A stretch of DNA of 64,000 bases from Candidatus Omnitrophota bacterium (GTDB lineage Bacteria > Omnitrophota > Gorgyraeia > Ghiorseimicrobiales > Ghiorseimicrobiaceae), in the NCBI GenBank assembly GCA_030681595.1, contig JAUXSB010000003.1, positions 223,207-287,206 on the forward strand, written 5' to 3'. Below the pieces are notes generated by a model that was not told the origin of the DNA, ran no database searches, and was given only the letters and a program-made list of their open reading frames with translations. Below are positions 1 to 64,000 of the stretch, piece by piece (positions within the stretch are counted from its first letter, which is position 1; every line of letters starts with the position of its first letter). The position numbers and the translations under genes are program-made.

Positions 1-933
1 GCCTGCATATCAGTGGGAAAACCCGGATAAGGAAGCGTGGTAATATTTACTGGCTTAAATTTATTCCGGCTTGATTTTGTATAGATATAGCCGTCATTTT
101 TTTCTACTGTCACGCCTGCCTCTTCTAATTTATCGATTAACACCGACAAGTGCTGATACACGGCTCCTTTAATAACAATACTGCCTCGAGTAATTATGCT
201 GGCCATGATAAATGTTCCAGCTTCAATCCTATCGGGAATTACTTTATGTTCTGCCCCACCCAAACTCCTTACGCCCTCTATTTCGATATTGGGGCTGCCC
301 TGTCCGGTAATCTTAGCGCCCATCTTGTTTAAAAAATTAGCCAAATCCGCGACCTCCGGCTCACACGCCGCGTTCTCAATTAAAGTCTTTCCTTTTGCCA
401 GGACTGCCGCCATCATCACATTGGCTGTCGCTAAAACGGAGGAGCCAAACTCACCGCCTAAATAAATCGATCCGCCTTTTAAATCTTTGACACTCGCGTT
501 AACGTACCCGCCGGAAACGCTAACCGCCACGTTAAGCCTTTGCAGCCCTTTTAGATGCAGATCTACGGGGCGTACGCCGATAATGCATCCGCCGGGAAGA
601 GAAACGCGCGCTTTCTTTAATCTGCCGACCAAAGGACCCAACACGCAAAATGAAGCACGCATCTTAGAAACAAGATTATAAGGCGCGGTATAACTCTTAA
701 GCTTTTTAGCGCATATCGTAACTTTTCCCTTATCAAATTCTGCCTCTGCCCCTAAAGCGCGTAAAATCTTAAGCATCAAATGCATATCCCGTAAGTCAGG
801 GACATTTTTTATAACACACGGCTCATCGCTAAGCAATGCCGCGGCCATAATAGGAAGAGAGGCGTTTTTAGAGCCACTGATATTTACCTCCCCTTTAAGC
901 CTTGCTCCGCCTTCAATGATTAGTTTGTCCATT
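1..933 (-). CDS. murA: UDP-N-acetylglucosamine 1-carboxyvinyltransferase MurA. Partial: the C-terminus lies beyond the window start.
   Basis: Minus-strand frame read by hand from the ATG at ~931-933. It translates as MDKLIIEGGARLKGEVNISGSKNASLPIMAAALL...GFPTDMQA, a typical MurA N-terminal and central region. The ORF is missing from the ORF track because it has no stop codon inside the window. Confidence 0.85.
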
Positions 934-1004
934 TATCCTCGCTTGGCTTACACGATACCAGTCTCAGTAACCAGTAATTCAGTAAATTTTTGCCTGGTAT
1001 CTGG
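934..1004 (-). promoter_or_regulatory. L3 leader element upstream of murA.
   Basis: AGTAACCAGATACCAG ... ACTGGTTACT / CTGGTATC interleaved inverted repeats. It is homologous to 36706-36786. Confidence 0.45.
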
Positions 1005-1799
1005 TTACTTAAATTTTAAAACAATTATCCTTTCTATAAGATTATAATCTTTAATGGTTTCACTAACCATAAAATTTCCTGATTGCTTAGCGATATTCCC
1101 TATTGCCTCTTTTTGGTTATCGCCCATTTCCATGATTAAATAACCATTTTCCCTTAGGTGCCGGGGCGAATCTTTGATTACCTTTCGGTAAAAATCTAGG
1201 CCATCGCAGCCGCCATCTAAGGCAATCATGGGTTCATATTGCACTTCTTTAGGTAATTTTTTAATCTCATCACTACTAATATACGGGGGATTGGAGACAA
1301 TAATATCGCAGCAGGCAACAGGCAGCAAGCAACAGGCAAAAAAATCTGATTGTAAAAACTTAATTCTGCCGGCGACATTATTTAATTCCGCATTTTCCTG
1401 CGCAATATTTATGGCTTCGAGAGAAATATCTATTGCAATAACTTCTGCCTCCGGTAAAAATTTTGCCAGACTCACGGCAATACATCCGGAACCAGTACCA
1501 ATATCCAATATATTTAAGCTTGCAGCCTGTAGCTTGCAGCCTGTAGCTATTTTTATAGCCGTTTCTACCAAAATCTCTGTCTCGGGACGAGGAATAAACA
1601 CACCCTCCCTCACCATAATCTTTAAGCCCATAAATTCGCTCGAACCTAAAATATATTGCAAAGGCAGGCCGGCAGAGCGTAATTTAAGCACGTCCTTTAA
1701 CCGGGCATAATGCTTAGCGTTTAACAACCCGCCCTTTAGGTATAATTCATGCCGCGGGCAATCCAATAAACTCGTTAGGATTAATTCCGCTTCATTCAT
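1005..1799 (-). CDS. prmC: Release factor glutamine N5-methyltransferase PrmC/HemK.
   Basis: 264-aa protein with a DIGTGSGCIA SAM-binding motif and an NPPY motif. It overlaps prfA by 4 nt, the classic prfA-prmC operon arrangement. Confidence 0.85.
   Translation of the reverse strand: MNEAELILTSLLDCPRHELYLKGGLLNAKHYARLKDVLKLRSAGLPLQYILGSSEFMGLKIMVREGVFIPRPETEILVETAIKIATGCKLQAASLNILDIGTGSGCIAVSLAKFLPEAEVIAIDISLEAINIAQENAELNNVAGRIKFLQSDFFACCLLPVACCDIIVSNPPYISSDEIKKLPKEVQYEPMIALDGGCDGLDFYRKVIKDSPRHLRENGYLIMEMGDNQKEAIGNIAKQSGNFMVSETIKDYNLIERIIVLKFK
1309..1344 (-). repeat. Imperfect direct repeat GCAACAGGCA(n) inside prmC.
   Basis: GCAGGCAACAGGCAGCAAGCAACAGGCAAAAAAA encodes ACCLLPVACC. A second 14-bp x2 repeat (GCTTGCAGCCTGTA) lies at ~1517-1548 in the same gene. 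Confidence 0.8.
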
Positions 1800-2893
1800 A
1801 CTGCCTCGCTTTTTTCTTTATTTTCGCTTTCCTGCAGGACCTTGATAAATTCTTCTATATTCCCGTTTAAAACATCTTCAAGCCTGTATACGGTAAAATT
1901 AATCCTGTGATCAGTAATACGCCTATCCGGAAAATTATAAGTACGTATCTTTTCGGCCCGATCGCCTGTGCCAACCTGCGACCGGCGCTCGGAAGTCATC
2001 TTATTAAATTCTTCCTGTTTTATTTTATCTAAAAGCCGCGCCCTTAAAACACGCATTGCCTTATGTTTATTTTTTAACTGCGAACGCTCATCTTGACAAG
2101 TGACTATCACTCCGCTGGGCAGATGAGTAATTCGCACTGCCGAATCAGTTGTATTGACGCTCTGTCCACCTGCGCCCTTGGAACGATAAACATCAATTTT
2201 TAAATCCTGGGGATTAATAACTAAATCCACCTCTTCCGGCTCAACTAATACGGCAACGGTCACTGTGGAGGTATGAATCCTGCCGGAAGCCTCGGTTACC
2301 GGAACACGCTGGACGCGGTGCACGCCGCTTTCATATTTTAAATTTTTATAGGTGGCCATACCGGAAATGCTAAAGATTATTTCTTTAAATCCTCCGGCAT
2401 CGGTGGGATGGCTAGCCATTACTTCATATTTATAGCCTTTGGCGTCGGCGTATTTCGTATACATCCGGTATAAATTACCGACGAAAAGGCTTGCCTCCTG
2501 GCCGCCCGTGCCGGCGCGGATTTCCATAATAACTTCTTCATGCTTATCCGCGCCTTCTCCGGAAATTAAAGATTTAATCTCTGCGCTTAAAACCGGTATC
2601 TCTTCTCTTAGTTTAGCTATCTCGCTTTTGGCTAAGTCCAAAAAGCTTTCATCGTGCTGCTCAGAAAGAAGGCGCTCCAAACCCTTTAATTCCTCATCCT
2701 TGCTATTAAGAAGCTTGGCCCTCTCAACAATCCTGGAGAGCTTAGAAAGTTCCTTGGCGTAAGCCTGATACTTATTTTTATCGGCAAGGGTTTCCTGCTT
2801 CACCAAAAGCTCTTCCAGCTCTTTATAACGCGACTCTATTTTTTGTAGCTTTTTAAACATTTTCGATGACGACACAAGTTGCAGAGACTCCAA
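1796..2893 (-). CDS. prfA: Peptide chain release factor 1.
   Basis: 365-aa protein with the GGQ motif (RSKGAGGQSVNTTDSAVRITHLP) and RF-1 family sequence. Confidence 0.95.
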   Translation of the reverse strand: MESLQLVSSSKMFKKLQKIESRYKELEELLVKQETLADKNKYQAYAKELSKLSRIVERAKLLNSKDEELKGLERLLSEQHDESFLDLAKSEIAKLREEIPVLSAEIKSLISGEGADKHEEVIMEIRAGTGGQEASLFVGNLYRMYTKYADAKGYKYEVMASHPTDAGGFKEIIFSISGMATYKNLKYESGVHRVQRVPVTEASGRIHTSTVTVAVLVEPEEVDLVINPQDLKIDVYRSKGAGGQSVNTTDSAVRITHLPSGVIVTCQDERSQLKNKHKAMRVLRARLLDKIKQEEFNKMTSERRSQVGTGDRAEKIRTYNFPDRRITDHRINFTVYRLEDVLNGNIEEFIKVLQESENKEKSEAV

Positions 2894-3014
2894 AAGAGAC
2901 GTAACTTGTATGTCGGAATTTAACCCAGCACTTATTTTTACTAAAAATAAGTGCTGAATAAGTTCGGGCAGATAACTTATGTCGCCTTACAAGTTCCATA
3001 AGTTAAACCCTCCC
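2894..3014 (-). promoter_or_regulatory. L1 leader-family element upstream of prfA (box, hairpin 1, GGTTAAATTCC, hairpin 2).
   Basis: Perfect hairpin CAGCACTTATTTTTA/CTAAAAATAAGTGCTG at ~2926-2956. The box CTTATGTCGCCTTACAAGTTCCATAAGTT at ~2975-3005 is homologous to 51447-51482. Confidence 0.5.
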
Positions 3015-3212
3015 TTATTTCTTATATTTCTTCATAAATTTATCGACTCTTCCTGCCGAATCCACAAACTTCTGCTTGCCCGTAAAAAACGGATGGCATT
3101 TAGAGCAAATTTCTACACGGACATTCTGTTTAGTTGAACGAGTATGGATTATCTCCCCGCAAGCACAAATAATCGAAGCCTCCTGATAATTTGGATGAAT
3201 TTTATCTTTCAT
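3015..3212 (-). CDS. rpmE: 50S ribosomal protein L31.
   Basis: Translates as [26 protein letters not shown]...CHPFFTG. The AAGGAGAG RBS sits upstream of the internal ATG. The ORF-track start at 3239 is a GTG extension reaching into the leader. Confidence 0.9.
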
Positions 3213-3407
3213 TTTATTTTCTCTCCTTAATGACGACACGATTTACGGAATGTTAATGAGATAAATCGTATGCCGGAATTAATCCCGCTGAGTGTGCCAA
3301 AATTGTAGACCCTCTGGAATTTCTTTGAAATTCCGAGGACTTAGTCCCGGAAATTCTTCGAATTTCTCGGGGATAGAATTTTGGCACACTCAGCGGAATA
3401 TCCTCAC
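3213..3407 (-). promoter_or_regulatory. L1 leader-family element upstream of rpmE, expanded by nested hairpins.
   Basis: A 20-bp inverted repeat CCGCTGAGTGTGCCAAAATT ... AATTTTGGCACACTCAGCGG (~3286-3400) encloses three internal hairpins. GGGATTAATTCC, a second hairpin and TCATTAAGGAGAG are shared with the rho leader. Confidence 0.5.
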
Positions 3408-4655
3408 TTATTGGTTCATGCTCGCCAAGAACTCTTTATTGTTTTTAGTTTTAGACATCCTGTCAATAAGAAGCTCCATTGCTTCCGCCGAATTCAAATC
3501 ATTCAGCACCTTCCTTAATATCCATATTTTCTGCAAATCATCTCCTTTTATCAACAGCTCCTCTCTTCTTGTATTTGAACGCTTAATATCAATAGCGGGA
3601 TAAATCCTGCGCTGGAATAAATTCCTGTCTAACTGCAGTTCCATGTTGCCGGTCCCTTTAAATTCTTCAAAAATAACTTCATCCATGCGGCTGCCAGTAT
3701 CAACCAAAGCGGTCGCGATAATAGTAAGGCTGCCTCCTTCCTCAACAGCCCGGGCGGCGCCAAAGAAACGCTTAGGTTTATGTAAAGCATTAGAATCTAC
3801 CCCGCCGGATAAAATTTTCCCCGAATGCGGCACTACTGTATTATATGCCCGGGCAAGGCGGGTAATACTGTCCAGTAAAATCACCACATCTTTACCATGT
3901 TCAACAAGCCTCTTTGATTTTTCAAGGACAATCTCGGCAACTTGAACATGGCGCTCTGCCGGCTCATCAAATGTAGAAGAGATAACTTCCCCTTTAACAC
4001 TCCTCTGCATATCGGTAACCTCTTCCGGCCTTTCATCAATAAGCAAAACTATCAAAACTACATCCTGATGATTTTGGGTAATGGAATTGGCAATTTTTTG
4101 TAAAAGCACGGTTTTACCGCTATAGGGTTGTGCCACAATTAAAGCACGCTGCCCCTTGCCTAAGGGAGTAAGCAAATCCATTATACGGGTAGATATCTCT
4201 TCGGGATTAGCCTCAAGAAGAAAACGCTCATGCGGATAAATAGGCGTTAAGTTGTCAAACAATATTTTATCTTTTGTGCTCTCCGGGTTTTCAAAATCAA
4301 CCGCTTCAACTTTTAAAAGCGCGAAATATTTTTCCCCCTCTTTGGGCGGGCGGATCTGCCCGCTTACGGTATCGCCGGTCTTTAAGTCAAATTTTCTTAT
4401 CTGGGATGGCGAAATATAAATATCATCCGGGCAAGGCAGGTAATTATAATTCGGGCTCCTTAAGAATCCAAAACCATCTGGAAGGATTTCCAAAACCCCC
4501 TCCCCGAACATCAGCCCTTCTTTTTCTGCCTGCGCCTGTAAAATTTTGAAAATCAAATCCTGTTTTTTTAAGCCGCTGACGCCGTTAACATTTAAATCCT
4601 TTGCTATTTTGCTCAATTCGGTAATCTTTTTTTCTTTTAAGTTTATGATATCCAT
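3408..4655 (-). CDS. rho: Transcription termination factor Rho.
   Basis: 415-aa protein with an N-terminal RNA-binding domain, a Walker A motif (QPYSGKT) and a RecA-like ATPase core. Confidence 0.95.
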
Positions 4656-4767
4656 CTTTTACCCTCTCCTTAATGAACACATAAGTTACAGAATGAAATG
4701 ATGTAACTTATAAGTGTGAATTAATCCCGCCGAGTGTGTCAAAATTGTAGAATAGAATTTTGACACA
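4656..4767 (-). promoter_or_regulatory. L1 leader-family element upstream of rho, with a candidate -10 TATAAT.
   Basis: In sense orientation: cgTATAATgtgtcaaaattctattctacaattttgacacactcggcGGGATTAATTCac-[hairpin acttataagttaca...tgtaacttatgtgt]-TCATTAAGGAGAGggtaaaagATG. Confidence 0.5.
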
Positions 4768-5382
4768 TTATACGAGGCGGGACAACGACTCCCATACTTT
4801 TTTTACCTCTTTTTCGGTATCCGCCAATGTCTTATTATTATCTATCACGTAATCCGCTATTTTGATTTTTTGCGATAGCGGCAGCTGAAATTTTATACGC
4901 CTTAAAATATCAGCCTTTTTTAAACCAAATTTATCGCCGAGGCGCAAAATCTGTGTGCGCCTATCGGCTTTTACTACTATTAATTTATCCATTGCTTTAT
5001 GCAGGCAAGTTTCAACAAGTAAAGGAGCGTCTAAAATAATTATTTTCCCCGGGATATTTTTTTGCGCACGCCTGACTTCGCTTTTTATTCTTTTTATTAT
5101 TGGCGGGTGAATTATTTTCTGATAATCCGATAATTTTTTTGTATCATTAAATACAATATCTGCGATCTTTTTACGGCTTATTGATTTATCCTTATTTAAT
5201 ACCTGCCGGCCAAATCTTAAAATTATTTTCCTGTATATTCCGCTTTTTCGCGACATGAGTAAACTATGCGCTATGTTGTCTGCGTCAATAATTTTTGCCC
5301 CTAATTTCCTAAAAATACCCGCTACCGTGGTCTTTCCTGTGCCAAACCCGCCAGTAAGGCCGATAATAAGCGCCTTGCGCAT
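4768..5382 (-). CDS. coaE: Dephospho-CoA kinase.
   Basis: 204-aa protein with a GLTGGFGTGKTT P-loop at the N-terminus. It lies immediately downstream of polA. Confidence 0.85.
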   Translation of the reverse strand: MRKALIIGLTGGFGTGKTTVAGIFRKLGAKIIDADNIAHSLLMSRKSGIYRKIILRFGRQVLNKDKSISRKKIADIVFNDTKKLSDYQKIIHPPIIKRIKSEVRRAQKNIPGKIIILDAPLLVETCLHKAMDKLIVVKADRRTQILRLGDKFGLKKADILRRIKFQLPLSQKIKIADYVIDNNKTLADTEKEVKKVWESLSRLV

Positions 5383-5385
5383 AGT

Positions 5386-7956
5386 CTATAGCTCCAGGCT
5401 TTCCATGCTATACCAGCTCTTGCCGTACGCTGCTTCAACTTTTATCGGCACAGAAAGCGATAAAACATTCTCCATATTCCTTACCGCTAGCGTATACAAT
5501 TCCTTAAGTTCATTTTTATCCACGTCAAAAATAAGCTCATCATGAACCTGAAGCATCATTTTTGACTTGAGCAATTTTTTTTTAAGTTCATTATGAATAT
5601 TTACCATCGCCAGCTTTACCATATCGCTGGCGCTTCCCTGAATAGGGGCATTTATTGCCTGGCGCTCCGCAAAACCCCTTAATTGGTTATTAGGGCTGTT
5701 TATTTCTTTTAAATACCTTCTCCTGCCTAAGAGTGTCGCGACAAAACCGTCTTTTTTGGCTTTAGCTATAGTCTCATCAATATATTTTTTTACCCCGGGA
5801 TACCTCAAAAAATACTCATCAATAAACCTTCCCGCGTCTTCATTAGAAATACCCAGGTCTTTACTTAATCCAAAACTGCTCATACCGTAAATTATTCCGA
5901 AGTTTACTCTTTTTGCGGTATCGCGCATCTTTTCACTCACTTTTTCTTCAGCCACGCCAAAAATCAGCGATGCCGTATAGCGGTGCACGTCCTTATCTTC
6001 TTTAAAAGCACGGATTAAATTGGCATCGCCGGATAAATGCGCTAAAATCCTTAACTCTATCTGGGAATAATCACAGGCAAAGAGATAGCTATCCGCTTTT
6101 GAAGGGATAAAGGCAAGGCGTATCCTACGGCCTTCTTCAGTTTTTACCGGGATATTCTGCAAATTAGGATTAGAAGACGACAGCCTCCCCGTCTGGGTAC
6201 CTGTTTGATTAAACGTTGTATGCAGCCTTCCATCAGAAGCATCTATCAAGCCGGGCAAGGCATCTATATATGTAGACTTTAATTTCAGCAACTGCCGGTA
6301 GTCCAAGATTAAAGCCGGAAGGCTATTCATCGCGGCTAATTTCACCAGGACTTCCTCATCAGTAGAAGGCCCTGTTTTCGTTTTCTTAACGATCGGCAAT
6401 TTAAGCTTATCAAACAAAATAAGCCTTAATTGCTTAGGTGAATTAATGTTAAACTTTTTTTCCGAAATTTTATAAATTTCGCCTTCCAATACCGATATGC
6501 GTTTTTCTAGTTCTTCTGATAAAGACGCCAAAATATCTAAATCGATTTTTACGCCTGTCATCTCCATATCGGAAAGGACTTCTGTCAGCGGCATTTCGAT
6601 ATCACGAAATAACTTTTCCTGATTCCTCTCTCTTAGATTTTGCTCAAGCACCTCTTTTAGGCTAAGAATTACGCTTACCATCGGCCCTTTCTCTTTACGC
6701 AGGATATCATCCGCATCTAAATATTCAGACGCCAAGTCCTCTAAATCGTAGGAAGCTTGTGCGGGGTTCAAAATATAGGCGGCAAGCATTAAATCAAAAT
6801 CCAGCCCCGAAAGTTTAATGCCGTATTTAATCAACCCTACCATTGCCTGTTTTAAATTATGCCCTATTTTCTTGATATCCCCGTCACTAAAAATATCATT
6901 AAATTCGGGATAAAACCTATCTTCTACGCAGTAGCTTGTATCGCCCTGATAAAAGTAAATCTTTGGAATTCTCCCTTCAGAAAATTCCGGTAAAAACACT
7001 AGGCGTTTTTCTTTTTTTATCTCCTCGACTATTTTTTTTACTCCTGAGAGCGCATCTAATTTTTTAACGTCCGCTTGCGGCGCGTTAGGCTGCGCTCCTT
7101 TAACCGGCAGGTCCTTAAGCAGGATTTTAAATTCAAGCCTCCTGAAAATCCTATATAAACTATCATAATCAGGGCTTGTCACTTTTAACTTGGCAAAATC
7201 CAGGTTTAAGGGGACTTGTGTATTTAAAGCTACCAATCGCTTGCTTAAAAACAACTTATCCTTTTGTTCCTCTAACATATTCCTTACACGCTGCGGCAGG
7301 ACGCCATCGATATGACTTAATAAATTATCTATATTGCCGTATTTTTTTATTAAATCAACCGCGGTTTTTTCTCCTATGCCCTTGACTCCGGGAATATTAT
7401 CTATTGCGTCTCCGGTTAGAGACAACATATCAGCTATCTGCCCGGCCTCTATGCCAAACCGGTTTATTACGGCCTCCCTATCGATTATCGGAACGCTGTG
7501 GTATGGATTATATACCCTGATATTACCGTTAATTAACTGGAGCATATCTTTATCGGCAGAAACAACAAAAACATCAAAATCATTCTCTGCTTTTGTCGCG
7601 ATAGTAGCAATAATATCGTCCGCCTCAAATCCTTCTTTTTCAAAAATAGAAAACTTATAGGCTGAAATCACCTCTTTGATTATGTTTATTTGGGATACGA
7701 GCTCATCCGGCATATCCGGACGCCCGCCTTTATAATCAACAAATATTTCTTTACGGAAAGTATCCCGGTTGACATCAAAACAGATGGACAGGTAATCCGG
7801 ATTATTCTCTTTGAGAATTTTATTTAAGATATTTAAAAAACCGTAGACTGCGCCTGTAGGCTGTCCGTAAGAAGTAGATAAATTTGCCTTAATAGCAAAA
7901 AAAGCGCGGTAACAGAATGAATTTGCGTCAAAGAGGAATAATTTCGGTTTAGGCAT
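5386..7956 (-). CDS. polA: DNA polymerase I.
   Basis: 856-aa protein with an N-terminal 5'-3' exonuclease domain (FLFDANSFCYRAFFA) and C-terminal family A polymerase motifs (QVHDELIF, RRxAKxxNFGIIYG). Confidence 0.95.
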   Translation of the reverse strand: MPKPKLFLFDANSFCYRAFFAIKANLSTSYGQPTGAVYGFLNILNKILKENNPDYLSICFDVNRDTFRKEIFVDYKGGRPDMPDELVSQINIIKEVISAYKFSIFEKEGFEADDIIATIATKAENDFDVFVVSADKDMLQLINGNIRVYNPYHSVPIIDREAVINRFGIEAGQIADMLSLTGDAIDNIPGVKGIGEKTAVDLIKKYGNIDNLLSHIDGVLPQRVRNMLEEQKDKLFLSKRLVALNTQVPLNLDFAKLKVTSPDYDSLYRIFRRLEFKILLKDLPVKGAQPNAPQADVKKLDALSGVKKIVEEIKKEKRLVFLPEFSEGRIPKIYFYQGDTSYCVEDRFYPEFNDIFSDGDIKKIGHNLKQAMVGLIKYGIKLSGLDFDLMLAAYILNPAQASYDLEDLASEYLDADDILRKEKGPMVSVILSLKEVLEQNLRERNQEKLFRDIEMPLTEVLSDMEMTGVKIDLDILASLSEELEKRISVLEGEIYKISEKKFNINSPKQLRLILFDKLKLPIVKKTKTGPSTDEEVLVKLAAMNSLPALILDYRQLLKLKSTYIDALPGLIDASDGRLHTTFNQTGTQTGRLSSSNPNLQNIPVKTEEGRRIRLAFIPSKADSYLFACDYSQIELRILAHLSGDANLIRAFKEDKDVHRYTASLIFGVAEEKVSEKMRDTAKRVNFGIIYGMSSFGLSKDLGISNEDAGRFIDEYFLRYPGVKKYIDETIAKAKKDGFVATLLGRRRYLKEINSPNNQLRGFAERQAINAPIQGSASDMVKLAMVNIHNELKKKLLKSKMMLQVHDELIFDVDKNELKELYTLAVRNMENVLSLSVPIKVEAAYGKSWYSMESLEL

Positions 7957-8123
7957 AATTTATATTAAAACCAAACAATAAAATCTATTTATCTCGGTCT
8001 TTGAATTAACCATTTGGGCAGCTTAAAGGTCATCCTAGAAGGCAAGTATTTAACATTTGGATAAAATTCGGGTTTAGATATGGGAAATTTTAAGGTTTAA
8101 GATTGGTGCTGATAAATTATTTC

Positions 8124-8750
8124 TTATCTTATTTTTTGGCGGTCCATCTCCAACAACAATTTCTTAGCCTCTTCATCGTAGTTATTCTTTTTAATATAGG
8201 GCTCACTGCTCAGATTTTCGAACTTGTGCTTCATCGCCTCTATTTCATCCGAAAGAAATTCTGCGTCCTGCCTTTTGAGGTCCTCTGTTATTTGCGGATA
8301 AATCTGGCCAATCTGGCGTAAATGCTCTCTCGCTTCTGAGACGCCGCGGGAATGCGGCTGGCCAAAACGCAGCCTTTGTTTCCAGTAGAAAGCCGCTTTT
8401 AAAAAATCGCCCTCTGATTCATACAAAGCGGCTAAATTATAATAGACTTCTTTATAATTAGGGTCTATTTCTAATGCGCGCTGATACATTGCTCTTGCCA
8501 TGCTTTTATTGCCCTTGCGCTCATATAAAACCCCTAAATCGTTATAGGCAATGCTGTAATTGGGGTCTACGGCAATCGCTTTCTCATAACAGGAAAAAGC
8601 GGTTTCATAATCACCGATTCTTTGGGCTTCATAACCTCTTTCCCGATAGAGACGAGCCTCTTCTTTGACGATGCTGGAAAAGGCAAGGGAAGGCAACAAG
8701 ATTGAGAGAAATACTAAGATTAGCTTCTGGGGACTTACACCCTTATTCAT
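8124..8750 (-). CDS. Tetratricopeptide-repeat protein, probably secreted.
   Basis: 208-aa protein with an N-terminal signal peptide and repeated TPR-like 34-residue units (AxxYxxALxxxP). Confidence 0.6.
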   Translation of the reverse strand: MNKGVSPQKLILVFLSILLPSLAFSSIVKEEARLYRERGYEAQRIGDYETAFSCYEKAIAVDPNYSIAYNDLGVLYERKGNKSMARAMYQRALEIDPNYKEVYYNLAALYESEGDFLKAAFYWKQRLRFGQPHSRGVSEAREHLRQIGQIYPQITEDLKRQDAEFLSDEIEAMKHKFENLSSEPYIKKNNYDEEAKKLLLEMDRQKIR

Positions 8751-8854
8751 CTGCTATTTTTAATTGTAGTATATATATGGGATATTTTCAAGATAATTTT
8801 TAAACATAGCCCCGGCAAGAGAAGACACAAGGTAATCTGTCATAAGCCGGCCAA

Positions 8855-11038
8855 TCAGATCAAAGACGGTAAACTAAGTGCTGGATGAGCGGTTTTCTCT
8901 AAATAAGCAAGGAGTTCTTCACTGGTAGTAGCAACGGTTTCATCAGCGATTTTATCCACGAAATCAGGAATACCTATTTCTTCCGAGCGTTTCTTTAACT
9001 TATCCGCCAGCACTTCCTTTAACTCTTTAGGCATCCAGACCAAACGCGCCAGCCCCCCTTCAGAAGATATAAACTTCTTGCTAACAATATAAAGTTTACC
9101 GACGCCTAAAAATCCCGGCGTCTGGACCCCTCCGCCGACAGATCCGGCTAAAGTAGTAAAAGTCATCCCGGAAGGGGTCATTCCGGAATAATCACGGTGC
9201 ACTACCATCACGCCGTTTACTTCCGGAATAATCGCTAAGATGCACTCAAAACATCCGCAAGACGTCTGAGGTGAATCCATAATTGAATACATGCTTACCT
9301 GATTTATTGTTTTATTGGACTTCTGGTTAAAAAAATCATTAACACTCTTCCACTGTCCCAATCTTTCATCTATAGGGCTGGCTTTTTTAATCGGCTGGTT
9401 TGGCCCCGAAGGCATAATCTCATAAGATGCCTTGCCGTCCAGCCAAGAATATGCCCCGCATAAACCTAGCCGCTCCGGAGTTATTACGCAGACATGGTTG
9501 GGGGCAAATGACTGGCAAAGCGTGCAGGAGTAAAAAGTATCCACGCTTTCATCGGTCATTCCCATTAGCCGCTCATCGCGCTCGGCATACGCCTCTTTTG
9601 CCTCGCTAATCAAACGTTCCACATCTTCTTGTTTTGTGTAGAGATTTACGCTCACCTTATCTACTATCGCGCTATATTCTTCATGGAGTTTGGCGTGGAG
9701 AATTGTTCCAATATGTTTTAGGCGGAATCCTTTATTAGCCGCGTCTTGGCTGATGCGAACCCAGTTCATATCGCGCTGGCCTACATGCATTAGCCCCATA
9801 GCGCAGTTAACGTAATGATGAATCTGGCGCTCTAAAATAGGTTCAAAATCCTTCTGCATTTTGCGCCCGGCAACATCTACAATTATTGCCAGCGGCATAG
9901 ACTTAGAACCCTGCGGCAGGTTATCGATATCCGGCCCTATTACTTCTATCTGTCCGTCATTAACTTTATCCAGGCTTGAACTTTTTAGATACTCAAAAGC
10001 AAGCGATGACTTCGAACCAAACTCGGCAAACAGCTGCTCTTTTCTAACACGTTCTCCTTCAAACGCAGCCCCGTATAAAACAGGAATAGGTATACTCGAT
10101 ACTTTTACTTTTACACCACGGACCTCTATGCACCTGGGCACAATTTTTTTATAATCCAACTCTTTAACTAAGGCCTCATAAGTGGTCACACCGGTCGGAT
10201 GGATTTCGGGGATATCCGTGTCAGCAATTACAGGGAAACCCATGTTTATTGCGCCTGCCCCTGTGGCGTATTTTTCATCATCGACTAAACCCAAAGTAAG
10301 GCCAAAAGCAAATACCCTTTCCTTGCAATACAATAAGCACTTCTTGGCATCACCGGGCTTAAGCCCGCCGAAGGTAAGCGCAGACCTTATCGCCCAGTTT
10401 AAAGGATAAATCGCAGAAATTGTATCACGGCCATAAGGAACAATATAGTTATCCCAACCCATCTGCACATCTTCTTCTTTCAACTGGTCGACTATTGAAC
10501 GCCCATTGGTAGATGAACCCACAAAAATTAAAATATTTCTTTCCTGAAGTTGGCGGATTATATCAAGGGCAACCTGGTTACTGGGGGCAGCCCCCAAAAT
10601 TGCGGCGAAACCCGGCATGCGGCCATCTACAAGCTGAATACCCAATGAACGCATAATCGTATCCGTAAAAAAACCATTGCAATCTGGCTGGGGTTCAGTC
10701 CTATAAAGATAACGTATGCCCACGATTATTTCCTCGGCCAATAAAGTGGATATCCCGGCATCTAAGGCATCCCCCAGATAAGGCAGCCAAAGCTTATCCG
10801 AAGGGATATTCTGCGGTAAGAGCTTCTTGGTATATTCGAGAATTCTCTTAGCATCTCCCAATGTCCTTACCTCTGCCGCCAAAAGAGCATTGGCCATGGG
10901 GAAATAAAAGGCGGTTTCCGGAAACTCAACCTTCTGTGACTCCCCCTTATCGGAAATAGCTTTGATTAAATCTTCTTCTGCCTGCCTAACTATTTTTTGT
11001 GCCCCACGAATTACTGCCTGCGCGACTATCCTAGACAT
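8855..11038 (-). CDS. acsB: CO dehydrogenase/acetyl-CoA synthase, acetyl-CoA synthase subunit (AcsB/CdhC).
   Basis: 727-aa protein with a CGCFE motif (Cys-Gly-Cys A-cluster ligands). The length and sequence match AcsB, and it sits in a cluster with metF, folD and fhs. Confidence 0.8.
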   Translation of the reverse strand: MSRIVAQAVIRGAQKIVRQAEEDLIKAISDKGESQKVEFPETAFYFPMANALLAAEVRTLGDAKRILEYTKKLLPQNIPSDKLWLPYLGDALDAGISTLLAEEIIVGIRYLYRTEPQPDCNGFFTDTIMRSLGIQLVDGRMPGFAAILGAAPSNQVALDIIRQLQERNILIFVGSSTNGRSIVDQLKEEDVQMGWDNYIVPYGRDTISAIYPLNWAIRSALTFGGLKPGDAKKCLLYCKERVFAFGLTLGLVDDEKYATGAGAINMGFPVIADTDIPEIHPTGVTTYEALVKELDYKKIVPRCIEVRGVKVKVSSIPIPVLYGAAFEGERVRKEQLFAEFGSKSSLAFEYLKSSSLDKVNDGQIEVIGPDIDNLPQGSKSMPLAIIVDVAGRKMQKDFEPILERQIHHYVNCAMGLMHVGQRDMNWVRISQDAANKGFRLKHIGTILHAKLHEEYSAIVDKVSVNLYTKQEDVERLISEAKEAYAERDERLMGMTDESVDTFYSCTLCQSFAPNHVCVITPERLGLCGAYSWLDGKASYEIMPSGPNQPIKKASPIDERLGQWKSVNDFFNQKSNKTINQVSMYSIMDSPQTSCGCFECILAIIPEVNGVMVVHRDYSGMTPSGMTFTTLAGSVGGGVQTPGFLGVGKLYIVSKKFISSEGGLARLVWMPKELKEVLADKLKKRSEEIGIPDFVDKIADETVATTSEELLAYLEKTAHPALSLPSLI

Positions 11039-11059
11039 AACTTACTCCTCTTATAATAA

Positions 11060-12316
11060 TTATAAATAAATTTTTTCTTCTTTTTTTTTAATTAATTCCG
11101 CGATCTTGGCATAACTTAAGTTCGCGTCCAATAAATCATCCTTTATTTTAGAAATATCAGCCTTTTCTTTAATTAATCTTAAATAAAGACCGCTGTTTCT
11201 AATATCCCCCACCAACAAAGCGCCGATTAACCGGCTGCCTTTCAAAACCAATTTTTTATAAAGATTTTTTTCTCTATCCAGAGAGGAAGCCGCCTCTAAT
11301 TCAGTGTCAAAAGCCCCCATAGAAACAAGCGGAAGGCCGAAAAAGTCAACGGAGTTCATCCCTAGCGAACCGGTATATTTAATATTTTCCCCCGCAATAT
11401 TTAAGCCGGCAATCCTTCCCTGCTCTACCGCGCAGGGCCAAAGCGCATTATTCTCGTATTTATCTGCGGTTAAATCAAATGTCTCGGCCACATCACCTGC
11501 GGCATATATATCATTTACGCTTGTACGCATACTTTCGTCAACCAGAATACCTTTGTCTGTCTTAATATCTGTTTCAGAAATTAATTTAATATTAGGCGCT
11601 ACTCCTTTGCCCACAATCACCAAAGAACAACCTATTGCTTTTCCGCTATCAAGCTTTACCGCCCTTAAATCTCCATTTCCGATAATTTCAGAAATATCCG
11701 TATTCAACATTACTTCAATACCATTCTTCTGAAAACAGTTCAAGAATAATTCTGAAGCCGTCTTATCGGCAATCTGGGATAAAATCCTGCCTGATTTAAC
11801 AATTACTTTTACGTCAAGCTTGCGCTTATTTAAGCCATAAGCTGCCTTTAAACCTATTAACCCGCCGCCCAAAACACAAGAAGTATGCGAAATAGATGCG
11901 ATGGTAATAATTTCTTTTGTGTCTTTAATAGTACGAAAACCGAAGACTCCTCTTTTAGTTACACCTTTTAATTCCTTGGGTATTTTAGGCGATGAGCCAG
12001 TAGCGATAATTAGGCTATCATAACTAATTTGCGATTTATCCTCTAAAATGATTCTTTTCTTCTTGCTATCGACACGCTCTACTTTTTTTTCCAAGAGAAG
12101 CTCAACATTATTGTCTTTATAAAATTTGGCATCGCGGTAAGTTAAATCTTTCTCTGCTACCGTTCCGGATAAATAATTAGAAATTAAACACCGGCAATAG
12201 GCTAAATACGCCTCGTCAGAAATCACCGTGATTTTACTTTCACGGTCTCTTGAACGTATCCCCTCGATTGCCGCAACCCCTGCCGCAGAATTACCGATAA
12301 TAACGATATTTTTCAT
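11060..12316 (-). CDS. FAD/NAD(P)-binding pyridine nucleotide-disulfide oxidoreductase family protein.
   Basis: 418-aa protein with an N-terminal GxGxAG dinucleotide-binding motif (IIGNSAAG) and a second Rossmann motif (VLGGGLIG). It lies between the metV-like gene and acsB. Confidence 0.7.
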   Translation of the reverse strand: MKNIVIIGNSAAGVAAIEGIRSRDRESKITVISDEAYLAYCRCLISNYLSGTVAEKDLTYRDAKFYKDNNVELLLEKKVERVDSKKKRIILEDKSQISYDSLIIATGSSPKIPKELKGVTKRGVFGFRTIKDTKEIITIASISHTSCVLGGGLIGLKAAYGLNKRKLDVKVIVKSGRILSQIADKTASELFLNCFQKNGIEVMLNTDISEIIGNGDLRAVKLDSGKAIGCSLVIVGKGVAPNIKLISETDIKTDKGILVDESMRTSVNDIYAAGDVAETFDLTADKYENNALWPCAVEQGRIAGLNIAGENIKYTGSLGMNSVDFFGLPLVSMGAFDTELEAASSLDREKNLYKKLVLKGSRLIGALLVGDIRNSGLYLRLIKEKADISKIKDDLLDANLSYAKIAELIKKKEEKIYL

Positions 12317-12325
12317 ATTGATTGA

Positions 12326-12811
12326 TTACAGCGATTTTTTACTGGATTTTTTATCCGCCAATATTTTATCATATTCTTCTTCTTCCAGATACATAATTGC
12401 GCCCACAGGGCAGGCCTTAATACAACGCGGCTCATCCACATCCGCGCATAAATCGCATCTTATGGGGATTTTAAGTTTTTTATTATCCCTAATTGCCCCG
12501 TAGGGACAAACCATCACGCACATCCAACAGCCGATACACCTGTCTTTATCATGGATTACCCGTTTTTTATTCTCGTCATAAGTTAACGCCTTGGCAATAC
12601 AGGCATCCACACAAGGATGCGTTTTGCAATGACGGCAGGCAATAGGGAAATTTTTACCTTGCGTTGTTTTAACAATAACGCAGGAGCGCGGTTTTATCTC
12701 TTCGCCAACCGCCTTAAATAAATCCTTTGATGCGCTTTTACCTGTAGCACAGGCAATCTCACAGGATTTACAGGCTAAACACTTAGAAACATCATAGTAT
12801 AATTTTTTCAT
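12326..12811 (-). CDS. 4Fe-4S ferredoxin-domain protein (MetV-like partner of MetF).
   Basis: 161-aa protein with multiple CxxCxxCxxxCP clusters, located immediately downstream of metF. Confidence 0.6.
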   Translation of the reverse strand: MKKLYYDVSKCLACKSCEIACATGKSASKDLFKAVGEEIKPRSCVIVKTTQGKNFPIACRHCKTHPCVDACIAKALTYDENKKRVIHDKDRCIGCWMCVMVCPYGAIRDNKKLKIPIRCDLCADVDEPRCIKACPVGAIMYLEEEEYDKILADKKSSKKSL

Positions 12812-12944
12812 TAATTAAATACCCAATCACCAATTACCAATTACCAAATCCCAATTAATTCCCACATTGTTCAATTTCCAATTTTTTTATATTGGTCATT
12901 GGTAATTTATTTAACATTGGCAATTGGGCATTGATCATTTTTAG
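12812..12944 (-). promoter_or_regulatory. L4 CCAAT/ATTGG-array leader upstream of the metV-like ferredoxin gene.
   Basis: Sense: CCCAATTGCCAATGTTAAATAAATTACCAATGACCAAT...AATTGGAAATTGAACAATGTGGGAATTAATTGGGATTTGGTAATTGGTAATTGGTGATTGGGTATTTAATTA-ATG. Confidence 0.45.
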
Positions 12945-13814
12945 TTACAGCCCTGCCGCATCTAAAACTAAAGACACCTTCTTATCCCAGCCAATAGACA
13001 TTATATGTATGCCTTGGCATAGCGGTTTTAATTCTTTAATCAAACGCGCGGCAATTTCAACGGATTTTGCGGCTTTATCCTTTGCCTCTTCCATTTCTTT
13101 AATTAAGTTATCCGGGACATGCACACCGGCGACATTAGAATTCATAAAACGCGCCATCCCGGCGGATTTTAAAAGCACAATCCCGGCAAATATCGGCACG
13201 CCAAAATCTTTAACTATCGACATAAACCTGGCAAATTTATCTACTTCATAGATTGCCTGTGTCTGAAAAAATTCAGCGCCCGCATCTATCTTCTTCTGCA
13301 TCTTTAAAATCTGCGGCTCAAGCGGCTCAGCCCCCGGATTAACTACCGCGCCCTTAAAAAATTTAGGCAATGTTCCTTGTAGTTTTTTACCTGCCATATC
13401 CACGCCTTGCTCTAAACCCTTGACTGCTTCCAATAACTGCACCGAATCAATATCAAATACGGCCTTTGCCTGCGGATGGTCACCTAAAGAGGGGTGGTCT
13501 CCGGTTAAAAGTAAAAGATTTTCTATGCCTAATGCCGCGGCCGATAAAATATCCGACTGAAGCGCAAGACGATTCCTGTCCCGGCAAGTTACCTGATACA
13601 CCGGCTCAAATCCATGCTGCTTTAATATACCGGAAACTACCAAAGAACCCAGCCGCATAACTGAACTCTGCAAATCAGTAACATTTATCGCATCAACTCT
13701 ATTTTTAATCAGCTCACAGTCTTCTAAAATAGTCTTGGTCTCAATGCCCTTTGGCGGGCCGACCTCATCTGTCACAATAAACTTCTTTGCCAAAACCTTC
13801 TCTTTAAATGTCAT
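12945..13814 (-). CDS. metF: 5,10-methylenetetrahydrofolate reductase.
   Basis: 289-aa protein with the MetF family fold sequence (LLLTGDHP motif region), in Wood-Ljungdahl methyl-branch context. Confidence 0.85.
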   Translation of the reverse strand: MTFKEKVLAKKFIVTDEVGPPKGIETKTILEDCELIKNRVDAINVTDLQSSVMRLGSLVVSGILKQHGFEPVYQVTCRDRNRLALQSDILSAAALGIENLLLLTGDHPSLGDHPQAKAVFDIDSVQLLEAVKGLEQGVDMAGKKLQGTLPKFFKGAVVNPGAEPLEPQILKMQKKIDAGAEFFQTQAIYEVDKFARFMSIVKDFGVPIFAGIVLLKSAGMARFMNSNVAGVHVPDNLIKEMEEAKDKAAKSVEIAARLIKELKPLCQGIHIMSIGWDKKVSLVLDAAGL

Positions 13815-13853
13815 CTTATCCTCTGTTTAATTTTATCTTTTTTAATACATGCT

Positions 13854-14120
13854 AAATGAATCCGGTGAATTTTGGAGCGCCCGCCACACTAATTGTCGGG
13901 CAGGAATTGACGATTTTACCTAGCCTCCCCGGAATACTTTATGGTTTTGATTGAAAGCGCATTAGAAAACTTTTGGCAAATGCCAGCCCGACTTAAGTCT
14001 GGCGGGTCTGCAAAGTGTTACGACGAGTGAATGACGAAACTGACCGAAGGGAATTTCGTCAAATGAACGAATCGTAAACTGTAACAAACGGCAAAAGATT
14101 TCAGCGCCGAAAGCGAAACC
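13854..14120. ncRNA. R1 copy A: structured multicopy intergenic element (5' box, variable region and a core of ~130 nt), upstream of metF.
   Basis: The 5' box AAATGAATCCGGTGAATTTTGGAGC is followed by the core GCATTAGAAA...GATTTCAGCGCC. The core is homologous to copies B and C, with compensatory changes in stems. It also carries an inserted 28-nt palindrome (GCCAGCCCGACTTAAGTCTGGCGGG). Confidence 0.5.
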
Positions 14121-14139
14121 ATAAAGTATTATACCTGCC

Positions 14140-14469
14140 TCACCATTTTCTAAATATAACAAACACTGCCGCAATAATCAATAAAAAACCAACTAAATAA
14201 TTCCATTTAAACCCTTCTTTAAGATAAAAAATTGAGAAAATAGTAAAAATAACTAAAGTTATAACTTCCTGTATGGTTTTAAGCTGTGCGGTAGTAAATT
14301 GATATGAACCGATTCTGTTAGCCGGGACCTGAAAGCAATATTCCATACTGGCAATCAGCCAACTGACTAAAACCGCAATCCAAAGCGGTGAATTTCTATA
14401 TTTTAAATGCCCGTACCAAGCAAAGGTCATAAAGATATTAGATATTGTCAAAAGAATAATGGCCTTCAT
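14140..14469 (-). CDS. Small integral membrane protein (DMT-like / DUF486-like).
   Basis: 109-aa protein with four predicted hydrophobic helices. It overlaps the upstream gene by 4 nt. Confidence 0.4.
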   Translation of the reverse strand: MKAIILLTISNIFMTFAWYGHLKYRNSPLWIAVLVSWLIASMEYCFQVPANRIGSYQFTTAQLKTIQEVITLVIFTIFSIFYLKEGFKWNYLVGFLLIIAAVFVIFRKW

Positions 14470-14990
14470 TTAAAATCTTCAAATGCTTTTTTGATCCTAG
14501 ACAGTACGCTCTCGTCTATTCTAACTTTATATGGAGCTAACGCTCCGGGCACTAACTTTACGTCGTAATATGCAATCTCTAGGATAAATGGCGCGCTTAA
14601 AAAGTAATTCTTTTGAAAATACGGCGAGGTATCTTCATGGGCGCGCTTTTTACGCCGTCCTTCGAATGCGGTTAAATTTTGATATGCCTCTTGGGCCAGT
14701 GTATTATTCGCGTACCTGTTTATTCCAATTTTTACACCTTCAACAATCTTCTTTTTCCGTTCAACCGGCGCTTTTTTACCGGCCTTAAAACCCATAGCCG
14801 TAAACATATTTTTTGCGCCTTCTACTACTTGTTTTTCTTCTTTGGTTAAAACTGGTGGTTCTTCTACAGACAACCCATGATTTTTAAAATGAAGTAGCAA
14901 ATCATCTATGTTTTTAGTTTTTCCGCAGCCTAAAATAAAAAGAAAACCTAAGCTTAATAAAATGCTTATTTTAAAAATATTCTTTAGCAT
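14466..14990 (-). CDS. Hypothetical lipoprotein.
   Basis: 174-aa protein with a signal peptide and lipobox (LGC) and a lysine-rich region. It has no recognisable catalytic motif. Confidence 0.4.
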   Translation of the reverse strand: MLKNIFKISILLSLGFLFILGCGKTKNIDDLLLHFKNHGLSVEEPPVLTKEEKQVVEGAKNMFTAMGFKAGKKAPVERKKKIVEGVKIGINRYANNTLAQEAYQNLTAFEGRRKKRAHEDTSPYFQKNYFLSAPFILEIAYYDVKLVPGALAPYKVRIDESVLSRIKKAFEDFK

Positions 14991-14995
14991 AAATT

Positions 14996-15841
14996 TTATC
15001 GTTGTATTTTCGCCGCTTCAACTAAGTTACGCATTAAAAGTGTTACAGTAAGGGGACCGACGCCGCCGGGGACAGGGGTTATATACGAAGCACGCGCTGA
15101 AGCGCCTTCAAACTCCACATCACCGACAATTTTATCATTGACGCGGTTTATACCCACATCTATAACTATCGCACCTTCTTTTACCCATTCGCCTTTAATG
15201 AGGCCTACGCGTCCAACTGCCACGATTAAAATTTCTGCCTTTCTAACGTGTTCTTCTAATTTTCCGGCCTTGGAAGTTCCGATATGACATACTGTTACGG
15301 TAGCAAATTGCTCAAGTAATAAAAGCGCAAGCGGCTTGCCTACAATTTCGCTGTGCCCTACAACAACTACTTCTTTTCCGTATAAATCTACCCCGCTTGC
15401 CTTAATTAACTCCATACAAGATGCCGCGGTACAGGGCGCTATTTTGGCTTTACCGAATAAAATTTTTCCGATATTTTGCGGATGCATCCCCTCTATATCT
15501 TTTTCGGGTGCGATAAACTGGCTAATTTTCTTATAATCTATCTGTGCCGGAAGCGGCATCTGGATAATTATCCCGTTTACATTTTTATCTGCGTTTAATT
15601 TCTGGATAAATTCGATTAGGCCGCTTTCTGAAATATTTGATTCCAGTTTATGAAACTGGTAATCAATACCTAACGCCTCAGCAGTTTTTTTCTGGGATTT
15701 AACATAGGCCTCGGCTCCGGCATTATCCCCAGCAAGGATACTGGCTAAAACCAGTTTTCTACCCAAGGCTTCGATTTCTTTTTTTATTTCTTCTTTAATT
15801 TTCTCGGCTATCGGTTTTCCTTCTAATAATTTTGCAGGCAT
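14996..15841 (-). CDS. folD: Bifunctional methylene-THF dehydrogenase / methenyl-THF cyclohydrolase.
   Basis: 281-aa protein with FolD family motifs (GKxVVVVGxSxIVGKP, VPGGVGPxT). Confidence 0.95.
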   Translation of the reverse strand: MPAKLLEGKPIAEKIKEEIKKEIEALGRKLVLASILAGDNAGAEAYVKSQKKTAEALGIDYQFHKLESNISESGLIEFIQKLNADKNVNGIIIQMPLPAQIDYKKISQFIAPEKDIEGMHPQNIGKILFGKAKIAPCTAASCMELIKASGVDLYGKEVVVVGHSEIVGKPLALLLLEQFATVTVCHIGTSKAGKLEEHVRKAEILIVAVGRVGLIKGEWVKEGAIVIDVGINRVNDKIVGDVEFEGASARASYITPVPGGVGPLTVTLLMRNLVEAAKIQR

Positions 15842-15898
15842 GCTTACTCCTTGTCAGCAAGACAACACTCGCGCAATTCCGCTTAGCGCGGGGTGTCG
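15842..15898 (-). promoter_or_regulatory. L2 leader repeat immediately upstream of the folD start.
   Basis: Sense: GACACCCCGCGCTAAGCGGAATTGCGCGAGTGTTGTCTTGCTGACAAGGAGTAAGC-ATG. It overlaps the last 6 codons of fchA. Confidence 0.55.
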
Positions 15899-16422
15899 AT
15901 ATTAACCAGCGCCGAATTAAACCCCGCGCTCAAAAGTTCCGCCCCGGCTAAAACATCATTTATCAAATACGTATTGCCCTTCTCTGCCAAAGCCGGACAA
16001 AACTGCAGGGCTTTATAGCAAAGAATAGAAATTTCCTTAACTATCTTTTGGGATTCTTTTTTGGCGGCTGCCTTTATTCTTTTATCACTTGTCCCGGCAT
16101 ATTTAGAATAGACGATAACATCCAAATCCACTAACTCTAAAAATCTCGCTCGAAAACTCTCCGTCTTAGAAAGTATCCGCTTAATTTCTTTTTCGTATTT
16201 TTTATATTTTTCTTTGCCTAATGTGAAATTGGCCACCATCGACAAAAGCGCGCATCCCAAAGCGCCGGAAAGTGCCGCGACACTACCTCCACCGGGAGCA
16301 GGTTTTTTGGCGGCTAAATCATCAAGATATTTTTTAATAGATTGATTTTTATATAACATTTTGTTAGATATATGCTGTGTCATTTGAGCGAATTGCAATT
16401 TTAGCCAAGCACGCACAGGCAT
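15883..16422 (-). CDS. fchA: Methenyl-THF cyclohydrolase / formiminotransferase-cyclodeaminase-type protein (FchA-like).
   Basis: Cyclodeaminase/cyclohydrolase family sequence (KKPAPGGGSVAALSGALG). The true start may be the internal Met (MLYKNQ...) at ~16359. The 3' end overlaps a copy of the L2 leader repeat. Confidence 0.7.
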   Translation of the reverse strand: MPVRAWLKLQFAQMTQHISNKMLYKNQSIKKYLDDLAAKKPAPGGGSVAALSGALGCALLSMVANFTLGKEKYKKYEKEIKRILSKTESFRARFLELVDLDVIVYSKYAGTSDKRIKAAAKKESQKIVKEISILCYKALQFCPALAEKGNTYLINDVLAGAELLSAGFNSALVNIDTPR

Positions 16423-16466
16423 TTTAAGGTATCCCGCTCAAAGAGCGGGACGCCGAGTATGTTTGA

Positions 16467-16494
16467 CCCCACACCCAGTGTACTGGGTGTGGGG
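16467..16494 (-). terminator. Hairpin in the fhs-fchA spacer.
   Basis: CCCCACACCCAGT-GTA-CTGGGTGTGGGG forms a perfect 12-bp stem. A second hairpin, CCCGCTCAAAGAGCGGG, lies at ~16433-16449. Confidence 0.4.
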
Positions 16495-16572
16495 GAATTA
16501 CGCAGGCGCTTAAAATGCCGAGAACTTGGCGTATAAAAATTGCACCTGAACGAAAAGGATACAGCATATATC

Positions 16573-18267
16573 TTACGATAACCCCACTATCTTGCCGTCT
16601 CCATCAATATCTATCTTTGTGCCTGCCGGAATAGAGGGTAACCCCGGCATGGTACGCATATCGCCTAATAAGGCGTATAAAAATCCGGCACCCGCGGATA
16701 CTTTTATTTCGCGGATTGGCACGATGAAATCTTTAGGCCTGCCCTTTAATTCCGGGTCATGCGAAAGCGATAAATGCGTCTTAGCCATACATAAAGGAAG
16801 CTCGTTAAAACCTAATTTATTAAACTCTTCTATCTGCTCTTTAGCAAGCGGCGAAATATTAATATCCTTTGCCCCGTAAATCTTTGTGGCAATCGCATAC
16901 ATCTTCTCTTCAATCGCACTATCTAATTCATAGAGGAACTTAAAATTAGATTTCTTCTTTGAAACCTCAACCACTTTTTCGGCCAATGCCTCGCCGCCTT
17001 TTGAACCCTTAGCGAATAAATCGCTGACAATCGCATCTTCGGCTCCGGCATTTTTGGCAATCTCTTTAATTAAGACGATTTCTTTATCCGTGTCAGAAGA
17101 AAATCTGTTAATCGCCACCACCACCGGGATACCAAAAATCTTAATATTCTCAATCTGTTTTTCTAAGTTTGCGGCACCCTCTCTAATCGCGGGCAAATTC
17201 TCGCGCAATAATCCCTCATCAAGCGGTTTTCCCGGTTTAACCGTAAATTTGCCTGAATGCATTTTTAAAGCGCGTACGGTACAGACTAAAACTGCCGCAT
17301 CAGGCGCCAGGCCGCTTACCCGGCATTTAATATCAAAAAATTTCTCTGCCCCGCAGTCCGCGCCAAAGCCTGCTTCGGTAACCACGAAATCAGAAAGCCT
17401 TACCGCAATTTTATCGGCAATGATTGAGCTATTTCCATGGGCGATATTGGCAAAAGGCCCGGCATGCACAAAACACGGCGTGTTGTCCAATGTCTGCATT
17501 AAAGTCGGATGTATAGCGTCTTTTAGAAGCGCTGCCATTGAACCGGCAACCTTTAAATCTTCGGTTGTAATATATTTCCCGTCAAAAGTCTTGGCTAACA
17601 CAATTTTTCCGAGGCGGTTGCGTAAGTCCTGTAAATCGCTAGACAGCGCTAAAATTGCCATTATTTCGCTGGCAACAGTAATATCAAAGCCAGTCTCTCT
17701 GGGATAAACCCCGTCTACCTTATCGTCTAAACCAACACTAATCTTGCGTAATGAGCGGTCACTTACATCTAAAACCCTGCGCCAAAAAATGGCTTTAGGA
17801 TCAATATTTAGTTTTTTCCTGAATAAAGCGTTTTCTAAAAAAGCGGCGCATAAATTATGCGCCAATCCCACAGCATGCACATCACCGGTTAAATGCAGGT
17901 TAAAATCTTCCATCGGCACTACCTGCGAATATCCGCCGCCGGCAGCCCCGCCTTTTATACCAAAGACAGGGCCAAGAGACGGCTGCCTAATGCAAGTAAT
18001 AGTTTTTTTACCGATTCTATTTAACGCCATTGACAGGCCAATAGTAGTTACGGTTTTACCCTCACCCAAAGGCGTAGGCGTCATTGCCGTAACTAAAATA
18101 TACTTTGCCTGCTTTTTTGACTTTAACTTTTTTAACACAGACGGCAAAACTTTTGCTTTGTGCTTACCGTATAGCTCTAAATCAGCCTCTTTAATCCCGA
18201 TAGAGGCGGCTATTTTTTGTATAGGTTTTAATTTTGCGGCTTGAGCTATTTCGATATCTGAAAGCAT
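16573..18267 (-). CDS. fhs: Formate--tetrahydrofolate ligase.
   Basis: 564-aa protein that matches the Fhs family over its full length (TPTPLGEGKTTTTIGL P-loop). Confidence 0.95.
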   Translation of the reverse strand: MLSDIEIAQAAKLKPIQKIAASIGIKEADLELYGKHKAKVLPSVLKKLKSKKQAKYILVTAMTPTPLGEGKTVTTIGLSMALNRIGKKTITCIRQPSLGPVFGIKGGAAGGGYSQVVPMEDFNLHLTGDVHAVGLAHNLCAAFLENALFRKKLNIDPKAIFWRRVLDVSDRSLRKISVGLDDKVDGVYPRETGFDITVASEIMAILALSSDLQDLRNRLGKIVLAKTFDGKYITTEDLKVAGSMAALLKDAIHPTLMQTLDNTPCFVHAGPFANIAHGNSSIIADKIAVRLSDFVVTEAGFGADCGAEKFFDIKCRVSGLAPDAAVLVCTVRALKMHSGKFTVKPGKPLDEGLLRENLPAIREGAANLEKQIENIKIFGIPVVVAINRFSSDTDKEIVLIKEIAKNAGAEDAIVSDLFAKGSKGGEALAEKVVEVSKKKSNFKFLYELDSAIEEKMYAIATKIYGAKDINISPLAKEQIEEFNKLGFNELPLCMAKTHLSLSHDPELKGRPKDFIVPIREIKVSAGAGFLYALLGDMRTMPGLPSIPAGTKIDIDGDGKIVGLS

Positions 18268-18324
18268 GTTTCTCCTTGTCAGTTAGACAACACCCGCGCG
18301 CTTCCGTTTAACGCGGGGTGCCCG
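18268..18324 (-). promoter_or_regulatory. L2 leader repeat immediately upstream of the fhs start.
   Basis: Sense: GGGCACCCCGCGTTAAACGGAAGCGCGCGGGTGTTGTCTAACTGACAAGGAGAAAC-ATG. Confidence 0.55.
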
Positions 18325-18690
18325 TTAATAACTAAACCTTTCGCTTAAAGGGAAGGCGTCAGTAAATAGGTTGATTTTCTTCCCGGAAATAGATACAATA
18401 TCGAATCTCGCGGCTGAATCCATTAAATTTTTAGATTTTAGGTATGAAATGGCGAGGACTGATAGTTTAAATTGTTTATTTTTATCTACTGCCTCGTAAG
18501 GCTGGCCGAAAAAACTAGTCACCCGTGTTTTTACCTCAATGAAGCAGAATACGTTTCTATCTTTTGCTATGATATCTATCTCGCCGAATCTCTTAAGGCG
18601 CCAATTGCGCTCTAAAATTTTATACCCTTTTTTCTTTAAAAAATTAACTGCTTCGTCTTCGCCGGCTTTGCCTAAAGCAATATTATGCAT
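18325..18690 (-). CDS. yraN: YraN family (UPF0102) endonuclease.
   Basis: 121-aa protein with the GExDIIAxD...FxEVKxR motif. Confidence 0.8.
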   Translation of the reverse strand: MHNIALGKAGEDEAVNFLKKKGYKILERNWRLKRFGEIDIIAKDRNVFCFIEVKTRVTSFFGQPYEAVDKNKQFKLSVLAISYLKSKNLMDSAARFDIVSISGKKINLFTDAFPLSERFSY

Positions 18691-19327
18691 TACACATTAA
18701 ACTAACCGGATAAAAACTTCTACGGTGTATCGCTGATACCCCTGCTTTTTTTAGATTCAGAATATGCTCACGGGTTCCATACCCTTTATGCTGCTTAAAT
18801 CCGTATTCAGGGTAAACCTTATCGTATATCTGCATAATACGGTCACGCGTAACCTTTGCTATGATAGATGCACAGGCTATTGATAAAGACTTACTATCCC
18901 CGCCTATAATACACTGGAATTTATAAGGAATATCTAAGGCGATATTTGTACCGTCAATCAGAAAAGATAATCTTTCAACACCTTTAATCTTATGCACACA
19001 GGAATAAATCGCATTTTCCATTGCCAGGCGAGTCGCCCTAAGTATATTCAGCGTATCAATTATTTTCTCGCAAATTATGCCTGTTCCAAAGAACGAATTT
19101 TGCGTTATCTCGTAATAAGCTTTCTCCCTTTGAGACGCAGAAAGAAGCTTAGAGTCATCAATTCTGTTTTTAAATTTTATTTTCTTTAAGACTACCGCCG
19201 CAGCCACCACTGGCCCTGCCAAAGGGCCGCGGCCAGCCTCATCTACGCCGCCGACACATTCAAATCCCTTTTTTAATACAGCCGACTCGTAGCTAAAATT
19301 AGGCATACCAATATACCAGCGTATCAC
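18683..19327 (-). CDS. rnhB: Ribonuclease HII.
   Basis: 214-aa protein with a GVDEAGRGPLAGPVV active-site region. Confidence 0.9.
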   Translation of the reverse strand: MIRWYIGMPNFSYESAVLKKGFECVGGVDEAGRGPLAGPVVAAAVVLKKIKFKNRIDDSKLLSASQREKAYYEITQNSFFGTGIICEKIIDTLNILRATRLAMENAIYSCVHKIKGVERLSFLIDGTNIALDIPYKFQCIIGGDSKSLSIACASIIAKVTRDRIMQIYDKVYPEYGFKQHKGYGTREHILNLKKAGVSAIHRRSFYPVSLMCNA

Positions 19328-19369
19328 CGTCAGGCGCTTTTATATTCCGGCACTTGACAGTTGATACTA

Positions 19370-19699
19370 TTATAAGGTCGCTTTCCTGCCTACTTTCTTG
19401 CGTAAATAATATAATTTTGCGCGCTTTACCTTTACAGAACCGGCAACTTCTATATTCTTTATAGAAGGAGAATGCACTATAAAAACTTTTTCAACTCCCT
19501 CGCCAAAAGATACCTTTCTTACCGTAATAGTCAGGCGCAGGCCGCTGCCTTTTTTGGCAATAACTGTCCCCTCAAAGGGATGAAGCCTGATTTTATCCCC
19601 TTCGGGTATCTTTACGTAAACTTTTACGTGGTCGCCGATATTAATTTTCGGCAAATCGGTTCTTAACTGTGCCTGTTCTAATAATGTGACTTTACTCAT
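19370..19699 (-). CDS. rplS: 50S ribosomal protein L19.
   Basis: 109-aa protein with L19 family sequence. It overlaps trmD by 4 nt. Confidence 0.95.
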
Positions 19700-20496
19700 T
19701 TAATTACTCCTTCCTTATTTTCCGTAGAATTTAAAAGATCCGGCCTTTTTAGGCGCGTAACCTTAAGCGCCTGATATTTACGCCATTCATCGATTTCCTT
19801 ATGATTTCCGGATAAAAGTACTTGGGGAACCTTCCTTCCGCGAAAATCAGCAGGCCGGGTATATTGCGGATACTCTAATAGATTACCCTCAAATGACTCA
19901 AATTTCAAGGAATTTTTATCGCCCAACACTCCCGGTATAAGCCGTGTCACAACATCCACTAAAACCATTGCCGCAACCTCGCCTCCGGTTAAAACATAAT
20001 CACCGATAGAAATTTCACTGTCCGCTAAATTATCCCTTACGCGCTCGTCTATGCCCTCGTAATGCCCGCAGATTAGAACTAGATGTTTATTCTTAGCTAA
20101 TTTTTTGACTAAACCTTGAGTTAAAGTTTTACCTTGGGGACTAAGCAGAATAATTTTTGTGCTTTGCACTTTGCGTTCTGCACTTTGCGCTTTGCGTTTT
20201 TTTGACGCATGACGCATGGCGCATGGCGCATGGCGCAAAATATTTTCTACTGCGCGAAATATTGGCTCTGGGCTCATTACCATGCCGCTTCCGCCGCCAA
20301 AAGGGCGGTCGTCAACTTTTCTGTGTTTATCTAAAGTATAATCTCTTAAGTTGTGAATATGAATTTTTAATTTTCCTTTATTCTGCGCGCGCTTGATAAT
20401 AGATTCATCCAACACGGCTGAAAACATATCGGGAAAAATTGTAATAATATCTATACGCATATTACCTGCAAGGATAGACTTTCCTATTACTCTCAA
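19696..20496 (-). CDS. trmD: tRNA (guanine37-N1)-methyltransferase TrmD.
   Basis: 266-aa protein with the TrmD SPOUT fold sequence. It carries an in-frame insertion of about 25 aa ([24 protein letters not shown]) encoded by heptamer tandem repeats. Confidence 0.9.
20159..20240 (-). repeat. Heptamer tandem repeats inside trmD.
   Basis: (CATGGCG)x3, (CATGCGT)x2 and several CGCAAAG/TGCAAAG units. They are in frame and encode the inserted [24 protein letters not shown] segment. Confidence 0.9.
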
Positions 20497-20505
20497 GGAA
20501 ATGTC

Positions 20506-21075
20506 CTAAGGGGTTTTCTTCATCTGCCACAACAGCCAACTGCCCGAACCTAAACAAATTAACATAAAGATAACGGCCAAACAACGGATAAAAAAACCCA
20601 AAGTAACATCAAGTCCGATTATATTCAGACGGTTTAATAAATAATTCCAGTCGTGCACCACATCTTCCATCCCAAACAACGCTGCCAACGGCAGATTCAT
20701 AGTGCCGGCATCTCCAACGTATCTTGCTACGCCAAAAAGCGCCGTAGCAAGCCACCCGAAGGAAAGCGTCACGGCAAAAAAATCCTCTTGCCGGTAAAAA
20801 TTTATAACTCCGAATAGCGGAGCGAATAATTCAAATAGCGTCCCGCCCAAGATATTAATAAATTGGCCAAAAGGAGAAAAAAGTAAATGCCCCAACTCAT
20901 GTATGCCTAAATTAAGCGGCCCAAGAATATCGCTATAGCCCGGATTAAACAAATGCCGGATAAAAATATATAAAAAACCCAACAGAAGCGGAAAACGCAC
21001 CAGCCAGTTCCTGCCACGGCAGTACTCAACCGCTTCAGAACACAACAATTCTATTGCTTCTTTAATAATCTTCAA
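20506..21075 (-). CDS. Hypothetical polytopic membrane protein with an HELGH motif.
   Basis: 189-aa protein with several hydrophobic helices and a single HExxH-like motif. No family could be assigned. Confidence 0.4.
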   Translation of the reverse strand: MKIIKEAIELLCSEAVEYCRGRNWLVRFPLLLGFLYIFIRHLFNPGYSDILGPLNLGIHELGHLLFSPFGQFINILGGTLFELFAPLFGVINFYRQEDFFAVTLSFGWLATALFGVARYVGDAGTMNLPLAALFGMEDVVHDWNYLLNRLNIIGLDVTLGFFIRCLAVIFMLICLGSGSWLLWQMKKTP

Positions 21076-22234
21076 CCTTCGTTTTGGCTATGCTGTAAGC
21101 GGCAAAAAATTCTTTTTTAAAATCAGAAAACCTGTCTTCGCTGATTGCCGCCCTGGCTTTCTCCATAAGAGAAAGATAAAAATAAATATTATGATACGAA
21201 ACCAGTATCGCCCCTAAAATCTCGCTTGCGTTTAATAGATGCCTTATATACGAGCGCGAATAATCCCTGCAAACAAAACAGTTGCATTCCTCATCTAACG
21301 GCCTTAAATCATTAATGTAAGGGGAATTCCGCACCACAATTTTTCCGCGCCAAGTAAAAACCGTGCCGTTTCTGCCGTATCTTGTAGGCACAACGCAATC
21401 AAACATGTCTACGCCGCAATCTACCGCTGAGATCATATCTTCCGGAGTTCCTACGCCCATTAAATAACGAGGAAATTCTTTAGGTAGGTATTCGCAGGTC
21501 GTTTGTACGATATTATACAACAAATCCTGCGGCTCGCCAACTGAAATTCCGCCTAAAGAATATCCATCAAACCCTATTTTTGCCAATTCTTCCGCGCAAT
21601 ATTTCCTTAAATCCGGATAAGTCGCGCCTTGTACAATACCAAATAATAAATTTCGGGATGCGGGATACGCCAGCCCGACTTCATTCTGGCGGGGGATGCG
21701 GGATTGACTAAGCGCTTCTTTAGAACGCTTTGCCCATTGAATGGTCCGCCTCATCGCTACTTCTGCTTCATCTCTAACGCATGGATAATGCACGCATTCA
21801 TCCAAGGGCATTAAAATATCCGAACCCAGAGTAAGCTGTGTCTCAATTACGCTTTCCGGGGTAAGGGTATGTTTCGAGCCGTCGATATGCGACTGAAATT
21901 CCACTCCCCTATCGGCCACCTTTCTTAATTTTGCCAGGCTAAATACCTGATATCCGCCGGAGTCAGTTAAAATCGGCTTATCCCAGTGCATAAATTTATG
22001 TAAACCCCCGGCATTTTTAATTACCTCTAAGCCCGGGCGCAGGTACAAATGATAAGCGTTGGCAAGGATAATCTGCGCAGAGCACTCTTCCAAGTCGCGG
22101 ACAGTGAGCGCTTTGACTGTGCCCTGTGTGCCTACCGGCATAAAAATCGGCGTATCAATTACGCCATGCGCTGCCTTTAATTTCCCTAGGCGCGCATTTG
22201 AATTCTTATCCTGATGAATTAAGTTAAAAGACAT
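21062..22234 (-). CDS. tgt: Queuine tRNA-ribosyltransferase.
   Basis: 390-aa protein with the Tgt TIM-barrel sequence and zinc-site CxCxxC...H. It contains an in-frame palindromic insertion at ~21655-21705. Confidence 0.9.
   Translation of the reverse strand: MSFNLIHQDKNSNARLGKLKAAHGVIDTPIFMPVGTQGTVKALTVRDLEECSAQIILANAYHLYLRPGLEVIKNAGGLHKFMHWDKPILTDSGGYQVFSLAKLRKVADRGVEFQSHIDGSKHTLTPESVIETQLTLGSDILMPLDECVHYPCVRDEAEVAMRRTIQWAKRSKEALSQSRIPRQNEVGLAYPASRNLLFGIVQGATYPDLRKYCAEELAKIGFDGYSLGGISVGEPQDLLYNIVQTTCEYLPKEFPRYLMGVGTPEDMISAVDCGVDMFDCVVPTRYGRNGTVFTWRGKIVVRNSPYINDLRPLDEECNCFVCRDYSRSYIRHLLNASEILGAILVSYHNIYFYLSLMEKARAAISEDRFSDFKKEFFAAYSIAKTKVEDY
21655..21705 (-). repeat. In-frame mini-palindrome in tgt, flanked by 12-nt direct repeats.
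   Basis: GGGATGCGGGAT-acg-CCAGCCCGACTTCATTCTGGCG-gg-GGGATGCGGGAT. The palindrome is nearly identical to the 28-nt insertion in R1 copy A (~13982-14010). Confidence 0.85.
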
Positions 22235-22241
22235 AGCCCGC

Positions 22242-23051
22242 CTATTTTAATACCCTTTCTAAAAATTCCCTTATCATGGGAACAACCTTATGCTTCAACT
22301 CTATAAATGCTGTGTTGTGTCCGCCGATTATCTCTATTAATTCAGCGTTAGGTGCTACGGAAAAAAGCTCCTTTGCTAATTGATACGGCACGATCTCGTC
22401 ATTTTTAGAATGAAAAAATAATTTTGGGGCTTTTATATTTTTTATCTTAGACAAAGAATCAAAGCTTATCATATAGAGAAACGATGGAATTAACGGGTAT
22501 ACCCGCTTCCCCATAGCCTTGGCAGAAGTAAACGCCCCTTCAATAATCAAGGCGGCGGTGGCATTTTTTGCGGCTAAATCTATAGCCATCGCCGCGCCCA
22601 GAGATTCGCCGAAAAGCACAATTTTCCCGGGGCTGGCTTTACGTATTTCTGTTAAATATTTGTATGCCGCCTCCGTATCCAAATACAGGCCTTTTTCCGA
22701 AGGCTGTCCTTTACTTCTTCCGTATCCGCGGTAATCAAAAATAAATATATCCAGCCCGAGATTGTTAAAGATTAATATTTTTTCCAGGCGATGGCTGATA
22801 TTCCCGCCGTTGCCGTGACAAAATAATAATACCCCCTTGGGAGAATTTGCCGGGATAAACCATCCGGAAATTTGTATGCCGTCTTTTGTTTTAACCCTCA
22901 CATCCTCATAGGCCAAAGCTACATCTTCGGGTGTCGCTTCAATTTCCCTTAAAGGAAAATACACATTTTTTCTTTCCAGGTATCTTAAGAAAAAAAATAA
23001 AAAAATTACCGCCAGTATTAAATTTATTAAAGCCTTTATCATATCTTTCAT
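22242..23051 (-). CDS. Alpha/beta hydrolase family protein.
   Basis: 269-aa protein with an N-terminal TM helix and a GESLG nucleophile elbow. Confidence 0.6.
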   Translation of the reverse strand: MKDMIKALINLILAVIFLFFFLRYLERKNVYFPLREIEATPEDVALAYEDVRVKTKDGIQISGWFIPANSPKGVLLFCHGNGGNISHRLEKILIFNNLGLDIFIFDYRGYGRSKGQPSEKGLYLDTEAAYKYLTEIRKASPGKIVLFGESLGAAMAIDLAAKNATAALIIEGAFTSAKAMGKRVYPLIPSFLYMISFDSLSKIKNIKAPKLFFHSKNDEIVPYQLAKELFSVAPNAELIEIIGGHNTAFIELKHKVVPMIREFLERVLK

Positions 23052-23058
23052 TTAATGC

Positions 23059-23382
23059 TTACTTGTTACTACATAACTTTTCATAATACTCGGCAGGCTT
23101 ACCGTCTTCTAAAGGAAACTCCGCGCAATTTTTTGGCCTAACCTTATAGACCAGGCATTTTTTATCATCCGCCTGAAAAATACACCGGCCGTCTTTAACC
23201 AGTGTTTCATAATTATAACCGGGTGCTGGGTTATCTTTGGGATGGACCAGCCTAAACCATGGCCTCTTAACTTTTGGCGATAAAGCAATAATTTTCCTTG
23301 CTTCCTCCCGGCTTAACTCTACTCCTTCCTGACAACATGAACCTGACTTACAACTAGTGCATTTTTCTAGTAATTTTTCCAT
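23059..23382 (-). CDS. YkgJ-family cysteine-cluster (putative Fe-S/zinc) protein.
   Basis: 107-aa protein with a CxxCxxGSCC motif. Confidence 0.55.
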   Translation of the reverse strand: MEKLLEKCTSCKSGSCCQEGVELSREEARKIIALSPKVKRPWFRLVHPKDNPAPGYNYETLVKDGRCIFQADDKKCLVYKVRPKNCAEFPLEDGKPAEYYEKLCSNK

Positions 23383-23436
23383 TGCCCCCTCACAAAATCA
23401 GCCTGTTCGGCTCTGTTAAAGATTATAACGGTAGGC

Positions 23437-23479
23437 AAAACTAATAGAATTTCGTGTGCGAAGAAGTTCCATTAGTTTT
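23437..23479 (-). terminator. Strong hairpin between queA and the YkgJ-family gene.
   Basis: AAAACTAATAGAATT-[13-nt loop]-AGTTCCATTAGTTTT forms a 14-bp stem. It is followed in sense orientation by a TTATAAT -10-like box at ~23422-23428. Confidence 0.4.
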
Positions 23480-23498
23480 ACGTTTCTCAATAATACCG

Positions 23499-24533
23499 TC
23501 ACACTATCAACATTGCATCACCATAACTGTAAAACCTGTATTTTTCTTTTATTGCTTCGTTATACGCGCTTTTGATAAGCTCGATGCCGGCTCCGACGGA
23601 GTCGGATGCGCCTGCGGCGCAAAAAGCACACACCAGCATAAAAAGCGTACTCTTGGGAAGATGAAAATTAGTCAAGAGGCAATCTACCGCCTTAAATTGA
23701 TACCCGGGATAGATAAATAGATTGGTATAACCTTTATGGGTAGCGGGCAAATCCCCTATTTCCTCAAGCACCCTGCAAGAAGTTGAACCAACAGCAAAAA
23801 CACGCCCCCCCGCCCTCTTTGCCTCGCTTATTTTTTCTATCAACTTCGCTTCAACCTCAAAATACTCTGGCTCCATTTCATGGCTAATAACATCCTCTGC
23901 TTTTACCGGCTTAAAGGTGCCTGTACCGACATGCAAGGTAACATAGTCAACCAATACGCCTTTAGCGCTAACTTTCCCTAGCAATTCTTCGGTAAAATGC
24001 AATCCTGCGGTTGGCGCGGCAATTGAACCGGAAGTTTTTGCAAAAATTGTCTGGTATCTTTCAAAGTCTAAACTTTTTGATTGCCTCTTAATATAAGGCG
24101 GTAGCGGCATTGTCCCAATTTGATAAACTTTATCTATGCCTTCTTGCTCAAAAGCAATTTTCCCTTTTTCAACTATTTTTGCCTTAAAGCCGCCATTATT
24201 ATCATCAAACAAAATCGCCTCGCCTTGTTCAAACTTTTTAGCCGGTTTTACCATCACCGAAAAAATATTACCTTCTCTTTTAAGCAACAAGAATTCTATT
24301 TTTGCACCCGTCTTTTCCCTTACCCCGAATACCCGCGCCGGAAGAACCTTGGTATTATTTAAAATAAGCAGGTCGCCGTTTTCAAAATAATCGGCTATCT
24401 GGAAAAATTTTTTATGCGCAATGCGTTTGGTACGCCTGTCTAAAACCATGAGGCGGCTATCATCGCGCTTATCAAGCGGATACTGGGCAATTAATTCTTT
24501 GGGTAAATTATAATCGAAATCAGAAAGCCACAT
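23499..24533 (-). CDS. queA: S-adenosylmethionine:tRNA ribosyltransferase-isomerase.
   Basis: 344-aa protein with the QueA family N-terminus (DFDYxLPxELIAQxP). Confidence 0.9.
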   Translation of the reverse strand: MWLSDFDYNLPKELIAQYPLDKRDDSRLMVLDRRTKRIAHKKFFQIADYFENGDLLILNNTKVLPARVFGVREKTGAKIEFLLLKREGNIFSVMVKPAKKFEQGEAILFDDNNGGFKAKIVEKGKIAFEQEGIDKVYQIGTMPLPPYIKRQSKSLDFERYQTIFAKTSGSIAAPTAGLHFTEELLGKVSAKGVLVDYVTLHVGTGTFKPVKAEDVISHEMEPEYFEVEAKLIEKISEAKRAGGRVFAVGSTSCRVLEEIGDLPATHKGYTNLFIYPGYQFKAVDCLLTNFHLPKSTLFMLVCAFCAAGASDSVGAGIELIKSAYNEAIKEKYRFYSYGDAMLIV

Positions 24534-25707
24534 TGCCTATTTCCTCTATTTTTGCCCCGGGATAATAGAATTTAAGGATATCCTGATATTTATAGCCTTT
24601 TCTAGAAGCAAAATACGCCCCCCACTGGCACATCCCCACGCCATGGCCCCAGCCGAAACCTTCAAAATATATATTATCTCCGGAAAATGTTAAGTCAAAA
24701 TTTGTGCTGCGGATATCCGTTCCCCCGATTATCTGGCGAAAATCCTTTGCCGAGATGATATGATTAGCGGATTTCGATTTTAACTTTAATTTTTTTACCC
24801 TGCCTGACTTATCCCTGCCCAAAATTTCTATTGCCTCTAAAGAATCAATGCTATATCCGGATTTATTCAATTTATTAATAAGCTCCGAGCGAGATAAAGT
24901 TTTTTGCCATTTGAAATGCTTCGACTTTACGCAAAAATTGCAATCAACTCCTTTAAGCGGGACAAGATTCATATCCCAAAGCTGGGCCGCATCTTCTGTC
25001 TTTCCCCCGCAGGTGGCATGAAAGTATGCCGGAAAGATTTTTCCCTTATAAGTCAAAACCAATCCCTTGGTATGCTCAACAGCAGAATTAGTCCGGTAAC
25101 GCTCGGCGTCTTTACCGCCATACACTTGAGAATAAATATCGCTGGTTACATCGTAATCTTTATCTTTACTCACTTCTTTCTGATAAAGTACGTATGTACG
25201 CGTAGCTACTGCCTGCGCGCAAAGAGCCTCTTTCGGCCAATGATGCGATACCTCATGAAATAAAACCCCCTTGACGTAATCTTCCAAATTTAGACAATTT
25301 ATTACCGAGAAGCTTAGGTCATTTTCTTTTCTTATAATCAGCCCGCCGCGCAAAGGGCGGTTGTTTAAATAAAATAAGGCGCTTTCCGGAAAAATAACTA
25401 TCCTGTTTTCCCTCAAAAGATTATCGCCTATTGTTATACCGTCTATATCCATATATACTTTCGCATTTATGTTTTCCCCTGCCCCTAAGGCGTTTTTTGT
25501 TTTTAAAGATTCTATTTTGTAATTGCCCTTTATATAAAGTTCAAAAGACGGAGCATTTTTTAAAATAAGCACGCGTACATAATTGCCAGTCTCGGATTGG
25601 GCATAAGCAAAAGAAAGGTAGCAAGTAGCAAGTAGCAAGTAGCAAGTAAAAAATAAAAAAATAAATAAGCTGGCGACTGGCGACTGGCGACTGGCGACTG
25701 TTTTCAT
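24520..25707 (-). CDS. SpoIID/LytB domain protein (amidase enhancer), secreted.
   Basis: SpoIID-family C-terminal region. The start was chosen at Met7 (MKTVASRQ...). The signal-peptide coding region contains two arrays of four heptamer repeats. Confidence 0.75.
   Translation of the reverse strand: MKTVASRQSPVASLFIFLFFTCYLLLATCYLSFAYAQSETGNYVRVLILKNAPSFELYIKGNYKIESLKTKNALGAGENINAKVYMDIDGITIGDNLLRENRIVIFPESALFYLNNRPLRGGLIIRKENDLSFSVINCLNLEDYVKGVLFHEVSHHWPKEALCAQAVATRTYVLYQKEVSKDKDYDVTSDIYSQVYGGKDAERYRTNSAVEHTKGLVLTYKGKIFPAYFHATCGGKTEDAAQLWDMNLVPLKGVDCNFCVKSKHFKWQKTLSRSELINKLNKSGYSIDSLEAIEILGRDKSGRVKKLKLKSKSANHIISAKDFRQIIGGTDIRSTNFDLTFSGDNIYFEGFGWGHGVGMCQWGAYFASRKGYKYQDILKFYYPGAKIEEIGNVAF
25617..25700 (-). 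repeat. Two adjacent heptanucleotide tandem arrays inside the SpoIID-like signal-peptide coding region.
   Basis: (AGCAAGT)x4 at ~25617-25648 and (CTGGCGA)x4 at ~25670-25700, separated by an A-rich tract. Confidence 0.9.
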
Positions 25708-25919
25708 CGGCGGGACCATAGCCAAAAAATTATTGAAATGATGATACTGATTAAAATAGATGTGGCGAGAGGAAAATAAAAAGTAAAATCCTTCTTTTGT
25801 ATTAAAATATCTCCGGGAAGTTTTCCCAAAAATGGAATTTTCCCGGCAAAGGTTAATAATAATCCGATGCCGATTAAAACAACGCCGAAAATAATTAAGG
25901 TTTTACCGATTTCTTGCAT
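25704..25919 (-). CDS. DUF2905-like small membrane protein.
   Basis: Two hydrophobic helices. The start was trimmed to the internal Met to reduce overlap with queH. Confidence 0.45.
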   Translation of the reverse strand: MQEIGKTLIIFGVVLIGIGLLLTFAGKIPFLGKLPGDILIQKKDFTFYFPLATSILISIIISIIFWLWSRR

Positions 25920-26437
25920 CTTTCTAATTCCGAATACGCGCATCCGCAATATTTCTGCCTATAAAGATTTGCCCGCTTGGCTCTTTCCTGCGCTTCTCTA
26001 AACCCCGGGCGAAAATCCTCAAAATAAAATTCAATATCTGTATCTTCCGCTACTTTCTCGCCCGTAATTTTAAGCAAATCCTGATCCTGATAGGGGCTGA
26101 CTAAAAGCGTAGTCGAGAAGCTGTCAAAATTATTATCTTTCGCAAACTGTGCTGCCTCTTTTAAACGCATCTGCCAGCAGATGTTACAACGTTGTGGCTT
26201 TTCCGCATCAGCCGCCACTAAATTTAAATAATTATTACAGTCGTTTTTGCCAACGATTAAATCAAACTTAATATCTCTTGAATAATCCTTTAAGGTATTA
26301 AGCCGTGTATCATACTCAGCCAAAGGGCTGATATTAGGATTATAAAATAACCCTGTAACCTTAAAGTGTTTTTTCTTAAGCTGTTCTACGGGATAAATCA
26401 AACACGGCGCACAGCAGGTATGGAGAAGTAGTTTCAT
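25895..26437 (-). CDS. queH: Epoxyqueuosine reductase QueH (DUF208).
   Basis: 180-aa protein with the HTCCAPC N-terminal motif and conserved Cys residues. Confidence 0.8.
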   Translation of the reverse strand: MKLLLHTCCAPCLIYPVEQLKKKHFKVTGLFYNPNISPLAEYDTRLNTLKDYSRDIKFDLIVGKNDCNNYLNLVAADAEKPQRCNICWQMRLKEAAQFAKDNNFDSFSTTLLVSPYQDQDLLKITGEKVAEDTDIEFYFEDFRPGFREAQERAKRANLYRQKYCGCAYSELERCKKSVKP

Positions 26438-26467
26438 ATTTACTATTCTTGAATATTTATTTTCCTG

Positions 26468-26869
26468 TCACTCGTTGCTATTTTCTACGATTCTTTTAAA
26501 AGTAGTAATACTTCCGTTCATTTCTTTTAAAACAAATTTTTCTTTGCTTACCGCCTGGATGGGATTAATATCTTTTTCACCCGCTTCCCCGACAAGAATG
26601 GTATCTTGATTGTATGTCCAAATAAATTCATTATCCTTCACTTCCCATGTTCCGGTTAGTATATCGGGTGATTCCTTGAGAGGACAATACCCCTTCGAAA
26701 TAAATGTTCCATCTAGTTTAATTGTAATAACTGAACGCACGCTCCCTACGGTCGCCTCCCATGTTCCGATAAACATTTCATCGACGCTCTCTATGTTATC
26801 TTGGCAGAAAGACGAAGGCATGAGTAGCGACAATTCCAAGAAAGCAAAAATTAAGATATTCTTTATCAT
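26468..26869 (-). CDS. Hypothetical secreted protein.
   Basis: 133-aa protein with a signal peptide and no recognisable motif. Confidence 0.4.
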   Translation of the reverse strand: MIKNILIFAFLELSLLMPSSFCQDNIESVDEMFIGTWEATVGSVRSVITIKLDGTFISKGYCPLKESPDILTGTWEVKDNEFIWTYNQDTILVGEAGEKDINPIQAVSKEKFVLKEMNGSITTFKRIVENSNE

Positions 26870-26959
26870 GTGACCATTTCTTTAAAAATTTATATTTTAC
26901 ATTCCGCTCATCCCATACACGATAGACGAACTTCGCTTTTTTGTGTTAGATATATTTTA

Positions 26960-27240
26960 AAATGAATCCGGTGATTTTAGAGCTTTTTTTGACGATTTTA
27001 GTAAAACATGCTAATAATTTTTTAGCGGGTGGCGAGGTTTGTGCTTTAAGAAATCCTCCACCTCACAAACTATATATTTTGCTGCGGGATCTGGAAAAGT
27101 GCATTAGAAAGCTTTCGGCAAAAGTGCGCAAGGAATTACGGCGAGTGAATGACGGAACTGACCGAAGGGAATTCCGTCAAATGAACGAGTCGTAAACCGT
27201 AGCGCCCGGCGAAAGATTTCAGCACGTGGACAGTATCCCG
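26960..27240. ncRNA. R1 copy B, located between a hypothetical gene and ruvB.
   Basis: The 5' box AAATGAATCCGGTGATTTTAGAGC lies at ~26960. The core spans 27101-27228: GCATTAGAAAGCTTTCGGCAAAAGTGCGCAAGG...GACGGAACTGACCGAAGGGAATTCCGTC...GATTTCAGCAC. Confidence 0.5.
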
Positions 27241-27254
27241 CAGCAAAGTATATA

Positions 27255-28322
27255 CTAAAACAACTCTTCCTGTTTCTCGTGTTTTATACCGAAATGTTCA
27301 AAGGCTGTCTTTGTGGCGAGGCGGCCACGCGAGGTACGCTTTAAAAATCCAGCTTTTAATAGGTATGGCTCTATTGTATCCACTAAAGTATCTATTTCCT
27401 CGTTTAAACTTGCCGCGAGCGATTCAACCCCGACCGGCCCGCCATTATAAAGTTCAATAATTGTCCTGAGTACCTTACGGTCGTATTCGTCTAAGCCTTT
27501 TTTATCTATGCCTAAAGAGGTAAGCGATTTTTCGGCTATCTCTTTTGTAATAACCTTCGCCCTATCTTTTACCTGCGCGTAATCGCGCACGCGCCGTAAG
27601 AGCCGGTTTGCAATGCGCGGCGTGCCGCGGGAGCGACGGGCAATCTCTAAAGCCGCGTCTTCTTCTACTTTTACGCCTAATAAATCCGCCGAGCGCTTAA
27701 TAATCGTGGCTAAATCCTCGGGCGGATAAAAATCAAAATGATAAAATATGCCAAATCGGGAACGCAGCGCTGAACTTAAAAGCCCGCTTCTGGTGGTAGC
27801 GCCGATTAAGGTAAAACGTTTTAAATTAAATTTTATTGTACGAGCGTAAGGCCCTTTATCTACGATAAAATCAATCTGCGAATTTTCCATTGCCGGATAC
27901 AAAAACTCCTCCACTACTTTAGACATACGGTGTATCTCGTCAATAAAAAGCACATCCCCTGTGTCTAAATTGGTAAGGATGCCGATTAAATCGCCGGCCC
28001 GCTCAATGGCAGGGCCGCTTGTGGCGGTAATCTTTGTGCCCATTTCATGGGCAATAATGTAAGAAAGAGCGGTTTTTCCTAATCCGGGAGGGCCGGATAA
28101 AAATACATGCTCCAGTGGTTCTTTACGTTCTTTAGCGGCAGTGATAGCAATTTTTAAACTTTCAACTATCTCGGCCTGCCCGACAAACTCGCTAAGTCTT
28201 CCCGGCCTAAGCGAAAGGTTTAAAACTATATCTTCCTCAGTCTCCTGCTTTAAAAGCAGTTCCGAAGGAAAAGAGCTATTTTCGGATGTACCTGTAAGTA
28301 TTTTTTTTCTTCCTGTGGGCAT
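27255..28322 (-). CDS. ruvB: Holliday junction branch-migration helicase RuvB.
   Basis: 355-aa AAA+ protein with the [10 protein letters not shown] Walker A motif and RuvB family sequence. Confidence 0.95.
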
Positions 28323-28348
28323 AAAAAATAAAATTACGGGCGAGCCGG

Positions 28349-29086
28349 CTATCTTTGTACCGGGACAGGGACGATATTTTCTTCATTACGGATAAGCTGG
28401 ATTCCGCCGAATAATTCTGACTGCACTATTTTTATTTCCTTAATTTTGATCAGCTCAAGGACCGCCAAGAACGTCGCGACAATCTCTAATTTGTTCTTGG
28501 CCCGGGCAAATAATTCAGAAAGCTCTAATCTCGGCTTTTCAAATAAAAGATGTAGAACCTCGTGGATTTTTTCTTCAACGGTAAACTCATCTTTGATGAC
28601 TTCATAAAATATATCCTTGGGAATATCTTTTAGGGCTTTAGAAAAAGCAGAAATTAATTCAAATAGACTGGCTTCAAAATAAACCTCTCCGGTTTCTTCG
28701 TCTTTTGCCTCAATTCTGCGGGTGAAAACATCCTGGCGTATTTTTTCGCGGCTCCTTAAGTGTTCGGCGGCCTCTTTAAAGCGTTTATACTCCAGGAGCT
28801 TCTCCACTAAATCTATCCTCGGGTCGTCCTGTTCTTCCTCGGCTTCTTCTGTGGGGTCGGGCGGAAGAAGCATCTTGGATTTTATATGCAATAAAGTCGC
28901 GGCAATCACCAAGAATTCGCCGGCGATATCTAAATCTAAAAGTTCCATCAATTCCAAATACTGCATATATTGGTCGGTAACTTCTGTCATGGGAATATCG
29001 TAGATATTAAGCTGGTCTTTTTTTATTAAGTAAAGCAATAAATCCAGCGGCCCTTCAAAAACCTGTAATTTAAGCTTATAGCTCAT
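28349..29086 (-). CDS. scpA: Segregation and condensation protein A.
   Basis: 245-aa protein with ScpA family sequence. Confidence 0.85.
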
Positions 29087-29099
29087 TGGCCCTCGTTTT

Positions 29100-30080
29100 C
29101 TACAAACCCATTGCTTTTTTTACTTCCGCCATTACGATAGAGGTAACTTCCCGCGCTTTATTCTTTCCTCTATCTATTATATCTAAAATTTGCTGTTTGT
29201 CAGATAATAATTTTTTTCTCATTGACTGGATTGGGTTTAAGCGCTCAATTAAAATCGAGGCAAGCCTTTTTTTACACTCAGTACAGCCTATTCCTGCCGC
29301 ACGGCACTGCTTATCCACTTCTGCCTTAACTTCAGGCTTAAACACCGCATAATAGCTATGCACATTACAAATTTCGGGATGCCCCGGGTCAGACAGCTTT
29401 ATACGCGCGGGATCCGTAATCATCGACATAACCTTTTTCTGTATCGCATCCGGCGCATCAGAAAGATAAATGCAGTTACCGTAACTTTTAGACATCTTCC
29501 TTCCGTCTAAGCCTAAAAGGCGCGGAAAAGAAGTTAAAAGTGGCTGGGGAGCAATCAAGACATCCCTTTTATATAAACTATTAAAGCGGCGGGAAATTTC
29601 CCGGGTTAGTTCTAAATGCGGCAACTGGTCTTCTCCCACCGGGACAAATTCACCTTTATAAATCAAGATATCCGCCGCCTGTAAAACCGGATAACCCAAG
29701 AAACCGTAAGTAGTAATGTTTTTTTCCTCTAATTCTTTAAGCTGTTCTTTGTAGGTAGGGCATCTTTCAAGCCAACCCAAAGGGGCCAAACACGAAAGGA
29801 TAATAAACAAATCAAGGTGGGCGTTAACTTCTGACTGAATAAATATTGTGCTTTTTTCGCCTGATACACCGCAAGAAATCCAATCAACGACGTTATCAAT
29901 AATATTCTCTTTAATGGCAGAGGGCAAGGCATATTCGCTCATTAAAGCGTGCCAGTCGGCAACCATGAAAAAACATTCGTATTCTTCCTGGAGTTTCGCC
30001 CAGTTATTCAGCGCGCCGACTAAATGCCCCAAATGGAGTTTTCCTGTCGGGCGCATACCGCTTAAGACGCGTTTTTTCAT
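29100..30080 (-). CDS. trpS: Tryptophan--tRNA ligase.
   Basis: 326-aa class I aminoacyl-tRNA synthetase with HIGH (TGKLHLGH) and KMSKS motifs. Confidence 0.95.
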   Translation of the reverse strand: MKKRVLSGMRPTGKLHLGHLVGALNNWAKLQEEYECFFMVADWHALMSEYALPSAIKENIIDNVVDWISCGVSGEKSTIFIQSEVNAHLDLFIILSCLAPLGWLERCPTYKEQLKELEEKNITTYGFLGYPVLQAADILIYKGEFVPVGEDQLPHLELTREISRRFNSLYKRDVLIAPQPLLTSFPRLLGLDGRKMSKSYGNCIYLSDAPDAIQKKVMSMITDPARIKLSDPGHPEICNVHSYYAVFKPEVKAEVDKQCRAAGIGCTECKKRLASILIERLNPIQSMRKKLLSDKQQILDIIDRGKNKAREVTSIVMAEVKKAMGL

Positions 30081-30097
30081 TATCTCCCTATCAAAAA

Positions 30098-30275
30098 AAT
30101 AATGAAAATCTTTTAAAGCCGCACATTAGAAATTTTTCGGTAAAAGTGCGCAAGGAATTACGGCAACGACCCATCCTTCTCGGATGGGTACCCCGACGGA
30201 ACTGACCGAAGGGAATTCCGTCAAATGAATGAGCCGTAAACCGTAGCGCACGGCGAAAGATTTCAGTGCGGCGGA
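30098..30275. ncRNA. R1 copy C, located between infB and trpS.
   Basis: The 5' box is shortened to AATGAAAATCTTTTAAAGCC. The core spans 30121-30273 and contains an extra 35-nt hairpin insertion (CAACGACCCATCCTTCTCGGATGGGTACCCCGACG). Confidence 0.5.
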
Positions 30276-30291
30276 TAAAGATTTCCATTAT

Positions 30292-32511
30292 TTAAAGCTT
30301 CCTCGCAATCTTTTCTATCTCAAAAACTTCAATTACGTCTCCTACCTGATAATCGGTAAAACCGACGGCGGCCACGCCGCATTCTAAGCCTGCTTCAACT
30401 TCACGCACATCATCTTTGAAACGTTTAAGAGAAGAGAGCTTCCCTTCAAATACCGGCTCGCCGTTTCTTGTTATGCTTACGGTTGAAGAACGCATAATCT
30501 TTCCTTTTTGCACAAAACATCCGGCGATTAGGCCCGACTTGGTCAGGTTAAATACCTGCCGCACCACTAGATTGCCTATAAAAATCTTCTTTAGCTTCGG
30601 CTCAAGCAAGCCCTCGAGCGCTGTCCTTACTTCATTAATAGCTTCATAGATAACGGTATATGTCCTGATATCTATTTCTTCCTGGCGCGCTTTTTCCTTG
30701 GCTGCATCGTCTGCATCAATATGAAAACCGATAATGACTGCACTCGATGCCGCAGCCAAGACTACATCGGATACATTAACATTGCCTATCCCGGTATGAA
30801 TAAATTTAACCTGGACTTCATTCGTAGAGAGCTTACCTAAAGAATCTTGCAAGGCCCCCAAACTTCCCTGTACATCAGTTTTTAAAATAATGTTTAATTC
30901 CTTGATTTTCCCTTCCTTAATTTGGGAAGAGATATCTTCCAGGTTGATTCTTTTTATCTTCGGCTGTATTTTATTAAAGCGCGCTTCATCTTGCTTTTGC
31001 GAAGCGATGTCTCTTGCCTGTTTCTCGTCAGCCACTACATAAAAACGCTCTCCTGCTACCGGAACCCCTGATAAACCGTTTATTTCAACCGGTTTAGCGG
31101 GCGGCGCATGCTCAATGCGCCCGCCTAAATCATCAAACATCGCTTTTATCTTACCGTAAAACTGCCCGCAGATAATTACATCGGAAACATTGAGCGTTCC
31201 GTTCTGTACTAAAATGCTGGCAACTGAGCCCCTGCCTGGGCTTAATTTAGCATCAATAACGACCCCTGAAGCTTGCTTATCAAACTCAGCCTTTAATTCC
31301 AGCATTTCTGCTTCAAGCAAAATCATTTCCAATAGTTCATCAATGCCTTTACCGGTCTTAGCCGAAACCCCCACGGCAATAGTCTTGCCGCCCCAGTCTT
31401 CAGGAGTTAAGTCCGATTCGGAAAGCTGACGCTTGACTTTATCTAAATCGGCCTGCGGTTTATCAATTTTGTTGATAGCTACAATAATAGGGACATTAGC
31501 AGCCCTGGCATGGTCAATAGCTTCTTTAGTCTGGGGCATAAGGCCGTCATCTGCGGCGACCACTAAAACTACTATATCGGTAATATTAGCACCCCTTGCA
31601 CGCATCGCGGTAAAAGCCTCATGGCCGGGCGTGTCTAAAAAAGTAATTTTCCCCTTAGGAAGATTTACTTCATATGCTCCGATATGCTGGGTAATACCTC
31701 CGTGTTCTTTTTCGGCGACCTTGCTTTTTCTTATAGCATCCAAGAGCGAAGTCTTCCCGTGATCAACATGGCCCATAAAAGTAACGACCGGCGCACGCGG
31801 AAGAAGTAAACTCGAGTCCTTTTTCTCCGTATGCTCTTTGATTACCAATTCTTCCGCCGATAGCGCCTTTTTTAGTGCTATACCGAATTTTGCGCTTACC
31901 TTATTTGCCAGCTCTTCGTCCAAAAACTGATTAATATTAACCAATATACCGCTATCCATTAAAGTTTTAATAATCTCTGAGGGCTTGCGGTTTAATTTTA
32001 TGCTTAAATCTTTTACGGTAAGAGGAAACAACGCTTCCAGCTCTTTTATTTCTGCAAGCGGCTTCTCTAGTATCGCCTCTGGAACCACTTTTGGTTCTTT
32101 AATTTTACCGGGCGCTACGGCAACTTTCGAAGCCGGTTCTTTAGCCTTAGGTTCAGCCGCCCTGACATGGGCCTTTCCCTGTTCTTGTTTAGGCAAGGGT
32201 TTAACTTCCGGCTCAAGGCTAGGTTTTAAAACAGCCGGCTTAGAGACAAAAGGCATCGCCTCATGCGCTGGCTTTTTCTTCTTTTCCCCCAAAGATAAAG
32301 TAGGCTTTGCCGGCTCAAGGCTAGGCTTTAACAATTTTACCTGTTCCCCTACGGGCTTTGCCGCCTTTGTCTTCTTGGCTTTGAGAAGAGCAACTTTCGC
32401 TTTTTCTGAAGCTACCTTTTTTATCTTGAGAAACTCAGCACCAACGGATTTTTCTTTTTTAACAGACGCCGCTTTCTTTTTCTCCGCAGACGGCTTAGTG
32501 GTTTTAAGCAT
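30292..32511 (-). CDS. infB: Translation initiation factor IF-2.
   Basis: 739-aa protein with a Lys/Ala-rich N-terminus, a GTPase domain ([12 protein letters not shown]) and the IF-2 C-terminal domains. Confidence 0.95.
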
Positions 32512-32537
32512 ATATTTTTCTCCGATAAGTTATGGAT

Positions 32538-33725
32538 TTATTTATCCATGAGCTTTTTTGCCTCTTTAATAAGTTTTAAAGCGGTTTTCTCTCCCACGCC
32601 TTTTACTTTCATCAAATCTTCCGCTGAAGCCGAAGCAATCGCGCCAACATCTTTAAATCCTGCTTCTTTTAAATTTTCTGCAGTTTTTTCACCCACTCCG
32701 GAAAGCTCCGATAAATCCACGCCGGCTTCTTCCTTTGCTTCTTCCTGCTCTTTTTTAGCTTCTTTGGCTATAGCCGCTTCCTTATGCATAGCCTTTGTAC
32801 GAATATCAATATTGTATCCGGTAAGGCGCGATGCTAAGCGCACGTTTTGCCCGCGCTTGCCTATAGCCAAAGATAATTGGTCATCATCTACGGTTATTCC
32901 GGCAGTTTTATTTGCTTTATCTATTTTCATTTCGGCTATCTTGGCAGGGCTTAATGCTCCGGAAATATAATCACGCGGCTCATCAGACCAACGCACAATG
33001 TCTATCTTTTCATTATGCAGTTCGCTGACAATATTTTTCACGCGCGCCCCCCGCATCCCTACGCAGGCGCCGACGCAATCTATTCTTTCATCTTTAGACC
33101 ATACGGCGATTTTAGTCCGCTCCCCGGAATCGCGCGCAATAGATTTTATCTCAACAATCCCTTCGTAAATCTCGGGAATTTCAATTTCAAAAAGCTTCCT
33201 TACCATATTCGGATGCGCCCGCGAAAGAATAATCTGCGGGCCGCGCGGCTCTTTTTTTACTTCTAAGACGTATGCTTTAATACGGTCACCCTGTTTAAAC
33301 ACATCTCCGGGGCACTGTTCACTATAAGGCAGGAATCCCTCGGCCTTACCCAATAAATCAACAATAATATTTTTTTTCTCAAAACGATAAACTGAACCGC
33401 TGACAATCTCTCCAATCTTTCCCTGGAAATCGGTAAAGATCACTTCTTTTTCTGCTTCGCGTATTTTTTGAATTATGATTTGTTTAGCAGTTTGTGCCGC
33501 GATACGGCCGAATGCCGGAGGATTTACCTCCTTATTATCAACAAAAACTTTTATCTGGCCGTTAGACTTGTCTAACTCTACCCTTACTTCCTGTTCCGGG
33601 CCCACATTAATTACTTTCTTGGCCGCGGATACAAGCGCTGTTTCAACCGCAGAAATCAATACATCCTTTTTAATTCCTCTTTCACGTTCTATATGCTCTA
33701 AAACTGCCAATATTTCCTGACTCAT
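32538..33725 (-). CDS. nusA: Transcription termination/antitermination factor NusA.
   Basis: 395-aa protein with S1 and KH domains and a C-terminal acidic repeat. Confidence 0.95.
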   Translation of the reverse strand: MSQEILAVLEHIERERGIKKDVLISAVETALVSAAKKVINVGPEQEVRVELDKSNGQIKVFVDNKEVNPPAFGRIAAQTAKQIIIQKIREAEKEVIFTDFQGKIGEIVSGSVYRFEKKNIIVDLLGKAEGFLPYSEQCPGDVFKQGDRIKAYVLEVKKEPRGPQIILSRAHPNMVRKLFEIEIPEIYEGIVEIKSIARDSGERTKIAVWSKDERIDCVGACVGMRGARVKNIVSELHNEKIDIVRWSDEPRDYISGALSPAKIAEMKIDKANKTAGITVDDDQLSLAIGKRGQNVRLASRLTGYNIDIRTKAMHKEAAIAKEAKKEQEEAKEEAGVDLSELSGVGEKTAENLKEAGFKDVGAIASASAEDLMKVKGVGEKTALKLIKEAKKLMDK

Positions 33726-33735
33726 TGCTCCCCCT

Positions 33736-34197
33736 TTAAAATATATTCCTTGCTTTATTAATATTACCCAACAATATACTTGCTTTTTCCCCGTTGTCTA
33801 ATTCCAAATCTATTTTCTCTTGATCTGAACCAATAAGGCAACCCGTAAGCTCTAATTTTCCGCATACCGGCCCTCTTAGAAAAACTCTTATTTTGCGGTT
33901 TAAGACACGCAGGAAATCATTTTCTGTTACTAAATTACGGTCAATACCCGGAGAAGAAACTTCTAAATTATAAGGCTCAGCTAATAACGCATTTTTATCT
34001 ACAAAATCCCTGATTTCCCTGTTTAATAGAGTGCAGCCTGCAAGGCTGATACCGCCTTCAGGCATATCAACCAAAAACGTTAAAAAAGTTTCTATCCCTC
34101 TTTGGTATAATTTCATATCTACCAATTCAAAACCTTTTTCCTGAATTAACGGCTCAAATATGTTTCTTAATTGTAAAATTCTTTCTTGCGGATTCAT
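33736..34197 (-). CDS. rimP: Ribosome maturation factor RimP.
   Basis: 153-aa protein at the conserved position upstream of nusA. Confidence 0.85.
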   Translation of the reverse strand: MNPQERILQLRNIFEPLIQEKGFELVDMKLYQRGIETFLTFLVDMPEGGISLAGCTLLNREIRDFVDKNALLAEPYNLEVSSPGIDRNLVTENDFLRVLNRKIRVFLRGPVCGKLELTGCLIGSDQEKIDLELDNGEKASILLGNINKARNIF

Positions 34198-34199
34198 AT

Positions 34200-35459
34200 T
34201 TATAGTTGCTCGAATTTCTTATTAATATATCCGGATGATTTTTTCAGTTGCGGATAAAATGAAGGTTTTGTGCCGGTTAAAATAAGCTCTGCGTTATCCT
34301 TGAAAACATCCCTCGGTAAAGAAAAAATATCGCGCAAGGCGTACTGGTCAGTTTTTTCTTTTCCGACTTCGGTAATATGGGTTATGCGGCGCAGGCCTTC
34401 GGAAGTACGTTCCATATGTACAATTAAATCCGCCGCAGAGATAATTTGGCGCATAATAACTTGACTGGATAAATTTGCCCCGCCCATTAAAGCCATAACT
34501 TCCATCCTGGACATCGCTTCTTCAGGAGCACTAGCATGCAAAGTAGTCATCGAGCCTTCATGGCCAGTATTCATCGCCTGCAGCATATCAAGAACCTCTT
34601 CTCCGCGTATCTCGCCGACAATAATCCTGTCCGGCCGCATATGTAAAGCGTTCCTAAGCAAATCCCGTATAGTTATCCCACCCTTGCCTTCAATATTGGC
34701 AAGCCTTGCCTCCAGGCGCACGACATGAGGCGATAAAGGCCTTAATTCTAAAGTGTCTTCAATAATAATGACACGCTCATTAGCCGGGATATAAGACGAC
34801 AGGACATTTAAAAGCGTTGTTTTTCCGCATGAGGTGCCGCCGGAAACAATAATATTTAACCGTGCAGAAACAGAAGCCTTAAGGAATTCTGCCGCTTCTT
34901 CAGTTAGAGTCTTAAAACCGATAAAATCCTGGATAGAAAAAACCTGATGCGAAAATTTATGTATGCTGATGACCGGCCCGCCTGAAGCCGTGGGAGCAAT
35001 AACTATATTTACCCTGAAACCGTCCTTAAGCCTTGCATCAACATATGTCTCGCTTTCATTAACGCGCCGCCCCAGCGGCGAGAGCATCCTCTCTATTAGT
35101 ATCATCAGTTCACGCTCAGTGCTAAAACGTATATCCGTTAATTCCAATTTACCATTACGCTCTATATATATCTGGCCAGGCCCATTCACCATAATTTCTG
35201 TAATAGATTCATCCGCGATTAAGCCCTCTAATACTCCAAGCCCCAGTATTTCATCTACGACTTCCTCAACAAGCTTCCTCTGATCTTCTGGAGAAAACGC
35301 AATCCCGCGCTCTCTTCTTAAGACAGCATTCGTAACTTCTAATGTCGCCCGGTGCAGCTCATCTTCGATAGCCTTGGAATTCTTCAGGAAAAAACTCGCG
35401 GGAAGGCGGCTATGCAGCTGCTCTTTAATTTTTTCCTTAAGTTTAAATCTTTCATCCAT
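34200..35459 (-). CDS. CpaF/TadA-family type II/IV secretion ATPase.
   Basis: 419-aa protein with a Walker A motif (GGTSCGKTT) and a CpaF-type core. No pilus or secretion partner genes are nearby. Confidence 0.75.
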   Translation of the reverse strand: MDERFKLKEKIKEQLHSRLPASFFLKNSKAIEDELHRATLEVTNAVLRRERGIAFSPEDQRKLVEEVVDEILGLGVLEGLIADESITEIMVNGPGQIYIERNGKLELTDIRFSTERELMILIERMLSPLGRRVNESETYVDARLKDGFRVNIVIAPTASGGPVISIHKFSHQVFSIQDFIGFKTLTEEAAEFLKASVSARLNIIVSGGTSCGKTTLLNVLSSYIPANERVIIIEDTLELRPLSPHVVRLEARLANIEGKGGITIRDLLRNALHMRPDRIIVGEIRGEEVLDMLQAMNTGHEGSMTTLHASAPEEAMSRMEVMALMGGANLSSQVIMRQIISAADLIVHMERTSEGLRRITHITEVGKEKTDQYALRDIFSLPRDVFKDNAELILTGTKPSFYPQLKKSSGYINKKFEQL

Positions 35460-36705
35460 CTCTTACCTCAAGCGTTTTTCTAATTTGTGCCGCGGCCGAA
35501 TCTTTACCGACAGCCACAATAATATTATCTCGGCGCTTTACGATTTCAAGCTTACCTTCATCTAAATTTTTTTCCCCAATAATAATTTTTACTGGTATAC
35601 CGATTAAATCCGCGTCTTTAAATTTTGCACCGGGGCGCTCATCGCGGTCATCCAATAAAACATTAAATTCACCGGATAAATCTTCATAAAGCTTAAACGC
35701 CAGCTCTTTGATCCTAGAATGCTCCATATTTAAAGGGATTATCAGTAAATCATAGGGGCTTACTTCCCGTGGCCATATTATACCATTTTTATCATAATTC
35801 TGCTCGATAATTGCGGCGATTAAACGGCTTACCCCTATACCGTAACAACCCATCACTATCGGCCTTATTTCGCCGCTTTTGCCGGCAAAAACCGCCTCCA
35901 GTGTTTTACTGTATTTTGTGCCTAATTTAAAAATATGGCCTACCTCAATTACGGTTTTTGTTTCTAACTTATTTTTGCAGTTAGGGCAATTCGTTAAGCC
36001 GTCTTCGGCGGTTTTAGCAAAATTGCACCCCGGGCATACTACTACCCTGTCTTCCCCGCTTAAAGCCTCCACCATAAATTCGCAGGATTCGCTGCCACCC
36101 ATTACGCCGCAGTCTGCCTGTGTAGAAAGAAAAGAAAGGCCGCACCTTTTAAATATCGTTTCATATGCAGCAAACATCTTGCGATAATTTTTATCCAAAC
36201 TATTTTCGTCAACATCAAAACTATAAGCATCTTTCATGATGAATTCGCAGGCCCGCATTACTCCAAACCGCGGCCTTAACTCATCGCGGTATTTAGTCTG
36301 AATCTGATAAAGCGTTACCGGTAACTGCCTATAGGAACGCACCTGATTTTTTACCAAATCTGTTATTACCTCTTCGTGGGTTGGGCCTAAACAGAGTTTT
36401 CTGCCGCGGCGGTCAGTGAACCTGATCATCGTCTCGCCCATTTGTTCGTCTCTGCCGGACTTGACCCATAATTCCTGCGGTTGCAGGCCCGGGAGTAAAA
36501 CCTCCTGCGCTCCTGTCTTATCCATTTCCTCGCGGATAATATTCTCGATATTTTTTAAAACTTTAAAGCCCAAAGGCAGATAGGAATACACTCCTGAAAC
36601 GAGCATGCGGATAAGGCTAGCTCTTAACATCAGCTTATGGCTAATGCTTTCTGCGGCCTCAGGCGCCTCCTTTAAAGTATGAATAAAACTTTCTGACCAA
36701 AGCAT
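35452..36705 (-). CDS. proS: Proline--tRNA ligase (short bacterial-type, without the INS editing domain).
   Basis: 417-aa class II core motifs with a CxxC...CxxC zinc-ribbon insert (CPGCNF...CPNCKN). Confidence 0.9.
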   Translation of the reverse strand: MLWSESFIHTLKEAPEAAESISHKLMLRASLIRMLVSGVYSYLPLGFKVLKNIENIIREEMDKTGAQEVLLPGLQPQELWVKSGRDEQMGETMIRFTDRRGRKLCLGPTHEEVITDLVKNQVRSYRQLPVTLYQIQTKYRDELRPRFGVMRACEFIMKDAYSFDVDENSLDKNYRKMFAAYETIFKRCGLSFLSTQADCGVMGGSESCEFMVEALSGEDRVVVCPGCNFAKTAEDGLTNCPNCKNKLETKTVIEVGHIFKLGTKYSKTLEAVFAGKSGEIRPIVMGCYGIGVSRLIAAIIEQNYDKNGIIWPREVSPYDLLIIPLNMEHSRIKELAFKLYEDLSGEFNVLLDDRDERPGAKFKDADLIGIPVKIIIGEKNLDEGKLEIVKRRDNIIVAVGKDSAAAQIRKTLEVRDG

Positions 36706-36786
36706 TTTTCCTCACTACGTTCGGAAGAAACCAGATACCAGTTGCCCGAAACCAGGAAATTCTGGCATCTGGTTACTGGTTTCTGG
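36706..36786 (-). promoter_or_regulatory. L3 leader element upstream of proS.
   Basis: Sense: GAAACCAGTAACCAGATGCCAG...CTGGTTTC...ACTGGTATCTGGTTTC, then GAGG and ATG. Confidence 0.45.
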
Positions 36787-37860
36787 TCACTTTATAAATA
36801 TCTCTTTTAACAACACTTCCACGCATTTATTGGCAGACACCTTTTTTATCGGCTTTCCGTGCTTAAACAATAACCCGTCTTTTTTACCAAAGGCAATACC
36901 TATATCTGCTTCTCTTGCCTCTCCCGGTCCGTTGACGACACAGCCCATAACGGCCACCTTCATTGAGTTAGCGTTTAGCGGATAGCGTTTAGCGGATAGC
37001 CTCTTTTCTAAATTATTAACGATATTTACCAAATTTACTTCGCATCTGCCGCAGGTAGGGCAACTGATAATCTCAGGGCCAAAATTGCGTAAACCTAACG
37101 AGCCCAAAATAACCTTTGCCGCGCTTACTTCGTCTTGGGGCTTTTCCGTAAGCGATACCCTGATAGTATCTCCAATCCCTTCCAATAAAAGCGCCCCCAA
37201 GGCAATGCTTGATTTTATTGCGCCTGCATACGGGCTTCCTGTAGCGGTAAGGCCTAAATGCAAAGGATAATTGGTAAGTTTGGCCATTTTACGATAAGCT
37301 TCTATGGTGTCAAGGATGTTTGAGGCTTTCAATGAAACCACGATATTATAAAAACCAAAACCCTCTAACATCTTTATGTAATCTTGCGCGCTTTTCACCA
37401 TTCTTTCTACACTTGACCCCTGACCCCTGACCCCTGACACTTCTTTTTTTACCGAGCCGGAATTAACTCCGACCCTAATCGGAATTCCGGCTTTTTTTGC
37501 CGCTTCTGCTACAGTTTTAATCTGGCGAGCTTTAAAAATATTTCCCGGGTTTAGTCTTATCTTATCCGCACCGTTTTTTATCGCTAAAAGCGCTAATTTA
37601 TAATCAAAATGAATATCCGCAACTAAAGGAATATTTATTTTACGTTTAATCTTGCTTATCGCCGCGGCCGATTCTTTATCCTTAACGGTAACTCTTATTA
37701 TTTCGCAGCCGGATTTTTCTAGCGACTTTATTTGCCTAACAACCGCGTCAACATCCTTAGTATCGACCTTTACCATTGACTGAATGATGATAGGATTACT
37801 GCCGCCTATCTTCACTCTACCTATTTTTATTTCTCTGGTTTTATGCCTGTCTATCTGCAT
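36787..37860 (-). CDS. ispG: 4-hydroxy-3-methylbut-2-enyl diphosphate synthase.
   Basis: 357-aa GcpE family protein. It carries two in-frame repeat insertions at ~36969-37000 and ~37417-37437. Confidence 0.9.
   Translation of the reverse strand: MQIDRHKTREIKIGRVKIGGSNPIIIQSMVKVDTKDVDAVVRQIKSLEKSGCEIIRVTVKDKESAAAISKIKRKINIPLVADIHFDYKLALLAIKNGADKIRLNPGNIFKARQIKTVAEAAKKAGIPIRVGVNSGSVKKEVSGVRGQGSSVERMVKSAQDYIKMLEGFGFYNIVVSLKASNILDTIEAYRKMAKLTNYPLHLGLTATGSPYAGAIKSSIALGALLLEGIGDTIRVSLTEKPQDEVSAAKVILGSLGLRNFGPEIISCPTCGRCEVNLVNIVNNLEKRLSAKRYPLNANSMKVAVMGCVVNGPGEAREADIGIAFGKKDGLLFKHGKPIKKVSANKCVEVLLKEIFIK
36969..37000 (-). repeat. 14-bp tandem repeat (GCGTTTAGCGGATA)x2 inside ispG, identical to the L5 leader 3'-arm units.
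   Basis: It encodes ...RLSAKRYPLNAN... The same 14-mer pair occurs in the purA leader at 44283-44330. Confidence 0.85.
37417..37437 (-). repeat. (CCCCTGA)x3 heptamer array inside ispG.
   Basis: 21 nt, in frame, encoding a GQGSSV-type low-complexity stretch. Confidence 0.85.
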
Positions 37861-37886
37861 TTTAAATCAATAGTATGATTGCGGAA

Positions 37887-38960
37887 TCATTTAAAAGATT
37901 TAACCCAATTTGCCACATTATCCAAAACAGAAAAATTAATTATATCATTATAAACAGTAAAAACCGCAAGCATTATCAAGAGGCTCATCCCTACGCGGGC
38001 AATTGCTTCTTCGGTGTTTCTCTTTAGAACTCTTCCCCTGATTTTCTCTAAAAATATAAGGGCAAGATGCCCGCCGTCTAATACCGGAAAAGGCAAGAGA
38101 TTAATCACGCTTAAACTTAAACTAAGAATGGCTAAAACATGCAATAGCGGCCCTAACCCCATGCTTGCCGCGCCTGTTGTAATATAATAAATACCTATAG
38201 GCCCGGCGACAGAGCGCTTAAAAGAAACCTTGCCTGTAAACATTAAAGCCAGTGTTTTATAATAAAAAAAAGTGGTTTTTAAATAATCTTTTAAAGCTAC
38301 GGGCAATACGTCTTTTATTCCGTATTTCAAATGCCCCTGTTTTATTCCAATGAGCGATATTTCCTGTTTGCCTTTCATTGTATCAAATTGCTCTATCTTA
38401 GTAGGTATTTGTAGTATTTTACTTTCACCGTTCCTTAATAATGTAATACTTACCGGCGTACCTTTTTTATCTTGTATAAACCCGACCATTTCAATCCAAA
38501 ATTCCACCTTCTTGCCGTCAACGGAAATTACTTTATCCCCGGCTAATACACCGGCGTCAAAAGCCGGATAGCCTTCCATGGTCTTGCCTATCGTAGTGCT
38601 GGAATCAGGAATACCTAAAAGCAGTGCAAAACAAAGGCAGAAAAACCCTAATATATAATTTAAGCCTACCCCGGAAACAATAATCTTTGCGCGATCTTTA
38701 GGTTTCTGCGTTAAATATTCATCTTTTTTTCCTTTGCACTCGCCCCATTCGTCTCCTGCCATTTTAATAAAACCACCTAATGGAAAAACGCATACCTGAT
38801 ATAAAGTATCGCCTTTTTTTATGCTGAACAGCTTTGGCCCGAAGCCTAAAGAAAATTTCTCTACTTTTACGCCTACTTTTCTTGCGGCAATAAAATGCCC
38901 GAACTCATGCACAACAATAAGGATACTTAAAATTATAAGCGGAATTAAGAAAGATAGCAT
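37887..38960 (-). CDS. rseP: RIP site-2 zinc metalloprotease RseP.
   Basis: 357-aa protein with an HEFGH motif in TM1, a PDZ domain and the LDGG motif. Confidence 0.85.
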   Translation of the reverse strand: MLSFLIPLIILSILIVVHEFGHFIAARKVGVKVEKFSLGFGPKLFSIKKGDTLYQVCVFPLGGFIKMAGDEWGECKGKKDEYLTQKPKDRAKIIVSGVGLNYILGFFCLCFALLLGIPDSSTTIGKTMEGYPAFDAGVLAGDKVISVDGKKVEFWIEMVGFIQDKKGTPVSITLLRNGESKILQIPTKIEQFDTMKGKQEISLIGIKQGHLKYGIKDVLPVALKDYLKTTFFYYKTLALMFTGKVSFKRSVAGPIGIYYITTGAASMGLGPLLHVLAILSLSLSVINLLPFPVLDGGHLALIFLEKIRGRVLKRNTEEAIARVGMSLLIMLAVFTVYNDIINFSVLDNVANWVKSFK

Positions 38961-40087
38961 TTTACCTCGTTTCTTGCCCAGGCATCTATTTTTAATATTT
39001 CTTCTAAGCCCGGGTTGCTGACTACCCTATGCCTCTCTAACACCTTTTCAATGATTTTGGCGATCTCGATAAAACTTATCCGCCTATCTAAAAAAGCACA
39101 CACTGCCTCCTCATTAACCGCGTTTAAAACACAAGGGGCACTCCCCTTAGCTAATGAGGCCTCTTTTGCCAACCGCAGGCAAGGAAACTTTTTAAAATCG
39201 GGCTTTGCAAAGGTTAATTTTTTAATCGCGGTAAAATCCAAATTTTTAAAACCGGAATTTATGCGTTCGGGGTAAGTTAAAGCATACTGGATAGGAATAC
39301 GCATATCGGTAACCGCAAGCTGGGCCAAGACAACACCGTCAATAAATTCAACCATGGAATGAATTATCGCCTCCGGATGTATCAATATCTCTATTTCTTC
39401 GGATTTTAAACCGAACAAATACATTGCCTCAATTAATTCCAAGCCTTTATTCATGAGTGTCGCCGAATCGATAGAAATTTTTCTGCCCATCCTCCAACGC
39501 GGATGGTCAAGCGCCTTATCCGGAGTTATCCTTGAGAATCTTTTTTCCGGCATATCTTTTAATGGGCCGCCGGATGCTGTCAGGTATACTTTTTTAAGCG
39601 TTGCCTTATCCTCATTCTTAAGGCATTGGAATATCGCGCTTTGCTCGCTATCTACCGGGATTATCTTAACTTTCTTTTCTTTTGCTTTTTTGACTATTAA
39701 CGGCCCTGCCATCACCAAGGCTTCTTTATTGGCCAAGGCAATTGCCTTGGTTTTCTCTAATGCTTTTAATACCGGTAAGAGTGCCCCGCTTCCGCTTATC
39801 GCCATTACCACTAAATCGCTTTTGTTATCAAGTAAATTTTCTATAGCGCATTCGCCCTTTAAAACTTTAGTTTTTCCTTTGATTTTCTTTTCCAATATCC
39901 TTGCTTTCTCTATATCGCCTATCGCCACATATTCAGGAGAAAATTTATCAATCTGTTTTAACAGTAATTCGGTATTAGAATGCGCGGATAAACCCAACAC
40001 CCTGAATTTATCTTTATTGCGAAAGATTACGTCTAAACTATTTTCCCCGATAGAACCCGTAGAACCTAATATAATAACCTGTTTCAT
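38945..40087 (-). CDS. dxr: 1-deoxy-D-xylulose 5-phosphate reductoisomerase.
   Basis: 380-aa protein with an N-terminal GSTGSIG NADPH motif and Dxr family sequence. Confidence 0.95.
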   Translation of the reverse strand: MKQVIILGSTGSIGENSLDVIFRNKDKFRVLGLSAHSNTELLLKQIDKFSPEYVAIGDIEKARILEKKIKGKTKVLKGECAIENLLDNKSDLVVMAISGSGALLPVLKALEKTKAIALANKEALVMAGPLIVKKAKEKKVKIIPVDSEQSAIFQCLKNEDKATLKKVYLTASGGPLKDMPEKRFSRITPDKALDHPRWRMGRKISIDSATLMNKGLELIEAMYLFGLKSEEIEILIHPEAIIHSMVEFIDGVVLAQLAVTDMRIPIQYALTYPERINSGFKNLDFTAIKKLTFAKPDFKKFPCLRLAKEASLAKGSAPCVLNAVNEEAVCAFLDRRISFIEIAKIIEKVLERHRVVSNPGLEEILKIDAWARNEVKCYLS

Positions 40088-40095
40088 TTAAGCTT

Positions 40096-40902
40096 CTAAA
40101 GCGCCTTATCAATAAATACGCTCATAAGAAAATAAAATACCGGGGCAGTAAAAAGCAGGCTGTCTATAATATCTAAGACTCCGCCCATACCCGGAAAGAT
40201 ATGGCCTGAGTCTTTAATATGACAGTCACGCTTAATCAACGATTCCGAAAGATCGCCCAATTGCCCCAAAATTCCCAAACCTACGCCCAATAAAACCAGA
40301 TGCAAATAAGAAAAACCCGGAATAAATACCTTACTGGCAAGAGCTGCGAGCACCGAAAAAATAATCCCCCCTACCGCCCCTTCGATAGATTTTTGGGGGC
40401 TGATACGTGCAATTAAGCTGTGCCGGCCGTATTTCGTACCGATTAAATATGCCCCGATATCCCCGGACTTGGTGATTAAAAGTAGCGCTGCCACTAACCA
40501 TGCTCCTCCGGGCAAAAGCTTTATTTTAATTAAAAAACTAGAAAACCAGGCTATGTAAAGTATCCCGAATAACGTTGTTGAAACTCCTTCTATAGCGCCT
40601 TTATTCTCACGCCTGGTAAATTGCAGGAGGAAAATTATCAGCAATGCCGCGACAATAAATAATAATTCCCAGCTTTTGGTAAGTTCAAATTTAAAATAAA
40701 TAGAGAGGGGAATAATTAGCCCGATGACAATGCCAAAATATTTGTATATTTGGATGCCTTTTCTTTCGACTAGTGTAAAAAATTCATAAAGCCCGAATAC
40801 GGTAAGAATTATAACCAAAACGGCAAAAACCCAGTTTACCAATATGCTGATAACGCTTAACCCTATTAAAAATAATGCGCTGATTACTCTCTTAACTGTC
40901 AT
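40096..40902 (-). CDS. cdsA: Phosphatidate cytidylyltransferase.
   Basis: 268-aa polytopic membrane protein with the CdsA C-terminal signature. Confidence 0.85.
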   Translation of the reverse strand: MTVKRVISALFLIGLSVISILVNWVFAVLVIILTVFGLYEFFTLVERKGIQIYKYFGIVIGLIIPLSIYFKFELTKSWELLFIVAALLIIFLLQFTRRENKGAIEGVSTTLFGILYIAWFSSFLIKIKLLPGGAWLVAALLLITKSGDIGAYLIGTKYGRHSLIARISPQKSIEGAVGGIIFSVLAALASKVFIPGFSYLHLVLLGVGLGILGQLGDLSESLIKRDCHIKDSGHIFPGMGGVLDIIDSLLFTAPVFYFLMSVFIDKAL

Positions 40903-41621
40903 TTTATCCTTCCGAACCTCCTCTGGCGGCTGCTAAAAATTTCTATAGCCTCTTCTAGATCATTCTTCTTAAAATCAGGCCAGAGCTTATCAGTAAAATA
41001 CAACTCTGAATAAGAAAGCTGCCAAAGCATAAAGTTACTGATACGCTGTTCACCTGAAGTACGGATTAAAAGATCCGGCTCAGGCAGGCTTTTGGTATAA
41101 AGATGGCCCGAGAAATATGCCTCGTTAATTTTCCCGGTATCAAAAGACTTGTCGTTTTTTATTTCTTCGACAATGGACTTTACGGCATTGATTATTTCAA
41201 AACGCCCTCCGTAATCTAGCGCTAAGTTTAAAATAAGCCTCGAATTATCCCGCGTAGATTTTACCGCTTCTTCTATTTCGCGCAGTAGGCGCTTGGGTAT
41301 ACGGTCGCGCCTGCCCATGACATTTAGGCGGATGCCATTTTTTTTTAATTCGCCTAAATTATTTTTCAGGTAATTTTCCAGATACTTCATCAACATATTT
41401 ATTTCGTGTTTAGGCCTGTTCCAATTTTCCGTAGAGAAAGTAAATATAGTAAGTACTTTTATCCCTAATTCATTGGCGGCATTGACTATTTCTTTAACTC
41501 TTTTTACGCCTTCTAAGTGTCCGAAGGTACGCGGGAAACCTCGCGCCCTTGCCCAGCGGCCATTGCCATCCATTATAATCGCTACATGCTGAGGTATCAT
41601 ATAAAAATATGTGATTAACAA
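40899..41621 (-). CDS. uppS: Di-trans,poly-cis-undecaprenyl-diphosphate synthase.
   Basis: 240-aa protein with HVAIIMDGNGRWA and cis-IPPS family motifs. Confidence 0.95.
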   Translation of the reverse strand: MLITYFYMIPQHVAIIMDGNGRWARARGFPRTFGHLEGVKRVKEIVNAANELGIKVLTIFTFSTENWNRPKHEINMLMKYLENYLKNNLGELKKNGIRLNVMGRRDRIPKRLLREIEEAVKSTRDNSRLILNLALDYGGRFEIINAVKSIVEEIKNDKSFDTGKINEAYFSGHLYTKSLPEPDLLIRTSGEQRISNFMLWQLSYSELYFTDKLWPDFKKNDLEEAIEIFSSRQRRFGRIK

Positions 41622-41647
41622 AACGGGGGATTTTTATCCCCCGTTTT
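41620..41647 (-). terminator. Bidirectional rho-independent terminator downstream of the coiled-coil gene.
   Basis: AAAACGGGGGA-TTTTT-ATCCCCCGTTTT forms a perfect 11-bp GC-rich stem flanked by T or A runs on both strands. Confidence 0.7.
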
Positions 41648-41707
41648 AAAGCCTGGTAAATACGCCTTAAAGAATACGCCTGTTTTGCCGCAGGCTGAAT
41701 ATCTTGT

Positions 41708-42115
41708 CTACTTCATTGAACCATCCTGTTTTTTCTGCTTCTGGCGCTCTTTCATTAATGACTCTTTTAAATCTTCCTCAAGGGTTTCTTTAAGCCGGGT
41801 CATTTTCTCTAGTTCTTCTTTTAAGCTGTCGTTGACTAATTGCTCCTGCACCAATGCTTTCTTTGTAGCTTGATTAGCCGTCTTTTCCTCTTCTATCTGG
41901 GAAGCTAATTGCCTGATATTTTCTCGTAAGGCAGACTTTTCTTTTAAAAAATTTGCATTCTGCTCTTCCATCTCTATACGCTTCCTCAGTTCTTCCTGTA
42001 GATTATTTTTATATTTGCCTATTTCGCTGTGTACTCCGATAGCCCAAAAGAAAAATATCAAGCATAATGTACTCACAATCAGAATAATACGATTCTTAAC
42101 TGCATCTTCAATCAT
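41708..42115 (-). CDS. Hypothetical coiled-coil protein with an N-terminal TM anchor.
   Basis: 135-aa protein with one TM helix, then a heptad-rich Glu/Lys/Leu sequence. Confidence 0.4.
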   Translation of the reverse strand: MIEDAVKNRIILIVSTLCLIFFFWAIGVHSEIGKYKNNLQEELRKRIEMEEQNANFLKEKSALRENIRQLASQIEEEKTANQATKKALVQEQLVNDSLKEELEKMTRLKETLEEDLKESLMKERQKQKKQDGSMK

Positions 42116-42146
42116 AGACCCCCCTTGGAATTAATTTATATAAGTC

Positions 42147-42830
42147 CTATTTAAGGTTTTCTTCCTGAAGTAACTCTGTAACGGGCTGAGGCCGCGCAGA
42201 GCCTTCTTCTTTTTTTATCTTGGTTACTTTAGGCAGAATAACAATTTCCACCCTGCGGTTAAGCTGACGCCCTTCTTTAGTATCATTGGAAGCTACCGGG
42301 CGAAACTCTCCATAGCCTATCGCAGAAACTCTCTCTCCGGTGATTTCCGTATTGCTTACCAGATAATGCAAAACGCTTAAGGCGCGTTGAGCGGATAATT
42401 CCCAGTTGGATTTCCAATGCGAGCGCTTAATCTGGACATTATCAGTATGGCCCTCAATACCCACATTTAAATCCGGGACATTTTCACTTAACACTTTCGC
42501 GATTTTATCTAAGCTGTTGAAAGCAGAGCTCCTGACTTCCGCTTTACCGGAGTCAAAAAGGATATCCGCAAGAAAAGTAATCACTAAGCCCTTCTCTGCC
42601 ATTTCTAATTTTACCTGCTTATCGGAAATTTCCTGCTTCAACCTCTCTTCTAAAAGCTTCTTGACATCCTCAAGCTCGCTCAATTGCTTACTCAGCGATT
42701 CGATTTTTTCAACATCCGACTTTCTGCCCTTTTGGAAAATTATTGTGCAACCGGCCAATGTAATTGCCAATACACAAACAAAAAATATTTTTAGCTTCTT
42801 TTCTAGCGCTTTAAGCATCTCTGCCTCCAT
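42147..42830 (-). CDS. OmpA/MotB-domain protein.
   Basis: 227-aa protein with an N-terminal TM helix, a coiled coil and a C-terminal OmpA-like peptidoglycan-binding domain (NRRVEIVIL). Confidence 0.65.
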   Translation of the reverse strand: MEAEMLKALEKKLKIFFVCVLAITLAGCTIIFQKGRKSDVEKIESLSKQLSELEDVKKLLEERLKQEISDKQVKLEMAEKGLVITFLADILFDSGKAEVRSSAFNSLDKIAKVLSENVPDLNVGIEGHTDNVQIKRSHWKSNWELSAQRALSVLHYLVSNTEITGERVSAIGYGEFRPVASNDTKEGRQLNRRVEIVILPKVTKIKKEEGSARPQPVTELLQEENLK

Positions 42831-42877
42831 GATTAAATACCGACGAATATTCTGGTGGGTTGATATAATTACTTTTA

Positions 42878-42905
42878 ACTATATCATAACACCTTAAAAA
42901 GTCAA
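42878..42905 (-). promoter_or_regulatory. Candidate sigma70-type promoter for the OmpA-like gene.
   Basis: Sense: TTGACT-16 nt-TATAGT, about 50 nt upstream of the ATG. Confidence 0.3.
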
Positions 42906-42936
42906 GTAAAGTTTAAAATACCACATATAATATATA

Positions 42937-42958
42937 AAAGGGTACGCTGCCTACCCTG
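42937..42958 (-). terminator. Putative rho-independent terminator downstream of purA.
   Basis: In sense orientation, AGGGTAGGCAGCGTACCCTTTT is a stem followed by a T run. Confidence 0.45.
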
Positions 42959-43013
42959 ACGAGTTATAGCCAATCTATTTGATAAAGCTACCAACCGGCC
43001 TATCCTTCTAGGA

Positions 43014-44282
43014 TTAACGAAAGATTGTCTCTGACCGCGCCGACCCCACAGAAACTATCCTTATTTTTGCCAAAATCAGATCCTCTAGCGCGCATAGGTA
43101 ATTTAAAGCATTTCTGGGAAGCCGGTTAAATTTATGTATCTTGCTTAAATCACTGCACCATCCTTTAAACGTCTTATAAACCGGCTGCGCCCCCGTTAAC
43201 ACTTCAAAATCGTACGGGAAATTACGGAATATTTTACCTTTATATTTATAAGAAACGCAAACCGAGATTTCCTTTAAATTATCCAAAACATCCAGCTTCA
43301 TCATTGCTACCTCGCGCACACCACTTAAACTGGTGGCATATTTTACTAAAACAGCATCAAACCATCCGCACCTTCTGGGCCGGCCGGTTGTCGCGCCGAA
43401 TTCCCTGCCTTTTTCTCTGATAATATCGGATAACTCATCCTTAAATTCGGTAGGGAAAGGGCCCTCTCCTACGCGCGTTGTATAAGCCTTTACCACACCA
43501 ACAACTTTATTTATTGTTTCCGGGGGCATCCCCGATCCGTTGCATATCCCCCCGGCAGTCGTATTAGACGACGTCACAAAAGGGTATGTCCCGAAATCAA
43601 TATCTAAAAATGTTCCTTGTGCGCCCTCGAAAAGAATAGATTTATTTTTTTTGACTACTTCCTGCAATAAAATGGTGGTATTGCAAATATATTTTGAAAT
43701 CCTCTTGCCGTAATCAAAGTATTGATTATAAAGCTGGTCTAAATCAAAACCGGGGTGCTTATATACTTTTTTAAAAATTTCGTTCTTTTCTTTAAGGTTA
43801 TCTTCTAATTTTTCTTTAAATACATTCGGATTGAGCAAATCAACCGCCCTGATCCCGCAACGGGAGATTTTATCGGCGTAACATGGCCCTATCCCGCGGC
43901 CGGTAGTGCCTATACGCTGAGTTCTTTTTGATTCACGCAGCTTGTCTAAAATACGATGATAGGGCATAATAATATGGCAAAGCTCGGATATCTTAAGATT
44001 AGATTTAAGTTTTATTCCGTTTTTATCAAGATATTCCATCTCCGAAAGTAAAGACTCGGGGTCAATCACTACCCCATTTGCAATAACGCAGGTTTTGGCC
44101 TTATGCAGAATTCCCGAAGGAATAAGATGAAAGACAAACTCCCTGTCGCCAACCACAACGGTATGTCCGGCGTTATTGCCGCCCTGAAAACGGACAATAT
44201 AATCTGCTTTTTCGGCCAAGATATCAATAATCTTGCCTTTGCCTTCATCGCCCCATTGTAAACCAACTATGGCTGTATTCAT
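43014..44282 (-). CDS. purA: Adenylosuccinate synthetase.
   Basis: 422-aa protein with QWGDEGKGK and GGNNAGHT motifs. Confidence 0.95.
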   Translation of the reverse strand: MNTAIVGLQWGDEGKGKIIDILAEKADYIVRFQGGNNAGHTVVVGDREFVFHLIPSGILHKAKTCVIANGVVIDPESLLSEMEYLDKNGIKLKSNLKISELCHIIMPYHRILDKLRESKRTQRIGTTGRGIGPCYADKISRCGIRAVDLLNPNVFKEKLEDNLKEKNEIFKKVYKHPGFDLDQLYNQYFDYGKRISKYICNTTILLQEVVKKNKSILFEGAQGTFLDIDFGTYPFVTSSNTTAGGICNGSGMPPETINKVVGVVKAYTTRVGEGPFPTEFKDELSDIIREKGREFGATTGRPRRCGWFDAVLVKYATSLSGVREVAMMKLDVLDNLKEISVCVSYKYKGKIFRNFPYDFEVLTGAQPVYKTFKGWCSDLSKIHKFNRLPRNALNYLCALEDLILAKIRIVSVGSARSETIFR

Positions 44283-44363
44283 ATTTTTATGGTTTAGCGG
44301 ATAGCGTTTAGCGGATAGAAAAATAAATTCGCTATACGCTATACCCTATACGCTCTACGCTAA
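44283..44363 (-). promoter_or_regulatory. L5 inverted 9/14-bp repeat leader upstream of purA.
   Basis: Sense: AATTAGCGTAGAGCGTATAGGGTATAGCGTATAGCG-AATTTATTTTT-CTATCCGCTAAACGCTATCCGCTAAACC...ATG. The 5' arm holds (TAGCG)n and the 3' arm (CGCTA)n. Confidence 0.45.
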
Positions 44364-45605
44364 TTATGGTATCATCGTAAATATCTTACGGGCAGACGCC
44401 GGATATTTAGCGATAAACATAAGTTCAGCTTCAGTCAGCGGTTTCTGGTTATGTACATTGGCATACCTAACCAATTCCAAAACCTCTGTTGCCTCCCGGT
44501 CATCCTTGAATTCTATTTCTAATTTCTCATAGACGTTTCTAAAACCTTTAATGCCGCTGTATTCCCCGGCAGTAATCTTACGCCCCGTTTCAATAATTTC
44601 AGGCTCGCCGCGGCCGAGCTCCTCAAAGTCGTAAAGTTCGTAGTTACGCCTGTCTTTCAGCGCCCCGTCGGCATGAATTCCCGATTCATGCGCAAAGGCA
44701 TTCGATCCTACTCCGGGTTGGTTTATGGGTATCGGTACGCCAAAGGCATAAGACGCATACTTACATATCCGCCAGGTAACTTTTAAATCTATTTTTTCAT
44801 CCAGAAAATATTTATCCTTAAAACCCGTGCCGTATTTTATAGCCAATATTACGCTGACTAAATCGGCATTACCCGCCCTCTCGCCCATACCGTTGACACA
44901 AGTATTAATATAGGCATCGAATCCCGCGTCTAGAACACCCCTCGCACCGCAGATGGAATTGGCTACTACCAACCCCAGGTCATTATGGCAATGTACTTCT
45001 AAGGGCAGCTTTACTTCTTCTGCTAAGGCGCGCATTCTTTCATAAATAGTATAGGGTGTATCGCATCCTAAAGTATCACAGTAACGGATACGGTCGGCAC
45101 CCGCCTTTTTGGCTGCCTTAGAAAACTCCATCAGGTACTCCATACGCGTACGCGAAGCATCTTCGGCATTTACCCCTATTGACTCTGCCCCCAAATCCCT
45201 GGCGCGCTTAACTGCTTCTTTCATCTCGCCGATTACGCTCTTATGATCTAATTTTCCCTTAAATTTATGCATAATCATCTGGTCGGATGTAGAGATGGAA
45301 AGATTAACATGTTTTAGCTTAGGCGTTGATTTAAAAGCGGCCTCCACATCACTAACTGTCGCGCGCAGCCATCCGCCTAAACGTATAGGCTTAAGCACGC
45401 CTATCTTTGCCAGATCCAGGTTAGCATTTAAATAATTCGTTTCGTGGCGGGTAACCGGAAAACCAAATTCTGTCTGAAATACGCCCATTTCATTTAAGTA
45501 CAGGTTTATCATTGTTTTCTGCAACTTAGACAGGCAAATCCTTGAAGTCTGCACTCCATCCCGGTTAGTTACATCAATTATGTGAATTCTGTTTTTTGGT
45601 TTCAT
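44364..45605 (-). CDS. HMGL-like synthase (homocitrate / citramalate / 2-isopropylmalate synthase family).
   Basis: 413-aa protein with a pyruvate carboxyltransferase TIM-barrel (VTNRDGVQ, HxHNDLG). It lacks the LeuA regulatory C-terminal domain. Confidence 0.7.
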   Translation of the reverse strand: MKPKNRIHIIDVTNRDGVQTSRICLSKLQKTMINLYLNEMGVFQTEFGFPVTRHETNYLNANLDLAKIGVLKPIRLGGWLRATVSDVEAAFKSTPKLKHVNLSISTSDQMIMHKFKGKLDHKSVIGEMKEAVKRARDLGAESIGVNAEDASRTRMEYLMEFSKAAKKAGADRIRYCDTLGCDTPYTIYERMRALAEEVKLPLEVHCHNDLGLVVANSICGARGVLDAGFDAYINTCVNGMGERAGNADLVSVILAIKYGTGFKDKYFLDEKIDLKVTWRICKYASYAFGVPIPINQPGVGSNAFAHESGIHADGALKDRRNYELYDFEELGRGEPEIIETGRKITAGEYSGIKGFRNVYEKLEIEFKDDREATEVLELVRYANVHNQKPLTEAELMFIAKYPASARKIFTMIP

Positions 45606-47368
45606 TTGATAAGCCTCTCTAATTCTTCTTTTTTGGGTGTTTTTACTACGCTGAACACTTCCTGATTCTCAATCAAAAACGTCCCGGACGACCTGATTTT
45701 AAGTTCAGAACTTAAACTTATATTTTCCAAGAGCATTTTCTTCCCCGCGGGAGAGAAAATGCACTGCTTTACGGAGTTAACATTTATACCACAGGAATCC
45801 ATACAATAATCCCACCATGTACTCTGGATATTTTTACTACGACAGGAAAAATAGTCCCACCACTTATCCGGATAATTGTTCAGAACACAGGCACTTCTTG
45901 AGTCCTCCTCAAGTTCCGGCAGGCCGTTGGGAGTAATTATTCTATCGCCGTCTATAAGGCCTAAGAAGTGAATCTTAAATTTCAGCTTTTCTTTATCCTT
46001 TAAGAAATCTTTCATCATTTCTAAAAGCGGCTGGGCATTTGCGTCATAGAGGCTGATAAATAAATCCAGGCTGCCTTTGGTCCTTTGCCGGCCTACAAAG
46101 AAAGAAACACCTAACACAGAAGGATCAAGCAGGTATTTATCCCCCTTGACCATTAATACTTTACTGAAATTTGTAAAAGCCGGGCTCTTTTCCACGTCCC
46201 TGCTAAAAATATATGCCGGCAGCATATCAATGCCGAATTTTTTAACTAAATCCGCGCCTTCTTTGGTTTCGTAATCTAAATAGGAAATTTTAAGATTGGC
46301 AAATGTCTGCCCAAGATCTTCAATCCCTTTTGCCACATCGCAGCTGGCGCAGATCTTAGGCTTGATAACAAGAAGCGAAACGGGTTCCGGCTTCTTAAAA
46401 ACACATTTGGCAAAAAGCGTGGCCGGCTTCTCACAAGTCCCTATAAGCGATTTCTGGCGGCAGTTTTTGTCGGAAAAACATTTGGGTAAAATAGCGGAGA
46501 TTTGCGGGTCATCTTTTATTTCCTTGTCGATATTTATATCTTTTATAGTGTGCTTTATAACTTTACCGTTTTCTATTTCTAAATCTACCCTTCCCAGCTT
46601 CCTGCCCTGCCAGGCCGGCCGCAGTATTATCGTATCCTTAACCTTGATTTCCGGGTTAGGGTTATTTGCCAGGCGATGGCCGCAGACTAAAATATCGATC
46701 CCGGGTACACGGTTAATTAAACTTAAATCCTGTTCTTCGCCTAAGTGGCTTAAAACTACAATTATAGCCGCGCCCTCGGCGCGCAGGTTTTTAATACCTT
46801 TTTCCAAAGCTTCTTCCGGGCCAATATATTTTATATTTTCAAGTTTATTTTTTACATCCGGCGTACTCAAAGCCAATATGCCGATTTTAATTCCGCCAAC
46901 TTGTTTTAAAAGAGCGGGCTGCAGGTAATCGTCTTCTATGTTAGAAGAAATAAAGGAAAGGGTTTTTTCTTTCGCCGCGCTTTTTAAAAAATCATCTCCG
47001 AAATTAAACTCTTCATCACCGATAGCAATGGCATCGTACCCCATTATTTTCATCGCCTCTAAATTTATCAGGGTCCTTTTTTTATCTAAATCCACGTTTT
47101 GGGAATATTCATCCAATAGCCCGCCGGCAAATACGCCGCCTGAATCCAGGAGCAAAACATTGGGAGTTTCTTTACGTATCTGTTTAATTTTGGTAGAACG
47201 CGCGGACACTCCCCCGTCAAGGCCCAAAGGGCAATCACAAGAATAAAGCATGGAATGGGTCTCTCCCGTATAAAGGATAGTTATTTTCTTTACATCAGCC
47301 GCTGCAATAGAAACTACCCAAAAAACCGGGATAAAAACAAATAAAACAAATCTTATTTTTTTCATCAT
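45602..47368 (-). CDS. Secreted two-domain protein: a degenerate 5'-nucleotidase/metallophosphatase-like N-terminal domain plus a thioredoxin-like CxxC and Cys/Trp-rich C-terminal domain.
   Basis: 588-aa protein with a signal peptide. 5'-NT-like blocks are present, but the canonical metal ligands are replaced (GETH for DxH, IGDEEFNFG for GNHEFD, LSHLG, CGHRL). A CASC motif and several WWDY...C repeats follow. Confidence 0.4.
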   Translation of the reverse strand: MMKKIRFVLFVFIPVFWVVSIAAADVKKITILYTGETHSMLYSCDCPLGLDGGVSARSTKIKQIRKETPNVLLLDSGGVFAGGLLDEYSQNVDLDKKRTLINLEAMKIMGYDAIAIGDEEFNFGDDFLKSAAKEKTLSFISSNIEDDYLQPALLKQVGGIKIGILALSTPDVKNKLENIKYIGPEEALEKGIKNLRAEGAAIIVVLSHLGEEQDLSLINRVPGIDILVCGHRLANNPNPEIKVKDTIILRPAWQGRKLGRVDLEIENGKVIKHTIKDINIDKEIKDDPQISAILPKCFSDKNCRQKSLIGTCEKPATLFAKCVFKKPEPVSLLVIKPKICASCDVAKGIEDLGQTFANLKISYLDYETKEGADLVKKFGIDMLPAYIFSRDVEKSPAFTNFSKVLMVKGDKYLLDPSVLGVSFFVGRQRTKGSLDLFISLYDANAQPLLEMMKDFLKDKEKLKFKIHFLGLIDGDRIITPNGLPELEEDSRSACVLNNYPDKWWDYFSCRSKNIQSTWWDYCMDSCGINVNSVKQCIFSPAGKKMLLENISLSSELKIRSSGTFLIENQEVFSVVKTPKKEELERLIK

Positions 47369-48537
47369 GACCTCGCGATTAATAGAACCACCCCCAACCC
47401 AAAAAATAAAACTGCCGTAATCAATTTTACCGCCGACAGGTGCCTGCGGGCAGCCTTTTCAAAATGAATTGATGTCAGTCCAAAAAATGCCAACACAAAT
47501 ACCGCTACTAAAGGAAGGATAAACATCAGGTTATAAAGCAAAAGATAAGCCATTGCCTTTATCCTTAAATCCGGAACTTTTAAAATATACGCTATTGTGG
47601 GCAAATATAGCTGTCCGGTACAAAATAACTCTAAAACTGAAACCAGGAATCCACAGGATATACTTGCGGCAATGAAGGCAAACAGCGGCTTATCTTTACC
47701 TTCTTTTCTTATCAGCTCCGCCCTTATTGTGCCCTGTATCTTTCTTTTAATCAAAACCGGAAGCTTTAAAATTATCCTATCCGCATCCTTTGTCTTATTA
47801 TAAATCCAAAAATCATACAAGCTGACTAAACCGACAGCAAAAGCAAATAGCGCGATAAGCCGATAAAATATCTGCGAGAAATAACTAAATACTTCAAGGC
47901 TCCTTAAAGCCTTGAATAATCCCGCGCCGATTAAGAGATAAGTTATATATACGACTATGATAAATAAGCTTCCTATAATAAGCATATCTCTTTTTCTGTA
48001 TCCGGCAAATGATAAAAAAGAAATAAAAAATACCATTACCGTAAAAGCGCATGGATTTACGCCGTCTATAAAACCCACTGATAAGACTGTCAAAGAGCCG
48101 AAACTTAAAAACCTTCTTATAAATGTTTCTTTTGTGGCTGCGATATCCGCGAAAACTTCTACTTTTATAACGGAATTTACGCTATCACTGGTATAGATAT
48201 ATAGCGGCTTTGAAATTTTTCCTTCAAAACCCGTGGTATTAAAGTTAAATGTTACCTCTTGCCGTGCGCCTACGGCAAGCTCGACTTTGCTTTTAGGGCT
48301 AAGCACGGTAAAACAACTGCAGCTTAAGGTCTCAACACTTATCTTAACCGGTAAACTGCTGTGGTTTTCAACAAAGAAACTCTGGGTTAAGGCAGCGCCT
48401 TCCCCTACCTTGCCTAAATCTAACCTGTTATCTTCTAAGGTGGTGGTGATATTTTCCGCAAAAACAAAAGAAAAACTACAGAGAACAAAAAGAATAAAAC
48501 TATAAACTATAAACTGTAAACTGTAAACTTTTTTCAC
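47365..48537 (-). CDS. DUF1573-domain / DsbD-CcdA-family thiol:disulfide interchange membrane protein.
   Basis: 390-aa protein with a signal peptide, a periplasmic beta-rich domain, then 6-8 TM helices with an NPCAF motif typical of CcdA/DsbD. Confidence 0.6.
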   Translation of the reverse strand: MKKVYSLQFIVYSFILFVLCSFSFVFAENITTTLEDNRLDLGKVGEGAALTQSFFVENHSSLPVKISVETLSCSCFTVLSPKSKVELAVGARQEVTFNFNTTGFEGKISKPLYIYTSDSVNSVIKVEVFADIAATKETFIRRFLSFGSLTVLSVGFIDGVNPCAFTVMVFFISFLSFAGYRKRDMLIIGSLFIIVVYITYLLIGAGLFKALRSLEVFSYFSQIFYRLIALFAFAVGLVSLYDFWIYNKTKDADRIILKLPVLIKRKIQGTIRAELIRKEGKDKPLFAFIAASISCGFLVSVLELFCTGQLYLPTIAYILKVPDLRIKAMAYLLLYNLMFILPLVAVFVLAFFGLTSIHFEKAARRHLSAVKLITAVLFFGLGVVLLIARS

Positions 48538-50117
48538 AATTTTATCATCTTTACCGCAGAGATATTCTCTATCTTTTTTATCTGGTTAAGCACGTCTGGC
48601 GAAGGCGCGCTGTCAATATTTAACACACTGATAGCCTTACCTCCGCGCACCTCTCTGCCAAAGGTCATCGCGGCAATATTAATATGCTGTTTACCTAAAA
48701 ACGTACCTAAGCTGCCGATTACCCCCGGCTTATCCAAATTATGTATTAGTAGCATCACTCCTTGGGGAGTTGCCTCAAGGTAGAAATCGTCCAGCTTTAC
48801 GATACGCAATTCTTTATTGGTAAACAAAGTCCCGCTCAAGCGGTGAATATCCTTATCGGTCTTTACTTCCACAGAGATTAAGTTGGTAAATTCTTCCGAT
48901 TGTTCAGACTTTGTTTCATTAAGTTTTACGCCTCTTTCTTTGGCTAAACTTAAGGCGTTCACGAAATTAACCGTATCCTGCAGTATCGGCGCAAGCAGGC
49001 CCTTTACTAAAGCTATTGTCAGGGGCACACAGTCAAGCTTGCTTATTTCTCCGGAGTATTCAACGGTAATATCCGAAAGCCTACCCTCAATAAGCTGCCC
49101 CACAAATAACCCAAGCTTCTCAGATAGGTTTATATAAGGCTTAAGAAGTTTACAGACTTCCGGCTCAAGGCAAGGATAATTTGCCGCGTTACGAATTCCT
49201 CCGCCTAAAAGCGCATCCCGGACCGCTTCGGCGATTTCAACGGCCACGTTTACCTGCGCTTCTTCGGTAGATGCCCCCAAATGTGGCGTAACCACTACAT
49301 TACTTAATTTTACTAATGCGGAATCTTTTGGCGGTTCATTTTCAAATACATCTAATGCCGCCCCTGCCACCTTTTTCGCCTCCAGGGCCTTAAGAAGCGC
49401 TGTTTCATCAACTATCCCGCCCCTAGCGCAATTAATAATACGCACGCCGTCTTTCATCATGGCAAACTCCTTATTCGAAATCATGTGTCTTGTCTCATCG
49501 GTTAAAGGGGTATGCACCGTAATATAATCCGCTTTCTTAAATAAATCCTTTAGTTCCATCAGCTCAATACTCAACTGTTCTGCCTTGCTGCGCGATAAAA
49601 ACGGGTCGCAGGCGACTATTTTCATTCCAAAGGAAAGCGCACGCTTAGCAACTTCGGTGCCTATACGGCCCAATCCGACAATACCAAGAGTCTTTCCGTA
49701 AACTTCTACTCCCATAAACTTAGAACGTTTCCATTCTCCGGATTTAGTAGAGCTGTCCGCTTGCGGAATATTACGCGATAACGCAAGGAGCATGCTTAGC
49801 GTATGTTCACAAGTAGATATCGTATTGCCTCCGGGCGTATTCATTACAATAATACCTTTAGCTGTTGCCGCCGCCAAATCTACGTTATCCAAGCCTACGC
49901 CGGCACGCCCGATAACTTTTAATTTATCGGCGGCGCTGATTATATCCTTGGTTACTTTTGTAGCGCTCCTTACAATAAGAGCATCATAATCTTTAATAAT
50001 TTCTTTTAACGCTTCCGGTTTAAGCTCTGGTTTCACATCTACCTGAAGCTCTTTTTCCGCTTTTAAAATTTTTAACCCTTCTTCGGATAACGGGTCGCTG
50101 ACTAAAATTTTTATCAT
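48534..50117 (-). CDS. serA: D-3-phosphoglycerate dehydrogenase.
   Basis: 527-aa protein with a 2-hydroxyacid dehydrogenase core (GLGRIG) and C-terminal ASB and ACT domains. Confidence 0.9.
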   Translation of the reverse strand: MIKILVSDPLSEEGLKILKAEKELQVDVKPELKPEALKEIIKDYDALIVRSATKVTKDIISAADKLKVIGRAGVGLDNVDLAAATAKGIIVMNTPGGNTISTCEHTLSMLLALSRNIPQADSSTKSGEWKRSKFMGVEVYGKTLGIVGLGRIGTEVAKRALSFGMKIVACDPFLSRSKAEQLSIELMELKDLFKKADYITVHTPLTDETRHMISNKEFAMMKDGVRIINCARGGIVDETALLKALEAKKVAGAALDVFENEPPKDSALVKLSNVVVTPHLGASTEEAQVNVAVEIAEAVRDALLGGGIRNAANYPCLEPEVCKLLKPYINLSEKLGLFVGQLIEGRLSDITVEYSGEISKLDCVPLTIALVKGLLAPILQDTVNFVNALSLAKERGVKLNETKSEQSEEFTNLISVEVKTDKDIHRLSGTLFTNKELRIVKLDDFYLEATPQGVMLLIHNLDKPGVIGSLGTFLGKQHINIAAMTFGREVRGGKAISVLNIDSAPSPDVLNQIKKIENISAVKMIKL

Positions 50118-50138
50118 GGATGACTCCTTTGCTGCAGT

Positions 50139-51281
50139 CTAAGCCTTGCGCGCAAACATTTCTTCCGCGGCTTTTACGCCTGCACCCAGCTCAAACTTAT
50201 GCCCCATCTGTTTTAAAACCTTTTCTAAACAGGATATCCCGATAATAACATCAAACTCTTCAATATAGCCCATATGGGCGACTCTTATGACCCTGCCCCT
50301 TAACTCAGCTTGCCCTCCGGCAATAGTTACACCATAGGTATCGCGCATTGTCTTAACTAATTTTTCTCCGTCTATCCCAGCAGGCACTTTTACCGCGGTA
50401 ACTACATCACTAGAAGCGCTTGGCGCGAACAACTCAAGGCCAAGAGCCTTCACTGCCGCGCGTGTGGCATCCGCCATCTTTTTATGCCTTAAGAAAATTT
50501 TCTCTAGCCCGTCTTCTTTAACCATCTTAAGCGCTTCGCTTAAAGCAACAATCAGGGTAATCGCCGGGGTAAATGGCGTATCGGTTTGAGCCCATGCTTT
50601 CTTAGCCGCTTTTAAACTAAAATAATATTTAGGGCACTTCGAGCTTTCGCTTAATTTTTCGGCCTTGGGGCTTAGAGAGATAAAACCCAAGCCAGGCGGA
50701 AGCATTAAACCTTTCTGCGAGCCAGAAACCACAATATCGCAAAACCAAGCATCAGTCTTTAAATCGATCGCGCCCAACCCGCTGATAGCATCTACCACCA
50801 ATACCGCCTCTGTATCTTTTACCACTTTGCCGATTGCTTCAATATCATTGACTACGCCTGTAGAAGTCTCGCATAAAGTAGTAAATACAGCTTTAATTTT
50901 TGGGTTTGCCTTTAGCCTTTTTTGTATTTCCGAAGGGTCAACAGCCTTTCCCCATTCCACATCAATAACTTCGGCGTTAATACAATAACTCTTACAGATC
51001 TCGGTCCACCGCTCTCCGAATTTACCGCCCTGGATAACTAAAACTGTATCGCCGGGCGAAAGTAAATTTACTACTGCTGCCTCCATAGCCCCTGTCCCGG
51101 ACGAGGCAAGGGTATAGACATCGTTTTTTGTTTGAAACACATACTTTAATCCTTCAGTAGCTTCTTTTAGGATTACCTGAAACTGCGGCGTCCTATGATG
51201 GACTATCGGACGAGCCATCGCAAGGCAAACTTCTGGCGGAAGCGGCGTTGGGCCGGGAGTCAATAGATAATTCTTACGCAT
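50139..51281 (-). CDS. Class V aminotransferase (archaeal-type phosphoserine / serine-pyruvate aminotransferase).
   Basis: 380-aa class V PLP fold protein (SGSQKGLMLPPGLG), adjacent to serA. Confidence 0.8.
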   Translation of the reverse strand: MRKNYLLTPGPTPLPPEVCLAMARPIVHHRTPQFQVILKEATEGLKYVFQTKNDVYTLASSGTGAMEAAVVNLLSPGDTVLVIQGGKFGERWTEICKSYCINAEVIDVEWGKAVDPSEIQKRLKANPKIKAVFTTLCETSTGVVNDIEAIGKVVKDTEAVLVVDAISGLGAIDLKTDAWFCDIVVSGSQKGLMLPPGLGFISLSPKAEKLSESSKCPKYYFSLKAAKKAWAQTDTPFTPAITLIVALSEALKMVKEDGLEKIFLRHKKMADATRAAVKALGLELFAPSASSDVVTAVKVPAGIDGEKLVKTMRDTYGVTIAGGQAELRGRVIRVAHMGYIEEFDVIIGISCLEKVLKQMGHKFELGAGVKAAEEMFARKA

Positions 51282-51489
51282 AGAGCCTCCTCAAATGAAC
51301 AGACAATTTATGGAACACGGAGTGCGAGATAAATTGTAGGACGAAGTCCGTCTGTGAATTTGGCCCAGCACTAATTTATTCAAATACCAACTAAAATTTC
51401 TCAATCCAGCCAGCTCGGAAAATTAGTGCTGGGTAAATTCGGCCATACAACTTATGTCGCTCTACAAGCTCCCTAAGTTGTGGCTTTAC
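51282..51489 (-). promoter_or_regulatory. L1 leader-family element upstream of the class V aminotransferase.
   Basis: The same box (ACTTATGTCGCTCTACAAGCTCCCTAAGTT), hairpin CCCAGCACTAATT...AATTAGTGCTGGG, GGCCAAATTCAC, a second hairpin (ACAGAC...GTCTGT) and the TCATTTGAGGAGG RBS. Confidence 0.5.
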
Positions 51490-52128
51490 TTATTTCGTTG
51501 TAACAATCACTTCATCAATTATGCCGTATTTTTTCGCCTCTTCAGACGACATAAAATAATCGCGGTCAGAGTCTTTTTTTACTTTCTCGACAGATTGTCC
51601 TGTATGTTTGGCTAAAACCTGCTCTATCTTTTCTCTTAGGCGCAATATTTCATTTGCCTGGATAGAAATATCTGCCGCCGCACCCTGCACGCCTCCCCAA
51701 GGCTGATGTATCATAATCCGCGAATTAGGAAGCGCAAAACGTTTACCCTTTGTGCCGGCAGATAACAAAACCGCGCCCATACTTGCGGCCTGCCCCACAC
51801 AATATGTGCATACAACAGGTTTTACAAACTGTATAGTATCATAAATTGCAAGCCCTGCGGTGACAGAACCGCCCGGAGAATTAATGTAAACATTAATTTC
51901 CTTGTTTACATCCTCCATTTGCAGAAAAAGCATCTGGGCGATAACCAAATTTGCTACATTGTCATCTATGGGAGTGCCGATAAAAATAATCCGGTCCTTA
52001 AGCAAGCGGGAGTAGATATCATATGCCCGCTCAAACCCCCTGCTTGTCTGCTCTATAACCATGGGAACCAAAACCTGGCCAACTTCTGGCTCGCGCCTTT
52101 GAGAACTTGTATACATACTTACCCCCAT
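51490..52128 (-). CDS. clpP: ATP-dependent Clp protease proteolytic subunit.
   Basis: 212-aa protein with the ClpP Ser-His-Asp catalytic triad context (GQAASMGA). Confidence 0.95.
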
Positions 52129-52201
52129 TCTAGCGTTTAGCGGTTAGCGTATAGGGTATAGGAAAAATATAAACTAAACGCTATTCGCTATACGCTCTAC
52201 G
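52129..52201 (-). promoter_or_regulatory. L5 leader upstream of clpP.
   Basis: Sense: AATTAGCGTAGAGCGTATAGCGAATAGCG...CTATACGCTAACCGCTAAACGCTAGAATGGGGGTAAGT-ATG. It shares the AATTAGCGTAGAGCGTATAGCG box with the purA leader. Confidence 0.45.
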
Positions 52202-53080
52202 CTAATTTTCTGTCCACTCCGCCTCCCTTAAAAGGAACTCCATTACTTTTGCGGTGTTGTGTTTTTCGTCTAATTTTATGTTTTCTAATTCAGAAACTTT
52301 GTCCAAAATAAAATAAATTTTTAGGTCCTTTATCGCTACTTCACGCAGGCTTCCTTCAACTTCTTTCTTTTTTTCTTCGATTTTTTCCTTAGGCATCCCC
52401 TGCTGCATCAGGCGGTATTCCAAAACATGCAGCCTCTCTTTAAGCTCGCGCTCAATAACAGATACCGGCAACTCGATTTCAGAATTGCCGATAAGAAAGT
52501 CAACTACCTGTACCTCGTGTTTGTTGCGCGCATTTTCCGAAACAGCAAGAAATAATTGGTTCCTGACAATCTCGTGCAGATTAGCTAGTGACGGATAACC
52601 CAAGCTTTTTGCGAGGTTATCATCAATTGCCTCAGCTTTTTTTTCTTTCTTTATGCTTTCCAAGGCTTCCTTAATTTTATCATCGGTTATTTCTACCGGT
52701 TCCCTTTTTATTTTTATGGCTTTATATTTTTTAATCTTTACCTCGGGTTTTACCTCCACTATCGCTTTAAAAGAAAAACTATCCGCTTTTAAATTGACTT
52801 CGCTTATCTGGGGATGGTCAATGACAAAGATGTTTTCCTGTTTGACAGCCTGTTCATATAAGCCTTCTACCAGATATTGGCTCACCAAAGACCTTGCGGT
52901 ATCATGAAATCTCTTTTCTAGTATATCGCGCGGTATTTTTCCCGGCCTAAATCCGGGAACCTTGGATTCCTCATTTATCTGTTTATAAACATCTTCGAAT
53001 TTACGGGCAACTTCGTCCTTGCCCACCCCAACGCTCAATTCCACTTTTGACTTAGCGATTTTTTTTACTGTAACATTCAC
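52202..53080 (-). CDS. tig: Trigger factor (short form, no recognisable FKBP PPIase domain).
   Basis: 292-aa protein with a GTG start. The N-terminal ribosome-binding domain (GFRPGK signature) and the C-terminal arm domain are present. A G9 tract lies immediately upstream of the start. Confidence 0.8.
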   Translation of the reverse strand: MNVTVKKIAKSKVELSVGVGKDEVARKFEDVYKQINEESKVPGFRPGKIPRDILEKRFHDTARSLVSQYLVEGLYEQAVKQENIFVIDHPQISEVNLKADSFSFKAIVEVKPEVKIKKYKAIKIKREPVEITDDKIKEALESIKKEKKAEAIDDNLAKSLGYPSLANLHEIVRNQLFLAVSENARNKHEVQVVDFLIGNSEIELPVSVIERELKERLHVLEYRLMQQGMPKEKIEEKKKEVEGSLREVAIKDLKIYFILDKVSELENIKLDEKHNTAKVMEFLLREAEWTEN

Positions 53081-53266
53081 TTTTAATACCCCCCCCCGAT
53101 GTCAATACAAGTTATATTTTTTAACTCCGCTGGTTAAACACTACGTCTTTAGAGGTATAATTTTACAGGTAATCCCGACTCCTTGCTTAAACAAGCTAAA
53201 ATTATCGTAGAGAATTTTAGCTTAAGCTTCGGAGTGAATTTGTTCCGATTTCTCATCAGGGCAAAT

Positions 53267-53989
53267 TCACATCCTGAACTTCTCCCCTAAATAAACTTCT
53301 TTTGCCCGCGGGTTATTAATTAAATCTTCCGCGGTTCCTGAAATAAGAATACGTCCCTCGGCAATTAAATAAGCCCTGTCGGTTATAGAGAGTGTTTCCC
53401 GAACATTATGATCCGTTAATAATACGCCCATGCCTTTTCTTTTTAGTTCTTTTATAATCTGCTGCGCTTCATTGACTACTATCGGGTCTATGCCGGAAAA
53501 TGGCTCATCCAAAAGGATAAATGAAGGATTAGTAACCAAAGCCCTGGTTATCTCTAACCTCCTGCGCTCGCCGCCCGACAACATGTAAGCCTTTTTCTTA
53601 GCTAGATGAGCAATATTTAACTCATTTAAGAGACTTTTTAATCTAACCTTTCTTTCCCTTGGAGAAAGTTTAAGCGTCTCTAAAATACTCATTATGTTTT
53701 CTTCAACTGTCAACCTCCTGAATATCGACGCCTCCTGCGCAAGATAGCCTATGCCAAAACGAGAGCGCTTATGTATAGGACATTTGGTAATATCTTCCTG
53801 GTCAAAAATAATCTTCCCCTTATCGGGCGCGATTAACCCCACTATCATATAAAAGGTAGTGGTCTTGCCCGCCCCGTTAGGTCCAAGTAAACCTACTATC
53901 TCGGCACGCTTAACTGCGATATCAACGCCGTTTACCACCCGGTGGCCGCCATAGGACTTAACAAGCCCTTTAGTTTCCAAAAGATGCAT
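53267..53989 (-). CDS. lptB: LPS export ABC transporter ATP-binding protein LptB.
   Basis: 240-aa protein with Walker A (GPNGAGKTT), ABC signature (LSGGERRR) and Walker B motifs. Confidence 0.9.
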   Translation of the reverse strand: MHLLETKGLVKSYGGHRVVNGVDIAVKRAEIVGLLGPNGAGKTTTFYMIVGLIAPDKGKIIFDQEDITKCPIHKRSRFGIGYLAQEASIFRRLTVEENIMSILETLKLSPRERKVRLKSLLNELNIAHLAKKKAYMLSGGERRRLEITRALVTNPSFILLDEPFSGIDPIVVNEAQQIIKELKRKGMGVLLTDHNVRETLSITDRAYLIAEGRILISGTAEDLINNPRAKEVYLGEKFRM

Positions 53990-54845
53990 TGATGCCCTCC
54001 GAAGAATAAATCACCAGGCGAGGCCTTCCGGTAAGCACTACTTTTTTATCTTTTGCGGTATAGACCGCTTCCTCGCTATAAGTAGTATTCTCTCCATTTA
54101 TTATTTTTACATGACCCACCGATTCCACCTTTTCAATTGACTTGCCTTTAATATCAAACGATACGGTCATTTTATCCGCATACATTTCTTCCTGTGCATG
54201 CACAACCTTAACATTTTTGTTAAAAACAGCGACTTGCTTTTCGTAGTCGACATTTAACGACCCGTCGCAAGTAATAGTAATCGGCTCTTGCGCTTCTTTC
54301 TTCGGTTGGCCGGAATTTTCTTGTGGAGCAAAAGAAAAATTGGCATCTTTAATATCTACTTTTACATCTTCATTAAGTTTTACTTTTTTTAAGTTCGGCT
54401 CTGCCTCAATGCCGCGGCCTACTGCTTTTAAATTATCCTTTGTGATATCCACGTTATCTTTACTGCTTACCCGTTGAATGTCCTGCTGCCAGTCCAGCGA
54501 ATCAGTAACCAGCTTGGCCCCACTGTCAGAGGTCACCACCACATTATCTTTTAGGTGGACTTTACCGTTAGCTTTATCGTAAACTCCAGAATCGGCAACA
54601 AGGTTGACGTTATCCTGCTCGCCGTAAACCCTGGCTTTTATATCGTTAAGTTTTACCGTATCAGAAAAGATATCCGCGGAATTACCCTTTACTTCCCATG
54701 TTTTCTTGCCTTGTTCGCCAAAACCGGATAGCTCAAAATCAAGGATCTGCTGATTAGAGCTATCCGTGTTCGGCCCTATCGCTTCTTCGGCAGATAAGTT
54801 AAACGCAACAAAAAAACCTAAAATTAAAAATAAGGATATCCTCAT
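53970..54845 (-). CDS. LptA/OstA-like periplasmic protein.
   Basis: 291-aa protein with a signal peptide and an OstA-like beta-jellyroll repeat region. It overlaps lptB. Confidence 0.6.
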   Translation of the reverse strand: MRISLFLILGFFVAFNLSAEEAIGPNTDSSNQQILDFELSGFGEQGKKTWEVKGNSADIFSDTVKLNDIKARVYGEQDNVNLVADSGVYDKANGKVHLKDNVVVTSDSGAKLVTDSLDWQQDIQRVSSKDNVDITKDNLKAVGRGIEAEPNLKKVKLNEDVKVDIKDANFSFAPQENSGQPKKEAQEPITITCDGSLNVDYEKQVAVFNKNVKVVHAQEEMYADKMTVSFDIKGKSIEKVESVGHVKIINGENTTYSEEAVYTAKDKKVVLTGRPRLVIYSSEGINASFGN

Positions 54846-54856
54846 TATTACGCAGC

Positions 54857-55795
54857 TTAAATATCCAGCATTTTGTCTATTGCCTTAATTGCCCTTTTTC
54901 TTATCTCGTCAGGGACTTTTACCACTTCTTTTAAATCCTGCAATGACCAAAGCACCTTTTCTAGGGTTATTTTTTTCATGTTCGGGCATACAGCGAGTTC
55001 TGATGCCGGGTAAAATTTTTTCTCGGGGTTTTCTTTCTTTAAACGGTGGATTATACCGACTTCTGTAGCGACAATAAACTCTTTGCCTTGAGATTCTTTA
55101 GCAAGCCTGCACATCTTGCCGGTAGAAACTACCGCGTCTGCAAGAGCAATTACTTCCGGCGTGCACTCCGGATGTGCCATCACCTTCGCCTTTGGATGCA
55201 GGCGGATTTGCTTTATGATATCTTCGGGCAAGATCTTGACATGTGTAGGGCAATAGCCGTCCCATGAAATAAGCCGCCTGCCTGTTTTTTTAGAGACATA
55301 GTCTGCTAAATACTTATCCGGGATAAAGATAATTTCGCCTGTCCCCGGTAGGGGGCCTGCCCCCGATAGGAGGTCGGCATCTTTTAATTTTAAAACTACG
55401 TCTACGGCATTAGACGAAGTACAACATATATCCACTTCTGCCTTTACCTCTGCTGTAGTATTAACATACCCCACTACCATAGCTTTTGGATTACGTTTTT
55501 TAAGCTCGATTAAATCTTTGGCTGTAATCATATTCGCCATCGGGCATCCTGCGGAAGCATCCGGGATAAGCACCACCTTATCGGGGCATAGGACCGAAGC
55601 GGTTTCAGCCATGAAATACACACCGCAGAAAACGACTACCCCTGCCTTACTTGAGGCGGCGGTACGGGACAGCTCTAAAGAATCACCGGTAAAATCAGCA
55701 ACATCCTGTACTTCAGGCAACTGATAATTATGCGCCAGGATTACCGCATTTCTTTCTTTCTTTAACTGCTGTATCTCTTTTACAATATCCTGCAT
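54857..55795 (-). CDS. nadA: Quinolinate synthase.
   Basis: NadA family protein with a start at MQDIVKEIQ... The ORF-track start at 55822 is a TTG extension into the L2 leader repeat. Confidence 0.9.
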   Translation of the reverse strand: MQDIVKEIQQLKKERNAVILAHNYQLPEVQDVADFTGDSLELSRTAASSKAGVVVFCGVYFMAETASVLCPDKVVLIPDASAGCPMANMITAKDLIELKKRNPKAMVVGYVNTTAEVKAEVDICCTSSNAVDVVLKLKDADLLSGAGPLPGTGEIIFIPDKYLADYVSKKTGRRLISWDGYCPTHVKILPEDIIKQIRLHPKAKVMAHPECTPEVIALADAVVSTGKMCRLAKESQGKEFIVATEVGIIHRLKKENPEKKFYPASELAVCPNMKKITLEKVLWSLQDLKEVVKVPDEIRKRAIKAIDKMLDI

Positions 55796-55852
55796 ATTGT
55801 CAGTTAGACAACACTTGCGCAATACCGCTTAGCGCAAGGTGTCAGTACTAAA
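55796..55852 (-). promoter_or_regulatory. L2 leader repeat immediately upstream of the nadA start.
   Basis: Sense: GACACCTTGCGCTAAGCGGTATTGCGCAAGTGTTGTCTAACTGACAAT-ATG. This copy lacks the AGGAG. Confidence 0.5.
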
Positions 55853-55858
55853 CCGTTC

Positions 55859-56989
55859 CTAATTAATGCTTTCCCTAATGATTCCTCCGCCCAAGACGGT
55901 GTCCTTTTGATAAAAAACTACCGATTGTCCCGGAGTTACTGCCCTCTGAGGCAAACTAAACTCTATCCTTACACTATCCTTATTAATAGGAATAAGGCGG
56001 GATTTTACTTCCCGATGATTATACCTGATTTTAGCGCCAATGGCAATTATTTTTTTAAGTGGTAATCCCATGAGAAAATTAAGGTTATCGGCAATAAGCC
56101 CTTGCGCGCAAGTGTCTTTTTGCCCTCCTAAAACAATCACATTCTTCTTGGCATCTATTTTTACCACATACAAAGGCGCCGCATACCCCCCGCCTAAAGC
56201 CCGGCGTTGCCCGATAGTATAAAAAGGTATGCCCTGATGCTTCCCTATCACTCTGCCGTCTATATGGATAAGCGCACCCGGCACTATCTCTTTACCTATA
56301 CGCCCGGAGATAAAAGAACGATAATCATCATTAGGAATAAAACATATTTCCTGGCTGCCCGGTTTATCCGAAACCGGTAAGTTAAAATTACGGGCGAGCC
56401 GGCGCACCTCTTCTTTGGTATATTTACCGAGAGGGAAAATCAGATACGGCAATACTTCTTTTTTTATAGCATATAAAAAATAAGACTGGTCTTTTTGAGA
56501 ATCCTTGGCTTTCTTTAACAAATACTTATGTTTCAAGCGGTTATAGCAAAGCTTTACGTAATGGCCGGTCGCCAGATAATCACAAGACAACTCCCTTGCT
56601 TTCCTTAAAAGCAGATTAAATTTTAAAAACTGGTTACATTTTACGCACGGATTAGGAGTGCGCCCGGCAAGATATTCACTGCAGAAATTTTTTATTACTT
56701 TATCTTCTAAAACAGTTCCAAAACTAAAAACATAATGCTTAATCCCCAAAGTATTCGCGGTCTTACGCGCGTCTTCAATACCGCTAATCCCGCAACAAGA
56801 GGGCCGTTTTCTATTATCCGCGGCTTCTTCATCAAACAAAGATCCGCCGGAGGCGGATCCGCCTGCGGTGGAAAAACACATAGTCCCGCCGATAACCTCA
56901 TAGCCATCTTTCTGTAATAAAGCGGCGGCAACTGCCGAATCTACTCCGCCACTCATCGCAACCATTACCCGTTTCTTATTATTAGTCAT
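55859..56989 (-). CDS. mnmA: tRNA-specific 2-thiouridylase MnmA.
   Basis: 376-aa protein with a PP-loop (SGGVDS) and the MnmA family catalytic Cys residues. It contains an in-frame palindromic insertion at ~56841-56868. Confidence 0.9.
   Translation of the reverse strand: MTNNKKRVMVAMSGGVDSAVAAALLQKDGYEVIGGTMCFSTAGGSASGGSLFDEEAADNRKRPSCCGISGIEDARKTANTLGIKHYVFSFGTVLEDKVIKNFCSEYLAGRTPNPCVKCNQFLKFNLLLRKARELSCDYLATGHYVKLCYNRLKHKYLLKKAKDSQKDQSYFLYAIKKEVLPYLIFPLGKYTKEEVRRLARNFNLPVSDKPGSQEICFIPNDDYRSFISGRIGKEIVPGALIHIDGRVIGKHQGIPFYTIGQRRALGGGYAAPLYVVKIDAKKNVIVLGGQKDTCAQGLIADNLNFLMGLPLKKIIAIGAKIRYNHREVKSRLIPINKDSVRIEFSLPQRAVTPGQSVVFYQKDTVLGGGIIRESIN
56841..56868 (-). repeat. Perfect 19-nt palindrome GATCCGCCGGAGGCGGATC inside mnmA.
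   Basis: In frame, encoding part of TAGGSASGGSLFDEEAAD in a loop of the PP-loop domain. Confidence 0.8.
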
Positions 56990-57087
56990 TATTCAATGCC
57001 CAATTAACCAATTACCAATTTCCAATAAATGTCCAATTGTTCAATTACCAATTTTAATTTGACATTGGTTATTGGGATTTGTTAATT
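56990..57087 (-). promoter_or_regulatory. L4 CCAAT/ATTGG-array leader upstream of mnmA.
   Basis: Sense: CCCAATAACCAATGTCAAATTAAAATTGGTAATTGAACAATTGGACATTTATTGGAAATTGGTAATTGGTTAATTGGGCATTGAATA-ATG. It is homologous to 12812-12944. Confidence 0.45.
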
Positions 57088-58044
57088 TCAACGAATGTTG
57101 ATAACGTCTCCCGATAAAACCTTCTCAATAAAACCCGTATCCCGCCTGACTAAAAGCGCACCGTCTAAATCAATATCCTGAGCCTCTCCCTGAATAATCT
57201 TATCATGCGACCTTATTTCAATACGCCTGCCTAATATAAAAGATGCCGCTTTCCATTTTTCCAATATCGGTTTAAAGCCGTCTTTTTTCAAGGAAAGGTA
57301 ATTCTCTTCAATTGAACGCAATATTTCTTTTGCCAAATCAATACGGGATACTTCCCTCTTAAGCTCTTCCTTCAAAGACGTGCCTTCCTTAGGCAGAAAA
57401 GACTTGGAAACATTCACATTAACCCCGACTCCGATATTTATAAATTTTATCTTGTCGGCCTCGGCATTCAACTCGGTCAATATTCCTGACAGCTTTTTTC
57501 CACCGGCCATTATATCGTTAGGCCACTTAATTAAAACAGACAGGCCTGTTAATTTCTTTATTGCTTCAGCAATGCTTACGGCGGCCATTAAAGTTACCTT
57601 GGGCGCTTCCTGAGGCAAGAATTCCGGCCGCAGGATAAATGAAAAATATATGCCTTTGTTTTTTGGCGAAAACCAGCTTCTGCCCATCCTGCCGCGGCCT
57701 TTAGTCTGACTCTCCGCAAAAACTACCGTTCCTTCGGGTGAGCCCTTTAGGCCTAAATCAAAGGCAACGTCCATAGTAGAAGTCAGCGTATCGTAATAGA
57801 AAATTTTCTTCCCGATAACCTTAGTGTTAAGGTTATAAGAAACTTCATCCGGCAGGAGCTTATCCGGTATAGTTATGATTTTATACCCCAAATGCGGGAC
57901 AGCTTCAATAACATAACCGCCGGCGCGCAGGTGCGCGATATGCTTCCACACCGCGCTGCGGGAAATTCCCAATTCACGGCTTATCTCTTCGCCGGAGACA
58001 AAACCATCCCGCATCCTTAAAAAATCTAAAACTTGTTTTGCCAT
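57088..58044 (-). CDS. birA: Bifunctional biotin--[acetyl-CoA-carboxylase] ligase / repressor BirA.
   Basis: 318-aa protein with an N-terminal HTH, the GRGRxGRxW motif and a C-terminal SH3-like domain. Confidence 0.85.
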   Translation of the reverse strand: MAKQVLDFLRMRDGFVSGEEISRELGISRSAVWKHIAHLRAGGYVIEAVPHLGYKIITIPDKLLPDEVSYNLNTKVIGKKIFYYDTLTSTMDVAFDLGLKGSPEGTVVFAESQTKGRGRMGRSWFSPKNKGIYFSFILRPEFLPQEAPKVTLMAAVSIAEAIKKLTGLSVLIKWPNDIMAGGKKLSGILTELNAEADKIKFINIGVGVNVNVSKSFLPKEGTSLKEELKREVSRIDLAKEILRSIEENYLSLKKDGFKPILEKWKAASFILGRRIEIRSHDKIIQGEAQDIDLDGALLVRRDTGFIEKVLSGDVINIR

Positions 58045-58056
58045 AATGCCAGAATT

Positions 58057-59220
58057 TTATTTAGGTTCGTAAAGAGGGGACATTCTGCGCAGCTTATCCA
58101 CAATTTTAGGCAGGTGTTCTAAAAGGTAACCGGCATCCGTCTTTCTACTAAAGCGGCCGAGCGTAAGGCGCAATGACCCATGGGCTATTTCATGAGAAAG
58201 CCCTATAGCCAATAACACGTGCGACGGCGAAAGCGAGCTTGAAGTGCAGGCTGAACCGGTAGAGGCAGCAATACCCAATAAATCTAAATTTAAAAGGATA
58301 GATTCACCTTCAATATAAGAAAAGGAAAAATTGACGTTGTTAGGCAGGCGCCTTTCGGCATGCCCGTTTAAGCAGCATTCCGGAATTTTTTCAGAGATTT
58401 CTTTTATTAAGAAATCGCGCAGCTCAGAATGAATTTTTACTTCTTCTTCTAATTTTTTGCCGCATAATTCAACAGCCTTGCCTAAGCCGACGATTCCCGC
58501 TACATTTGAAGTTGACGCCCGCCTGCCACGTTCCTGATCCCCCCCGCGGAGATAAGGCGAAAATTTTGTGCCTTTTTTAATATAAAAGGCACCCACCCCT
58601 TTTGGGCCGTAAAATTTATGCGCCGAAAGCGACAACATATCTATACCTAGGTTTGTTACATTTATCGGAATATGACCCACAGTTTGTACGGCATCCGTAT
58701 GCATATAGACGCCGTTTTCCTTGGCAATTTTGGAAATTTCTTCTATCGGCTCAATACTCCCTATTTCATTATTGGCATGCATTACGGTAATCAGGATAGT
58801 TTCTTTGGTAATAGCTTTTTTTACATCGGCGGGATCAACTAACCCGGTTTTATCTACCTTTAGATAAGTAACTTTATATCCCTGTTTTTCCAAAAACTTG
58901 CACGGTTCAAGTACGGCATGATGCTCAATGCTAGAGGTAATGATATGATTACCTTTGTTTTTAAGCGCGTTGGCTACGCCGAAAATCACCGCGTTATTAG
59001 ACTCTGTCCCCCCGGAGGTAAAAACAACCTCCTCGGCCTTTGCCCCCAGAAAAGACGCCAAGGTTTCGCGGGCTGCCTCCATCCCTTTTCTTGCCTCTTG
59101 GCCAAAAGAATGAATACTTGAGGCATTGCCAAAGATATCCGTAAAATAGGGCTGCATTGCCCTAAGCACTTCCGGGTCAACCGGTGTCGTTGCCGCGTAA
59201 TCTAAGTAAATTCGTTCCAT
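58057..59220 (-). CDS. Cysteine desulfurase (NifS/IscS family).
   Basis: 387-aa class V protein with a PLP-lysine motif (SAHKFYGPKG) and catalytic Cys (SGSACTS). Confidence 0.9.
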   Translation of the reverse strand: MERIYLDYAATTPVDPEVLRAMQPYFTDIFGNASSIHSFGQEARKGMEAARETLASFLGAKAEEVVFTSGGTESNNAVIFGVANALKNKGNHIITSSIEHHAVLEPCKFLEKQGYKVTYLKVDKTGLVDPADVKKAITKETILITVMHANNEIGSIEPIEEISKIAKENGVYMHTDAVQTVGHIPINVTNLGIDMLSLSAHKFYGPKGVGAFYIKKGTKFSPYLRGGDQERGRRASTSNVAGIVGLGKAVELCGKKLEEEVKIHSELRDFLIKEISEKIPECCLNGHAERRLPNNVNFSFSYIEGESILLNLDLLGIAASTGSACTSSSLSPSHVLLAIGLSHEIAHGSLRLTLGRFSRKTDAGYLLEHLPKIVDKLRRMSPLYEPK

Positions 59221-59234
59221 AATAAATTTAATTT

Positions 59235-60050
59235 TTAATTTATCATCTCATTCATACTTCCCGACCTATACCCCTCAAGGTCTAAAGTTACATAATTATA
59301 CCCTAATTTCTTGAATTTGTGAACAATTTTTGTTTTATCAAGCGTTAAGAAATGCCGGATTTCATCTTTAGGCACTTCAATGCGCGCTAAACTGTTATAA
59401 TGCCTGACCCTTACCTGCGAAAATCCCGCTTTTCTTAAAAAATCCTCCGCCTTATTGATACGAGTTAAAGCGTTTTCCGTAATCGCTGATTTATAGGGAA
59501 AACGTGAGGCAAGGCAAGCCAAAGAAGGCTTATTCCAAGTAGAGAGGCCCATTTCTTTAGACAGTGTGCGGATATCTTGCTTAGTCAACTTCGCCTCTTT
59601 TAACGGCGAACGCACATTATGTTTTTCTTTCGCTGTTGCTCCCGGCCGATAGTCTAACCTATCATCGTAATTTGTGCCATCAAGTACGTATTTTATATTA
59701 TGCGCCTTAGCTATTTTCTTTAACCTTGAAAATAACTCGTCTTTACAATAAAAACAGCGGTTTTTGGGATTTTTGGTAAAATGCGGATTATTTAGTTCTT
59801 CGGTGGCAATAACCTGATGTTTTATCTTATGCTTTTTGCAAAAATCCGCTGCCTCTCTTAACTCTGATTTCGTATAGGTGGGGGATGTTGCAATTACCGC
59901 CAAAACATTTCTGCCCAGAACGTCTGATGCGGTCTTAAGTAATAAAGAGCTATCCGCGCCTCCGGAGTAGGCGACCAATACAGACCGCAGCATACGGATT
60001 ATTAATTTTAATTTTTCTAACTTTTCTAAGCAAACACGCATTTTGTCCAA
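59235..60050 (-). CDS. PP-loop ATP-pyrophosphatase family protein (LarE-like / TIGR00268-type sulfur transferase).
   Basis: 271-aa protein with an SGGADS PP-loop and a C-terminal ...LDLEGY tail, adjacent to the cysteine desulfurase. Confidence 0.65.
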   Translation of the reverse strand: MDKMRVCLEKLEKLKLIIRMLRSVLVAYSGGADSSLLLKTASDVLGRNVLAVIATSPTYTKSELREAADFCKKHKIKHQVIATEELNNPHFTKNPKNRCFYCKDELFSRLKKIAKAHNIKYVLDGTNYDDRLDYRPGATAKEKHNVRSPLKEAKLTKQDIRTLSKEMGLSTWNKPSLACLASRFPYKSAITENALTRINKAEDFLRKAGFSQVRVRHYNSLARIEVPKDEIRHFLTLDKTKIVHKFKKLGYNYVTLDLEGYRSGSMNEMIN

Positions 60051-60062
60051 ATGGCTAATGCT

Positions 60063-60386
60063 TTAGTCGTGCATATGCTCGCCTGCGTTAGGATGCGCCT
60101 TCTCTTCCCTTTCTATCTTCTGGATATATTTCTGCGGGTCGCGCTTAAAAGGTATAATGCAGCTAGCACAGCAAAATCTGTATCTTTTGCCTTCATAAAC
60201 ATAACTGGTTGCCAACTCATCTTTAATCTTTTCGCTGGTTACCGGACAGTATTGGTTATTTACATCTATAACATTTGCTTCTTCTGTTTTATTCTGCGCA
60301 CTTTTACTCTGCCCCTCTCGCGAGCAAGAAACAAGAGAAAATATTGCTAAACCTGTTATTGCAAAAATGGCTATTGTTTTAAACAT
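60063..60386 (-). CDS. YHS/TRASH-domain metal-binding lipoprotein.
   Basis: Signal peptide with lipobox (LVSCS), CPVT and CCASC motifs. The start was set at MFKT, which has an AGGAGG RBS. The upstream extension contains a strong hairpin. Confidence 0.6.
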   Translation of the reverse strand: MFKTIAIFAITGLAIFSLVSCSREGQSKSAQNKTEEANVIDVNNQYCPVTSEKIKDELATSYVYEGKRYRFCCASCIIPFKRDPQKYIQKIEREEKAHPNAGEHMHD

Positions 60387-60415
60387 ATCTACCTCCTTTA
60401 TATTGATTGTTGCCC

Positions 60416-60454
60416 TTACCCCATTGTCCACCCCAGAGATGGACAATGGGGTAA
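60416..60454 (-). terminator. Hairpin between the P-type ATPase and the YHS lipoprotein genes.
   Basis: TTACCCCATTGTCCA-CCCCAGAGA-TGGACAATGGGGTAA forms a 12-bp perfect stem. No U tract follows. Confidence 0.4.
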
Positions 60455-60487
60455 ATAACGCATGACGCAACGACCTACGCTATTGGG

Positions 60488-63184
60488 CTAACCTATAAAC
60501 TTTCTTTTCTTATTGGCTATTTTTACTATTTCCATTGCCCAGAGCGGGAAAGAAGAAATAGCGATAACCAAAAACCAGTCAAATAATCCCAAGGGCTCTG
60601 TCTTAAATACTTTTTGTAAAAACGGCATATAGACAACTGCCATCTGCAAAGAAAAGGATACCGCGGTTGCAAAAATTAGTTTCTTATTGGTGAATAGCCC
60701 TATCTTAAATAAAGATTCCGTCATGTTCCGGCAATTAAAAGAGTGAAATAACTGGCTACAGGCAAGGACTATAAAGGCAGCGGTCCTTGCCCGGTCTATG
60801 CCCTCTTTTTCTATAAACAAAACAAAGCTAAATGCAAAAAGGCTGCATATCGCGATAAAAGCGCCTTGGGACATTATTAACAACGCCCTCGGCCTCGTCA
60901 CCACGCCTTCATTTACAGGCCTGGGCGGGCGTTTCATAATATTTGGGTCAACTGGATCAACCCCTAAAGCCAAAGCCGGAAACCCATCAGTCACTAAGTT
61001 TACCCAGAGTATATGAATGGGTAATAACGGTACAGGCAGCCCTATCAAAGACGAGACAAACATTACCAATATCTCTCCGGCATTACAAGACAAAAGGTAA
61101 TGAATAAATTTCTTAATATTATCATAAATACCTCTGCCTTCCTCAACCGCGGACACAATAGAGGCAAAATTATCATCGGTTATTACCATATCGGATACTT
61201 CCTTGGTAACATCTGTACCGGTAATACCCATTGCTACCCCTATATCCGCTTCTTTTACTGCCGGCGCGTCGTTGACACCGTCGCCGGTCATGGCTACAAT
61301 TTCTCCGCGTTTGCGCAGCATACGCACAATCCTTAGTTTATGCTCGGGAGAAACCCGGGCATATACCGAAATTCTTCCTACTTCTTTATAGAGTTCATCG
61401 TCACTTAATTTATCTAACTCCTCGCCGGTAAATGCCAAGGAATCCTCTTTGAAAAGTCCAAGCTCGCGGGCAATAGCCACTGCGGTATTCTTATGGTCTC
61501 CGGTAATCATTACTGTTTTTATGCCGGCATTGACGCAATCGGCGATCGCCCTTTTAACCTCTTCTCTTGGCGGATCGATCATGGCAACCAATCCCATAAA
61601 AGTAAGGCCTTTCTCAACCAGCGCTGCTTCATACTTCTGTCCTCTACTGTCCAAAACCTTACACGCTATCGCCAAAACACGCATCGCGGAATTAGCTAAA
61701 CCGTTGTTTATCCCGAGTATGTTCTCTTTTTCTTCATTGCTTAACTCTTTAAGCAGGCCATTTTTTTCGATATATGAACAATCCTTTAAAAGGACATCGG
61801 GAGCACCTTTGACAAAAGCGATAAGCTTATCTTTATCATTACGGATAATGGTCATTTTTTTGCGCTCAGAATCAAACGGTATTTCATCAATAAAGGGAAA
61901 TTCTTTTTCTTTTGCTTCTTTCCACAAGCCTGCCTTAGCTGCTGCCGTCAAAATAGCGCCTTCGGTCGGGTCTCCGACTATTTTATAGGTTTGGTCATTT
62001 TTAATTAACTGCGCTCCGTTACACAATATGCCGGAAATTAACGCCTTATTTAAATCAGAATAATCCAAGGGATTAATCTTTTTCCCGTTTAGCGAAAACT
62101 CTCCTTTTGGTTCATATCCTATGCCGCTTACTTGAAATAACTCGCCCCCGGCAAAAACTGCCCTGACCGTCATCTCATTCTTTGTTAATGTGCCTGTTTT
62201 GTCTGAACATATAACCGTAGCGCATCCCAAGGTTTCAACTGAGGGCAATTTTCGTATAAGCGCGTTACGTTTAACCATCCTCTGCACGCCCAAAGCCAAA
62301 GAAATCGTCACTACCGCCGGCAAGCCCTCAGGGATAGCCGCTACCGCCAAGCTTACCGCAGTCAAAAACATTTCTAAAATCTCTCTACCCCGGATAACAC
62401 CTAAGATAAAGACTAAACCCACCAAGACAAAACAAAGATAAACAATCCACTTTCCAAACTGTTCTAATTTTTTTTGAAGAGGCGTGGATTCTTGAGCGAT
62501 TTCCTGGATCATCCCGGCAATCTTGCCCAATTCTGTTCGCATGCCCGTTTCAACCACTATTGCCTTTGCCTTACCGCAAGTAACTGAAGTACCCGTATAA
62601 ACCATATTCACCCTGTCTGCTAAAGGCACGTCCTTTTCTTTTAACGAAAGCACGGTTTTTAGAACAGGTACGGATTCTCCGGTAAGAGATGCTTCCTGAA
62701 CATTAAAATTAGAAGTAAGCCAGACAAGGCGGCTATCCGTGGGGATATTGTCGCCAGCTTCTAATTCAATCAAGTCGCCAGGCACTAATTCATAAGAAGC
62801 GATTAATTTATAATGGCCGTCGCGTATTACTTTTGAAGTAGGGCTGGATAACTTTTTTAAGGCGGCCAGGGATTTTTCTGCGCGATACTCCTGAATAAAA
62901 CCTAAAAACGCGTTTAAAATGACAATGGCAACTATTGCGAGGGCATCAATCCATTCTTTTAAAAAACCTGAGACTGACGCAGCTCCGATTAAAACCCAAA
63001 CAATAAAATCTTTAAACTGCTCCAAAAAAATACTAAAAGGAGAACGGCCTTTTGTTTCTTTTAATTGATTTGGCCCAAACTTATCTATTCTTAATTTGGC
63101 TTCGCCAAGCGTAAGGCCTAAGTTTAAATCCGTTGACAGCTCCTCAATAATTTCCTGAACATCCAATTGCCACCATGGTTTCAT
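60488..63184 (-). CDS. Cation-transporting P-type ATPase (type II, Ca2+/Mg2+-like).
   Basis: 898-aa protein with [17 protein letters not shown] and PEGL motifs. Confidence 0.9.
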
Positions 63185-63228
63185 TCTTTATAATACCTTT
63201 CTTTAATTTTAAGGTTAAGCCTTAATTT

Positions 63229-64000
63229 TTAAAGGACTTTCTTTATAGAGGCTTCTTTCCATATCACGTAGAATGTCGGTATGACTATAAGGGCTAAGAT
63301 TACGGCGCTGAAAAGTCCGAATATTATCGGAGCTGTGTAACGCTTAAGGAATTCCGCACCGATCCCTGTCGCCCACATGGCCGGCATTAGGCCTAGTATA
63401 TCGGCCGAACATGTCATCATCGCTGGCCGTAGCGCGCGGGTCGCGCCCTCAAGAGACAGCGCGCGTATATCTAGAGATGATTTTATCTTTCCTTCATTCT
63501 TCCACCGCGCGTAAGCCTCATTCAAGAATATCATCACGAGAGCACATAAAGCTGCGCCTATGCCTACAACCTCAATCATGCCGGCCCATACCGCGATGGA
63601 CATATTAAAACCTAAAAGCTTTATTCCCAAGATCCCCCCAATGGCCGTGAATGGCATAGCGAGCATTATTAGACATGTGGCTATGATAGATTTAAAATTA
63701 AAATGATACAATATAAAAATAAGCAAGAGCGCCATAGGTATGAAAAGCCCTAGTCTTTTTTTCACGCGTTCCATATATTCATACTGACCGCTCCAGGTGA
63801 GCGTATACCCAGGAGCAAGCTTAACTTTCTCTCTAATGACTTTCTTAGCGTCGCGCACATAGCGGCCTATATCGCGGCCGGCCGTATCTACATATACATA
63901 TCCGGAAAGCATACCGTTCTCGTCCCTTATCATAGCAGGCCCGAGCGCAATCTTTATATCCGCCAGTTGCTCTAACGGCACTTGCGCGCCTGACATCGTA
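63229..64000 (-). CDS. CusA/CzcA-family RND efflux permease. Partial: C-terminal part only, the N-terminus lies beyond the window end.
   Basis: Transmembrane C-terminal region typical of heavy-metal efflux RND pumps. The ORF runs off the window end. Confidence 0.8.
   Translation of the reverse strand, partial: TMSGAQVPLEQLADIKIALGPAMIRDENGMLSGYVYVDTAGRDIGRYVRDAKKVIREKVKLAPGYTLTWSGQYEYMERVKKRLGLFIPMALLLIFILYHFNFKSIIATCLIMLAMPFTAIGGILGIKLLGFNMSIAVWAGMIEVVGIGAALCALVMIFLNEAYARWKNEGKIKSSLDIRALSLEGATRALRPAMMTCSADILGLMPAMWATGIGAEFLKRYTAPIIFGLFSAVILALIVIPTFYVIWKEASIKKVL

Follow-up and report, generated by a model that had tools for sequence, protein, structure and literature searches.

A hairpin-rich and probably mobile repeat family upstream of genes in Omnitrophota

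REP, BIME and REPIN sequences of Proteobacteria, which are linked to the Y1 HUH transposase RAYT, are short, extragenic, multi-copy imperfect palindromes that lie in transcribed spacers between co-directional genes, are not gene-specific, occur singly or as inverted pairs making a larger palindrome, and are amplified within genomes. A REP family is usually restricted to one species or genus. The Correia/NEMIS (Neisseria), ERIC/IRU (Enterobacteriaceae, Yersinia) and RUP/BOX (Streptococcus) elements are palindromic, non-coding sequences of about 100–200 bp with long terminal inverted repeats, insertion-polymorphic and co-transcribed with flanking genes; Correia elements duplicate TA. In the IS200/IS605 derivatives known as PATEs the ends are defined by hairpins on one strand, terminal inverted repeats are absent, and a guide by the hairpin foot base-pairs with the cleavage or target site; IS200/IS605 elements are not known to have inverted ends. 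Structured cis-regulatory leaders (ribosomal-protein leaders, riboswitches, attenuators) stand directly upstream of the Shine-Dalgarno sequence and carry conserved unpaired boxes beside covarying stems. Here, an element called L1 is described from a 64,000-nucleotide stretch of DNA (hereafter the window) of a member of the Omnitrophota, uncultured and mostly ultra-small bacteria with compact genomes.

L1 shares with the REP/BIME/REPIN group the traits of size, palindromic structure, copy number, position, inverted pairing, amplification and lack of gene specificity listed above, and the inverted doublets and decayed singlets of REPIN type are matched by full, half, tandem and truncated forms of L1. 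It differs in being a composite unit of two different hairpins, P1 and P2, with a helix that joins an internal box to the element's end; in lacking, at the foot of either hairpin, the conserved GTAG that REP/REPIN sequences carry on a palindrome of 20–40 nt; in being anchored 5' of the Shine-Dalgarno sequence of the next gene, whereas REP/REPIN sequences lie loosely at gene 3' ends; and in boxes that are kept across deeply diverged genomes. L1 is like Correia/NEMIS, ERIC/IRU and RUP/BOX elements in size, palindromic and non-coding nature, insertion polymorphism and co-transcription, and its full form also has long terminal inverted repeats. However, its sequence is unrelated to theirs, half elements without terminal inverted repeats make up most of the copies, a target-site duplication could not be demonstrated, and its ends merge into the stop codon and into the bases directly 5' of the Shine-Dalgarno sequence. 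The half form resembles PATEs in its hairpin-defined ends on one strand, in having no terminal inverted repeats, and in a box directly 5' of the hairpin foot that pairs, and covaries, with the bases 3' of the hairpin, those of the flank included. It differs from PATEs in that this pairing is a plain Watson-Crick helix; its two hairpins are unrelated, and the full form of L1 has inverted ends. L1 resembles cis-regulatory leaders in its position and in the placing of boxes beside stems; unlike them, it is not kept at orthologous sites, shows no link to gene function, also occurs inverted, and has no evident terminator/antiterminator or sequestering structure. Among the features by which MITEs are recognized, short length, absence of coding sequence, multiple copies and presence/absence polymorphism between close relatives are found in L1. 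The preferred reading, to which a probability of about 0.72 is assigned, is that L1 is a non-autonomous, MITE/REPIN-like mobile repeat family, widespread in Omnitrophota.

Architecture of L1 and its four copies in the window

L1 elements are short (about 95–215 nt), non-coding and hairpin-rich. The common half form consists, 5' to 3', of (A)TCCC, the variable hairpin P1, GGGA, the box TTAATTC, the hairpin P2, whose 5' arm has a 2-nt bulge, and TCAT(T). Its core is formed by GGGATTAATTC, P2 and TCATT, and is followed by AAGGAG. The foot of P2 is flanked by TTC and TCA and that of P1 by (A)TCCC and GGGA(T), and helix P2a is formed between the box and a stretch made up of the element's 3' end and the first flanking bases. 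P1 ranges from 16 to 126 nt, with sequences unrelated between subfamilies. In the full form, which makes up roughly 20 of about 180 elements by count, an extra inverted P2 module is present at the left and its closing helix takes in the stop codon of the upstream gene. Since this left arm abuts the stop codon as an inverted module, full elements are large imperfect palindromes, whose ends are inverted P2 modules of about 60 nt.

A preliminary description of this DNA had recognized four paralogous leaders upstream of prfA, rpmE, rho and a serC-like gene. All four regions were confirmed on the minus (sense) strand, with a modular build of two or three hairpins common to all (Table 1), and a covariance model made from unrelated genomes found exactly four copies in the window, the next match scoring 16 bits. 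Compared with mononucleotide shuffles, the minimum-free-energy folds of the four copies had z-scores between -4.0 and -8.7. The gene called serC-like encodes a class V aminotransferase of the alanine-glyoxylate/serine-pyruvate family, and an exact-protein look-up matched RpmE, the aminotransferase and CoaE, and gave no match for Rho. The first hairpin is present but longer than had been described, because (T)CCC further upstream is paired with GGG(A), and what had been taken for a separate optional box is a second, inverted hairpin-2 module, detected by the model on the plus strand in two copies.

Table 1. Parts of the four L1 copies, in window positions.
Feature	Position	Strand	Details
rho copy, model match	4652–4742	-	covariance model 75.5 bits
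rho copy, P1	4725–4782	-	outer stem TCCCGCC (4782–4776) / GGCGGGA (4731–4725)
rho copy, P1 inner stem	4766–4756 and 4746–4736	-	GTGTCAAAATT / AATTTTGACAC
rho copy, internal box	4718–4728	-	GGGATTAATTC; GGGA closes P1
rho copy, P2	4677–4717	-	ACAC-TT-ATAAGTTACA ... TGTAACTTAT-GTGT; 2-nt bulge in 5' arm
rho copy, right end	4666–4676	-	TCAT(T), element terminus, then (T)AAGGAG, host Shine-Dalgarno
rpmE copy, model match	3209–3300	-	covariance model 74.4 bits
rpmE copy, left part	3283–3410	-	left terminus TAAGTGAGGATATT includes rho stop TAA (3410–3408)
rpmE copy, long P1	arms ~3398–3377 and ~3304–3283	-
rpmE copy, two nested hairpins in P1 apex	3372–3346 and 3340–3308	-
rpmE copy, right part	3223–3286	-	box GGGATTAATTC 3286–3276; P2 3275–3234; TCATTAAGGAG 3233–3223
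prfA copy, model match	2850–2940	-	covariance model 35.6 bits
prfA copy, left arm	2957–3019	-	inverted P2 module; plus-strand match 2964–3012, 23.3 bits
prfA copy, right part	2866–2956	-	P1 CAGCACTTATTTTT/AAAAATAAGTGCTG 2956–2926; box GGGTTAAATTC 2926–2916
prfA copy, P2 and end	2866–2915	-	P2 2915–2870; TCAT 2869–2866
aminotransferase copy, model match	51273–51380	-	covariance model 33.6 bits
aminotransferase copy, left arm	51433–51494	-	inverted P2 module from clpP stop codon, AATAAGTAAAGCC...; plus-strand match 51434–51492, 22.9 bits
aminotransferase copy, right part	51286–51432	-	P1 51432–51365; box GGGCCAAATTC 51366–51356
aminotransferase copy, P2 and end	51286–51355	-	P2 with extra side hairpin 51355–51299; TCATTTGAGGAGG 51298–51286

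The junction after P1 reads GGGATTAATTC in the rho and rpmE copies, GGGTTAAATTC in the prfA copy and GGGCCAAATTC in the fourth. A common 3' end, TCAT(T)AGGAG followed by ATG, had been proposed; the motif is instead TCATTAAGGAG upstream of rho and rpmE and TCATTTGAGGAGG upstream of the aminotransferase gene, and the prfA copy ends in TCATCGAAAATG, without a Shine-Dalgarno sequence. Start codons are the ATGs at 4655 (rho), 3212 (rpmE), 2860 (prfA, rather than TTG at 2893) and 51281 (aminotransferase). In the rho copy, the 5' arm of P1 runs over the final codons of coaE and its stop codon (TAA, 4770–4768), and the box TTAAT pairs with ATTAA at 4674–4670 to form helix P2a. The left arm of the prfA copy is closed by an AATAAG/CTTATT helix that takes in the rpmE stop codon (TAA, 3017–3015). 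Helix P2a of the aminotransferase copy, CAAAU/AUUUG, is a compensatory variant.

The covariation analysis suggested in the preliminary description was carried out, and the conserved boxes were found to base-pair, with compensatory variants. In the alignment, 97.9% of cells were paired, against 74.3% after shuffling; each of the 17 pairs had changes on both sides, and controls in which the pairing was slid paired at 27–46%. Within P2a, pair 21/197 was UA in 94 sequences, AU in 20 and CG in 6, and pair 25/193 was AU in 125 and GC in 11; box and partner occurred as TTAAT/ATTAA, TCAAT/ATTGA, TAAGT/ACTTA and CAAAT/ATTTG. Stems were about 98% Watson-Crick, with about 2% G-U. An enrichment of G-U on the sense strand was sought and none was seen (66 versus 61 in P2, 59 versus 111 in P1), and in folding-energy comparisons the antisense strand folded slightly more stably than the sense strand. 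Given this absence of a sense-strand bias, the idea of the sense RNA as the structure under selection was dropped. Of 199 matches, 115 were closed in all six reading frames, and in the cases checked, such as the prfA copy, an open frame was that of the downstream ORF continuing through the element.

The preliminary description had also envisaged a promoter cassette that has spread. Spreading is supported by presence/absence differences in both directions and by near-identical intragenomic, tandem and truncated copies (below); the promoter found no such support. That the GGGATTAATTC region or hairpin 1 should provide each downstream gene with a promoter would fit the fact that copies always face a gene or tRNA start, the AT-rich hexamers resembling a -10 element (GATAAT, TACAAT) in many P1 hairpins, and one promoter-like match, at 9 of 12 positions, in the rpmE copy. 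However, a sigma-70/terminator scan gave no above-chance signal, with 4 promoter-like matches in 2800–4850 versus 4.7 by chance, and no hairpin followed by a U-tract. The TATAAT noted earlier in the rho copy exists, but it overlaps the coaE stop codon and is not flagged by the promoter scan. Information upstream of GGG is limited to positions -1, -2 and -7, with no -35/-10 pair at a fixed distance, and the variable length and unrelated sequences of P1 likewise speak against a promoter within it. A -10 element would not need the covarying pairing between box and 3' end. Moreover, sequences resembling sigma-70 promoters were seen by eye upstream of P1 in three loci whose upstream gene is divergent (L016, L022, L043), which would place the element within the transcribed 5' UTR there, and a TAnnTTTG-type motif lies upstream of P1 in L054. 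A promoter role is therefore regarded as very improbable.

Filled and empty sites in a close relative

All-against-all BLAST of the loci gave as close pairs only the window with L123 and L126, two loci of one close relative, and one weaker pair (L016/L040). Gene order in the relative is the same as in the window, nucleotide identity is about 88%, and HSPs are 78.6–92.8% identical, or about 87% when weighted by length. The relative is devoid of the element at all four window sites (rho, rpmE, prfA and the aminotransferase gene) and has copies upstream of cdhC and uppS, sites at which the window is empty. With four window-only and two relative-only sites, none of the six is common to both over about 34 kb aligned. 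Presence was also variable in five genomes of more distant relationship that share this gene order: no element was found before rho in L118 or before rpmE in L059 and L062, and among the genomes of this gene order that were compared, the element before prfA was seen in the window only. These comparisons show a rapid gain and loss of copies between close relatives; for the individual events, the direction, gain or loss, is what we infer.

The same comparisons bear on the proposal that the four copies form a shared autoregulatory or attenuation leader, responding to feedback by L31, Rho or RF1. In the window, rho, rpmE and prfA account for three of the four genes preceded by a copy, and rpmE bears the element in three other genomes. 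Yet the relative has no element at the rho, rpmE and prfA junctions, the more distant genomes without an element at rho or rpmE add to this, more than 120 unrelated families as well as tRNAs share the element as downstream neighbours, and no Rfam family was matched at or below gathering thresholds (Rfam 15: no match in the whole window at gathering thresholds; only chance-level matches in E-value mode on 2800–4850). A gene-specific leader is already contradicted by these comparative data and is the least credible of the readings considered. The four "leaders" are copies of a hairpin-rich repeat, not leaders that regulate translation genes in particular.

In the empty site of the relative, coaE and rho are 2 nt apart, and TAAGGAGAG is already present. 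The empty junction reads ...GGGGCAAAATAAGGAGAGAGG..., and in the filled one the element, ending in TCAT, is followed directly by TAAGGAGAGGG.... As the empty site already has a Shine-Dalgarno sequence, this belongs to the host, and the element lies just 5' of it. The cdhC junction (empty, TAAGAGGAGTAAGTT; filled, TTATTGAAGGAGTAAAATT) is consistent with a host-derived Shine-Dalgarno sequence, and the rho–rpmE junction with one predating insertion. At one junction, the empty site of the window has a G that begins the Shine-Dalgarno sequence (GAGGAG), at the position matched by the TCAAT box of the relative. CoaE ends in WGK* in the empty site and in WESLSRLV* in the window, a difference suggesting that insertion altered the C-terminus of the protein.

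Distribution, gene context and amplification

An exact-pattern scan detected L1 in at least 120 loci; at least 62 species-level assemblies are represented, almost every one of them labelled Omnitrophota, and the covariance model added about 80 more divergent copies within these loci, for a total of about 200 copies in 0.84 Mb. Among the matches listed, 151 downstream proteins fell into 124 clusters; three copies adjoin tRNA-Ser or tRNA-Gln genes. Copies occupy the spacer from the stop codon to the ribosome-binding site of the next gene: an ORF start came next in 144 of 182 A-type ends, 11–16 nt past TCATT in 121 of the 144, and the upstream gene was co-directional in 106 of 137 cases. Generic REP-like repeats had been expected by the preliminary description to lie mostly within ORFs or between convergent genes; L1 copies are instead closely tied to gene 5' ends, with none found within ORFs or between convergent genes, and are REP/MITE-like repeats despite this association. 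Adjacent matches on the minus and plus strands were considered as possible bidirectional promoters and rejected as such, being almost all the inverted left arm and the right arm of one element between co-directional genes; only one true back-to-back pair was found (L020).

Of 515 P2 pairs within assemblies, 31 were at least 90% identical, against 1 of 2335 pairs between assemblies, so that near-identical copies are about 150-fold commoner within than between genomes. Copies have been amplified within genomes, some of them tandem and others truncated. Conservation of the boxes extends to genomes that share only about 50% identity in PolA, a depth unusual for a selfish repeat, which could point to recognition by a conserved host factor and hence to a role for the host. 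As judged by eye, many downstream genes seem to be housekeeping, highly expressed ones (ribosomal proteins, rpoA, groEL, rho, mreB, glyA), which could reflect selection for function rather than insertion bias. Orthologues recurring downstream, among the matches listed, were rpmE (four times), rpsM, rpoA and rpsA (three times each).

Such observations would suit an intercistronic RNA module selected by the host, either a processing or stabilizing signal or an insulator or enhancer of translation at strong ribosome-binding sites of highly expressed genes, spread by recombination because it is useful. The near-constant distance between element end and ORF start, the downstream genes and recurring orthologues just named, the boxes kept over deep divergence, the position within the 5' UTR suggested by the three divergent-gene loci, and the copies in pre-tRNA leaders all favour it. 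Against it, comparison with the close relative shows that the element can be dispensed with at every site, rho, rpmE and prfA among them; the sense strand has neither G-U enrichment nor the more stable fold; one insertion has changed the CoaE C-terminus; and the prfA copy has no Shine-Dalgarno sequence. In addition, the left arm retains the asymmetric features of the module in inverted form, so that in the mRNA it would show complementary loops and bulge. A selected RNA module is thus judged unlikely, if less so than a promoter or a gene-specific leader.

Probable mobility and implications of the repeat

Under the preferred reading, L1 as a non-autonomous mobile repeat, its tolerance between stop codon and Shine-Dalgarno sequence would come from the folding of every part of the element as a self-closed hairpin. 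Folding of the mRNA would thus keep the stop codon spatially near the host Shine-Dalgarno sequence, which would lie unpaired and directly 3' of a stable helix, and the downstream gene would still be translated. Any influence on the stability or processing of the mRNA, or on how efficiently it is translated, would be secondary, as with REP, ERIC and Correia repeats.

If L1 is such a repeat, about 1 in 10–15 gene starts in many Omnitrophota genomes would carry a mobile structured insert, set exactly between a stop codon and the ribosome-binding site that follows. Annotation would be affected, as copies can be mistaken for regulatory leaders and may alter or extend the ends of upstream ORFs, as at coaE, and copies may break short-read assemblies. 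The family would also provide a marker for strain-level dynamics and a natural test case for how structured insertions are tolerated in operons, with respect to translation and mRNA stability. It appears to be previously undescribed: a search of the literature on intergenic repeats and RNA motifs of Omnitrophota (Omnitrophica), and on the box sequence, found nothing relevant, an Omnitrophota genomics paper mentions an Rfam run and nothing further on such repeats, and repeats or 5' leaders of this phylum are seemingly unpublished.

The window ORFs scanned and the genes of the relative in the matching regions are all housekeeping genes, and they yielded neither a transposase nor an autonomous copy; no TnpA or TnpB gene was found, and Pfam scans of 20 window ORFs (16.5–35.5 kb) returned housekeeping genes only. 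The covariation between box and flank hints at target recognition through base pairing, which is relevant to transposon mechanisms. A hairpin-recognizing single-strand system, of HUH/Y1 type or similar, might move L1, its site being picked by base pairing of the box (TTAAT, TCAAT, TAAGT) with the stop-codon/Shine-Dalgarno junction. The element would in that case be programmed, in effect, to land between genes, where harm is least, and, being closed into hairpins, would leave the stop and start signals next to each other once the mRNA is folded. This guided insertion is a speculative proposal and is considered unlikely.

As to the ends of the repeat, at several sites the filled and the empty state differ through exchange of the entire spacer instead of a clean insertion, and in the filled/empty comparisons, partly blurred by such replacement, no clear target-site duplication could be defined. 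No fixed tetranucleotide was seen 5' of the left end. The flanks differ between the two sides in some copies (the aminotransferase copy of the window, L059, L120). Full canonical copies, for example in L119, read TAA/GTGA...TCAT/TAA, where slashes mark the element ends, and are compatible with a duplication of TAA.

Architecture and covariation of L1

The window (G+C 41.6%), part of a 307-kb contig in a MAG whose deposited name is "Candidatus Omnitrophota bacterium", holds about 62 predicted genes, all on the minus strand over 64 kb, an extreme strand bias. In sense order it carries polA, coaE, rho, rpmE, prfA, prmC and murA. Copies of L1, a hairpin-rich repeat, fill three spacers of this series, and a fourth lies elsewhere (Table). 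An Rfam search revealed no tRNA gene and no other Rfam-known RNA in the window.

On the sense strand each copy has a variable hairpin (P1) followed by a conserved box that reads GGGATTAATTC, GGGTTAAATTC or GGGCCAAATTC. Next come hairpin P2, whose 5' arm bears a 2-nt bulge, then TCAT(T), a Shine-Dalgarno (missing from the prfA copy) and the start codon. P1 closes with (T)CCC...GGG(A) except in the prfA copy, where it closes with CAGCAC/GTGCTG; in the rpmE copy it contains two additional nested hairpins. Minimum-free-energy folds of the copies gave z-scores of -4.0 to -8.7. The four leaders of shared architecture reported in the preliminary description were borne out, with corrections: a covariance model trained solely on copies from other genomes recovered exactly these four, with scores of 75.5, 74.4, 35.6 and 33.6 bits, and no further window match above 16 bits. 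The "optional box" of that description is present as sequence but is not a separate box, since the model identifies it as a P2 module on the opposite strand (Table). The left arm of the prfA and aminotransferase copies begins at the upstream stop codon, and with the inverted module these copies are large imperfect palindromes (inverted P2, P1, P2).

As an independent check on the structure, RNAalifold was applied to 118 copies aligned by sequence alone with MAFFT. It returned P2 and a helix, P2a, joining the two "boxes", with compensatory changes in 12 of 17 pairs (one pair, for example, AU 50, CG 33, GC 28). In an alignment of 139 copies fitted to the covariance model, and thus leaning toward its structure, both-sided changes were found in all 17 pairs, and 97.9% of cells were paired versus 74.3% after shuffling and 27-46% with partners slid. 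Variants of P2a covary as TTAAT/ATTAA, TAAGT/ACTTA, TAAAT/ATTTA, CAAAT/ATTTG and TCAAT/ATTGA, so that the two boxes are strands of one helix, which rules them out as separate protein-binding or promoter boxes. The L1 structure is real.

Table. Locations of L1 copies, compared junctions and other features (L0xx and L1xx, loci from other assemblies; L123 and L126, close relative)
Feature	Location	Observation
L1 copies 1-3	coaE-rho, rho-rpmE and rpmE-prfA spacers, window, minus strand	spacers filled
L1 copy 4	clpP/class V aminotransferase spacer, window, minus strand	
Inverted P2 modules	window 2964-3012, 51434-51492, plus strand	covariance-model matches
coaE-rho junction	relative	spacer 2 nt, L1 absent
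rho-rpmE junction	relative	spacer 60 nt, L1 absent
rpmE-prfA junction	relative	spacer 34 nt, L1 absent
clpP-aminotransferase junction	relative, L126 9844-10000	different, low-complexity hairpin instead of L1
cdhC upstream	relative	half element (no inverted P2), 47.7 bits
uppS upstream	relative	full element (with inverted P2), 48.2 and 38.5 bits
tRNA-Ser adjoining L1	L036 3734-3899	"GGAG" = first four tRNA bases
tRNA-Ser adjoining L1	L054 3542-3705	"GGAG" = first four tRNA bases
tRNA-Gln adjoining L1	L053 556-705	
prfA without recognisable Shine-Dalgarno	window 2861-2869	TCATCGAAAATG; most neighbour genes have one
prfA, likewise	relative, L123 12124-12157	aaagcgattATG
D1/D4 repeats	window 14139-13960, 27254-27100, 30291-30120, minus strand	
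D3 repeats	window 15882-15842, 18324-18268, 55858-55797, minus strand	
Low-complexity hairpins	window 1004-933, 12944-12812, 36786-36706, 44363-44283, 52201-52129, 57087-56990	

Family spread and downstream genes

The exact pattern GGGWTWAATTC-N25-55-TCATTAAGGAG, searched in one genome per species, retrieved at least 120 loci, against about 10 chance matches by our own estimate from the information content of the pattern. The loci belong to about 62 assemblies, almost all of which bear an Omnitrophota label. Among the loci listed, at least two (Acetobacterium, Clostridia) look like chance matches, and a few bear other labels (Planctomycetia "binchicken" bins, Auribacterota, NPL-UPA2, Nitrospirota, one Flavobacteriaceae contig). 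Within the same 0.84 Mb of loci the covariance model found about 80 more divergent copies, a density of about 1 per 10 kb, similar to the 4 per 64 kb of the window. The family is far bigger than four local paralogues; it has no matching Rfam family, and no description of it was found in the searchable literature. P1 is 16 to 126 nt long and differs between subfamilies. In one subfamily (L011, L015, L038, L048, L080, L092 and L120; assemblies CAZDNS01 and JAGVOB01) an extension, AAGGAG-ATG-(2-3 codons)-TAA-CAGAT, is conserved. It is a mini-ORF of 3-4 codons with its own Shine-Dalgarno, placed directly before the next P1 or the real start codon (e.g. GGAGATGATACTATAAATGGCA in L038).

An ORF follows 144 of 182 right ends ("A type"), and in 121 of these 144 it starts 11-16 nt past TCATT. 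The 151 downstream proteins fell into 124 clusters: rpmE appeared four times, rpsM, rpoA, rpsA, ribH and a NifU-like protein three times each, rho, groEL, rpsP and pfkA twice each, and about 100 were singletons. Three right ends directly adjoin the mature 5' end of tRNA genes. In five more distant genomes with the order coaE-rho-rpmE-prfA-prmC-murA, presence of L1 is patchy per junction. The number of clusters, the tRNA neighbours and the patchy presence at orthologous junctions rule out a gene-specific leader. The earlier proposal of a shared regulatory leader of translation and termination genes is likewise rejected, given the diversity of downstream genes and the empty orthologous junctions of a relative. 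One tRNA-adjoining copy (L054) lies on a 762-kb contig labelled Flavobacteriaceae and has a Bacteroidetes-type TAnnTTTG motif upstream, which suggests either that L1 has passed beyond Omnitrophota or that the bin is mislabelled.

Insertion polymorphism in a close relative

The close relative (ENA contig-100_13, 218 kb, same gene order) was reached via CoaE and the aminotransferase, 80% and 93% identical to those of the window; BLAST segments were 78.6-92.8% identical (length-weighted, about 87%). None of six L1 sites was common to both, and the insertion polymorphism runs in both directions: the window has just 21-nt and short spacers at the cdhC and uppS junctions, which are occupied in the relative.

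At coaE-rho, the empty allele of the relative reads GGGGCAAAA-TAAGGAGAGAGG...ATG, with the coaE stop codon overlapping the rho Shine-Dalgarno, and the filled allele of the window reads ...GGGAGTCGTTG[TCCCGCC...GTGTTCAT]TAAGGAGAGGG...ATG. Since the empty allele already holds it, the Shine-Dalgarno predates L1, which ends just 5' of it. The 3' end of coaE (4768-4790) reads into L1, changing the tail from WGK* in the relative to WESLSRLV* in the window, and its stop codon now lies within P1. L1 sits between stop codon and Shine-Dalgarno. The cdhC alleles (empty in the window, TAAGAGGAGTAAGTT; filled in the relative, TTATTGAAGGAGTAAAATT) are consistent with a host Shine-Dalgarno predating L1. In this one case, the relative's unusual TCAAT box matches the G that also starts the Shine-Dalgarno (GAGGAG) of the empty site; base pairing between the internal box and the flank may possibly determine where L1 inserts.

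Propagation, placement and other spacer repeats

We interpret L1 as a mobile repeat that is non-autonomous and resembles MITEs and REPINs. Besides being polymorphic, it has been amplified within genomes, P2 pairs at least 90% identical making up 6% of those within assemblies versus 0.04% between assemblies; copies are often tandem, truncated or nested, and the full form is an inverted-repeat form. Stems are nearly all Watson-Crick (G-U about 2% of pairs), with no sense-strand excess of G-U (sense versus antisense, 66 versus 61 in P2 and 59 versus 111 in P1), and the antisense strand folds more stably by 1.4 kcal/mol on average. In the left arm the asymmetric features of the module, namely the side of the bulge and the pyrimidine-rich side of the loop, follow the inverted orientation of the arm, so that mRNA would show their complements.

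Of the "promoter cassette that has spread" proposed earlier, the spreading is upheld and the promoter is not. Information upstream of GGG is confined to positions -1, -2 and -7, P1 varies in length and between subfamilies, and a sigma-70-type scan of 2800-4850 gave 4 sites versus 4.7 expected by chance. Terminator-like sites in that region numbered 1 versus 1.7 expected, the one lying within rho. At loci with a divergent upstream gene, promoter-like sequences were read by eye upstream of P1 (sigma-70-like at L016, L022 and L043, which have long spacers; TAnnTTTG-type at L054), which places L1 in the transcribed leader.

Each segment (P2', the inverted left-hand P2; P1; P2 with P2a) would close on itself, so that the insert would be folded aside in the mRNA, leaving the Shine-Dalgarno single-stranded directly 3' of a stable helix. 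Such folding would account for persistence at this spot in compact operons; elsewhere, selection would remove insertions. An influence of L1 on mRNA stability or processing is plausible on the model of REP, ERIC and Correia repeats. Domestication of L1, to signal RNA processing or stability or to insulate translation, is unlikely. It stays a live rival, and the reading of L1 as a selfish element is weakened, because no transposase was found among the window ORFs scanned and the relative's genes in matching regions, no clean target-site duplication was found at the compared sites, boxes are conserved across genomes with PolA identity of just about 50%, and the genes downstream seem, on inspection by eye, to be biased toward housekeeping functions. 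As a mobile repeat, L1 is of a known kind, the REP/MITE-like intergenic repeats; the family, its composite architecture, its anchoring between stop codon and Shine-Dalgarno and its spread across Omnitrophota appear undescribed.

A repeat search revealed two further families. D1/D4 (about 130 nt; no Rfam match) starts GCTGAAATCTTTCGCCG..ACGGTTTACG..TTCATTTGACGGAATTCCCTTCGGTCAGTTCCGTC.., looks structured, and has copies 68-93% identical upstream of metF (MTHFR), an unknown 133-aa ORF and a class I (Trp/Tyr) tRNA synthetase; in the relative, alignment to the window is limited to the final ~65 nt of the metF-proximal spacer. The small family D3 is a GC-rich hairpin followed by TGTTGTCT(NN)CTGACAAGGAG directly before start codons, e.g. 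that of fhs (formate-tetrahydrofolate ligase). Several spacers are filled by long hairpins of short low-complexity motifs (ccagaaaccag.., ccaattgccaat.., tagcgtatagcg..). One such hairpin occupies the relative's clpP-aminotransferase junction where the window has L1, indicating that spacers turn over between kinds of hairpin filler.

Follow-up and report, generated by a model that had tools for sequence, protein, structure and literature searches.

Two copies of a short hairpin unit in the Omnitrophota window

The window, by which we mean the whole 64-kb stretch of Omnitrophota DNA that was analysed, contains a gene for tRNA-guanine transglycosylase (tgt) and three copies of R1, a ~130-nt rod-like hairpin repeat. 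A 25-mer, GCCAGCCCGACTTAAGTCTGGCGGG, occupies positions 13982-14006 of the forward strand within the first R1 copy, and a second copy, GCCAGCCCGACTTCATTCTGGCGGG, lies within tgt at 21669-21693 on the same strand, 7.7 kb away, with two mismatches (23/25 identity). The features concerned are as follows.

13955..14112, minus strand: R1 copy A, which carries the unit; repeat family D1/D4
13982..14005, plus strand: 24-nt hairpin unit GCCAGCCCGACTTAAGTCTGGCGG within R1 copy A, the next base (14006) being G; copies B and C have a gap of exactly 24 columns here
21062..22234, minus strand: tgt, host gene of the second unit; Pfam TGT, E = 9e-160; frame intact
21655..21668, plus strand: left half of a heptanucleotide array, GGGATGC GGGATAC, in the variable loop of tgt; the array is continuous in empty sites
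21669..21692, plus strand: 24-nt hairpin unit GCCAGCCCGACTTCATTCTGGCGG in tgt; eight codons, RQNEVGLA, on the coding (minus) strand
21693..21706, plus strand: right half of the array, GGGATGC GGGATTG; continuous in empty sites
27097..27230, minus strand: R1 copy B, empty site, with a 24-column gap relative to copy A
30119..30274, minus strand: R1 copy C, empty site, with another 22-nt hairpin insert at 30169-30190

The preliminary description of this DNA had paired a near-identical 25-mer in an R1 element with one carried in frame, as its reverse complement, by tgt. The pairing is borne out: tgt is encoded on the minus strand and its coding strand reads CGCCAGAATGAAGTCGGGCTGGCG at the unit. 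With up to three mismatches allowed, two matches to the 25-mer occur in the window versus none in 100 dinucleotide-preserving shuffles, and a profile search with nhmmer returned no third copy in the 64 kb. This stretch is what was read of the source genome, and the two copies do not give the number of copies in the genome as a whole.

The same description had called the unit a mini-palindrome. A hairpin stem is supported (GCCAG/CTGGC, 5 bp, with alternative registers and with covariation across the wider family described below), but a perfect palindrome is not: the palindrome is imperfect and its fold weak, predicted for DNA at ~-5 kcal/mol with z-scores that reach only -1.5 to -1.7. An H-type pseudoknot (CCAG/CTGG with CCCG/CGGG) was also considered and, by reasoning alone, was deemed implausible on steric grounds, since neither connecting loop would contain a single nucleotide.

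The copy in the R1 element

The consensus fold of R1, derived from four sequences, is a rod of 43 pairs, 12 of which have compensatory changes; no Rfam family matched R1 at the gathering threshold or at E values up to 1-10. Copy A exceeds copies B and C by exactly 24 bases, which fall in one 24-column gap of the alignment, as expected from the earlier statement that the palindrome is absent from B and C. With the unit removed, copy A reads GGCAAAT/GTCTGCAAAG and copy B reads GGCAAAA/GTGCGCAAGG, so that no base is duplicated or lost. In the fold of copy A the unit lies at the boundary between a helix and an internal loop, and it folds as a side hairpin of its own.

A contig syntenic with ~10.8-32.2 kb of the window (L011; DNA identity 77-92% over aligned blocks) contains an orthologous R1 without the 24-nt unit. 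At the locus of copy A itself, R1 is absent from L011 and from a second relative, L136. The 22-nt hairpin in copy C is unrelated to the unit, occupies a different internal loop, and is missing from the orthologous R1 of L011. The window and L011 differ by many short indels, some of which form hairpins.

The copy in tgt

The tgt product, 390 residues long, is 100% identical to Tgt of an NCBI Omnitrophota MAG and is matched by PDB structures of TGT at E = 1e-126. Relative to the 92%-identical orthologue in L011, it carries 24 extra nucleotides, equivalent to residues 182-189 (RQNEVGLA). On the coding strand the empty site of L011 reads AATCCCGTACCC/CATGTCCCGTACCCCGAAAT and the filled site of the window reads AATCCCGCATCC, 24 nt, CGTATCCCGCATCCCGAAAT; the corresponding proteins align as SRIP[RQNEVGLA]YPASR and SRTP/CPVPR. 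DNA identity between the window and L011 is 84.9% in the block that bears tgt. The site is also empty in L134 and L136, whose Tgt proteins are 75% and 79% identical to that of the window, and two relatives each lack the unit throughout the 21 kb that is syntenic with the window. It had been foreseen that orthologues of distant relatives already filled at the same position would speak for ancient evolution in place rather than for insertion. This is not what is seen, with empty tgt sites at 92%, 79% and 75% identity and empty R1 elements in copies B and C and in L011.

In the predicted structure the inserted residues form a coil with pLDDT < 50 between a helix (154-178) and a strand (196-201). 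They fall in a 10-residue gap when aligned to the TGT of Z. mobilis, in a segment whose length varies across Omnitrophota Tgt proteins. The unit adds eight residues in a disordered surface loop and leaves the frame unbroken.

Two copies of GGGATGCGGGAT flank the unit, at 21655-21666 and 21693-21704, 38 nt apart. They were correctly noted in the preliminary description, but they are not a signature of insertion. Together with the adjacent bases they make up a four-copy array (GGGATGC GGGATAC, then GGGATGC GGGATTG) interrupted by the unit, and period-7 identity over the unit junction is 0.81. The array is uninterrupted in L011 (GGGGTAC GGGACAT GGGGTAC GGGATTC), and L134 has a diverged form of it without the unit. 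The presence of the array in these empty sites indicates that it is older than the insertion, and it rules out a target-site duplication as the origin of the GGGATGCGGGAT pair. The halves of the array are identical inside each genome and different between genomes, which we infer to reflect homogenisation within a tandem array. Similar arrays are plentiful in the window, where Tandem Repeats Finder reports ~16 with a period of 7 or 14, often paired about an A-rich spacer. The tgt loop of L136 has (CATAGTC)x4, an A-rich spacer, and (TATSGAC)x4.

These alignments show that both window copies are lineage-specific insertions of 24 nt that entailed neither duplication nor loss of target sequence.

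A repeat family in several phyla

When each species was represented by one genome, the exact pattern GCCAGCCCGACTTNNNTCTGGCG was found at 10 loci. Eight of these match past the pattern: one from Omnitrophota, four on Scalindua contigs, and one each from Winogradskyella sp. A3E31, an Ignavibacteriaceae MAG and an unclassified bacterium. The other two, in GC-rich genomes and without a downstream G(G), are probably chance matches. A scan of metagenomes with a degenerate pattern, again by exact matching, yielded at least 120 stretches, and one IMG/VR contig also carries the unit. The mobile reading put forward at the outset would have failed had the palindrome been confined to its two sites in the window; eight genome loci from other organisms that are not chance matches, and these metagenome stretches, show that it is not so confined.

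At least 134 units were counted over all loci among the matches listed, of which 96 are 27 nt long, 18 are 26 nt, 18 are 24 nt and two are 25 nt. The canonical 27-nt unit is GCCTGCCCGACTTTGTCATTCAGGCGG, usually followed by G(C). Its dominant form is GCCTGCCCGACTT(T/C)GTCATTCAGGCGG, with G next in 92% and C next in 54% of sites among the matches listed, and a profile of the unit would be GCCWGCCCGACTT-N3-6-TCWGGCGG, with mismatches allowed. The stem and CCCGACTT are extremely conserved across phyla; variation lies mostly in the spacer, and diverged copies are few among the matches listed. Positions 4 and 22, which had been left free in the search pattern, covary in these matches (T/A 102, A/T 7, T/T 11, A/A 1; Fisher p = 3.7e-6), and this supports a 5-bp stem, GCCWG/CWGGC. 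Folding predictions for DNA nonetheless give the hairpins of the family only -5 to -7 kcal/mol, and weak hairpin thermodynamics counts against reading the unit as mobile.

Some copies are singletons, some cap longer hairpins, and others form head-to-tail arrays with a 27-nt period (e.g., 6.1 copies in L052); a Scalindua locus (L003) contains one inverted doublet that resembles a REPIN. Among the matches listed, no loci have flanks in common and sharing stops at the ends of the unit, which indicates that the unit itself is the repeated entity. A larger parent element was rejected because the flanks differ between loci.

The hosts of the unit belong to at least four phyla, Omnitrophota, Planctomycetota, Bacteroidota and Patescibacteria, with metagenome loci assigned by the names of their best protein matches. 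Patterns as strict as these could have passed over some of the family's diversity, and a master element if there is one.

Most hosts are metagenome-assembled, and the unit is a short, GC-rich sequence in AT-rich contigs (median GC of host loci 41% among the matches listed), so an assembly chimera or contamination by synthetic or adapter sequence deserves mention. We find such an artefact scarcely credible. An independent Logan assembly of the raw reads SRR13727519 reproduces the tgt DNA identically, insert included. Unit-bearing assemblies come from NCBI, ENA, JGI and Logan as well as from the RefSeq record of Winogradskyella sp. A3E31. Positions 4 and 22 covary, and the Pfam-confirmed coding copies that were examined keep the reading frame, as described next.

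In-frame copies in other genes

Among the matches listed, 42 of 126 units lie where 150 or more codons run without a stop. A 27-nt unit can be read through in all three forward frames and, in reverse, in a single frame, which encodes ARLNDKVGQA; RQNEVGLA of Tgt corresponds to that reverse frame, read from the shorter 24-nt form. Units were found inside the Pfam domains of ATP synthase alpha (AtpA), an SDR dehydrogenase, Fe-ADH, LeuRS and RecG, in the GATase domain of CTP synthase (PyrG), in the HATPase_c domain of a histidine kinase, and, as two tandem units, in NadD. All Pfam-confirmed coding copies examined measure 24 or 27 nt and preserve the frame. Protein repeats encoded by tandem units were considered as a known family, and no Pfam match was obtained.

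Filled and empty homologues could be aligned for two of these enzymes. In Patescibacteria a filled PyrG reads ENS[RLNDKVGQA]KLKTKN, a gain of nine residues, and homologues of up to 86% identity read ENS/KLKTKN and KTY/NLQTTS. The PyrG unit, too, lies within a heptamer array, AAAACTN. Two SDR dehydrogenases of Chitinophagales type read NA[RLND(K/E)VGQA]STGSAG, and the remaining homologues in the alignment (~120 in all) are without the unit, reading NASTGSAG, a shorter form, or a different small insert. Sequence comparison shows the unit to be repeatedly present in frame in conserved genes whose orthologues are empty (tgt, PyrG and the SDR dehydrogenase).

That the stem and CCCGACTT hardly change from phylum to phylum, and only the spacer varies, could alternatively mean that the unit is a selected functional motif, such as a protein- or RNA-binding hairpin, a stabiliser or a regulatory site, that has spread by virtue of its function and not by selfish mobility. 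Its placement in R1, where it forms an independent branch, would suit such a role. The contexts are unrelated, however, and intergenic copies among the matches listed have no orientation bias with respect to neighbouring genes (40 opposite, 36 same). Copies in the coding loops of unrelated enzymes offer no obvious role for an RNA or DNA signal, close orthologues do without the unit, and no Rfam family matched it at the gathering threshold or at E values up to 1-10. We therefore regard selection for function alone as quite unlikely, while noting that function and mobility are not mutually exclusive.

Target sites and the search for a partner

The 12 nt that precede the unit hold no information at 109 sites among the matches listed, so no 5' target motif can be defined. 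Conservation in the flanks is found on the 3' side alone, as G at +1 (92%) and C at +2 (54%) of the same sites. Direct repeats of at least 7 nt in the flanks are mildly enriched, at 11% of sites versus 3.9% of controls among the matches listed. Heptamer-periodic flanks were rejected as a general rule, with junction-spanning arrays at 2-4 of 117 sites among the matches listed.

No recurrent neighbour protein or transposase was found when the ORFs of 131 loci (~5 kb each) were clustered; they fall into generic housekeeping families. DUF559 was seen near the unit at one locus (L130) among those listed. A tblastn search with an approximate IS200 TnpA query, which is a weak test, gave no match, and plasmid and phage records contained no match to the unit. 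In the literature searched, the 12-mers of the core retrieved unrelated PCR primers only, and keyword searches retrieved no description of the unit.

These observations bear on whether dedicated mobility needs to be invoked at all. The window holds just two copies, which share a strand and are separated by 7.7 kb, and one could have been copied to the other site in a single event of template switching during repair or replication, as filler or as a gene-conversion patch, with the likeness elsewhere due to sequence that is easily generated or captured. The junctions have an ambiguity or microhomology of 1-2 nt and, among the matches listed, the G at +1 in 92% of sites; no transposase was found in ~5 kb around each unit; and the comparison of the window with L011 abounds in short indels, some of which form hairpins. 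All of this is compatible with a one-off copy. Such an event nevertheless leaves unexplained the presence, between unrelated flanks in four phyla, of more than 130 units almost identical in sequence, the 27-nt tandem arrays, and the independent in-frame insertions into PyrG and the SDR dehydrogenase in other phyla, and we consider it improbable as a full account. Template switching as a general route of copying is not excluded and is retained below as an alternative mechanism.

Comparison with known small repeats

Genomes that bear small dispersed repeats (SDRs) also carry heptanucleotide tandem repeats (STRR). The SDR4-6 repeats of Nostocaceae cyanobacteria are reportedly the subject of work by Elhai et al. 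in 2008 (Genome Res 18:1484). The 24-27-nt unit resembles SDRs in being dispersed, sometimes tandem, nested in another repeat (R1), present within genes, and without an encoded protein. Papers that cite this work describe SDRs as ~21-27 nt long, scattered or at times in tandem, presumed mobile, inserting into other repeats, and encoding no protein (PMC5861425, PMC2884548, PMC3116915), and one of these papers reports them in Nostocaceae only (PMC5861425). Unlike SDRs, the unit is a single, nearly invariant sequence present in Omnitrophota, Planctomycetota, Bacteroidota and Patescibacteria; among the matches listed, none came from cyanobacteria. Above all other systems, ahead of RPEs and of REPs and REPINs, the SDRs of Nostocaceae appear to be the nearest analogue in behaviour; relatedness in sequence was not compared.

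REPs and REPINs are short imperfect palindromes of 20-40 nt, mobilised by RAYT (an IS200-like Y1 transposase) without target-site duplication (PMC3116915). The unit shares with them its size class, its imperfect palindrome, its mostly intergenic location and the lack of a target-site duplication. REPs are, however, confined to single species or genera and defined as extragenic, reach high copy numbers within a genome, mostly as inverted doublets, and flank the RAYT gene (PMC3116915), whereas the unit crosses phyla and is also intragenic (in tgt and, for many family members, in ORFs). No RAYT was found in ~5 kb around each of the more than 130 units, and there is no conserved 5' tetranucleotide. 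The 64 kb contain two singlets, and one inverted doublet was seen in Scalindua L003. The clean insertion of 24 or 27 nt without target-site duplication is like that of IS200/IS605 'peel and paste' elements, but those elements use a specific 5' target of 4-5 nt and the unit has no conserved 5' target.

The Rickettsia palindromic elements (RPEs), to which the unit had been likened from the start, are palindromic repeats found in frame in unrelated housekeeping genes of Rickettsia, where they add a peptide without inactivating the protein (Ogata et al. 2000, as summarised in PMC10969869). The comparison is apt for behaviour, with in-frame copies in unrelated conserved genes whose orthologues are empty (tgt, PyrG and the SDR dehydrogenase), and it does not extend to membership of the family. 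RPEs are ~100-150 bp long, encode peptides of 30-50 residues and are restricted to Rickettsia; the unit is 24-27 nt, encodes 8-9 residues, and its hosts are free-living or episymbiotic environmental phyla. By size, sequence and hosts the unit lies outside the RPE family, although no direct sequence comparison with RPEs was made.

MITEs are 50-500 bp long, with terminal inverted repeats, target-site duplications and a parent insertion sequence, and are occasionally intragenic and in frame (PMC10969869). The unit is likewise apparently non-autonomous, structured, dispersed and occasionally in frame within genes, but at 24-27 nt it is smaller and has neither target-site duplication nor parent element. 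Mobile GC clusters of yeast and fungal mitochondria are GC-rich palindromes of 30-50 bp that have spread in an AT-rich genome, in frame in var1. They are organellar, eukaryotic and different in sequence, and serve as an analogy only.

Proposed mechanism and implications

The two window copies are members of a widespread family of dispersed repeats, and we infer as probable that the unit is non-autonomous mobile DNA copied in trans. The suggestion that the palindrome behaves as a mobile mini-element is in this respect supported, by clean presence and absence, by a family that crosses phyla, and by in-frame copies in other genes. Mobility is nevertheless an inference from presence and absence between genomes ~85% identical in DNA, and no transposition event was observed directly.

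We hypothesize that an agent acting in trans, for which no enzyme has been identified, copies the unit to new sites, and that selection would then retain copies only where they are tolerated, namely in intergenic DNA, in the loops of structured elements and in surface loops of proteins. Within protein loops, the copies retained would be those that leave the frame open and measure a multiple of three nucleotides. As to how copying occurs, our preferred guess, which is tentative, is either a hairpin of single-stranded DNA handled as in HUH/RAYT-IS200 systems or a polymerase that switches templates at the replication fork. A single-strand, HUH/RAYT-like mechanism would suit a hairpin and the absence of target-site duplications, but it does not suit sites that have no 5' target motif and no Y1 gene nearby. 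Template switching in replication or repair remains possible in view of a junction ambiguity of only 1-2 nt.

A broader and still more speculative proposal is that the unit represents hitherto unrecognised mobile DNA of pan-phylum distribution that would rank with the smallest known, a single short hairpin that would be copied into single-stranded or slipped DNA, its sequence dictated by a conserved enzyme acting in trans or by a universal activity of replication or repair. The heptamer arrays at some sites (tgt, pyrG and locus L001) might then be hot spots or by-products, and the unit might be a general source of loop insertions of 8-9 residues in essential proteins of uncultured bacteria.

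The unusual feature of the family is a nearly invariant 27-nt sequence that is common to several phyla and undescribed in the literature searched. Very small mobile repeats have so far come from a few narrow lineages, as with REPs, the SDRs of cyanobacteria and the RPEs of Rickettsia, and the present unit sits repeatedly in frame in core enzymes, including Tgt, CTP synthase, NadD, ATP synthase alpha and LeuRS. If confirmed, its mobility would imply copying machinery that has yet to be identified and that either is conserved in many lineages or has moved between them horizontally. It would also explain in concrete terms how conserved proteins gain short loop insertions particular to one lineage, and would supply a sequence tag with which to trace horizontal exchange among uncultured environmental bacteria. 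Winogradskyella sp. A3E31, whose RefSeq record is named for a strain, has a copy, and if that strain is in culture these ideas would be open to experiment.

R1 elements and their insertions

R1 is a rod-like hairpin of ~130 nt that is present in three copies in the window.

R1 copies in the window
13955-14112, - strand, copy A
27097-27230, - strand, copy B
30119-30274, - strand, copy C

Its fold comprises 43 consensus pairs, of which 12 show compensatory changes among the four sequences compared, and Rfam returned no match for R1. Each site is flanked by same-strand genes, with locations 5' of metF, 3' of ruvB, and in the interval between infB and the next gene. Judged from sequence comparison alone, R1 is itself an insertion-type element, MITE-like or an sRNA, because in L011, the syntenic contig of the closer relative, it occupies the infB site and is missing from the metF site, and in L136, the more distant syntenic contig, it is absent from all three sites.

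A 22-nt hairpin, ACCCATCCTTCTCGGATGGGTA, was found inserted in an internal loop of R1 copy C (window 30169-30190) and is unrelated to the 24-27-nt GC-rich hairpin unit. It is missing in copies A and B and in the orthologous R1 of L011, and no other copy was detected within the window.

Other intergenic repeats

A conserved ~25-nt motif, AAATGAATCCGGTGA(A)TTTT(G)GAGC, adjoins R1 copies A and B, occurs in intergenic regions of L011, and may represent either a promoter-like sequence or a repeat. A separate 50-nt intergenic repeat, TTGTCAGTTAGACAACACCCGCGCG...CGCGGGGTG, consists of two hairpins side by side and looks terminator-like. Two longer dispersed families display identities of 74-80%.

Other repeats in the window and in L011
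13854-13879, 26960-26983: ~25-nt motif
L011 ~5009-5030, ~5285-5310: ~25-nt motif, intergenic
15851-15900, 18276-18325, 55797-55846: 50-nt repeat, three copies
2944-3021, 51419-51496: 78-nt dispersed family
3210-3309, 4653-4751: ~100-nt dispersed family

The unit at other loci

In Scalindua rubra (L003), two units, one each of the CCTG/CAGG and CCAG/CTGG variants, form an inverted pair separated by 8 nt (~700-735 and 675-697), an arrangement that is REPIN-like. Extra flanking stems (CCGTTC...GGACGG) are common to this locus and Scalindua loci L006 and L008.

On the metagenome contig L130, an ORF for an adenine-deaminase-like amidohydrolase carries an in-frame interruption in which the unit and its flanking sequence (SLNPRLNEEVGQASKGE) come first and an entire DUF559 endonuclease domain (Pfam E = 1.4e-32) comes next. 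No other unit was observed to have DUF559 nearby.

Protein-loop insertions and heptanucleotide arrays

Among Chitinophagales-type SDR dehydrogenases (P0241-P0360), the loop that bears the unit in two proteins precedes HIINMGS. Homologues carry other small insertions in this same loop, forming a graded series (e.g., NASTGSAG, NASTLRQAQGSAG, and longer forms) that suggests, at the level of aligned sequences, putative repeated insertion of small GC-rich segments at a single permissive site.

Many heptanucleotide tandem arrays with periods of 7 or 14 nt, reminiscent of cyanobacterial STRR heptamers, were found in the window.

Heptanucleotide arrays in the window
1308-1339
1517-1548
12817-12857
20156-20237
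25618-25700
36968-37000
37414-37438
44292-44362
48497-48529
52174-52204

Two arrays separated by an A-rich spacer are a frequent arrangement, as in (GTAGCAA)x4.4, AAAAATAAAAAAATAAATAAG, (CTGGCGA)x4.4. One array pair lies within the trmD-like ORF, whose L011 counterpart is shorter by 28 residues. Heptamer arrays also occur in tgt of the 79%-identical relative (L136 10001-11173), where the loop matching the window's insert site reads (CATAGTC)x4, AAAAATAATAAAAAC, (TATSGAC)x4, an inverted pair that is translated within the protein. Within tgt, this loop is an insertion hot spot for short repeats.

Follow-up and report, generated by a model that had tools for sequence, protein, structure and literature searches.

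The described system that most resembles the element reported here is the SDR/STRR system of cyanobacteria. Elhai and colleagues are said to have described SDR1-8 in 2008 from Nostoc punctiforme and its relatives, as repeats of 21-27 nt with predicted hairpins, which reportedly lie within tandem heptameric repeats or within mini-transposon-like repeats. To our knowledge, a system of this type has been reported only from Nostoc-type cyanobacteria, and we know of no enzyme for SDRs and of no established mechanism for STRRs or SDRs since they were first described. That first description of STRRs is attributed to Mazel and colleagues, reportedly in 1990. For the STRR heptanucleotides of heterocystous cyanobacteria, the first description is from Calothrix PCC 7601 (reference 39 in PMC4692102), and in Xanthomonas and Nostoc, arrays of the heptamers GGGAATC and GGGGA(T/C)T have been studied as quadruplex-forming repeats (PMC4692102).

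Here we analyzed a stretch of 64,000 nt of DNA from a Candidatus Omnitrophota genome (hereafter the window), in which a short hairpin-forming sequence interrupts an array of heptamers within the coding sequence of tgt. We lean towards the reading that a very small hairpin repeat, probably copy-pasted, sits within a heptamer array and is carried as neutral passenger DNA in a loop of Tgt.

The tgt gene and its variable loop

The gene for tRNA-guanine(34) transglycosylase, tgt, occupies positions 21062-22234 on the minus strand as an intact ORF of 390 aa (ORF list, MDP1852826.1, Pfam PF01702). Its product is 100% identical to NCBI MDP1852826.1 of Candidatus Omnitrophota, matches Zymomonas mobilis TGT structures at E = 3e-126, and displays the hallmarks of bacterial Tgt, i.e., the PF01702 domain, a TIM barrel, the catalytic Asp, the Gln of the GIxQG motif and the CxCxxC...H zinc site. 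Residues D91, D145, Q202, D279, C317, C319, C322, and H348 are invariant in our alignment A1, the catalytic and zinc residues thus being intact. In the AlphaFold model (pTM 0.85), a helix (residues 154-178) is followed by a coil (179-194) and a strand (195-198), with pLDDT <50 at residues 183-188, and the Z. mobilis TGT shows a 10-residue gap at the insert site when aligned to the window protein. According to the model, the insert site is a low-confidence loop joining a helix to a strand of Tgt; the sequence-only reading had placed the extra residues in a surface loop, in agreement with both this model and the comparison to the Z. mobilis structure. The loop is 23 aa long in the window versus 15 aa in the nearest relatives and 7-8 aa in the most common Tgt of Omnitrophota, and it is hypervariable in both sequence and length (7-46 aa) across 79 Tgt orthologues, its lengths clustering at about 8, 15, and 22-23 aa.

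The same tgt allele is seen in a second, independent assembly (run SRR13727519, Logan); on this ground, and given a length that is a multiple of 3, we rejected an assembly artefact. Frameshifting or ribosome hopping was ruled out given the continuous ORF, as was an intein or an intron, for which the insert is far too small.

A heptamer array interrupted by a 24-nt hairpin

The 12-nt direct repeats that had been pointed out inside tgt are real and exact: GGGATGCGGGAT is found in two copies in the window, at 21655-21666 and 21693-21704 (plus-strand matches), with a spacing of 38 nt. Allowing up to one mismatch, the window holds three matches versus 0.30 expected (three being reached by 0 of 100 shuffles), the third of which (one mismatch, 58006-58017) stands alone outside any array and was attributed to chance. 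Each repeat belongs to one half of an array. In gene sense, the upstream half (21692-21705, minus strand) is A ATCCCGC ATCCCC, with the 12-mer read as S-R-I-P, and the downstream half (21653-21667, minus strand) is T ATCCCGC ATCCCGA, with the 12-mer read in another frame as Y-P-A-S-R. The corresponding arrays are unbroken in the tgt genes of two relatives, L084 (TCCCGTA CCCCATG TCCCGTA CCCCGAA) and L003 (GTATCCC GTATGCC GTATCCC GAGCCCC), and both uninserted alleles hold the equivalent repeat twice at a spacing of 14 nt (TCCCGTACCCC-ATG-TCCCGTACCCC in L084, GTATCCCG...GTATCCCG in L003). Once 24 nt are taken out, the window array itself displays offset-7 identities of 5/7, 5/7, and 6/7. On this sequence comparison, the direct repeats of tgt are units of an older, four-unit tandem heptamer array with ATCCCGC-like units. 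Since alleles devoid of the 24-nt insertion have this repeat at 14-nt spacing, the repeat is older than the insertion. The sequence-only reading had interpreted the repeats as a target-site duplication, and the whole arrangement as the classic footprint of a transposed mini-element; neither applies, since L084 and L003 already carry both repeats without the insert. A period-7 array was detected in the Tgt loop at the strict cut-off in 12 of 79 tgt loci (the split array of the window scores just under it), and the sequence of the units varies from genome to genome.

When aligned by codons to its two nearest relatives, L084/L001 (92% aa identity) and L003 (75% aa identity), the tgt of the window shows a net gain of exactly 24 nt, corresponding to the hairpin at 21668-21691 (minus strand), which falls in a gap in both. 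In gene sense it is CGCCAG-AATGAAGTCGGG-CTGGCG and encodes R182-A189 (RQNEVGLA) within the peptide ...SRIPRQNEVGLAYPASRN...; an alternative register would set the insertion at 21670-21693 (CCCGCCAGAATGAAGTCGGGCTGG). The flanks match codon by codon, the window having SR-IP-[RQNEVGLA]-YPASRN where L084 has SR-TP-CPVPRN and L003 SR-MP-YPEPRG. The in-frame insertion that had been proposed from an ORF left open at 390 aa is thus a small hairpin element absent from the two closest orthologues, and the alleles devoid of it that were to be sought in relatives do exist. Because the net insertion is 24 nt, not 38, the compensating indel that had been thought to be needed is unnecessary. The 26-nt palindrome described between the repeats is a hairpin but not a palindrome, as pairing between the 12-mers is limited to CGCCAG (21668-21673) and CTGGCG (21686-21691), forming a 6-bp stem with a 12-nt loop. 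The isolated 30-mer with this hairpin folds at -5.8 kcal/mol as DNA (z = -1.8), and in an 81-nt context the fold does not surpass that of shuffled sequences (z = -0.10 as RNA, -0.71 as DNA). The length of the element is a multiple of three, five of its six reading frames are open, and no stop codon occurs in the one used by tgt. An inverted match nearby (21619-21627 with 21673-21681; 9 nt, 89%) is at chance level.

A second copy in a structured intergenic repeat

The sequence-only reading had let its case depend on another genomic instance of the palindrome, and such a copy is found in the window. We found CCCGCCAGACTTAAGTCGGGCTGG, 22/24 identical to the tgt copy, in an intergenic region at 13983-14006 (minus strand), with 0.00 matches expected by chance at ≤3 mismatches and a BLAST identity of 92% over 24-25 nt. 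The two copies lie on the same strand, 7.7 kb apart, and both retain the stem CCAG/CTGG (extended GCCAG/CTGGC); as they differ in the loop alone, covariation support is absent for the 24-mer family. This family could be tiny, as beside these two copies in the 64-kb window we found none in 21 kb of the sister genome, and 0 matches in JGI metagenomes scanned with GCCAGANTNAAGTCGGGCTGGC and in viral contigs scanned with CCAGANTNAAGTCGGGCTGG. A CGCCAG...CTGGCG hairpin at 5608-5632, in ordinary coding sequence, has the stems alone in common and was treated as chance. A CRISPR repeat was ruled out as the identity of the 24-mer, given two distant copies without an array.

The second copy is hosted by a structured repeat of ~130 nt (13954-14110, minus strand), one of three paralogues in the window (alignments A2 and A3). 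The intergenic region 13815-14139 is not alignable with L084, hence there is no orthologous empty site, and the two other paralogues (27095-27228 and 30115-30272), which lack exactly the 24 nt, were used as empty sites instead. Relative to them, the second copy appears as a clean 24-column insertion (A2). In the wider family alignment (A3) the site is empty in five of nine members, and other species carry unrelated inserts of 13-20 nt at the same junction of the structured element; this site may therefore be merely a variable stem-loop, not a target of transposition. No flanking duplication was found at the second copy, nor any homology between the flanks of the two 24-mer sites. For the ~130-nt repeat, RNAalifold predicted 32 pairs, of which 12 show compensatory changes, and our covariance model R1 scored 117-139 bits on the three window copies. 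Rfam gave no match in the whole window at gathering thresholds, a sensitive scan of 13780-14180 yielded a chance snoRNA as its sole match (E = 0.03), and no tRNA or tmRNA was found.

The same nesting, in which a small hairpin divides a heptamer array, is seen in the tgt loop of L034 and in an intergenic region of L018. There is also a second family of small hairpins, with a 30-nt in-frame insertion in queA that is absent from L084; this hairpin matches mnmA at 23/26, and its stem shows a compensatory change from A:T to C:G.

Comparison with described small repeats

The element recalls SDRs in several respects. Its size of 24 nt, given by both the tgt indel and the paralogue gap, falls within the 21-27 nt reported for SDRs, and a hairpin is predicted in both. 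Both contexts reported for SDRs are encountered here as well, the tgt copy splitting a heptamer array and the second copy lying in a ~130-nt structured repeat. Mobility is suggested by filled versus empty homologous sites (L084 and L003 for tgt, the paralogues at 27095-27228 and 30115-30272 for the second copy), and there is no target-site duplication. Yet the host belongs to another phylum, the likeness being one of reported description, the insertion lies in frame within a housekeeping protein-coding gene, only two copies are present in 64 kb, and the compensatory pair is found in the queA/mnmA family and not in the 24-mer family. Any relationship with SDRs would thus be by analogy or very distant, the host being an Omnitrophota.

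With Rickettsia palindromic elements (RPEs) and intragenic REPs, the element shares its position as an in-frame repeat at a permissive protein site of a working tRNA-modification gene. RPEs are far longer, roughly 100-150 bp, a size class well above the 24 nt found here, and come from an unrelated lineage; REPs are usually high-copy and extragenic. RPEs and intragenic REPs are palindromic repeats found in frame in functional ORFs, including tRNA-modification genes, at permissive sites (PMC3733652), and REPs and REPINs are recognized by a tetranucleotide tag, GTAG or CGTC, that marks one of their ends (PMC3733652). This tag is absent from the 24-nt element and its immediate flanks on either strand. 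Like MITEs, the element is non-coding and structured and allows filled and empty sites to be compared, but it is far under their size (70-300 bp) and lacks both terminal inverted repeats of 15-30 bp and a target-site duplication. The ~130-nt host element, and the elements made of an array, a spacer and an inverted array (70-115 nt), look MITE-like.

Possible origin of the insertion

In the reading that we favor, the locus would have been built in two layers. The older one, common to the nearest relatives, would be a four-unit array of ATCCCGC-like heptamers in an a-b-a-b pattern, which would have added 21 nt to the Tgt loop and brought it to 15 aa from about 8, one 7-mer being read in two frames. 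The second, lineage-specific, would be a hairpin-forming small dispersed repeat of 24 nt (CCCGCCAGAnTnAAGTCGGGCTGG), copied into the middle of the array without creating a target-site duplication and adding RQNEVGLA. We infer by parsimony that an insertion took place rather than a loss. The insert would sit in a disordered helix-strand loop, on the TIM-barrel face that points away from the active site, and given a length that is a multiple of three, the lack of a stop codon, and this location, the element would persist as a presumably neutral passenger. Spreading would have proceeded by copy-and-paste, putatively via a single-stranded DNA or RNA hairpin intermediate.

Alternatively, the likeness of the two 24-mers might stem from a single event, an ectopic templated patch in which ~24 nt were copied once between the structured element and the tgt array, in either direction, by gene conversion or template switch in the course of repair or replication and with no mobile family involved. 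Repeat arrays and hairpins are known to slip easily and to be fragile, just two copies are known in the 64-kb window, where they share a strand and are separated by 7.7 kb, and other species vary at the site in the structured element. Such an event would nonetheless lack the flank homology that guides conversion, and the queA/mnmA family and the nested hairpins of L018 and L034 behave alike, which argues for a recurrent process; we thus regard this scenario as rather unlikely. That the hairpin arose de novo by slippage or quasi-palindrome mutation in the array, its likeness to 13983-14006 being coincidental, seems very improbable to us. The arms ACGCCAG and CTGGCGG do have 7 nt, the size of an array unit, and match the unit of the array at 25670-25700 (CTGGCGA x4), but the match of 22/24 includes the loop (AAGTCGGG), with an expectation of about 0 in 64 kb, and no nearby template was found, the sole local complement being the imperfect 9-nt match at chance level.

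A MITE-like mini-transposon with a 12-nt target-site duplication would account for a hairpin flanked by exact 12-nt direct repeats, yet we give this model almost no credit: the empty alleles already have both repeats, 14 nt apart, the locus has gained 24 nt net and not the 38 nt that would disrupt the frame, and the second 24-mer copy has no flanking duplication. The segment could also be a selected functional element, acting through a lineage-specific Tgt peptide, or in cis as a hairpin or G-rich array (a pause or processing site, or a template-strand G-quadruplex). The plus strand indeed reads GGG-ATGC-GGG...GGGGG-ATGC-GGG, L084 holds a canonical G4 motif (GGGG TAC GGG ACAT GGGG TAC GGG), the 12-mers co-vary between genomes (GCAT in both here versus GTAC in both in L084), and G-rich four-unit heptamer arrays are over-represented in Xanthomonas and Nostoc (PMC4692102). 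Against such a function stand the hypervariability of the loop in length and sequence among the 79 orthologues, its low model confidence, the preponderance in other genomes of units that are not G-rich, a folding in context no better than that of shuffles, and the absence of the insertion from a 92%-identical orthologue, and we therefore consider it improbable.

Heptamer arrays beyond tgt

The tgt array belongs to a wider pattern. The window holds 11 period-7 arrays at the looser cut-off (12/14 matches) and seven at the stricter one (13/14), versus 0-1 for periods 5, 6, and 8-13, and TRF agrees, listing arrays of period 7 or 14 at about 12 positions. A further 82 loci (340 kb, nearly all Omnitrophota) held 27 period-7 arrays at the stricter cut-off, spread over 20 loci, versus 0-4 for other periods; most heptamer units in these other genomes are not G-rich. 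Heptamer arrays also sit in frame in trmD, prmC, and ispG, and the 10 window ORFs scanned with Pfam are all housekeeping. The element in trmD (20156-20237, minus strand; TRF, TrmD Pfam match) consists of (GCGCCAT)x~5, an A7 spacer and (CGCAAAG)x~5, and L084 has a different array (TACGCAA) in the same loop of its trmD.

These arrays share with STRRs a 7-nt unit repeated head-to-tail, typically about four times and at many loci per genome, the pairing of some arrays in inverted orientation, and a sequence and length that differ between close relatives at one locus; the tgt unit, GGGATGC, fits the G-rich GGGNATC type. Unlike STRRs, many of them lie in frame within conserved enzymes (tgt, trmD, prmC, and ispG) and recur in the same protein loops across the phylum with different units, most of which are not G-rich. 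Our literature searches on heptanucleotide or tandem repeats in Omnitrophota yielded no relevant paper.

More tentatively, and as a possibility that we hold to be less than probable, Omnitrophota may carry an active, undescribed micro-repeat system, made of heptamer arrays (~4 units, often an array followed by an A/T-rich spacer and an imperfectly inverted array) and nested hairpins of 22-30 nt, which would repeatedly colonize, in frame, the same permissive loops of tgt, trmD, queA, mnmA, prmC, and ispG. Going from one to four units adds 21 nt, and stepwise slippage by 7 or 14 nt would frameshift trmD, which is generally essential; arrays would therefore arise in one step, by a dedicated activity perhaps of the same kind as the one responsible for cyanobacterial STRRs and SDRs. 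If the reading that we favor for tgt is right, the SDR/STRR architecture of hairpins in heptamer repeats would not be peculiar to Nostocaceae, and would also exist in an uncultivated, far-removed phylum whose genomes are small and gene-dense, within the coding loops of housekeeping enzymes. Nature would then provide many pairs of filled and empty sites, under strong selection for the frame, whose comparison would constrain the mechanism and favor one-step gains of 21 and 24 nt without target duplication. In practice, such in-frame micro-repeats make conserved marker proteins of metagenome-assembled genomes longer and more diverse in their loops, where they can mislead alignments, phylogenies, and calls of "novel insertions," and they constitute fragile sites for assemblers.

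Two array families recur within the window, TAGCG at 36969, 44292, and 52131, and CCAATTA at 12836 and 57007, and a 115-nt array element at 12810-12924 is missing from L084.

A probable in-frame 24-nt gain in the tgt gene

The tgt gene of the window (21062-22234, minus strand, 390 aa) encodes a protein identical to NCBI MDP1852826.1 (Candidatus Omnitrophota MAG, contig of 307,325 nt), and an independent Logan assembly of SRR13727519 carries the same allele. A sequence-only reading had proposed here a palindromic insertion between 12-nt direct repeats, taken for a target-site duplication. The repeats are exact: on the plus strand, GGGATGCGGGAT is found at 21655-21666 and again at 21693-21704, an offset of 38 nt. 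Within the 26 nt between them, described as a palindrome, only CGCCAG (21668-21673) and CTGGCG (21686-21691) pair, forming a 6-bp stem with a 12-nt loop, and the rest is non-complementary. The observation thus holds, except that the palindrome was overstated. In its 81-nt context the repeat region does not fold above shuffles (z = -0.10 for RNA, -0.71 for DNA); the hairpin alone, as a 30-mer, reaches -5.8 kcal/mol (z = -1.8).

We compared the gene codon by codon with the nearest Tgt orthologues, P0002 (92% at the amino acid level; loci L001, L002 and L084 from ENA ERZ21828306, with L084 in the sister genome) and P0005 (75%; L003). The loop reads SR-IP-[RQNEVGLA]-YPASRN in the window, SR-TP-CPVPRN in L084 and SR-MP-YPEPRG in L003, and the window exceeds both relatives by exactly 24 nt, the hairpin itself (21668-21691; sense strand CGC CAG AAT GAA GTC GGG CTG GCG). 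This being a multiple of three, the frame problem seen in the 38-nt offset disappears, and the insertion is in frame as proposed. Because the 24 nt are absent from both nearest relatives and the loops of distant Tgt relatives are quite different, they would, by parsimony, be a gain in the window lineage.

The direct repeats do not mark a target-site duplication, as alleles without the insert already hold both copies at a spacing of 14 nt (TCCCGTACCCC-ATG-TCCCGTACCCC in L084, GTATCCCG......GTATCCCG in L003). Put in register, each of the three genes holds a tandem array of four heptamers in an a-b-a-b pattern: ATCCCGC ATCCCCx / ATCCCGC ATCCCGA in the window, where the slash marks the hairpin between units 2 and 3, TCCCGTA CCCCATG TCCCGTA CCCCGAA in L084, and GTATCCC GTATGCC GTATCCC GAGCCCC in L003. 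Both window 12-mers depart from the L084 copies alike (GCAT versus GTAC), which suggests that the array may undergo concerted evolution. The two 12-mers are translated in different frames (S-R-I-P versus Y-P-A-S-R). The arrays of the window (21653-21705, plus strand) and of L084 (~10520-10550) are G-quadruplex-like on the template strand; that of L084 contains the canonical motif GGGG TAC GGG ACAT GGGG TAC GGG, and in the window array the hairpin supplies a central loop of 26 nt.

A variable loop of Tgt as host site

The insert was thought to lie in a loop, and structure agrees. In an AlphaFold2 model (pTM 0.85), residues 179-194 form a coil between a helix (154-178) and a strand (195-198), with pLDDT <50 at residues 183-188, and alignment with Z. 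mobilis TGT structures leaves a 10-residue gap exactly at this loop. The strand directly after it bears the conserved GIxQG glutamine; in a TIM barrel, loops that lead into strands are on the side of the fold away from the active site. The orthologue alignment shows no variation at the catalytic aspartates, Q202 or the CxCxxC...H zinc site, and the insert brings no stop into the tgt frame (5/6 frames are open). We infer that it would be tolerated and neutral.

Across Omnitrophota, the loop of 79 orthologues measures 7 to 46 aa, with clusters at 7-8 aa (31 loci), 14-16 aa (23) and 22-23 aa (6) among phylogenetically non-independent loci. The 23 aa of the window loop comprise 8 basal residues, 7 from the array (21 nt) and 8 from the hairpin. 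Clear period-7 arrays occur in the loop of 12 of the 79 loci at a strict cut-off; their unit differs from genome to genome (GTTGTCA, GATCACC, CCGGCGA, AGCTCCA, GTCACAG and others), and in L004, L005, L017 and L024 a complete array, spacer and inverted array is translated into the protein. The trmD loop is a second array hotspot in many genomes. At the 3' end of the L084 tgt (11116-11392), the C-terminal residues are replaced by a palindromic insertion of 276 nt that resembles a MITE, has inverted ends of about 25-27 nt (TACTGAGCCTTCGGAAAATAATGGATA...) and is absent from the window.

A second copy and other small hairpins

The genome does hold another instance of the hairpin (CCCGCCAGACTTAAGTCGGGCTGG; minus strand, 13983-14006), the sole extra match within the 64-kb window at <=3 mismatches and 22/24 identical to the tgt 24-mer in that register (chance expectation 0.00). 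Its host is an intergenic element of ~130 nt (13954-14110) with two window paralogues (27095-27228 and 30115-30272; all minus strand), both of which show a clean 24-column alignment gap at the second-copy site. As a caveat, this insertion point is a junction at which unrelated inserts of 13-20 nt are found in three other species, and the site is intrinsically variable. The family is also present in L084 (2006-2141) and in five distant Omnitrophota genomes (L067, 1315-1463, minus; L065, 1081-1208; L044, 50-184; L055, 1296-1440, minus; L076, 1237-1380). It has a conserved fold (RNAalifold; 32 pairs, 12 with compensatory double changes), and an Rfam scan of the window matched no family to it. The element may represent either a novel non-coding RNA or a MITE bounded by terminal inverted repeats.

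The window elements lie upstream of metF, a Zn-ribbon ORF and trpS, and the outer stem of the family reads GAAATnTTTCG/CGAAAnnTTTC; judged by eye, the trpS copy and its L084 orthologue share about 93% identity, versus 84% region-wide.

The paralogue at 30115-30272 bears a different 22-24-nt hairpin, GGGGTACCCATCCGAGAAGGATGG, which its L084 orthologue lacks. A precise 30-nt in-frame double-hairpin insertion in queA (23592-23621, minus strand; TGCGCCGCAGGCGCA|TCCGACTCCGTCGGA) is also absent from L084; mnmA (56843-56868, minus strand) matches 23/26 nt of it in frame, with one compensatory stem-pair change (A:T to C:G) between the two hairpins. In L034 (tgt loop) and L018 (upstream of tgt), too, a small hairpin interrupts a heptamer array. 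Such insertion behaviour is recurrent. The queA/mnmA repeat constitutes a second small-hairpin family, and both genes that carry it in frame serve tRNA modification.

Heptamer arrays in the window and the phylum

The tgt array forms part of a wider pattern, across the genome and the phylum. TRF listed about a dozen window sites with arrays of period 7 or 14. At a looser cut-off, the window holds 11 period-7 arrays versus 0-1 for periods 5, 6 and 8-13; at a stricter one it holds 7, and 27 lie in 20/82 other loci (340 kb), where every other period between 4 and 13 gave 0-4 arrays. Many elements share a recurrent architecture, an array followed by an A/T-rich spacer and an imperfectly inverted array (25618-25700, with GTAGCAA x4, spacer and CTGGCGA x4; 44292-44362; 52131-52204; trmD, 20156-20237). 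Arrays are found intergenically and also in frame within ORFs, all of them intact (prmC, 1308-1339 and 1517-1548; ispG, 36968-37000 and 37414-37438; trmD and tgt). Some arrays at least are dispersed elements and not purely local slippage products, because same-family arrays recur (TAGCG at 36969, 44292 and 52131; CCAATTA at 12836 and 57007) and L084 lacks a 115-nt inverted element of CCAATTA heptamers (12810-12924). A relative of this element lies 44 kb away (57007-57055, 86% over 50 nt).

In these four inverted-array elements and the tgt loops of L017 and L024, each arm is internally homogeneous, the arms are complementary at only about 5/7 positions with non-wobble mismatches, and the unit number is about 4.4 in coding and intergenic sites alike, which suggests generation in one step rather than by stepwise slippage. 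At two orthologous sites (25580-25740 versus L084 ~6600-6700; trmD loop 20130-20270 versus L084 ~12210-12255) the architecture is the same and the units are unrelated (for example AGTCGCC/TTGCTAC versus AAACTCA/TTTTGCA, in genomes 84% identical), which points either to concerted turnover or to elements re-inserting repeatedly in one place.

Origin of the insert and known systems

We favour, with some confidence, an account in which a 24-nt hairpin-forming small dispersed repeat would have been copied into an already existing heptamer array without target duplication, probably by way of a hairpin intermediate of single-stranded DNA or RNA, and would have persisted because it is in frame and in a permissive loop. 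A one-off templated patch between the tgt and 13983-14006 sites would also yield two near-identical 24-mers; set beside the hairpins of queA, mnmA and other loci, we regard it as unlikely. Selection for a cis element or peptide, including the G-quadruplex on the template strand, is less probable still. Local de novo origin of the hairpin, facing a second copy elsewhere, seems very improbable, and the target-duplication model, exact as its repeats are, is contradicted by the empty alleles and deserves almost no credence.

The closest analogue is the SDR/STRR system of Nostocaceae (small dispersed repeats and short tandemly repeated heptanucleotides); these SDRs, the subject of Elhai et al. in 2008, are reportedly 21-27-nt hairpin repeats. 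SDR5 targets HIP1 (PMC5861425). Heptamer arrays of Xanthomonas and Nostoc have mostly four units and are sometimes inverted, and, as that report states, heptameric repeats had by then not been studied in detail (PMC4692102). In-frame palindromic repeats within ORFs are known as RPE in Rickettsia and as intragenic REPs (PMC3733652); unlike these, the window element is only 24 nt and lacks GTAG or CGTC tags. Our literature search found no paper describing such repeats in Omnitrophota, and our comparison spans 64 kb of the window genome and 21 kb of the sister genome.

Further repeats and small features of the window

A 47-49-nt repeat (15847-15895, 18272-18320, 55797-55843; 85-87% identical) lies directly upstream of three minus-strand genes, holds a GC hairpin and terminates in CAAGGAG, which resembles a ribosome-binding site; the repeat may represent a 5'-UTR element common to the three genes. 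Dispersed repeats also include a 61-nt pair (2944-3004 and 51419-51479, 82% identity) and a 34-nt pair (3276-3309 and 4718-4751, 94%) with a 20-nt inverted copy at 3377-3396. All long gene-like ORFs of the window (about 60) are on the minus strand, with short intergenic spacers. A folate/C1-metabolism gene cluster includes a 109-aa small ORF (14140-14469; Pfam DMT_6, Logan annotation), about 250 nt of which are missing from L084, although L084 is syntenic otherwise.

Follow-up and report, generated by a model that had tools for sequence, protein, structure and literature searches.

R1, a previously undescribed family of structured intergenic hairpins in Candidatus Omnitrophota and a possible mobile repeat

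A stretch of 64,000 nucleotides from a Candidatus Omnitrophota bacterium (the window, meaning the whole stretch that was analysed) contains three copies of an intergenic element, R1, and the question that this locus raises is whether such an element is a non-coding RNA gene, a mobile repeat or the decaying remnant of one. Omnitrophota are a widespread, uncultivated phylum of ultra-small and probably host-dependent bacteria, and to our knowledge no specific non-coding elements of these bacteria have been described. The initial annotation of the window proposed a new ncRNA or MITE-like family with three same-strand copies that share an invariant block. The three copies are indeed present on one strand, and the 27-nt block TGACCGAAGGGAATTYCGTCAAATGAA common to them occurs exactly three times in the window against zero occurrences expected by chance, while an nhmmer profile search of the 64-kb window found no R1 beyond copies A, B, and C. 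As shown in Table 1, each core is enclosed by an outer stem, P0, whose sequence differs among the three copies with its complementarity kept. The copies fold at −65 to −82 kcal/mol, with z scores of −4.4 to −9.7 relative to shuffled sequence.

Table 1. Features of the window (coordinates are window positions) and successive parts of the R1 hairpin.
Feature	Position	Strand	Sequence or description
R1 copy A, whole hairpin	13933..14130	+	Core (P1 to P1) 13957-14107; P0 AATACTTTATGGTTT / AAACCATAAAGTATT
R1 copy B, whole hairpin	27071..27254	+	Core 27099-27225; P0 TATATATTTTGCTGCGGGAT / ATCCCGCAGCAAAGTATATA, also written TTTGCTGCGGGAT / ATCCCGCAGCAAA
R1 copy C, whole hairpin	30099..30291	+	Core 30119-30271; P0 ATAATGAAAATCTTTTAAAGCCGCAC / GTGCGGCGGATAAAGATTTCCATTAT; ATCTTT..CCGCAC / GTGCGG..AAAGAT including P1
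U remnant at copy A	13852..13921		Box 13854-13877; TTGACGATTTTA 13907-13918
U remnant at copy B	26955..27045		Box 26960-26983; TTGACGATTTTA 26989-27000
U, full copy	16368-16572		−90 kcal/mol, z −9.4
Motif of ~70 nt, three copies	15851-15920, 18276-18345, 55797-55866	minus	
Intergenic repeats	36959-36999, 44278-44365, 52121-52207		
Intergenic repeats	2944-3021 and 51419-51496		
Intergenic repeats	3210-3309 and 4653-4751		
Intergenic repeats	12824-12885 and 56994-57055		
R1 part P0	Outermost		AT-rich variable arms, often with GA/GA, GGA/GGA or GAA/UGAA loops
R1 part P1	Inside P0		4-6 bp
R1 part AUUA bulge	Between P1 and P2		
R1 part P2			12 pairs flanking a conserved G·G mismatch
R1 part J2/3			4 nt or an inserted hairpin
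R1 part P3			6 bp, e.g. GUGCAC/GUGCAC, GUCUGC/GCAGAC, GUGUGC/GCACAC
R1 part AA/GUA loop	Between P3 and P4a		
R1 part P4a			GG/CC
R1 part P4b			UUACGGY/RCCGUAA
R1 part large loop			GAGUGAAU / AAAUGAACGAG; Y-GA-R tandem G·A motif and 2-bp covarying mini-helix
R1 part P5			7 bp
R1 part tip			CUGAC-(variable hairpin, 4 to about 70 nt)-GGRAAUU

Copy B is the shortest of the three and the standard form, with the minimal apical loop CUGACC-GAAG-GGAAUU, a folding energy of −76.5 kcal/mol and a z score of −8.6, and it is directly adjoined by the stop codon of a RuvB-like gene at 27255. Copy A begins 9 nt past the stop codon (14140-14142) of a minus-strand gene of 109 aa and has an additional GC-rich hairpin within J2/3 (about 13984-14009). 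Copy C fills the spacer from the infB stop (30292) to the trpS start (30080) and is regarded as a degenerate copy because the 5' side of its large purine loop is swapped for the hairpin CCCATCC-TTCTC-GGATGGG. The extra hairpins of copies A and C, which had been assigned to a single internal site, thus occupy different places in the rod. The mutual identity of the window paralogs is only 84–85%, and copy A is 91% identical to the copy at L004, another locus in another species; old subfamilies therefore coexist.

The anatomy of R1 was read from two alignments, A2 and A3, and covariation was counted on 33 distinct copies, namely the 3 window copies and 30 further full copies; 7 more are cut by contig ends. 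On one strand R1 is a long rod in which P0, P1, P2, P3, P4, and P5 follow one another and end in a variable tip. Its 46 base pairs are 97.1% paired across the 33 copies compared with 85.9% in shuffles (a value of 97.1% was reached in none of 500), sliding the 3' partners lowers pairing to 29–48%, and 24 of the 46 pairs show compensatory changes on both sides; RNAalifold was also run on the alignment. The fold is therefore real, since pairing lies far above the shuffled and slid controls and so many pairs are double-changed, and the earlier claim of a conserved, covarying structure is borne out. The same applies to the central hairpin on which that claim was partly built (GACGAAA/UUUCGUC against GACGGAA/UUCCGUC), a true compensatory pair that corresponds to P5. 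The other two helices do not hold as proposed: GCAUU/AAUGC in copy A and GCAU/GUGC in copy B were mis-assigned as P1 (the P1 of the family reads GCGC/GCGC in copy A, GUGC/GCAC in copy B, and CCGCAC/GUGCGG in copy C), and the long-range helix GUGUUAC/GUAACA of copy A is a copy-specific alternative pairing that is not positionally homologous to P3 (GUGCGC/GCGCAC) of copy C.

The distribution of conservation along the rod is uneven. The centre and the asymmetric A-rich loops are nearly invariant across the phylum and the ends (P0) are variable; alignment A3 has 47 invariant columns, 22 of them set by the search pattern, while the host flanks range from 34 to 59% G+C. Hairpins of varying length occupy fixed sites, J2/3 and the tip. 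The loops were also inspected by eye for hammerhead, hairpin-ribozyme, and k-turn readings, none of which fitted the consensus.

Which strand forms the structure had been decided in the initial annotation from one U-G pair in a helix that proved to be mis-assigned. G·U pairs are rare in R1 helices (1.5%), and the helix cells of all copies comprise 1441 Watson-Crick, 23 G·U, 17 A·C, and 26 other combinations, so that a strand call from wobble pairs carries no signal either way; a call from GC skew or replication direction was likewise rejected, as the skew just tracks the coding strand. The unpaired core positions of both arms are 80.5% purine (A 53%, G 27%, U 15%, C 4%) against 51% for paired core positions, and the + strand is favoured on this ground. 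It is also more stable than its complement in 32 of the 33 copies, by a mean of 8.7 kcal/mol. Folding stability and the purine-rich unpaired positions thus favour the + strand as the structured strand. Meanwhile, the scarcity of G·U pairs is unusual for an RNA gene and fits maintenance at the DNA level or on two strands better.

Family membership was established with sequence patterns and nhmmer profiles. The apical-loop pattern, run against 185,579 species genomes, gave 3 true matches, all in Candidatus Omnitrophota MAGs, and 2 chance matches, and an independent pattern for the 3' half matched 33 loci in metagenomes. The most divergent of the loci, L013, has flanks of 59% G+C, and the named relatives of its neighbour gene are all Omnitrophota. 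R1 is a previously undescribed family of ~150–270 nt that has been found so far only in Omnitrophota. R1 is present in few copies: per representative genome, 1–2 are found by the strict apical pattern, to which all three window copies conform; each fetched locus carries one copy, and relatives have one R1 copy in about 118 kb, so the dozens of copies per genome that had been expected are not supported. The three copies in 17 kb of the window are therefore a local cluster.

The Rfam 15 scan of the whole 64-kb window at gathering thresholds returned 0 matches, not even a tRNA, and the scan in E-value mode of copy B and nine other R1 loci returned nothing on the element, 6S models included, which places R1 outside the Rfam families. 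No R1 match was found in viral contigs, plasmids, or phages; none of 5,426 E. coli genomes matched copy B in blastn, hence there is no similarity to the ERIC consensus; and a literature search on Omnitrophota RNA motifs found no account of R1.

The initial annotation had placed a conserved 5' box before each core and accordingly described a modular element of box plus core. In fact the box is found only at copies A (13854) and B (26960) and is absent at copy C and at all other R1 loci. It was ruled out as a part of R1, being homologous to the terminal arm of another element, U, to which it belongs. U is a rod of 200–270 nt whose tip is three-way and whose terminal stem reads AAUGAAYCUGUYCG / CGRACAGAUUCAUU; the window contains one full copy of it and two remnants (Table 1). 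At the site of the remnant next to copy B, L040 has a full U-like element, and the remnant aligns on the gene strand with the 3' ~110 nt of that element; it is also homologous to the U terminal arm of L009. The remnant at copy A has a GC-rich mini-hairpin between the box and TTGACGATTTTA. U also occurs at L040 (12840-13110) and L042 (15352-15501), and it directly adjoins R1 in L009, L015, L018, L026, L029, and L037. Seven fetched loci from several metagenomes carry U at differing genomic sites, five of them from the sample Ga0209777. U has no match in Rfam and is a second structured intergenic family. Since R1 adjoins or lies inside U copies, R1 forms mosaics with another repeat.

Several other repeats were noticed in the window. 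A small GC-rich hairpin, GCCAGCCCGAC-UUAA-GUCUGGCGGG, recurs in J2/3 of R1 copy A (13984-14009), beside the U remnant at copy A (13880-13901), and inside R1 copies of other species (L001 and L034), and a similar 32-mer lies in a coding region (21662-21693); this hairpin may be a mini-insertion module. On the gene strand, the three-copy motif of ~70 nt directly precedes the start codon of three genes: a folD-like one, a formate-THF-ligase-like one (564 aa), and a nadA-like one. It contains the hairpin CACCCCGCGC-UAAGCGGAAUU-GCGCGAGUG, in which the third copy has a compensatory change from CC/GG to UU/AA, and a second hairpin, UUGUCUNNCUGACAA, which adjoins GGAG and ATG in the folD-like and fhs-like copies and lies directly at the ATG, without GGAG, in the nadA-like copy. 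This motif had no match in Rfam in gathering mode (3 copies) or E-value mode (two copies, 15800-18400), and it looks like a candidate cis-regulatory leader or riboswitch. The remaining intergenic repeats listed in Table 1 include GTTTAGCGGATAGCG-type tandem-like units, two two-copy repeats of 55–78 nt, and a CAATTACCAAT-rich repeat, and the genome seems to be rich in short dispersed repeats.

Among the loci examined, R1 is always intergenic. The gene downstream of it lies on the same strand at 14 loci, starting 20–140 nt away, and on the opposite strand, convergent, at 17 loci that include all three window copies; within co-directional gene arrays, R1 is antisense in 15 and sense in 6. The earlier statement that R1 is antisense to every flanking gene therefore describes this window but not the family, whose orientation is mixed. 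By eye, the hairpin starts 0–10 nt after a stop codon at all three window copies (wA, wB, wC) and at L004, L013, L017, L018, and L028. Its neighbours are functionally unrelated housekeeping genes, such as trpS, infB, ruvB, metF-like, folD, leuB, and asd, to which ribD, ribF, rfaF, queH, leuS, and uvrB are added. Sigma-70-like promoters and intrinsic terminators around R1 were not above chance, neither a transposase nor any other partner gene was seen near R1 copies, and Y1_Tnp was not present in the Pfam lists of L040-L048, a small sample. Small ORFs or a type I toxin were considered and rejected, as the ORFs lie in differing frames and strands across copies and the insert lengths vary. tRNA genes lie ~100–300 nt from R1 at L012 (1189-1462) and L024 (about 4100-4180).

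Comparison of orthologous sites revealed the presence or absence of R1 at the infB–trpS junction, in the spacer downstream of RuvB, and upstream of rfaF. At the first of these, R1 is found in the window and in L040 (TrpS 93% identical), whereas 5 nt lie between the stop and the start codon in L042 (TrpS 86%) and the two overlap in L044 (TrpS 76%), with no R1 at the junction in either and none in about 20 kb; a single gain explains this more parsimoniously than two exact losses would. The insert at this locus C is flanked by an imperfect 10-nt direct repeat, ATAATGRAAA, the sole candidate for a target-site duplication. A reading of copy C as a T-box or tRNA-synthetase leader was rejected, since R1 lies antisense at that site and relatives do not have it. 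Downstream of RuvB, L040, which is the closest relative, has no R1 and instead a full-length U-like element, whereas the window has copy B together with only the 3' ~110 nt of U. Similarly, R1 stands in front of rfaF in L013, whereas in three relatives of L013 rfaF overlaps the preceding gene or starts 12 nt after it, and no R1 or U was found there in 57 kb. R1 is missing at the same gene junctions in close relatives and has therefore been gained or lost.

The behaviour of R1 in place can be followed at a few sites. The spacer that carries R1 shares 90% identity between the window and L040, compared with 72–80% at the third codon positions of trpS and infB, and P0 shows a compensatory change from T:A to C:G, which together indicate that R1 is constrained or corrected where it sits. 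In the locus-C copies of both, the large loop is lost or degenerate and the stems are retained. In L028, L017, and L018, the arms TTTTAGGNNTTTTGCT / AGCAAAANNCCTAAAAT occupy one and the same place at the stop codon of leuB, and the R1 interior of L028 is inverted relative to that of L017 and L018; judging from these sequences, this flip is an inversion between R1's own inverted arms. Some R1 positions, namely the leuB 3' end and the folD–metF spacer, are apparently common to several lineages, and in the latter the placement and subtype of R1 differ between L026 and L029. As for the original proposal of a new ncRNA or MITE-like family, what stands is a real covarying family that has no Rfam match and undergoes gain and loss; the box, the common insertion site, the strand argument, and the copy number do not stand.

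The best explanation makes R1 a non-coding mobile hairpin repeat of Candidatus Omnitrophota that is present in few copies and behaves most like the REPIN/ERIC type, a reading whose chances of being right or wrong we consider evenly balanced. It is founded on gain and loss, insertion into junctions of 0–5 nt, mixed orientation, mosaics with U, few G·U pairs, and the lack of expression signals. In such a system, a folded single strand of the conserved centre would be recognised and then moved or copied by a putative enzyme encoded elsewhere, and the moving strand would most simply be single-stranded DNA, as in REPIN-RAYT elements or IS200/IS605 ends. The complementarity of the arms might then be kept by selection that preserves a 3'-terminal stem-loop on neighbouring messages or, alternatively, by templated correction from arm to arm. 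Several observations speak against the REPIN/ERIC-like reading: the layout of conservation is the reverse of that in REPINs and TIR-MITEs, in that the centre is invariant and the ends vary; the composition of unpaired positions (53% A, 4% C) is typical of functional RNAs; the + strand folds better in nearly every copy; neither a partner gene near any copy nor a clear target-site duplication was found; and the paralogs are old (84–85% identity), with some positions common to several lineages.

Part of the same evidence would suit a multi-copy small RNA gene, in which R1 would give a + strand RNA of 150–190 nt from its own promoter or cut from longer transcripts, a protein would bind its conserved purine-rich loops, which have tandem G·A, or the loops would fold into a tertiary structure, and the gene would have spread by duplication. 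The strong covariation, the purine bias of the unpaired positions, the greater stability of the + strand, and an in-place evolution slower than that of synonymous sites all agree with this, as do deeply conserved loops combined with peripheral hairpins that vary in length at fixed sites, an arrangement seen in many functional RNAs, and the mixed orientation to neighbours is what a stand-alone gene would be expected to show. However, promoter and terminator signals do not exceed chance, only 0–10 nt separate the hairpins from adjacent stop codons, there is no preference for G·U over A·C, close relatives differ by gains and losses of copies, junctions of 0–5 nt have received insertions, the interior is inverted in place at one locus, and the large loop is degenerate in both locus-C copies with the stems kept; on balance, an RNA gene of this kind is tentative and rather unlikely. 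The invariant-centre layout and the strand asymmetry nevertheless leave some probability to a functional RNA of the + strand whose gene is mobile and spreads as such. In its most specific form, R1 would be a new functional structured RNA spreading like a mobile element, a + strand RNA of 150–190 nt whose tandem G·A and A-rich loops would make it a ribonucleoprotein scaffold or a catalytic or processing RNA, and whose orientation and expression could be switched by arm-to-arm inversion, which we hold to be unlikely.

R1 might instead be a neutral or decaying quasi-palindrome, that is, an extinct MITE whose stems are kept only by hairpin-templated correction during replication and which benefits neither host nor element. 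G·U and A·C cells would then be expected as found, about equal and both rare, and the interior inverted between its arms at one locus, the degenerate copies at locus C (wC and that of L040), and the mini-hairpins inserted within some copies can be understood in the same way. Templated correction should, however, erase asymmetric loops, yet the loops are the best-conserved part of R1 in flanks of 34 to 59% G+C, which makes a neutral self-correcting palindrome less likely; an identity of 90% against 72–80% at synonymous sites and subfamilies common to several species, such as that of copy A and L004 (91% identical), also count against it, so that this explanation appears distinctly improbable.

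The two remaining readings are contradicted by orientation and context. A site of a single-strand recombinase (an integron attC or an IS200/IS605 end) marking gene cassettes would account for a hairpin directly after stop codons with a variable terminal structure and conserved unpaired bases, but by eye no conserved R''/R' ends (RYYYAAC/GTTRRRY) are seen in the aligned copies, the arms differ between copies, and there is neither an array nor an integrase nearby, the window copies being 3–13 kb apart among syntenic housekeeping genes; such a site is very improbable. Least credible of all is a cis-regulatory leader, with R1 acting as a riboswitch or attenuator within the downstream gene's 5' UTR, for although R1 is highly structured with conserved loops and has a same-strand gene close downstream at 14 loci, the downstream gene is convergent at 17 loci including all three in the window, R1 is absent from the same junctions in relatives, and the unrelated functions of the neighbours (trpS, ruvB, metF, leuB, ribD, rfaF, queH, and others) rule out a riboswitch-type leader.

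R1 is a well-supported structured family missing from Rfam, and it offers clean cases of insertion at an overlapping gene junction and of inversion in place. If R1 is a REPIN-like replicator, that biology would reach a new phylum, and the inverted layout of conservation would imply a different mode of recognition; if it is an RNA, it would represent a new class of motif, and the number of its conserved loops would point to a specific partner. On either reading, R1 gives annotators a model for masking or labelling and a marker of strain-level variation.

Known systems resemble R1 to different degrees. The 6S-type rod RNAs are similar in being rods of 150–200 nt that are closed by a stem and have conserved internal loops and a tip that varies; in contrast to them, R1 has several copies per genome, is gained and lost in close relatives, and has no large central bubble. 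Correia/NEMIS elements and TIR-MITEs are, like R1, small non-autonomous insertions at gene junctions with hairpins in transcripts and copies that vary between strains, and TIR-MITEs share with it presence or absence at orthologous sites, but R1 has no shared conserved terminal inverted repeats, its P0 arms differing between copies and lineages. ERICs are imperfect palindromes of a little over 100 bp that are intergenic, transcribed, and present in either orientation; they are conserved between species, and longer forms arise via insertions at fixed internal sites. R1 is alike in form to ERIC/IRU, as an intergenic imperfect palindrome in either orientation with internal insertion variants, and differs in lacking sequence similarity in E. 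coli genomes, in belonging to another phylum, and in having arms that are not conserved terminal repeats.

It has been reported that REPINs insert into or beside other REPINs, that compensatory changes in their hairpins are common, and that presence or absence of copies gives evidence of their movement (PMC3116915). The ends of a REPIN (the REP 16-mers) are invariant and its middle is free, whereas in R1 the middle and the asymmetric loops are invariant and the ends vary, and two conserved inverted end sequences are missing from alignments A2 and A3; R1 is also longer (175–270 nt) and low in copy number, and no RAYT occurs in the sequence examined (64 kb and short flanks). On the other hand, R1 is like the elements of the REPIN-RAYT system in being extragenic and non-coding, in its similar size range, and in forming one long hairpin that is kept by compensatory changes (24 of 46 pairs), with copies that cluster with other repeats.
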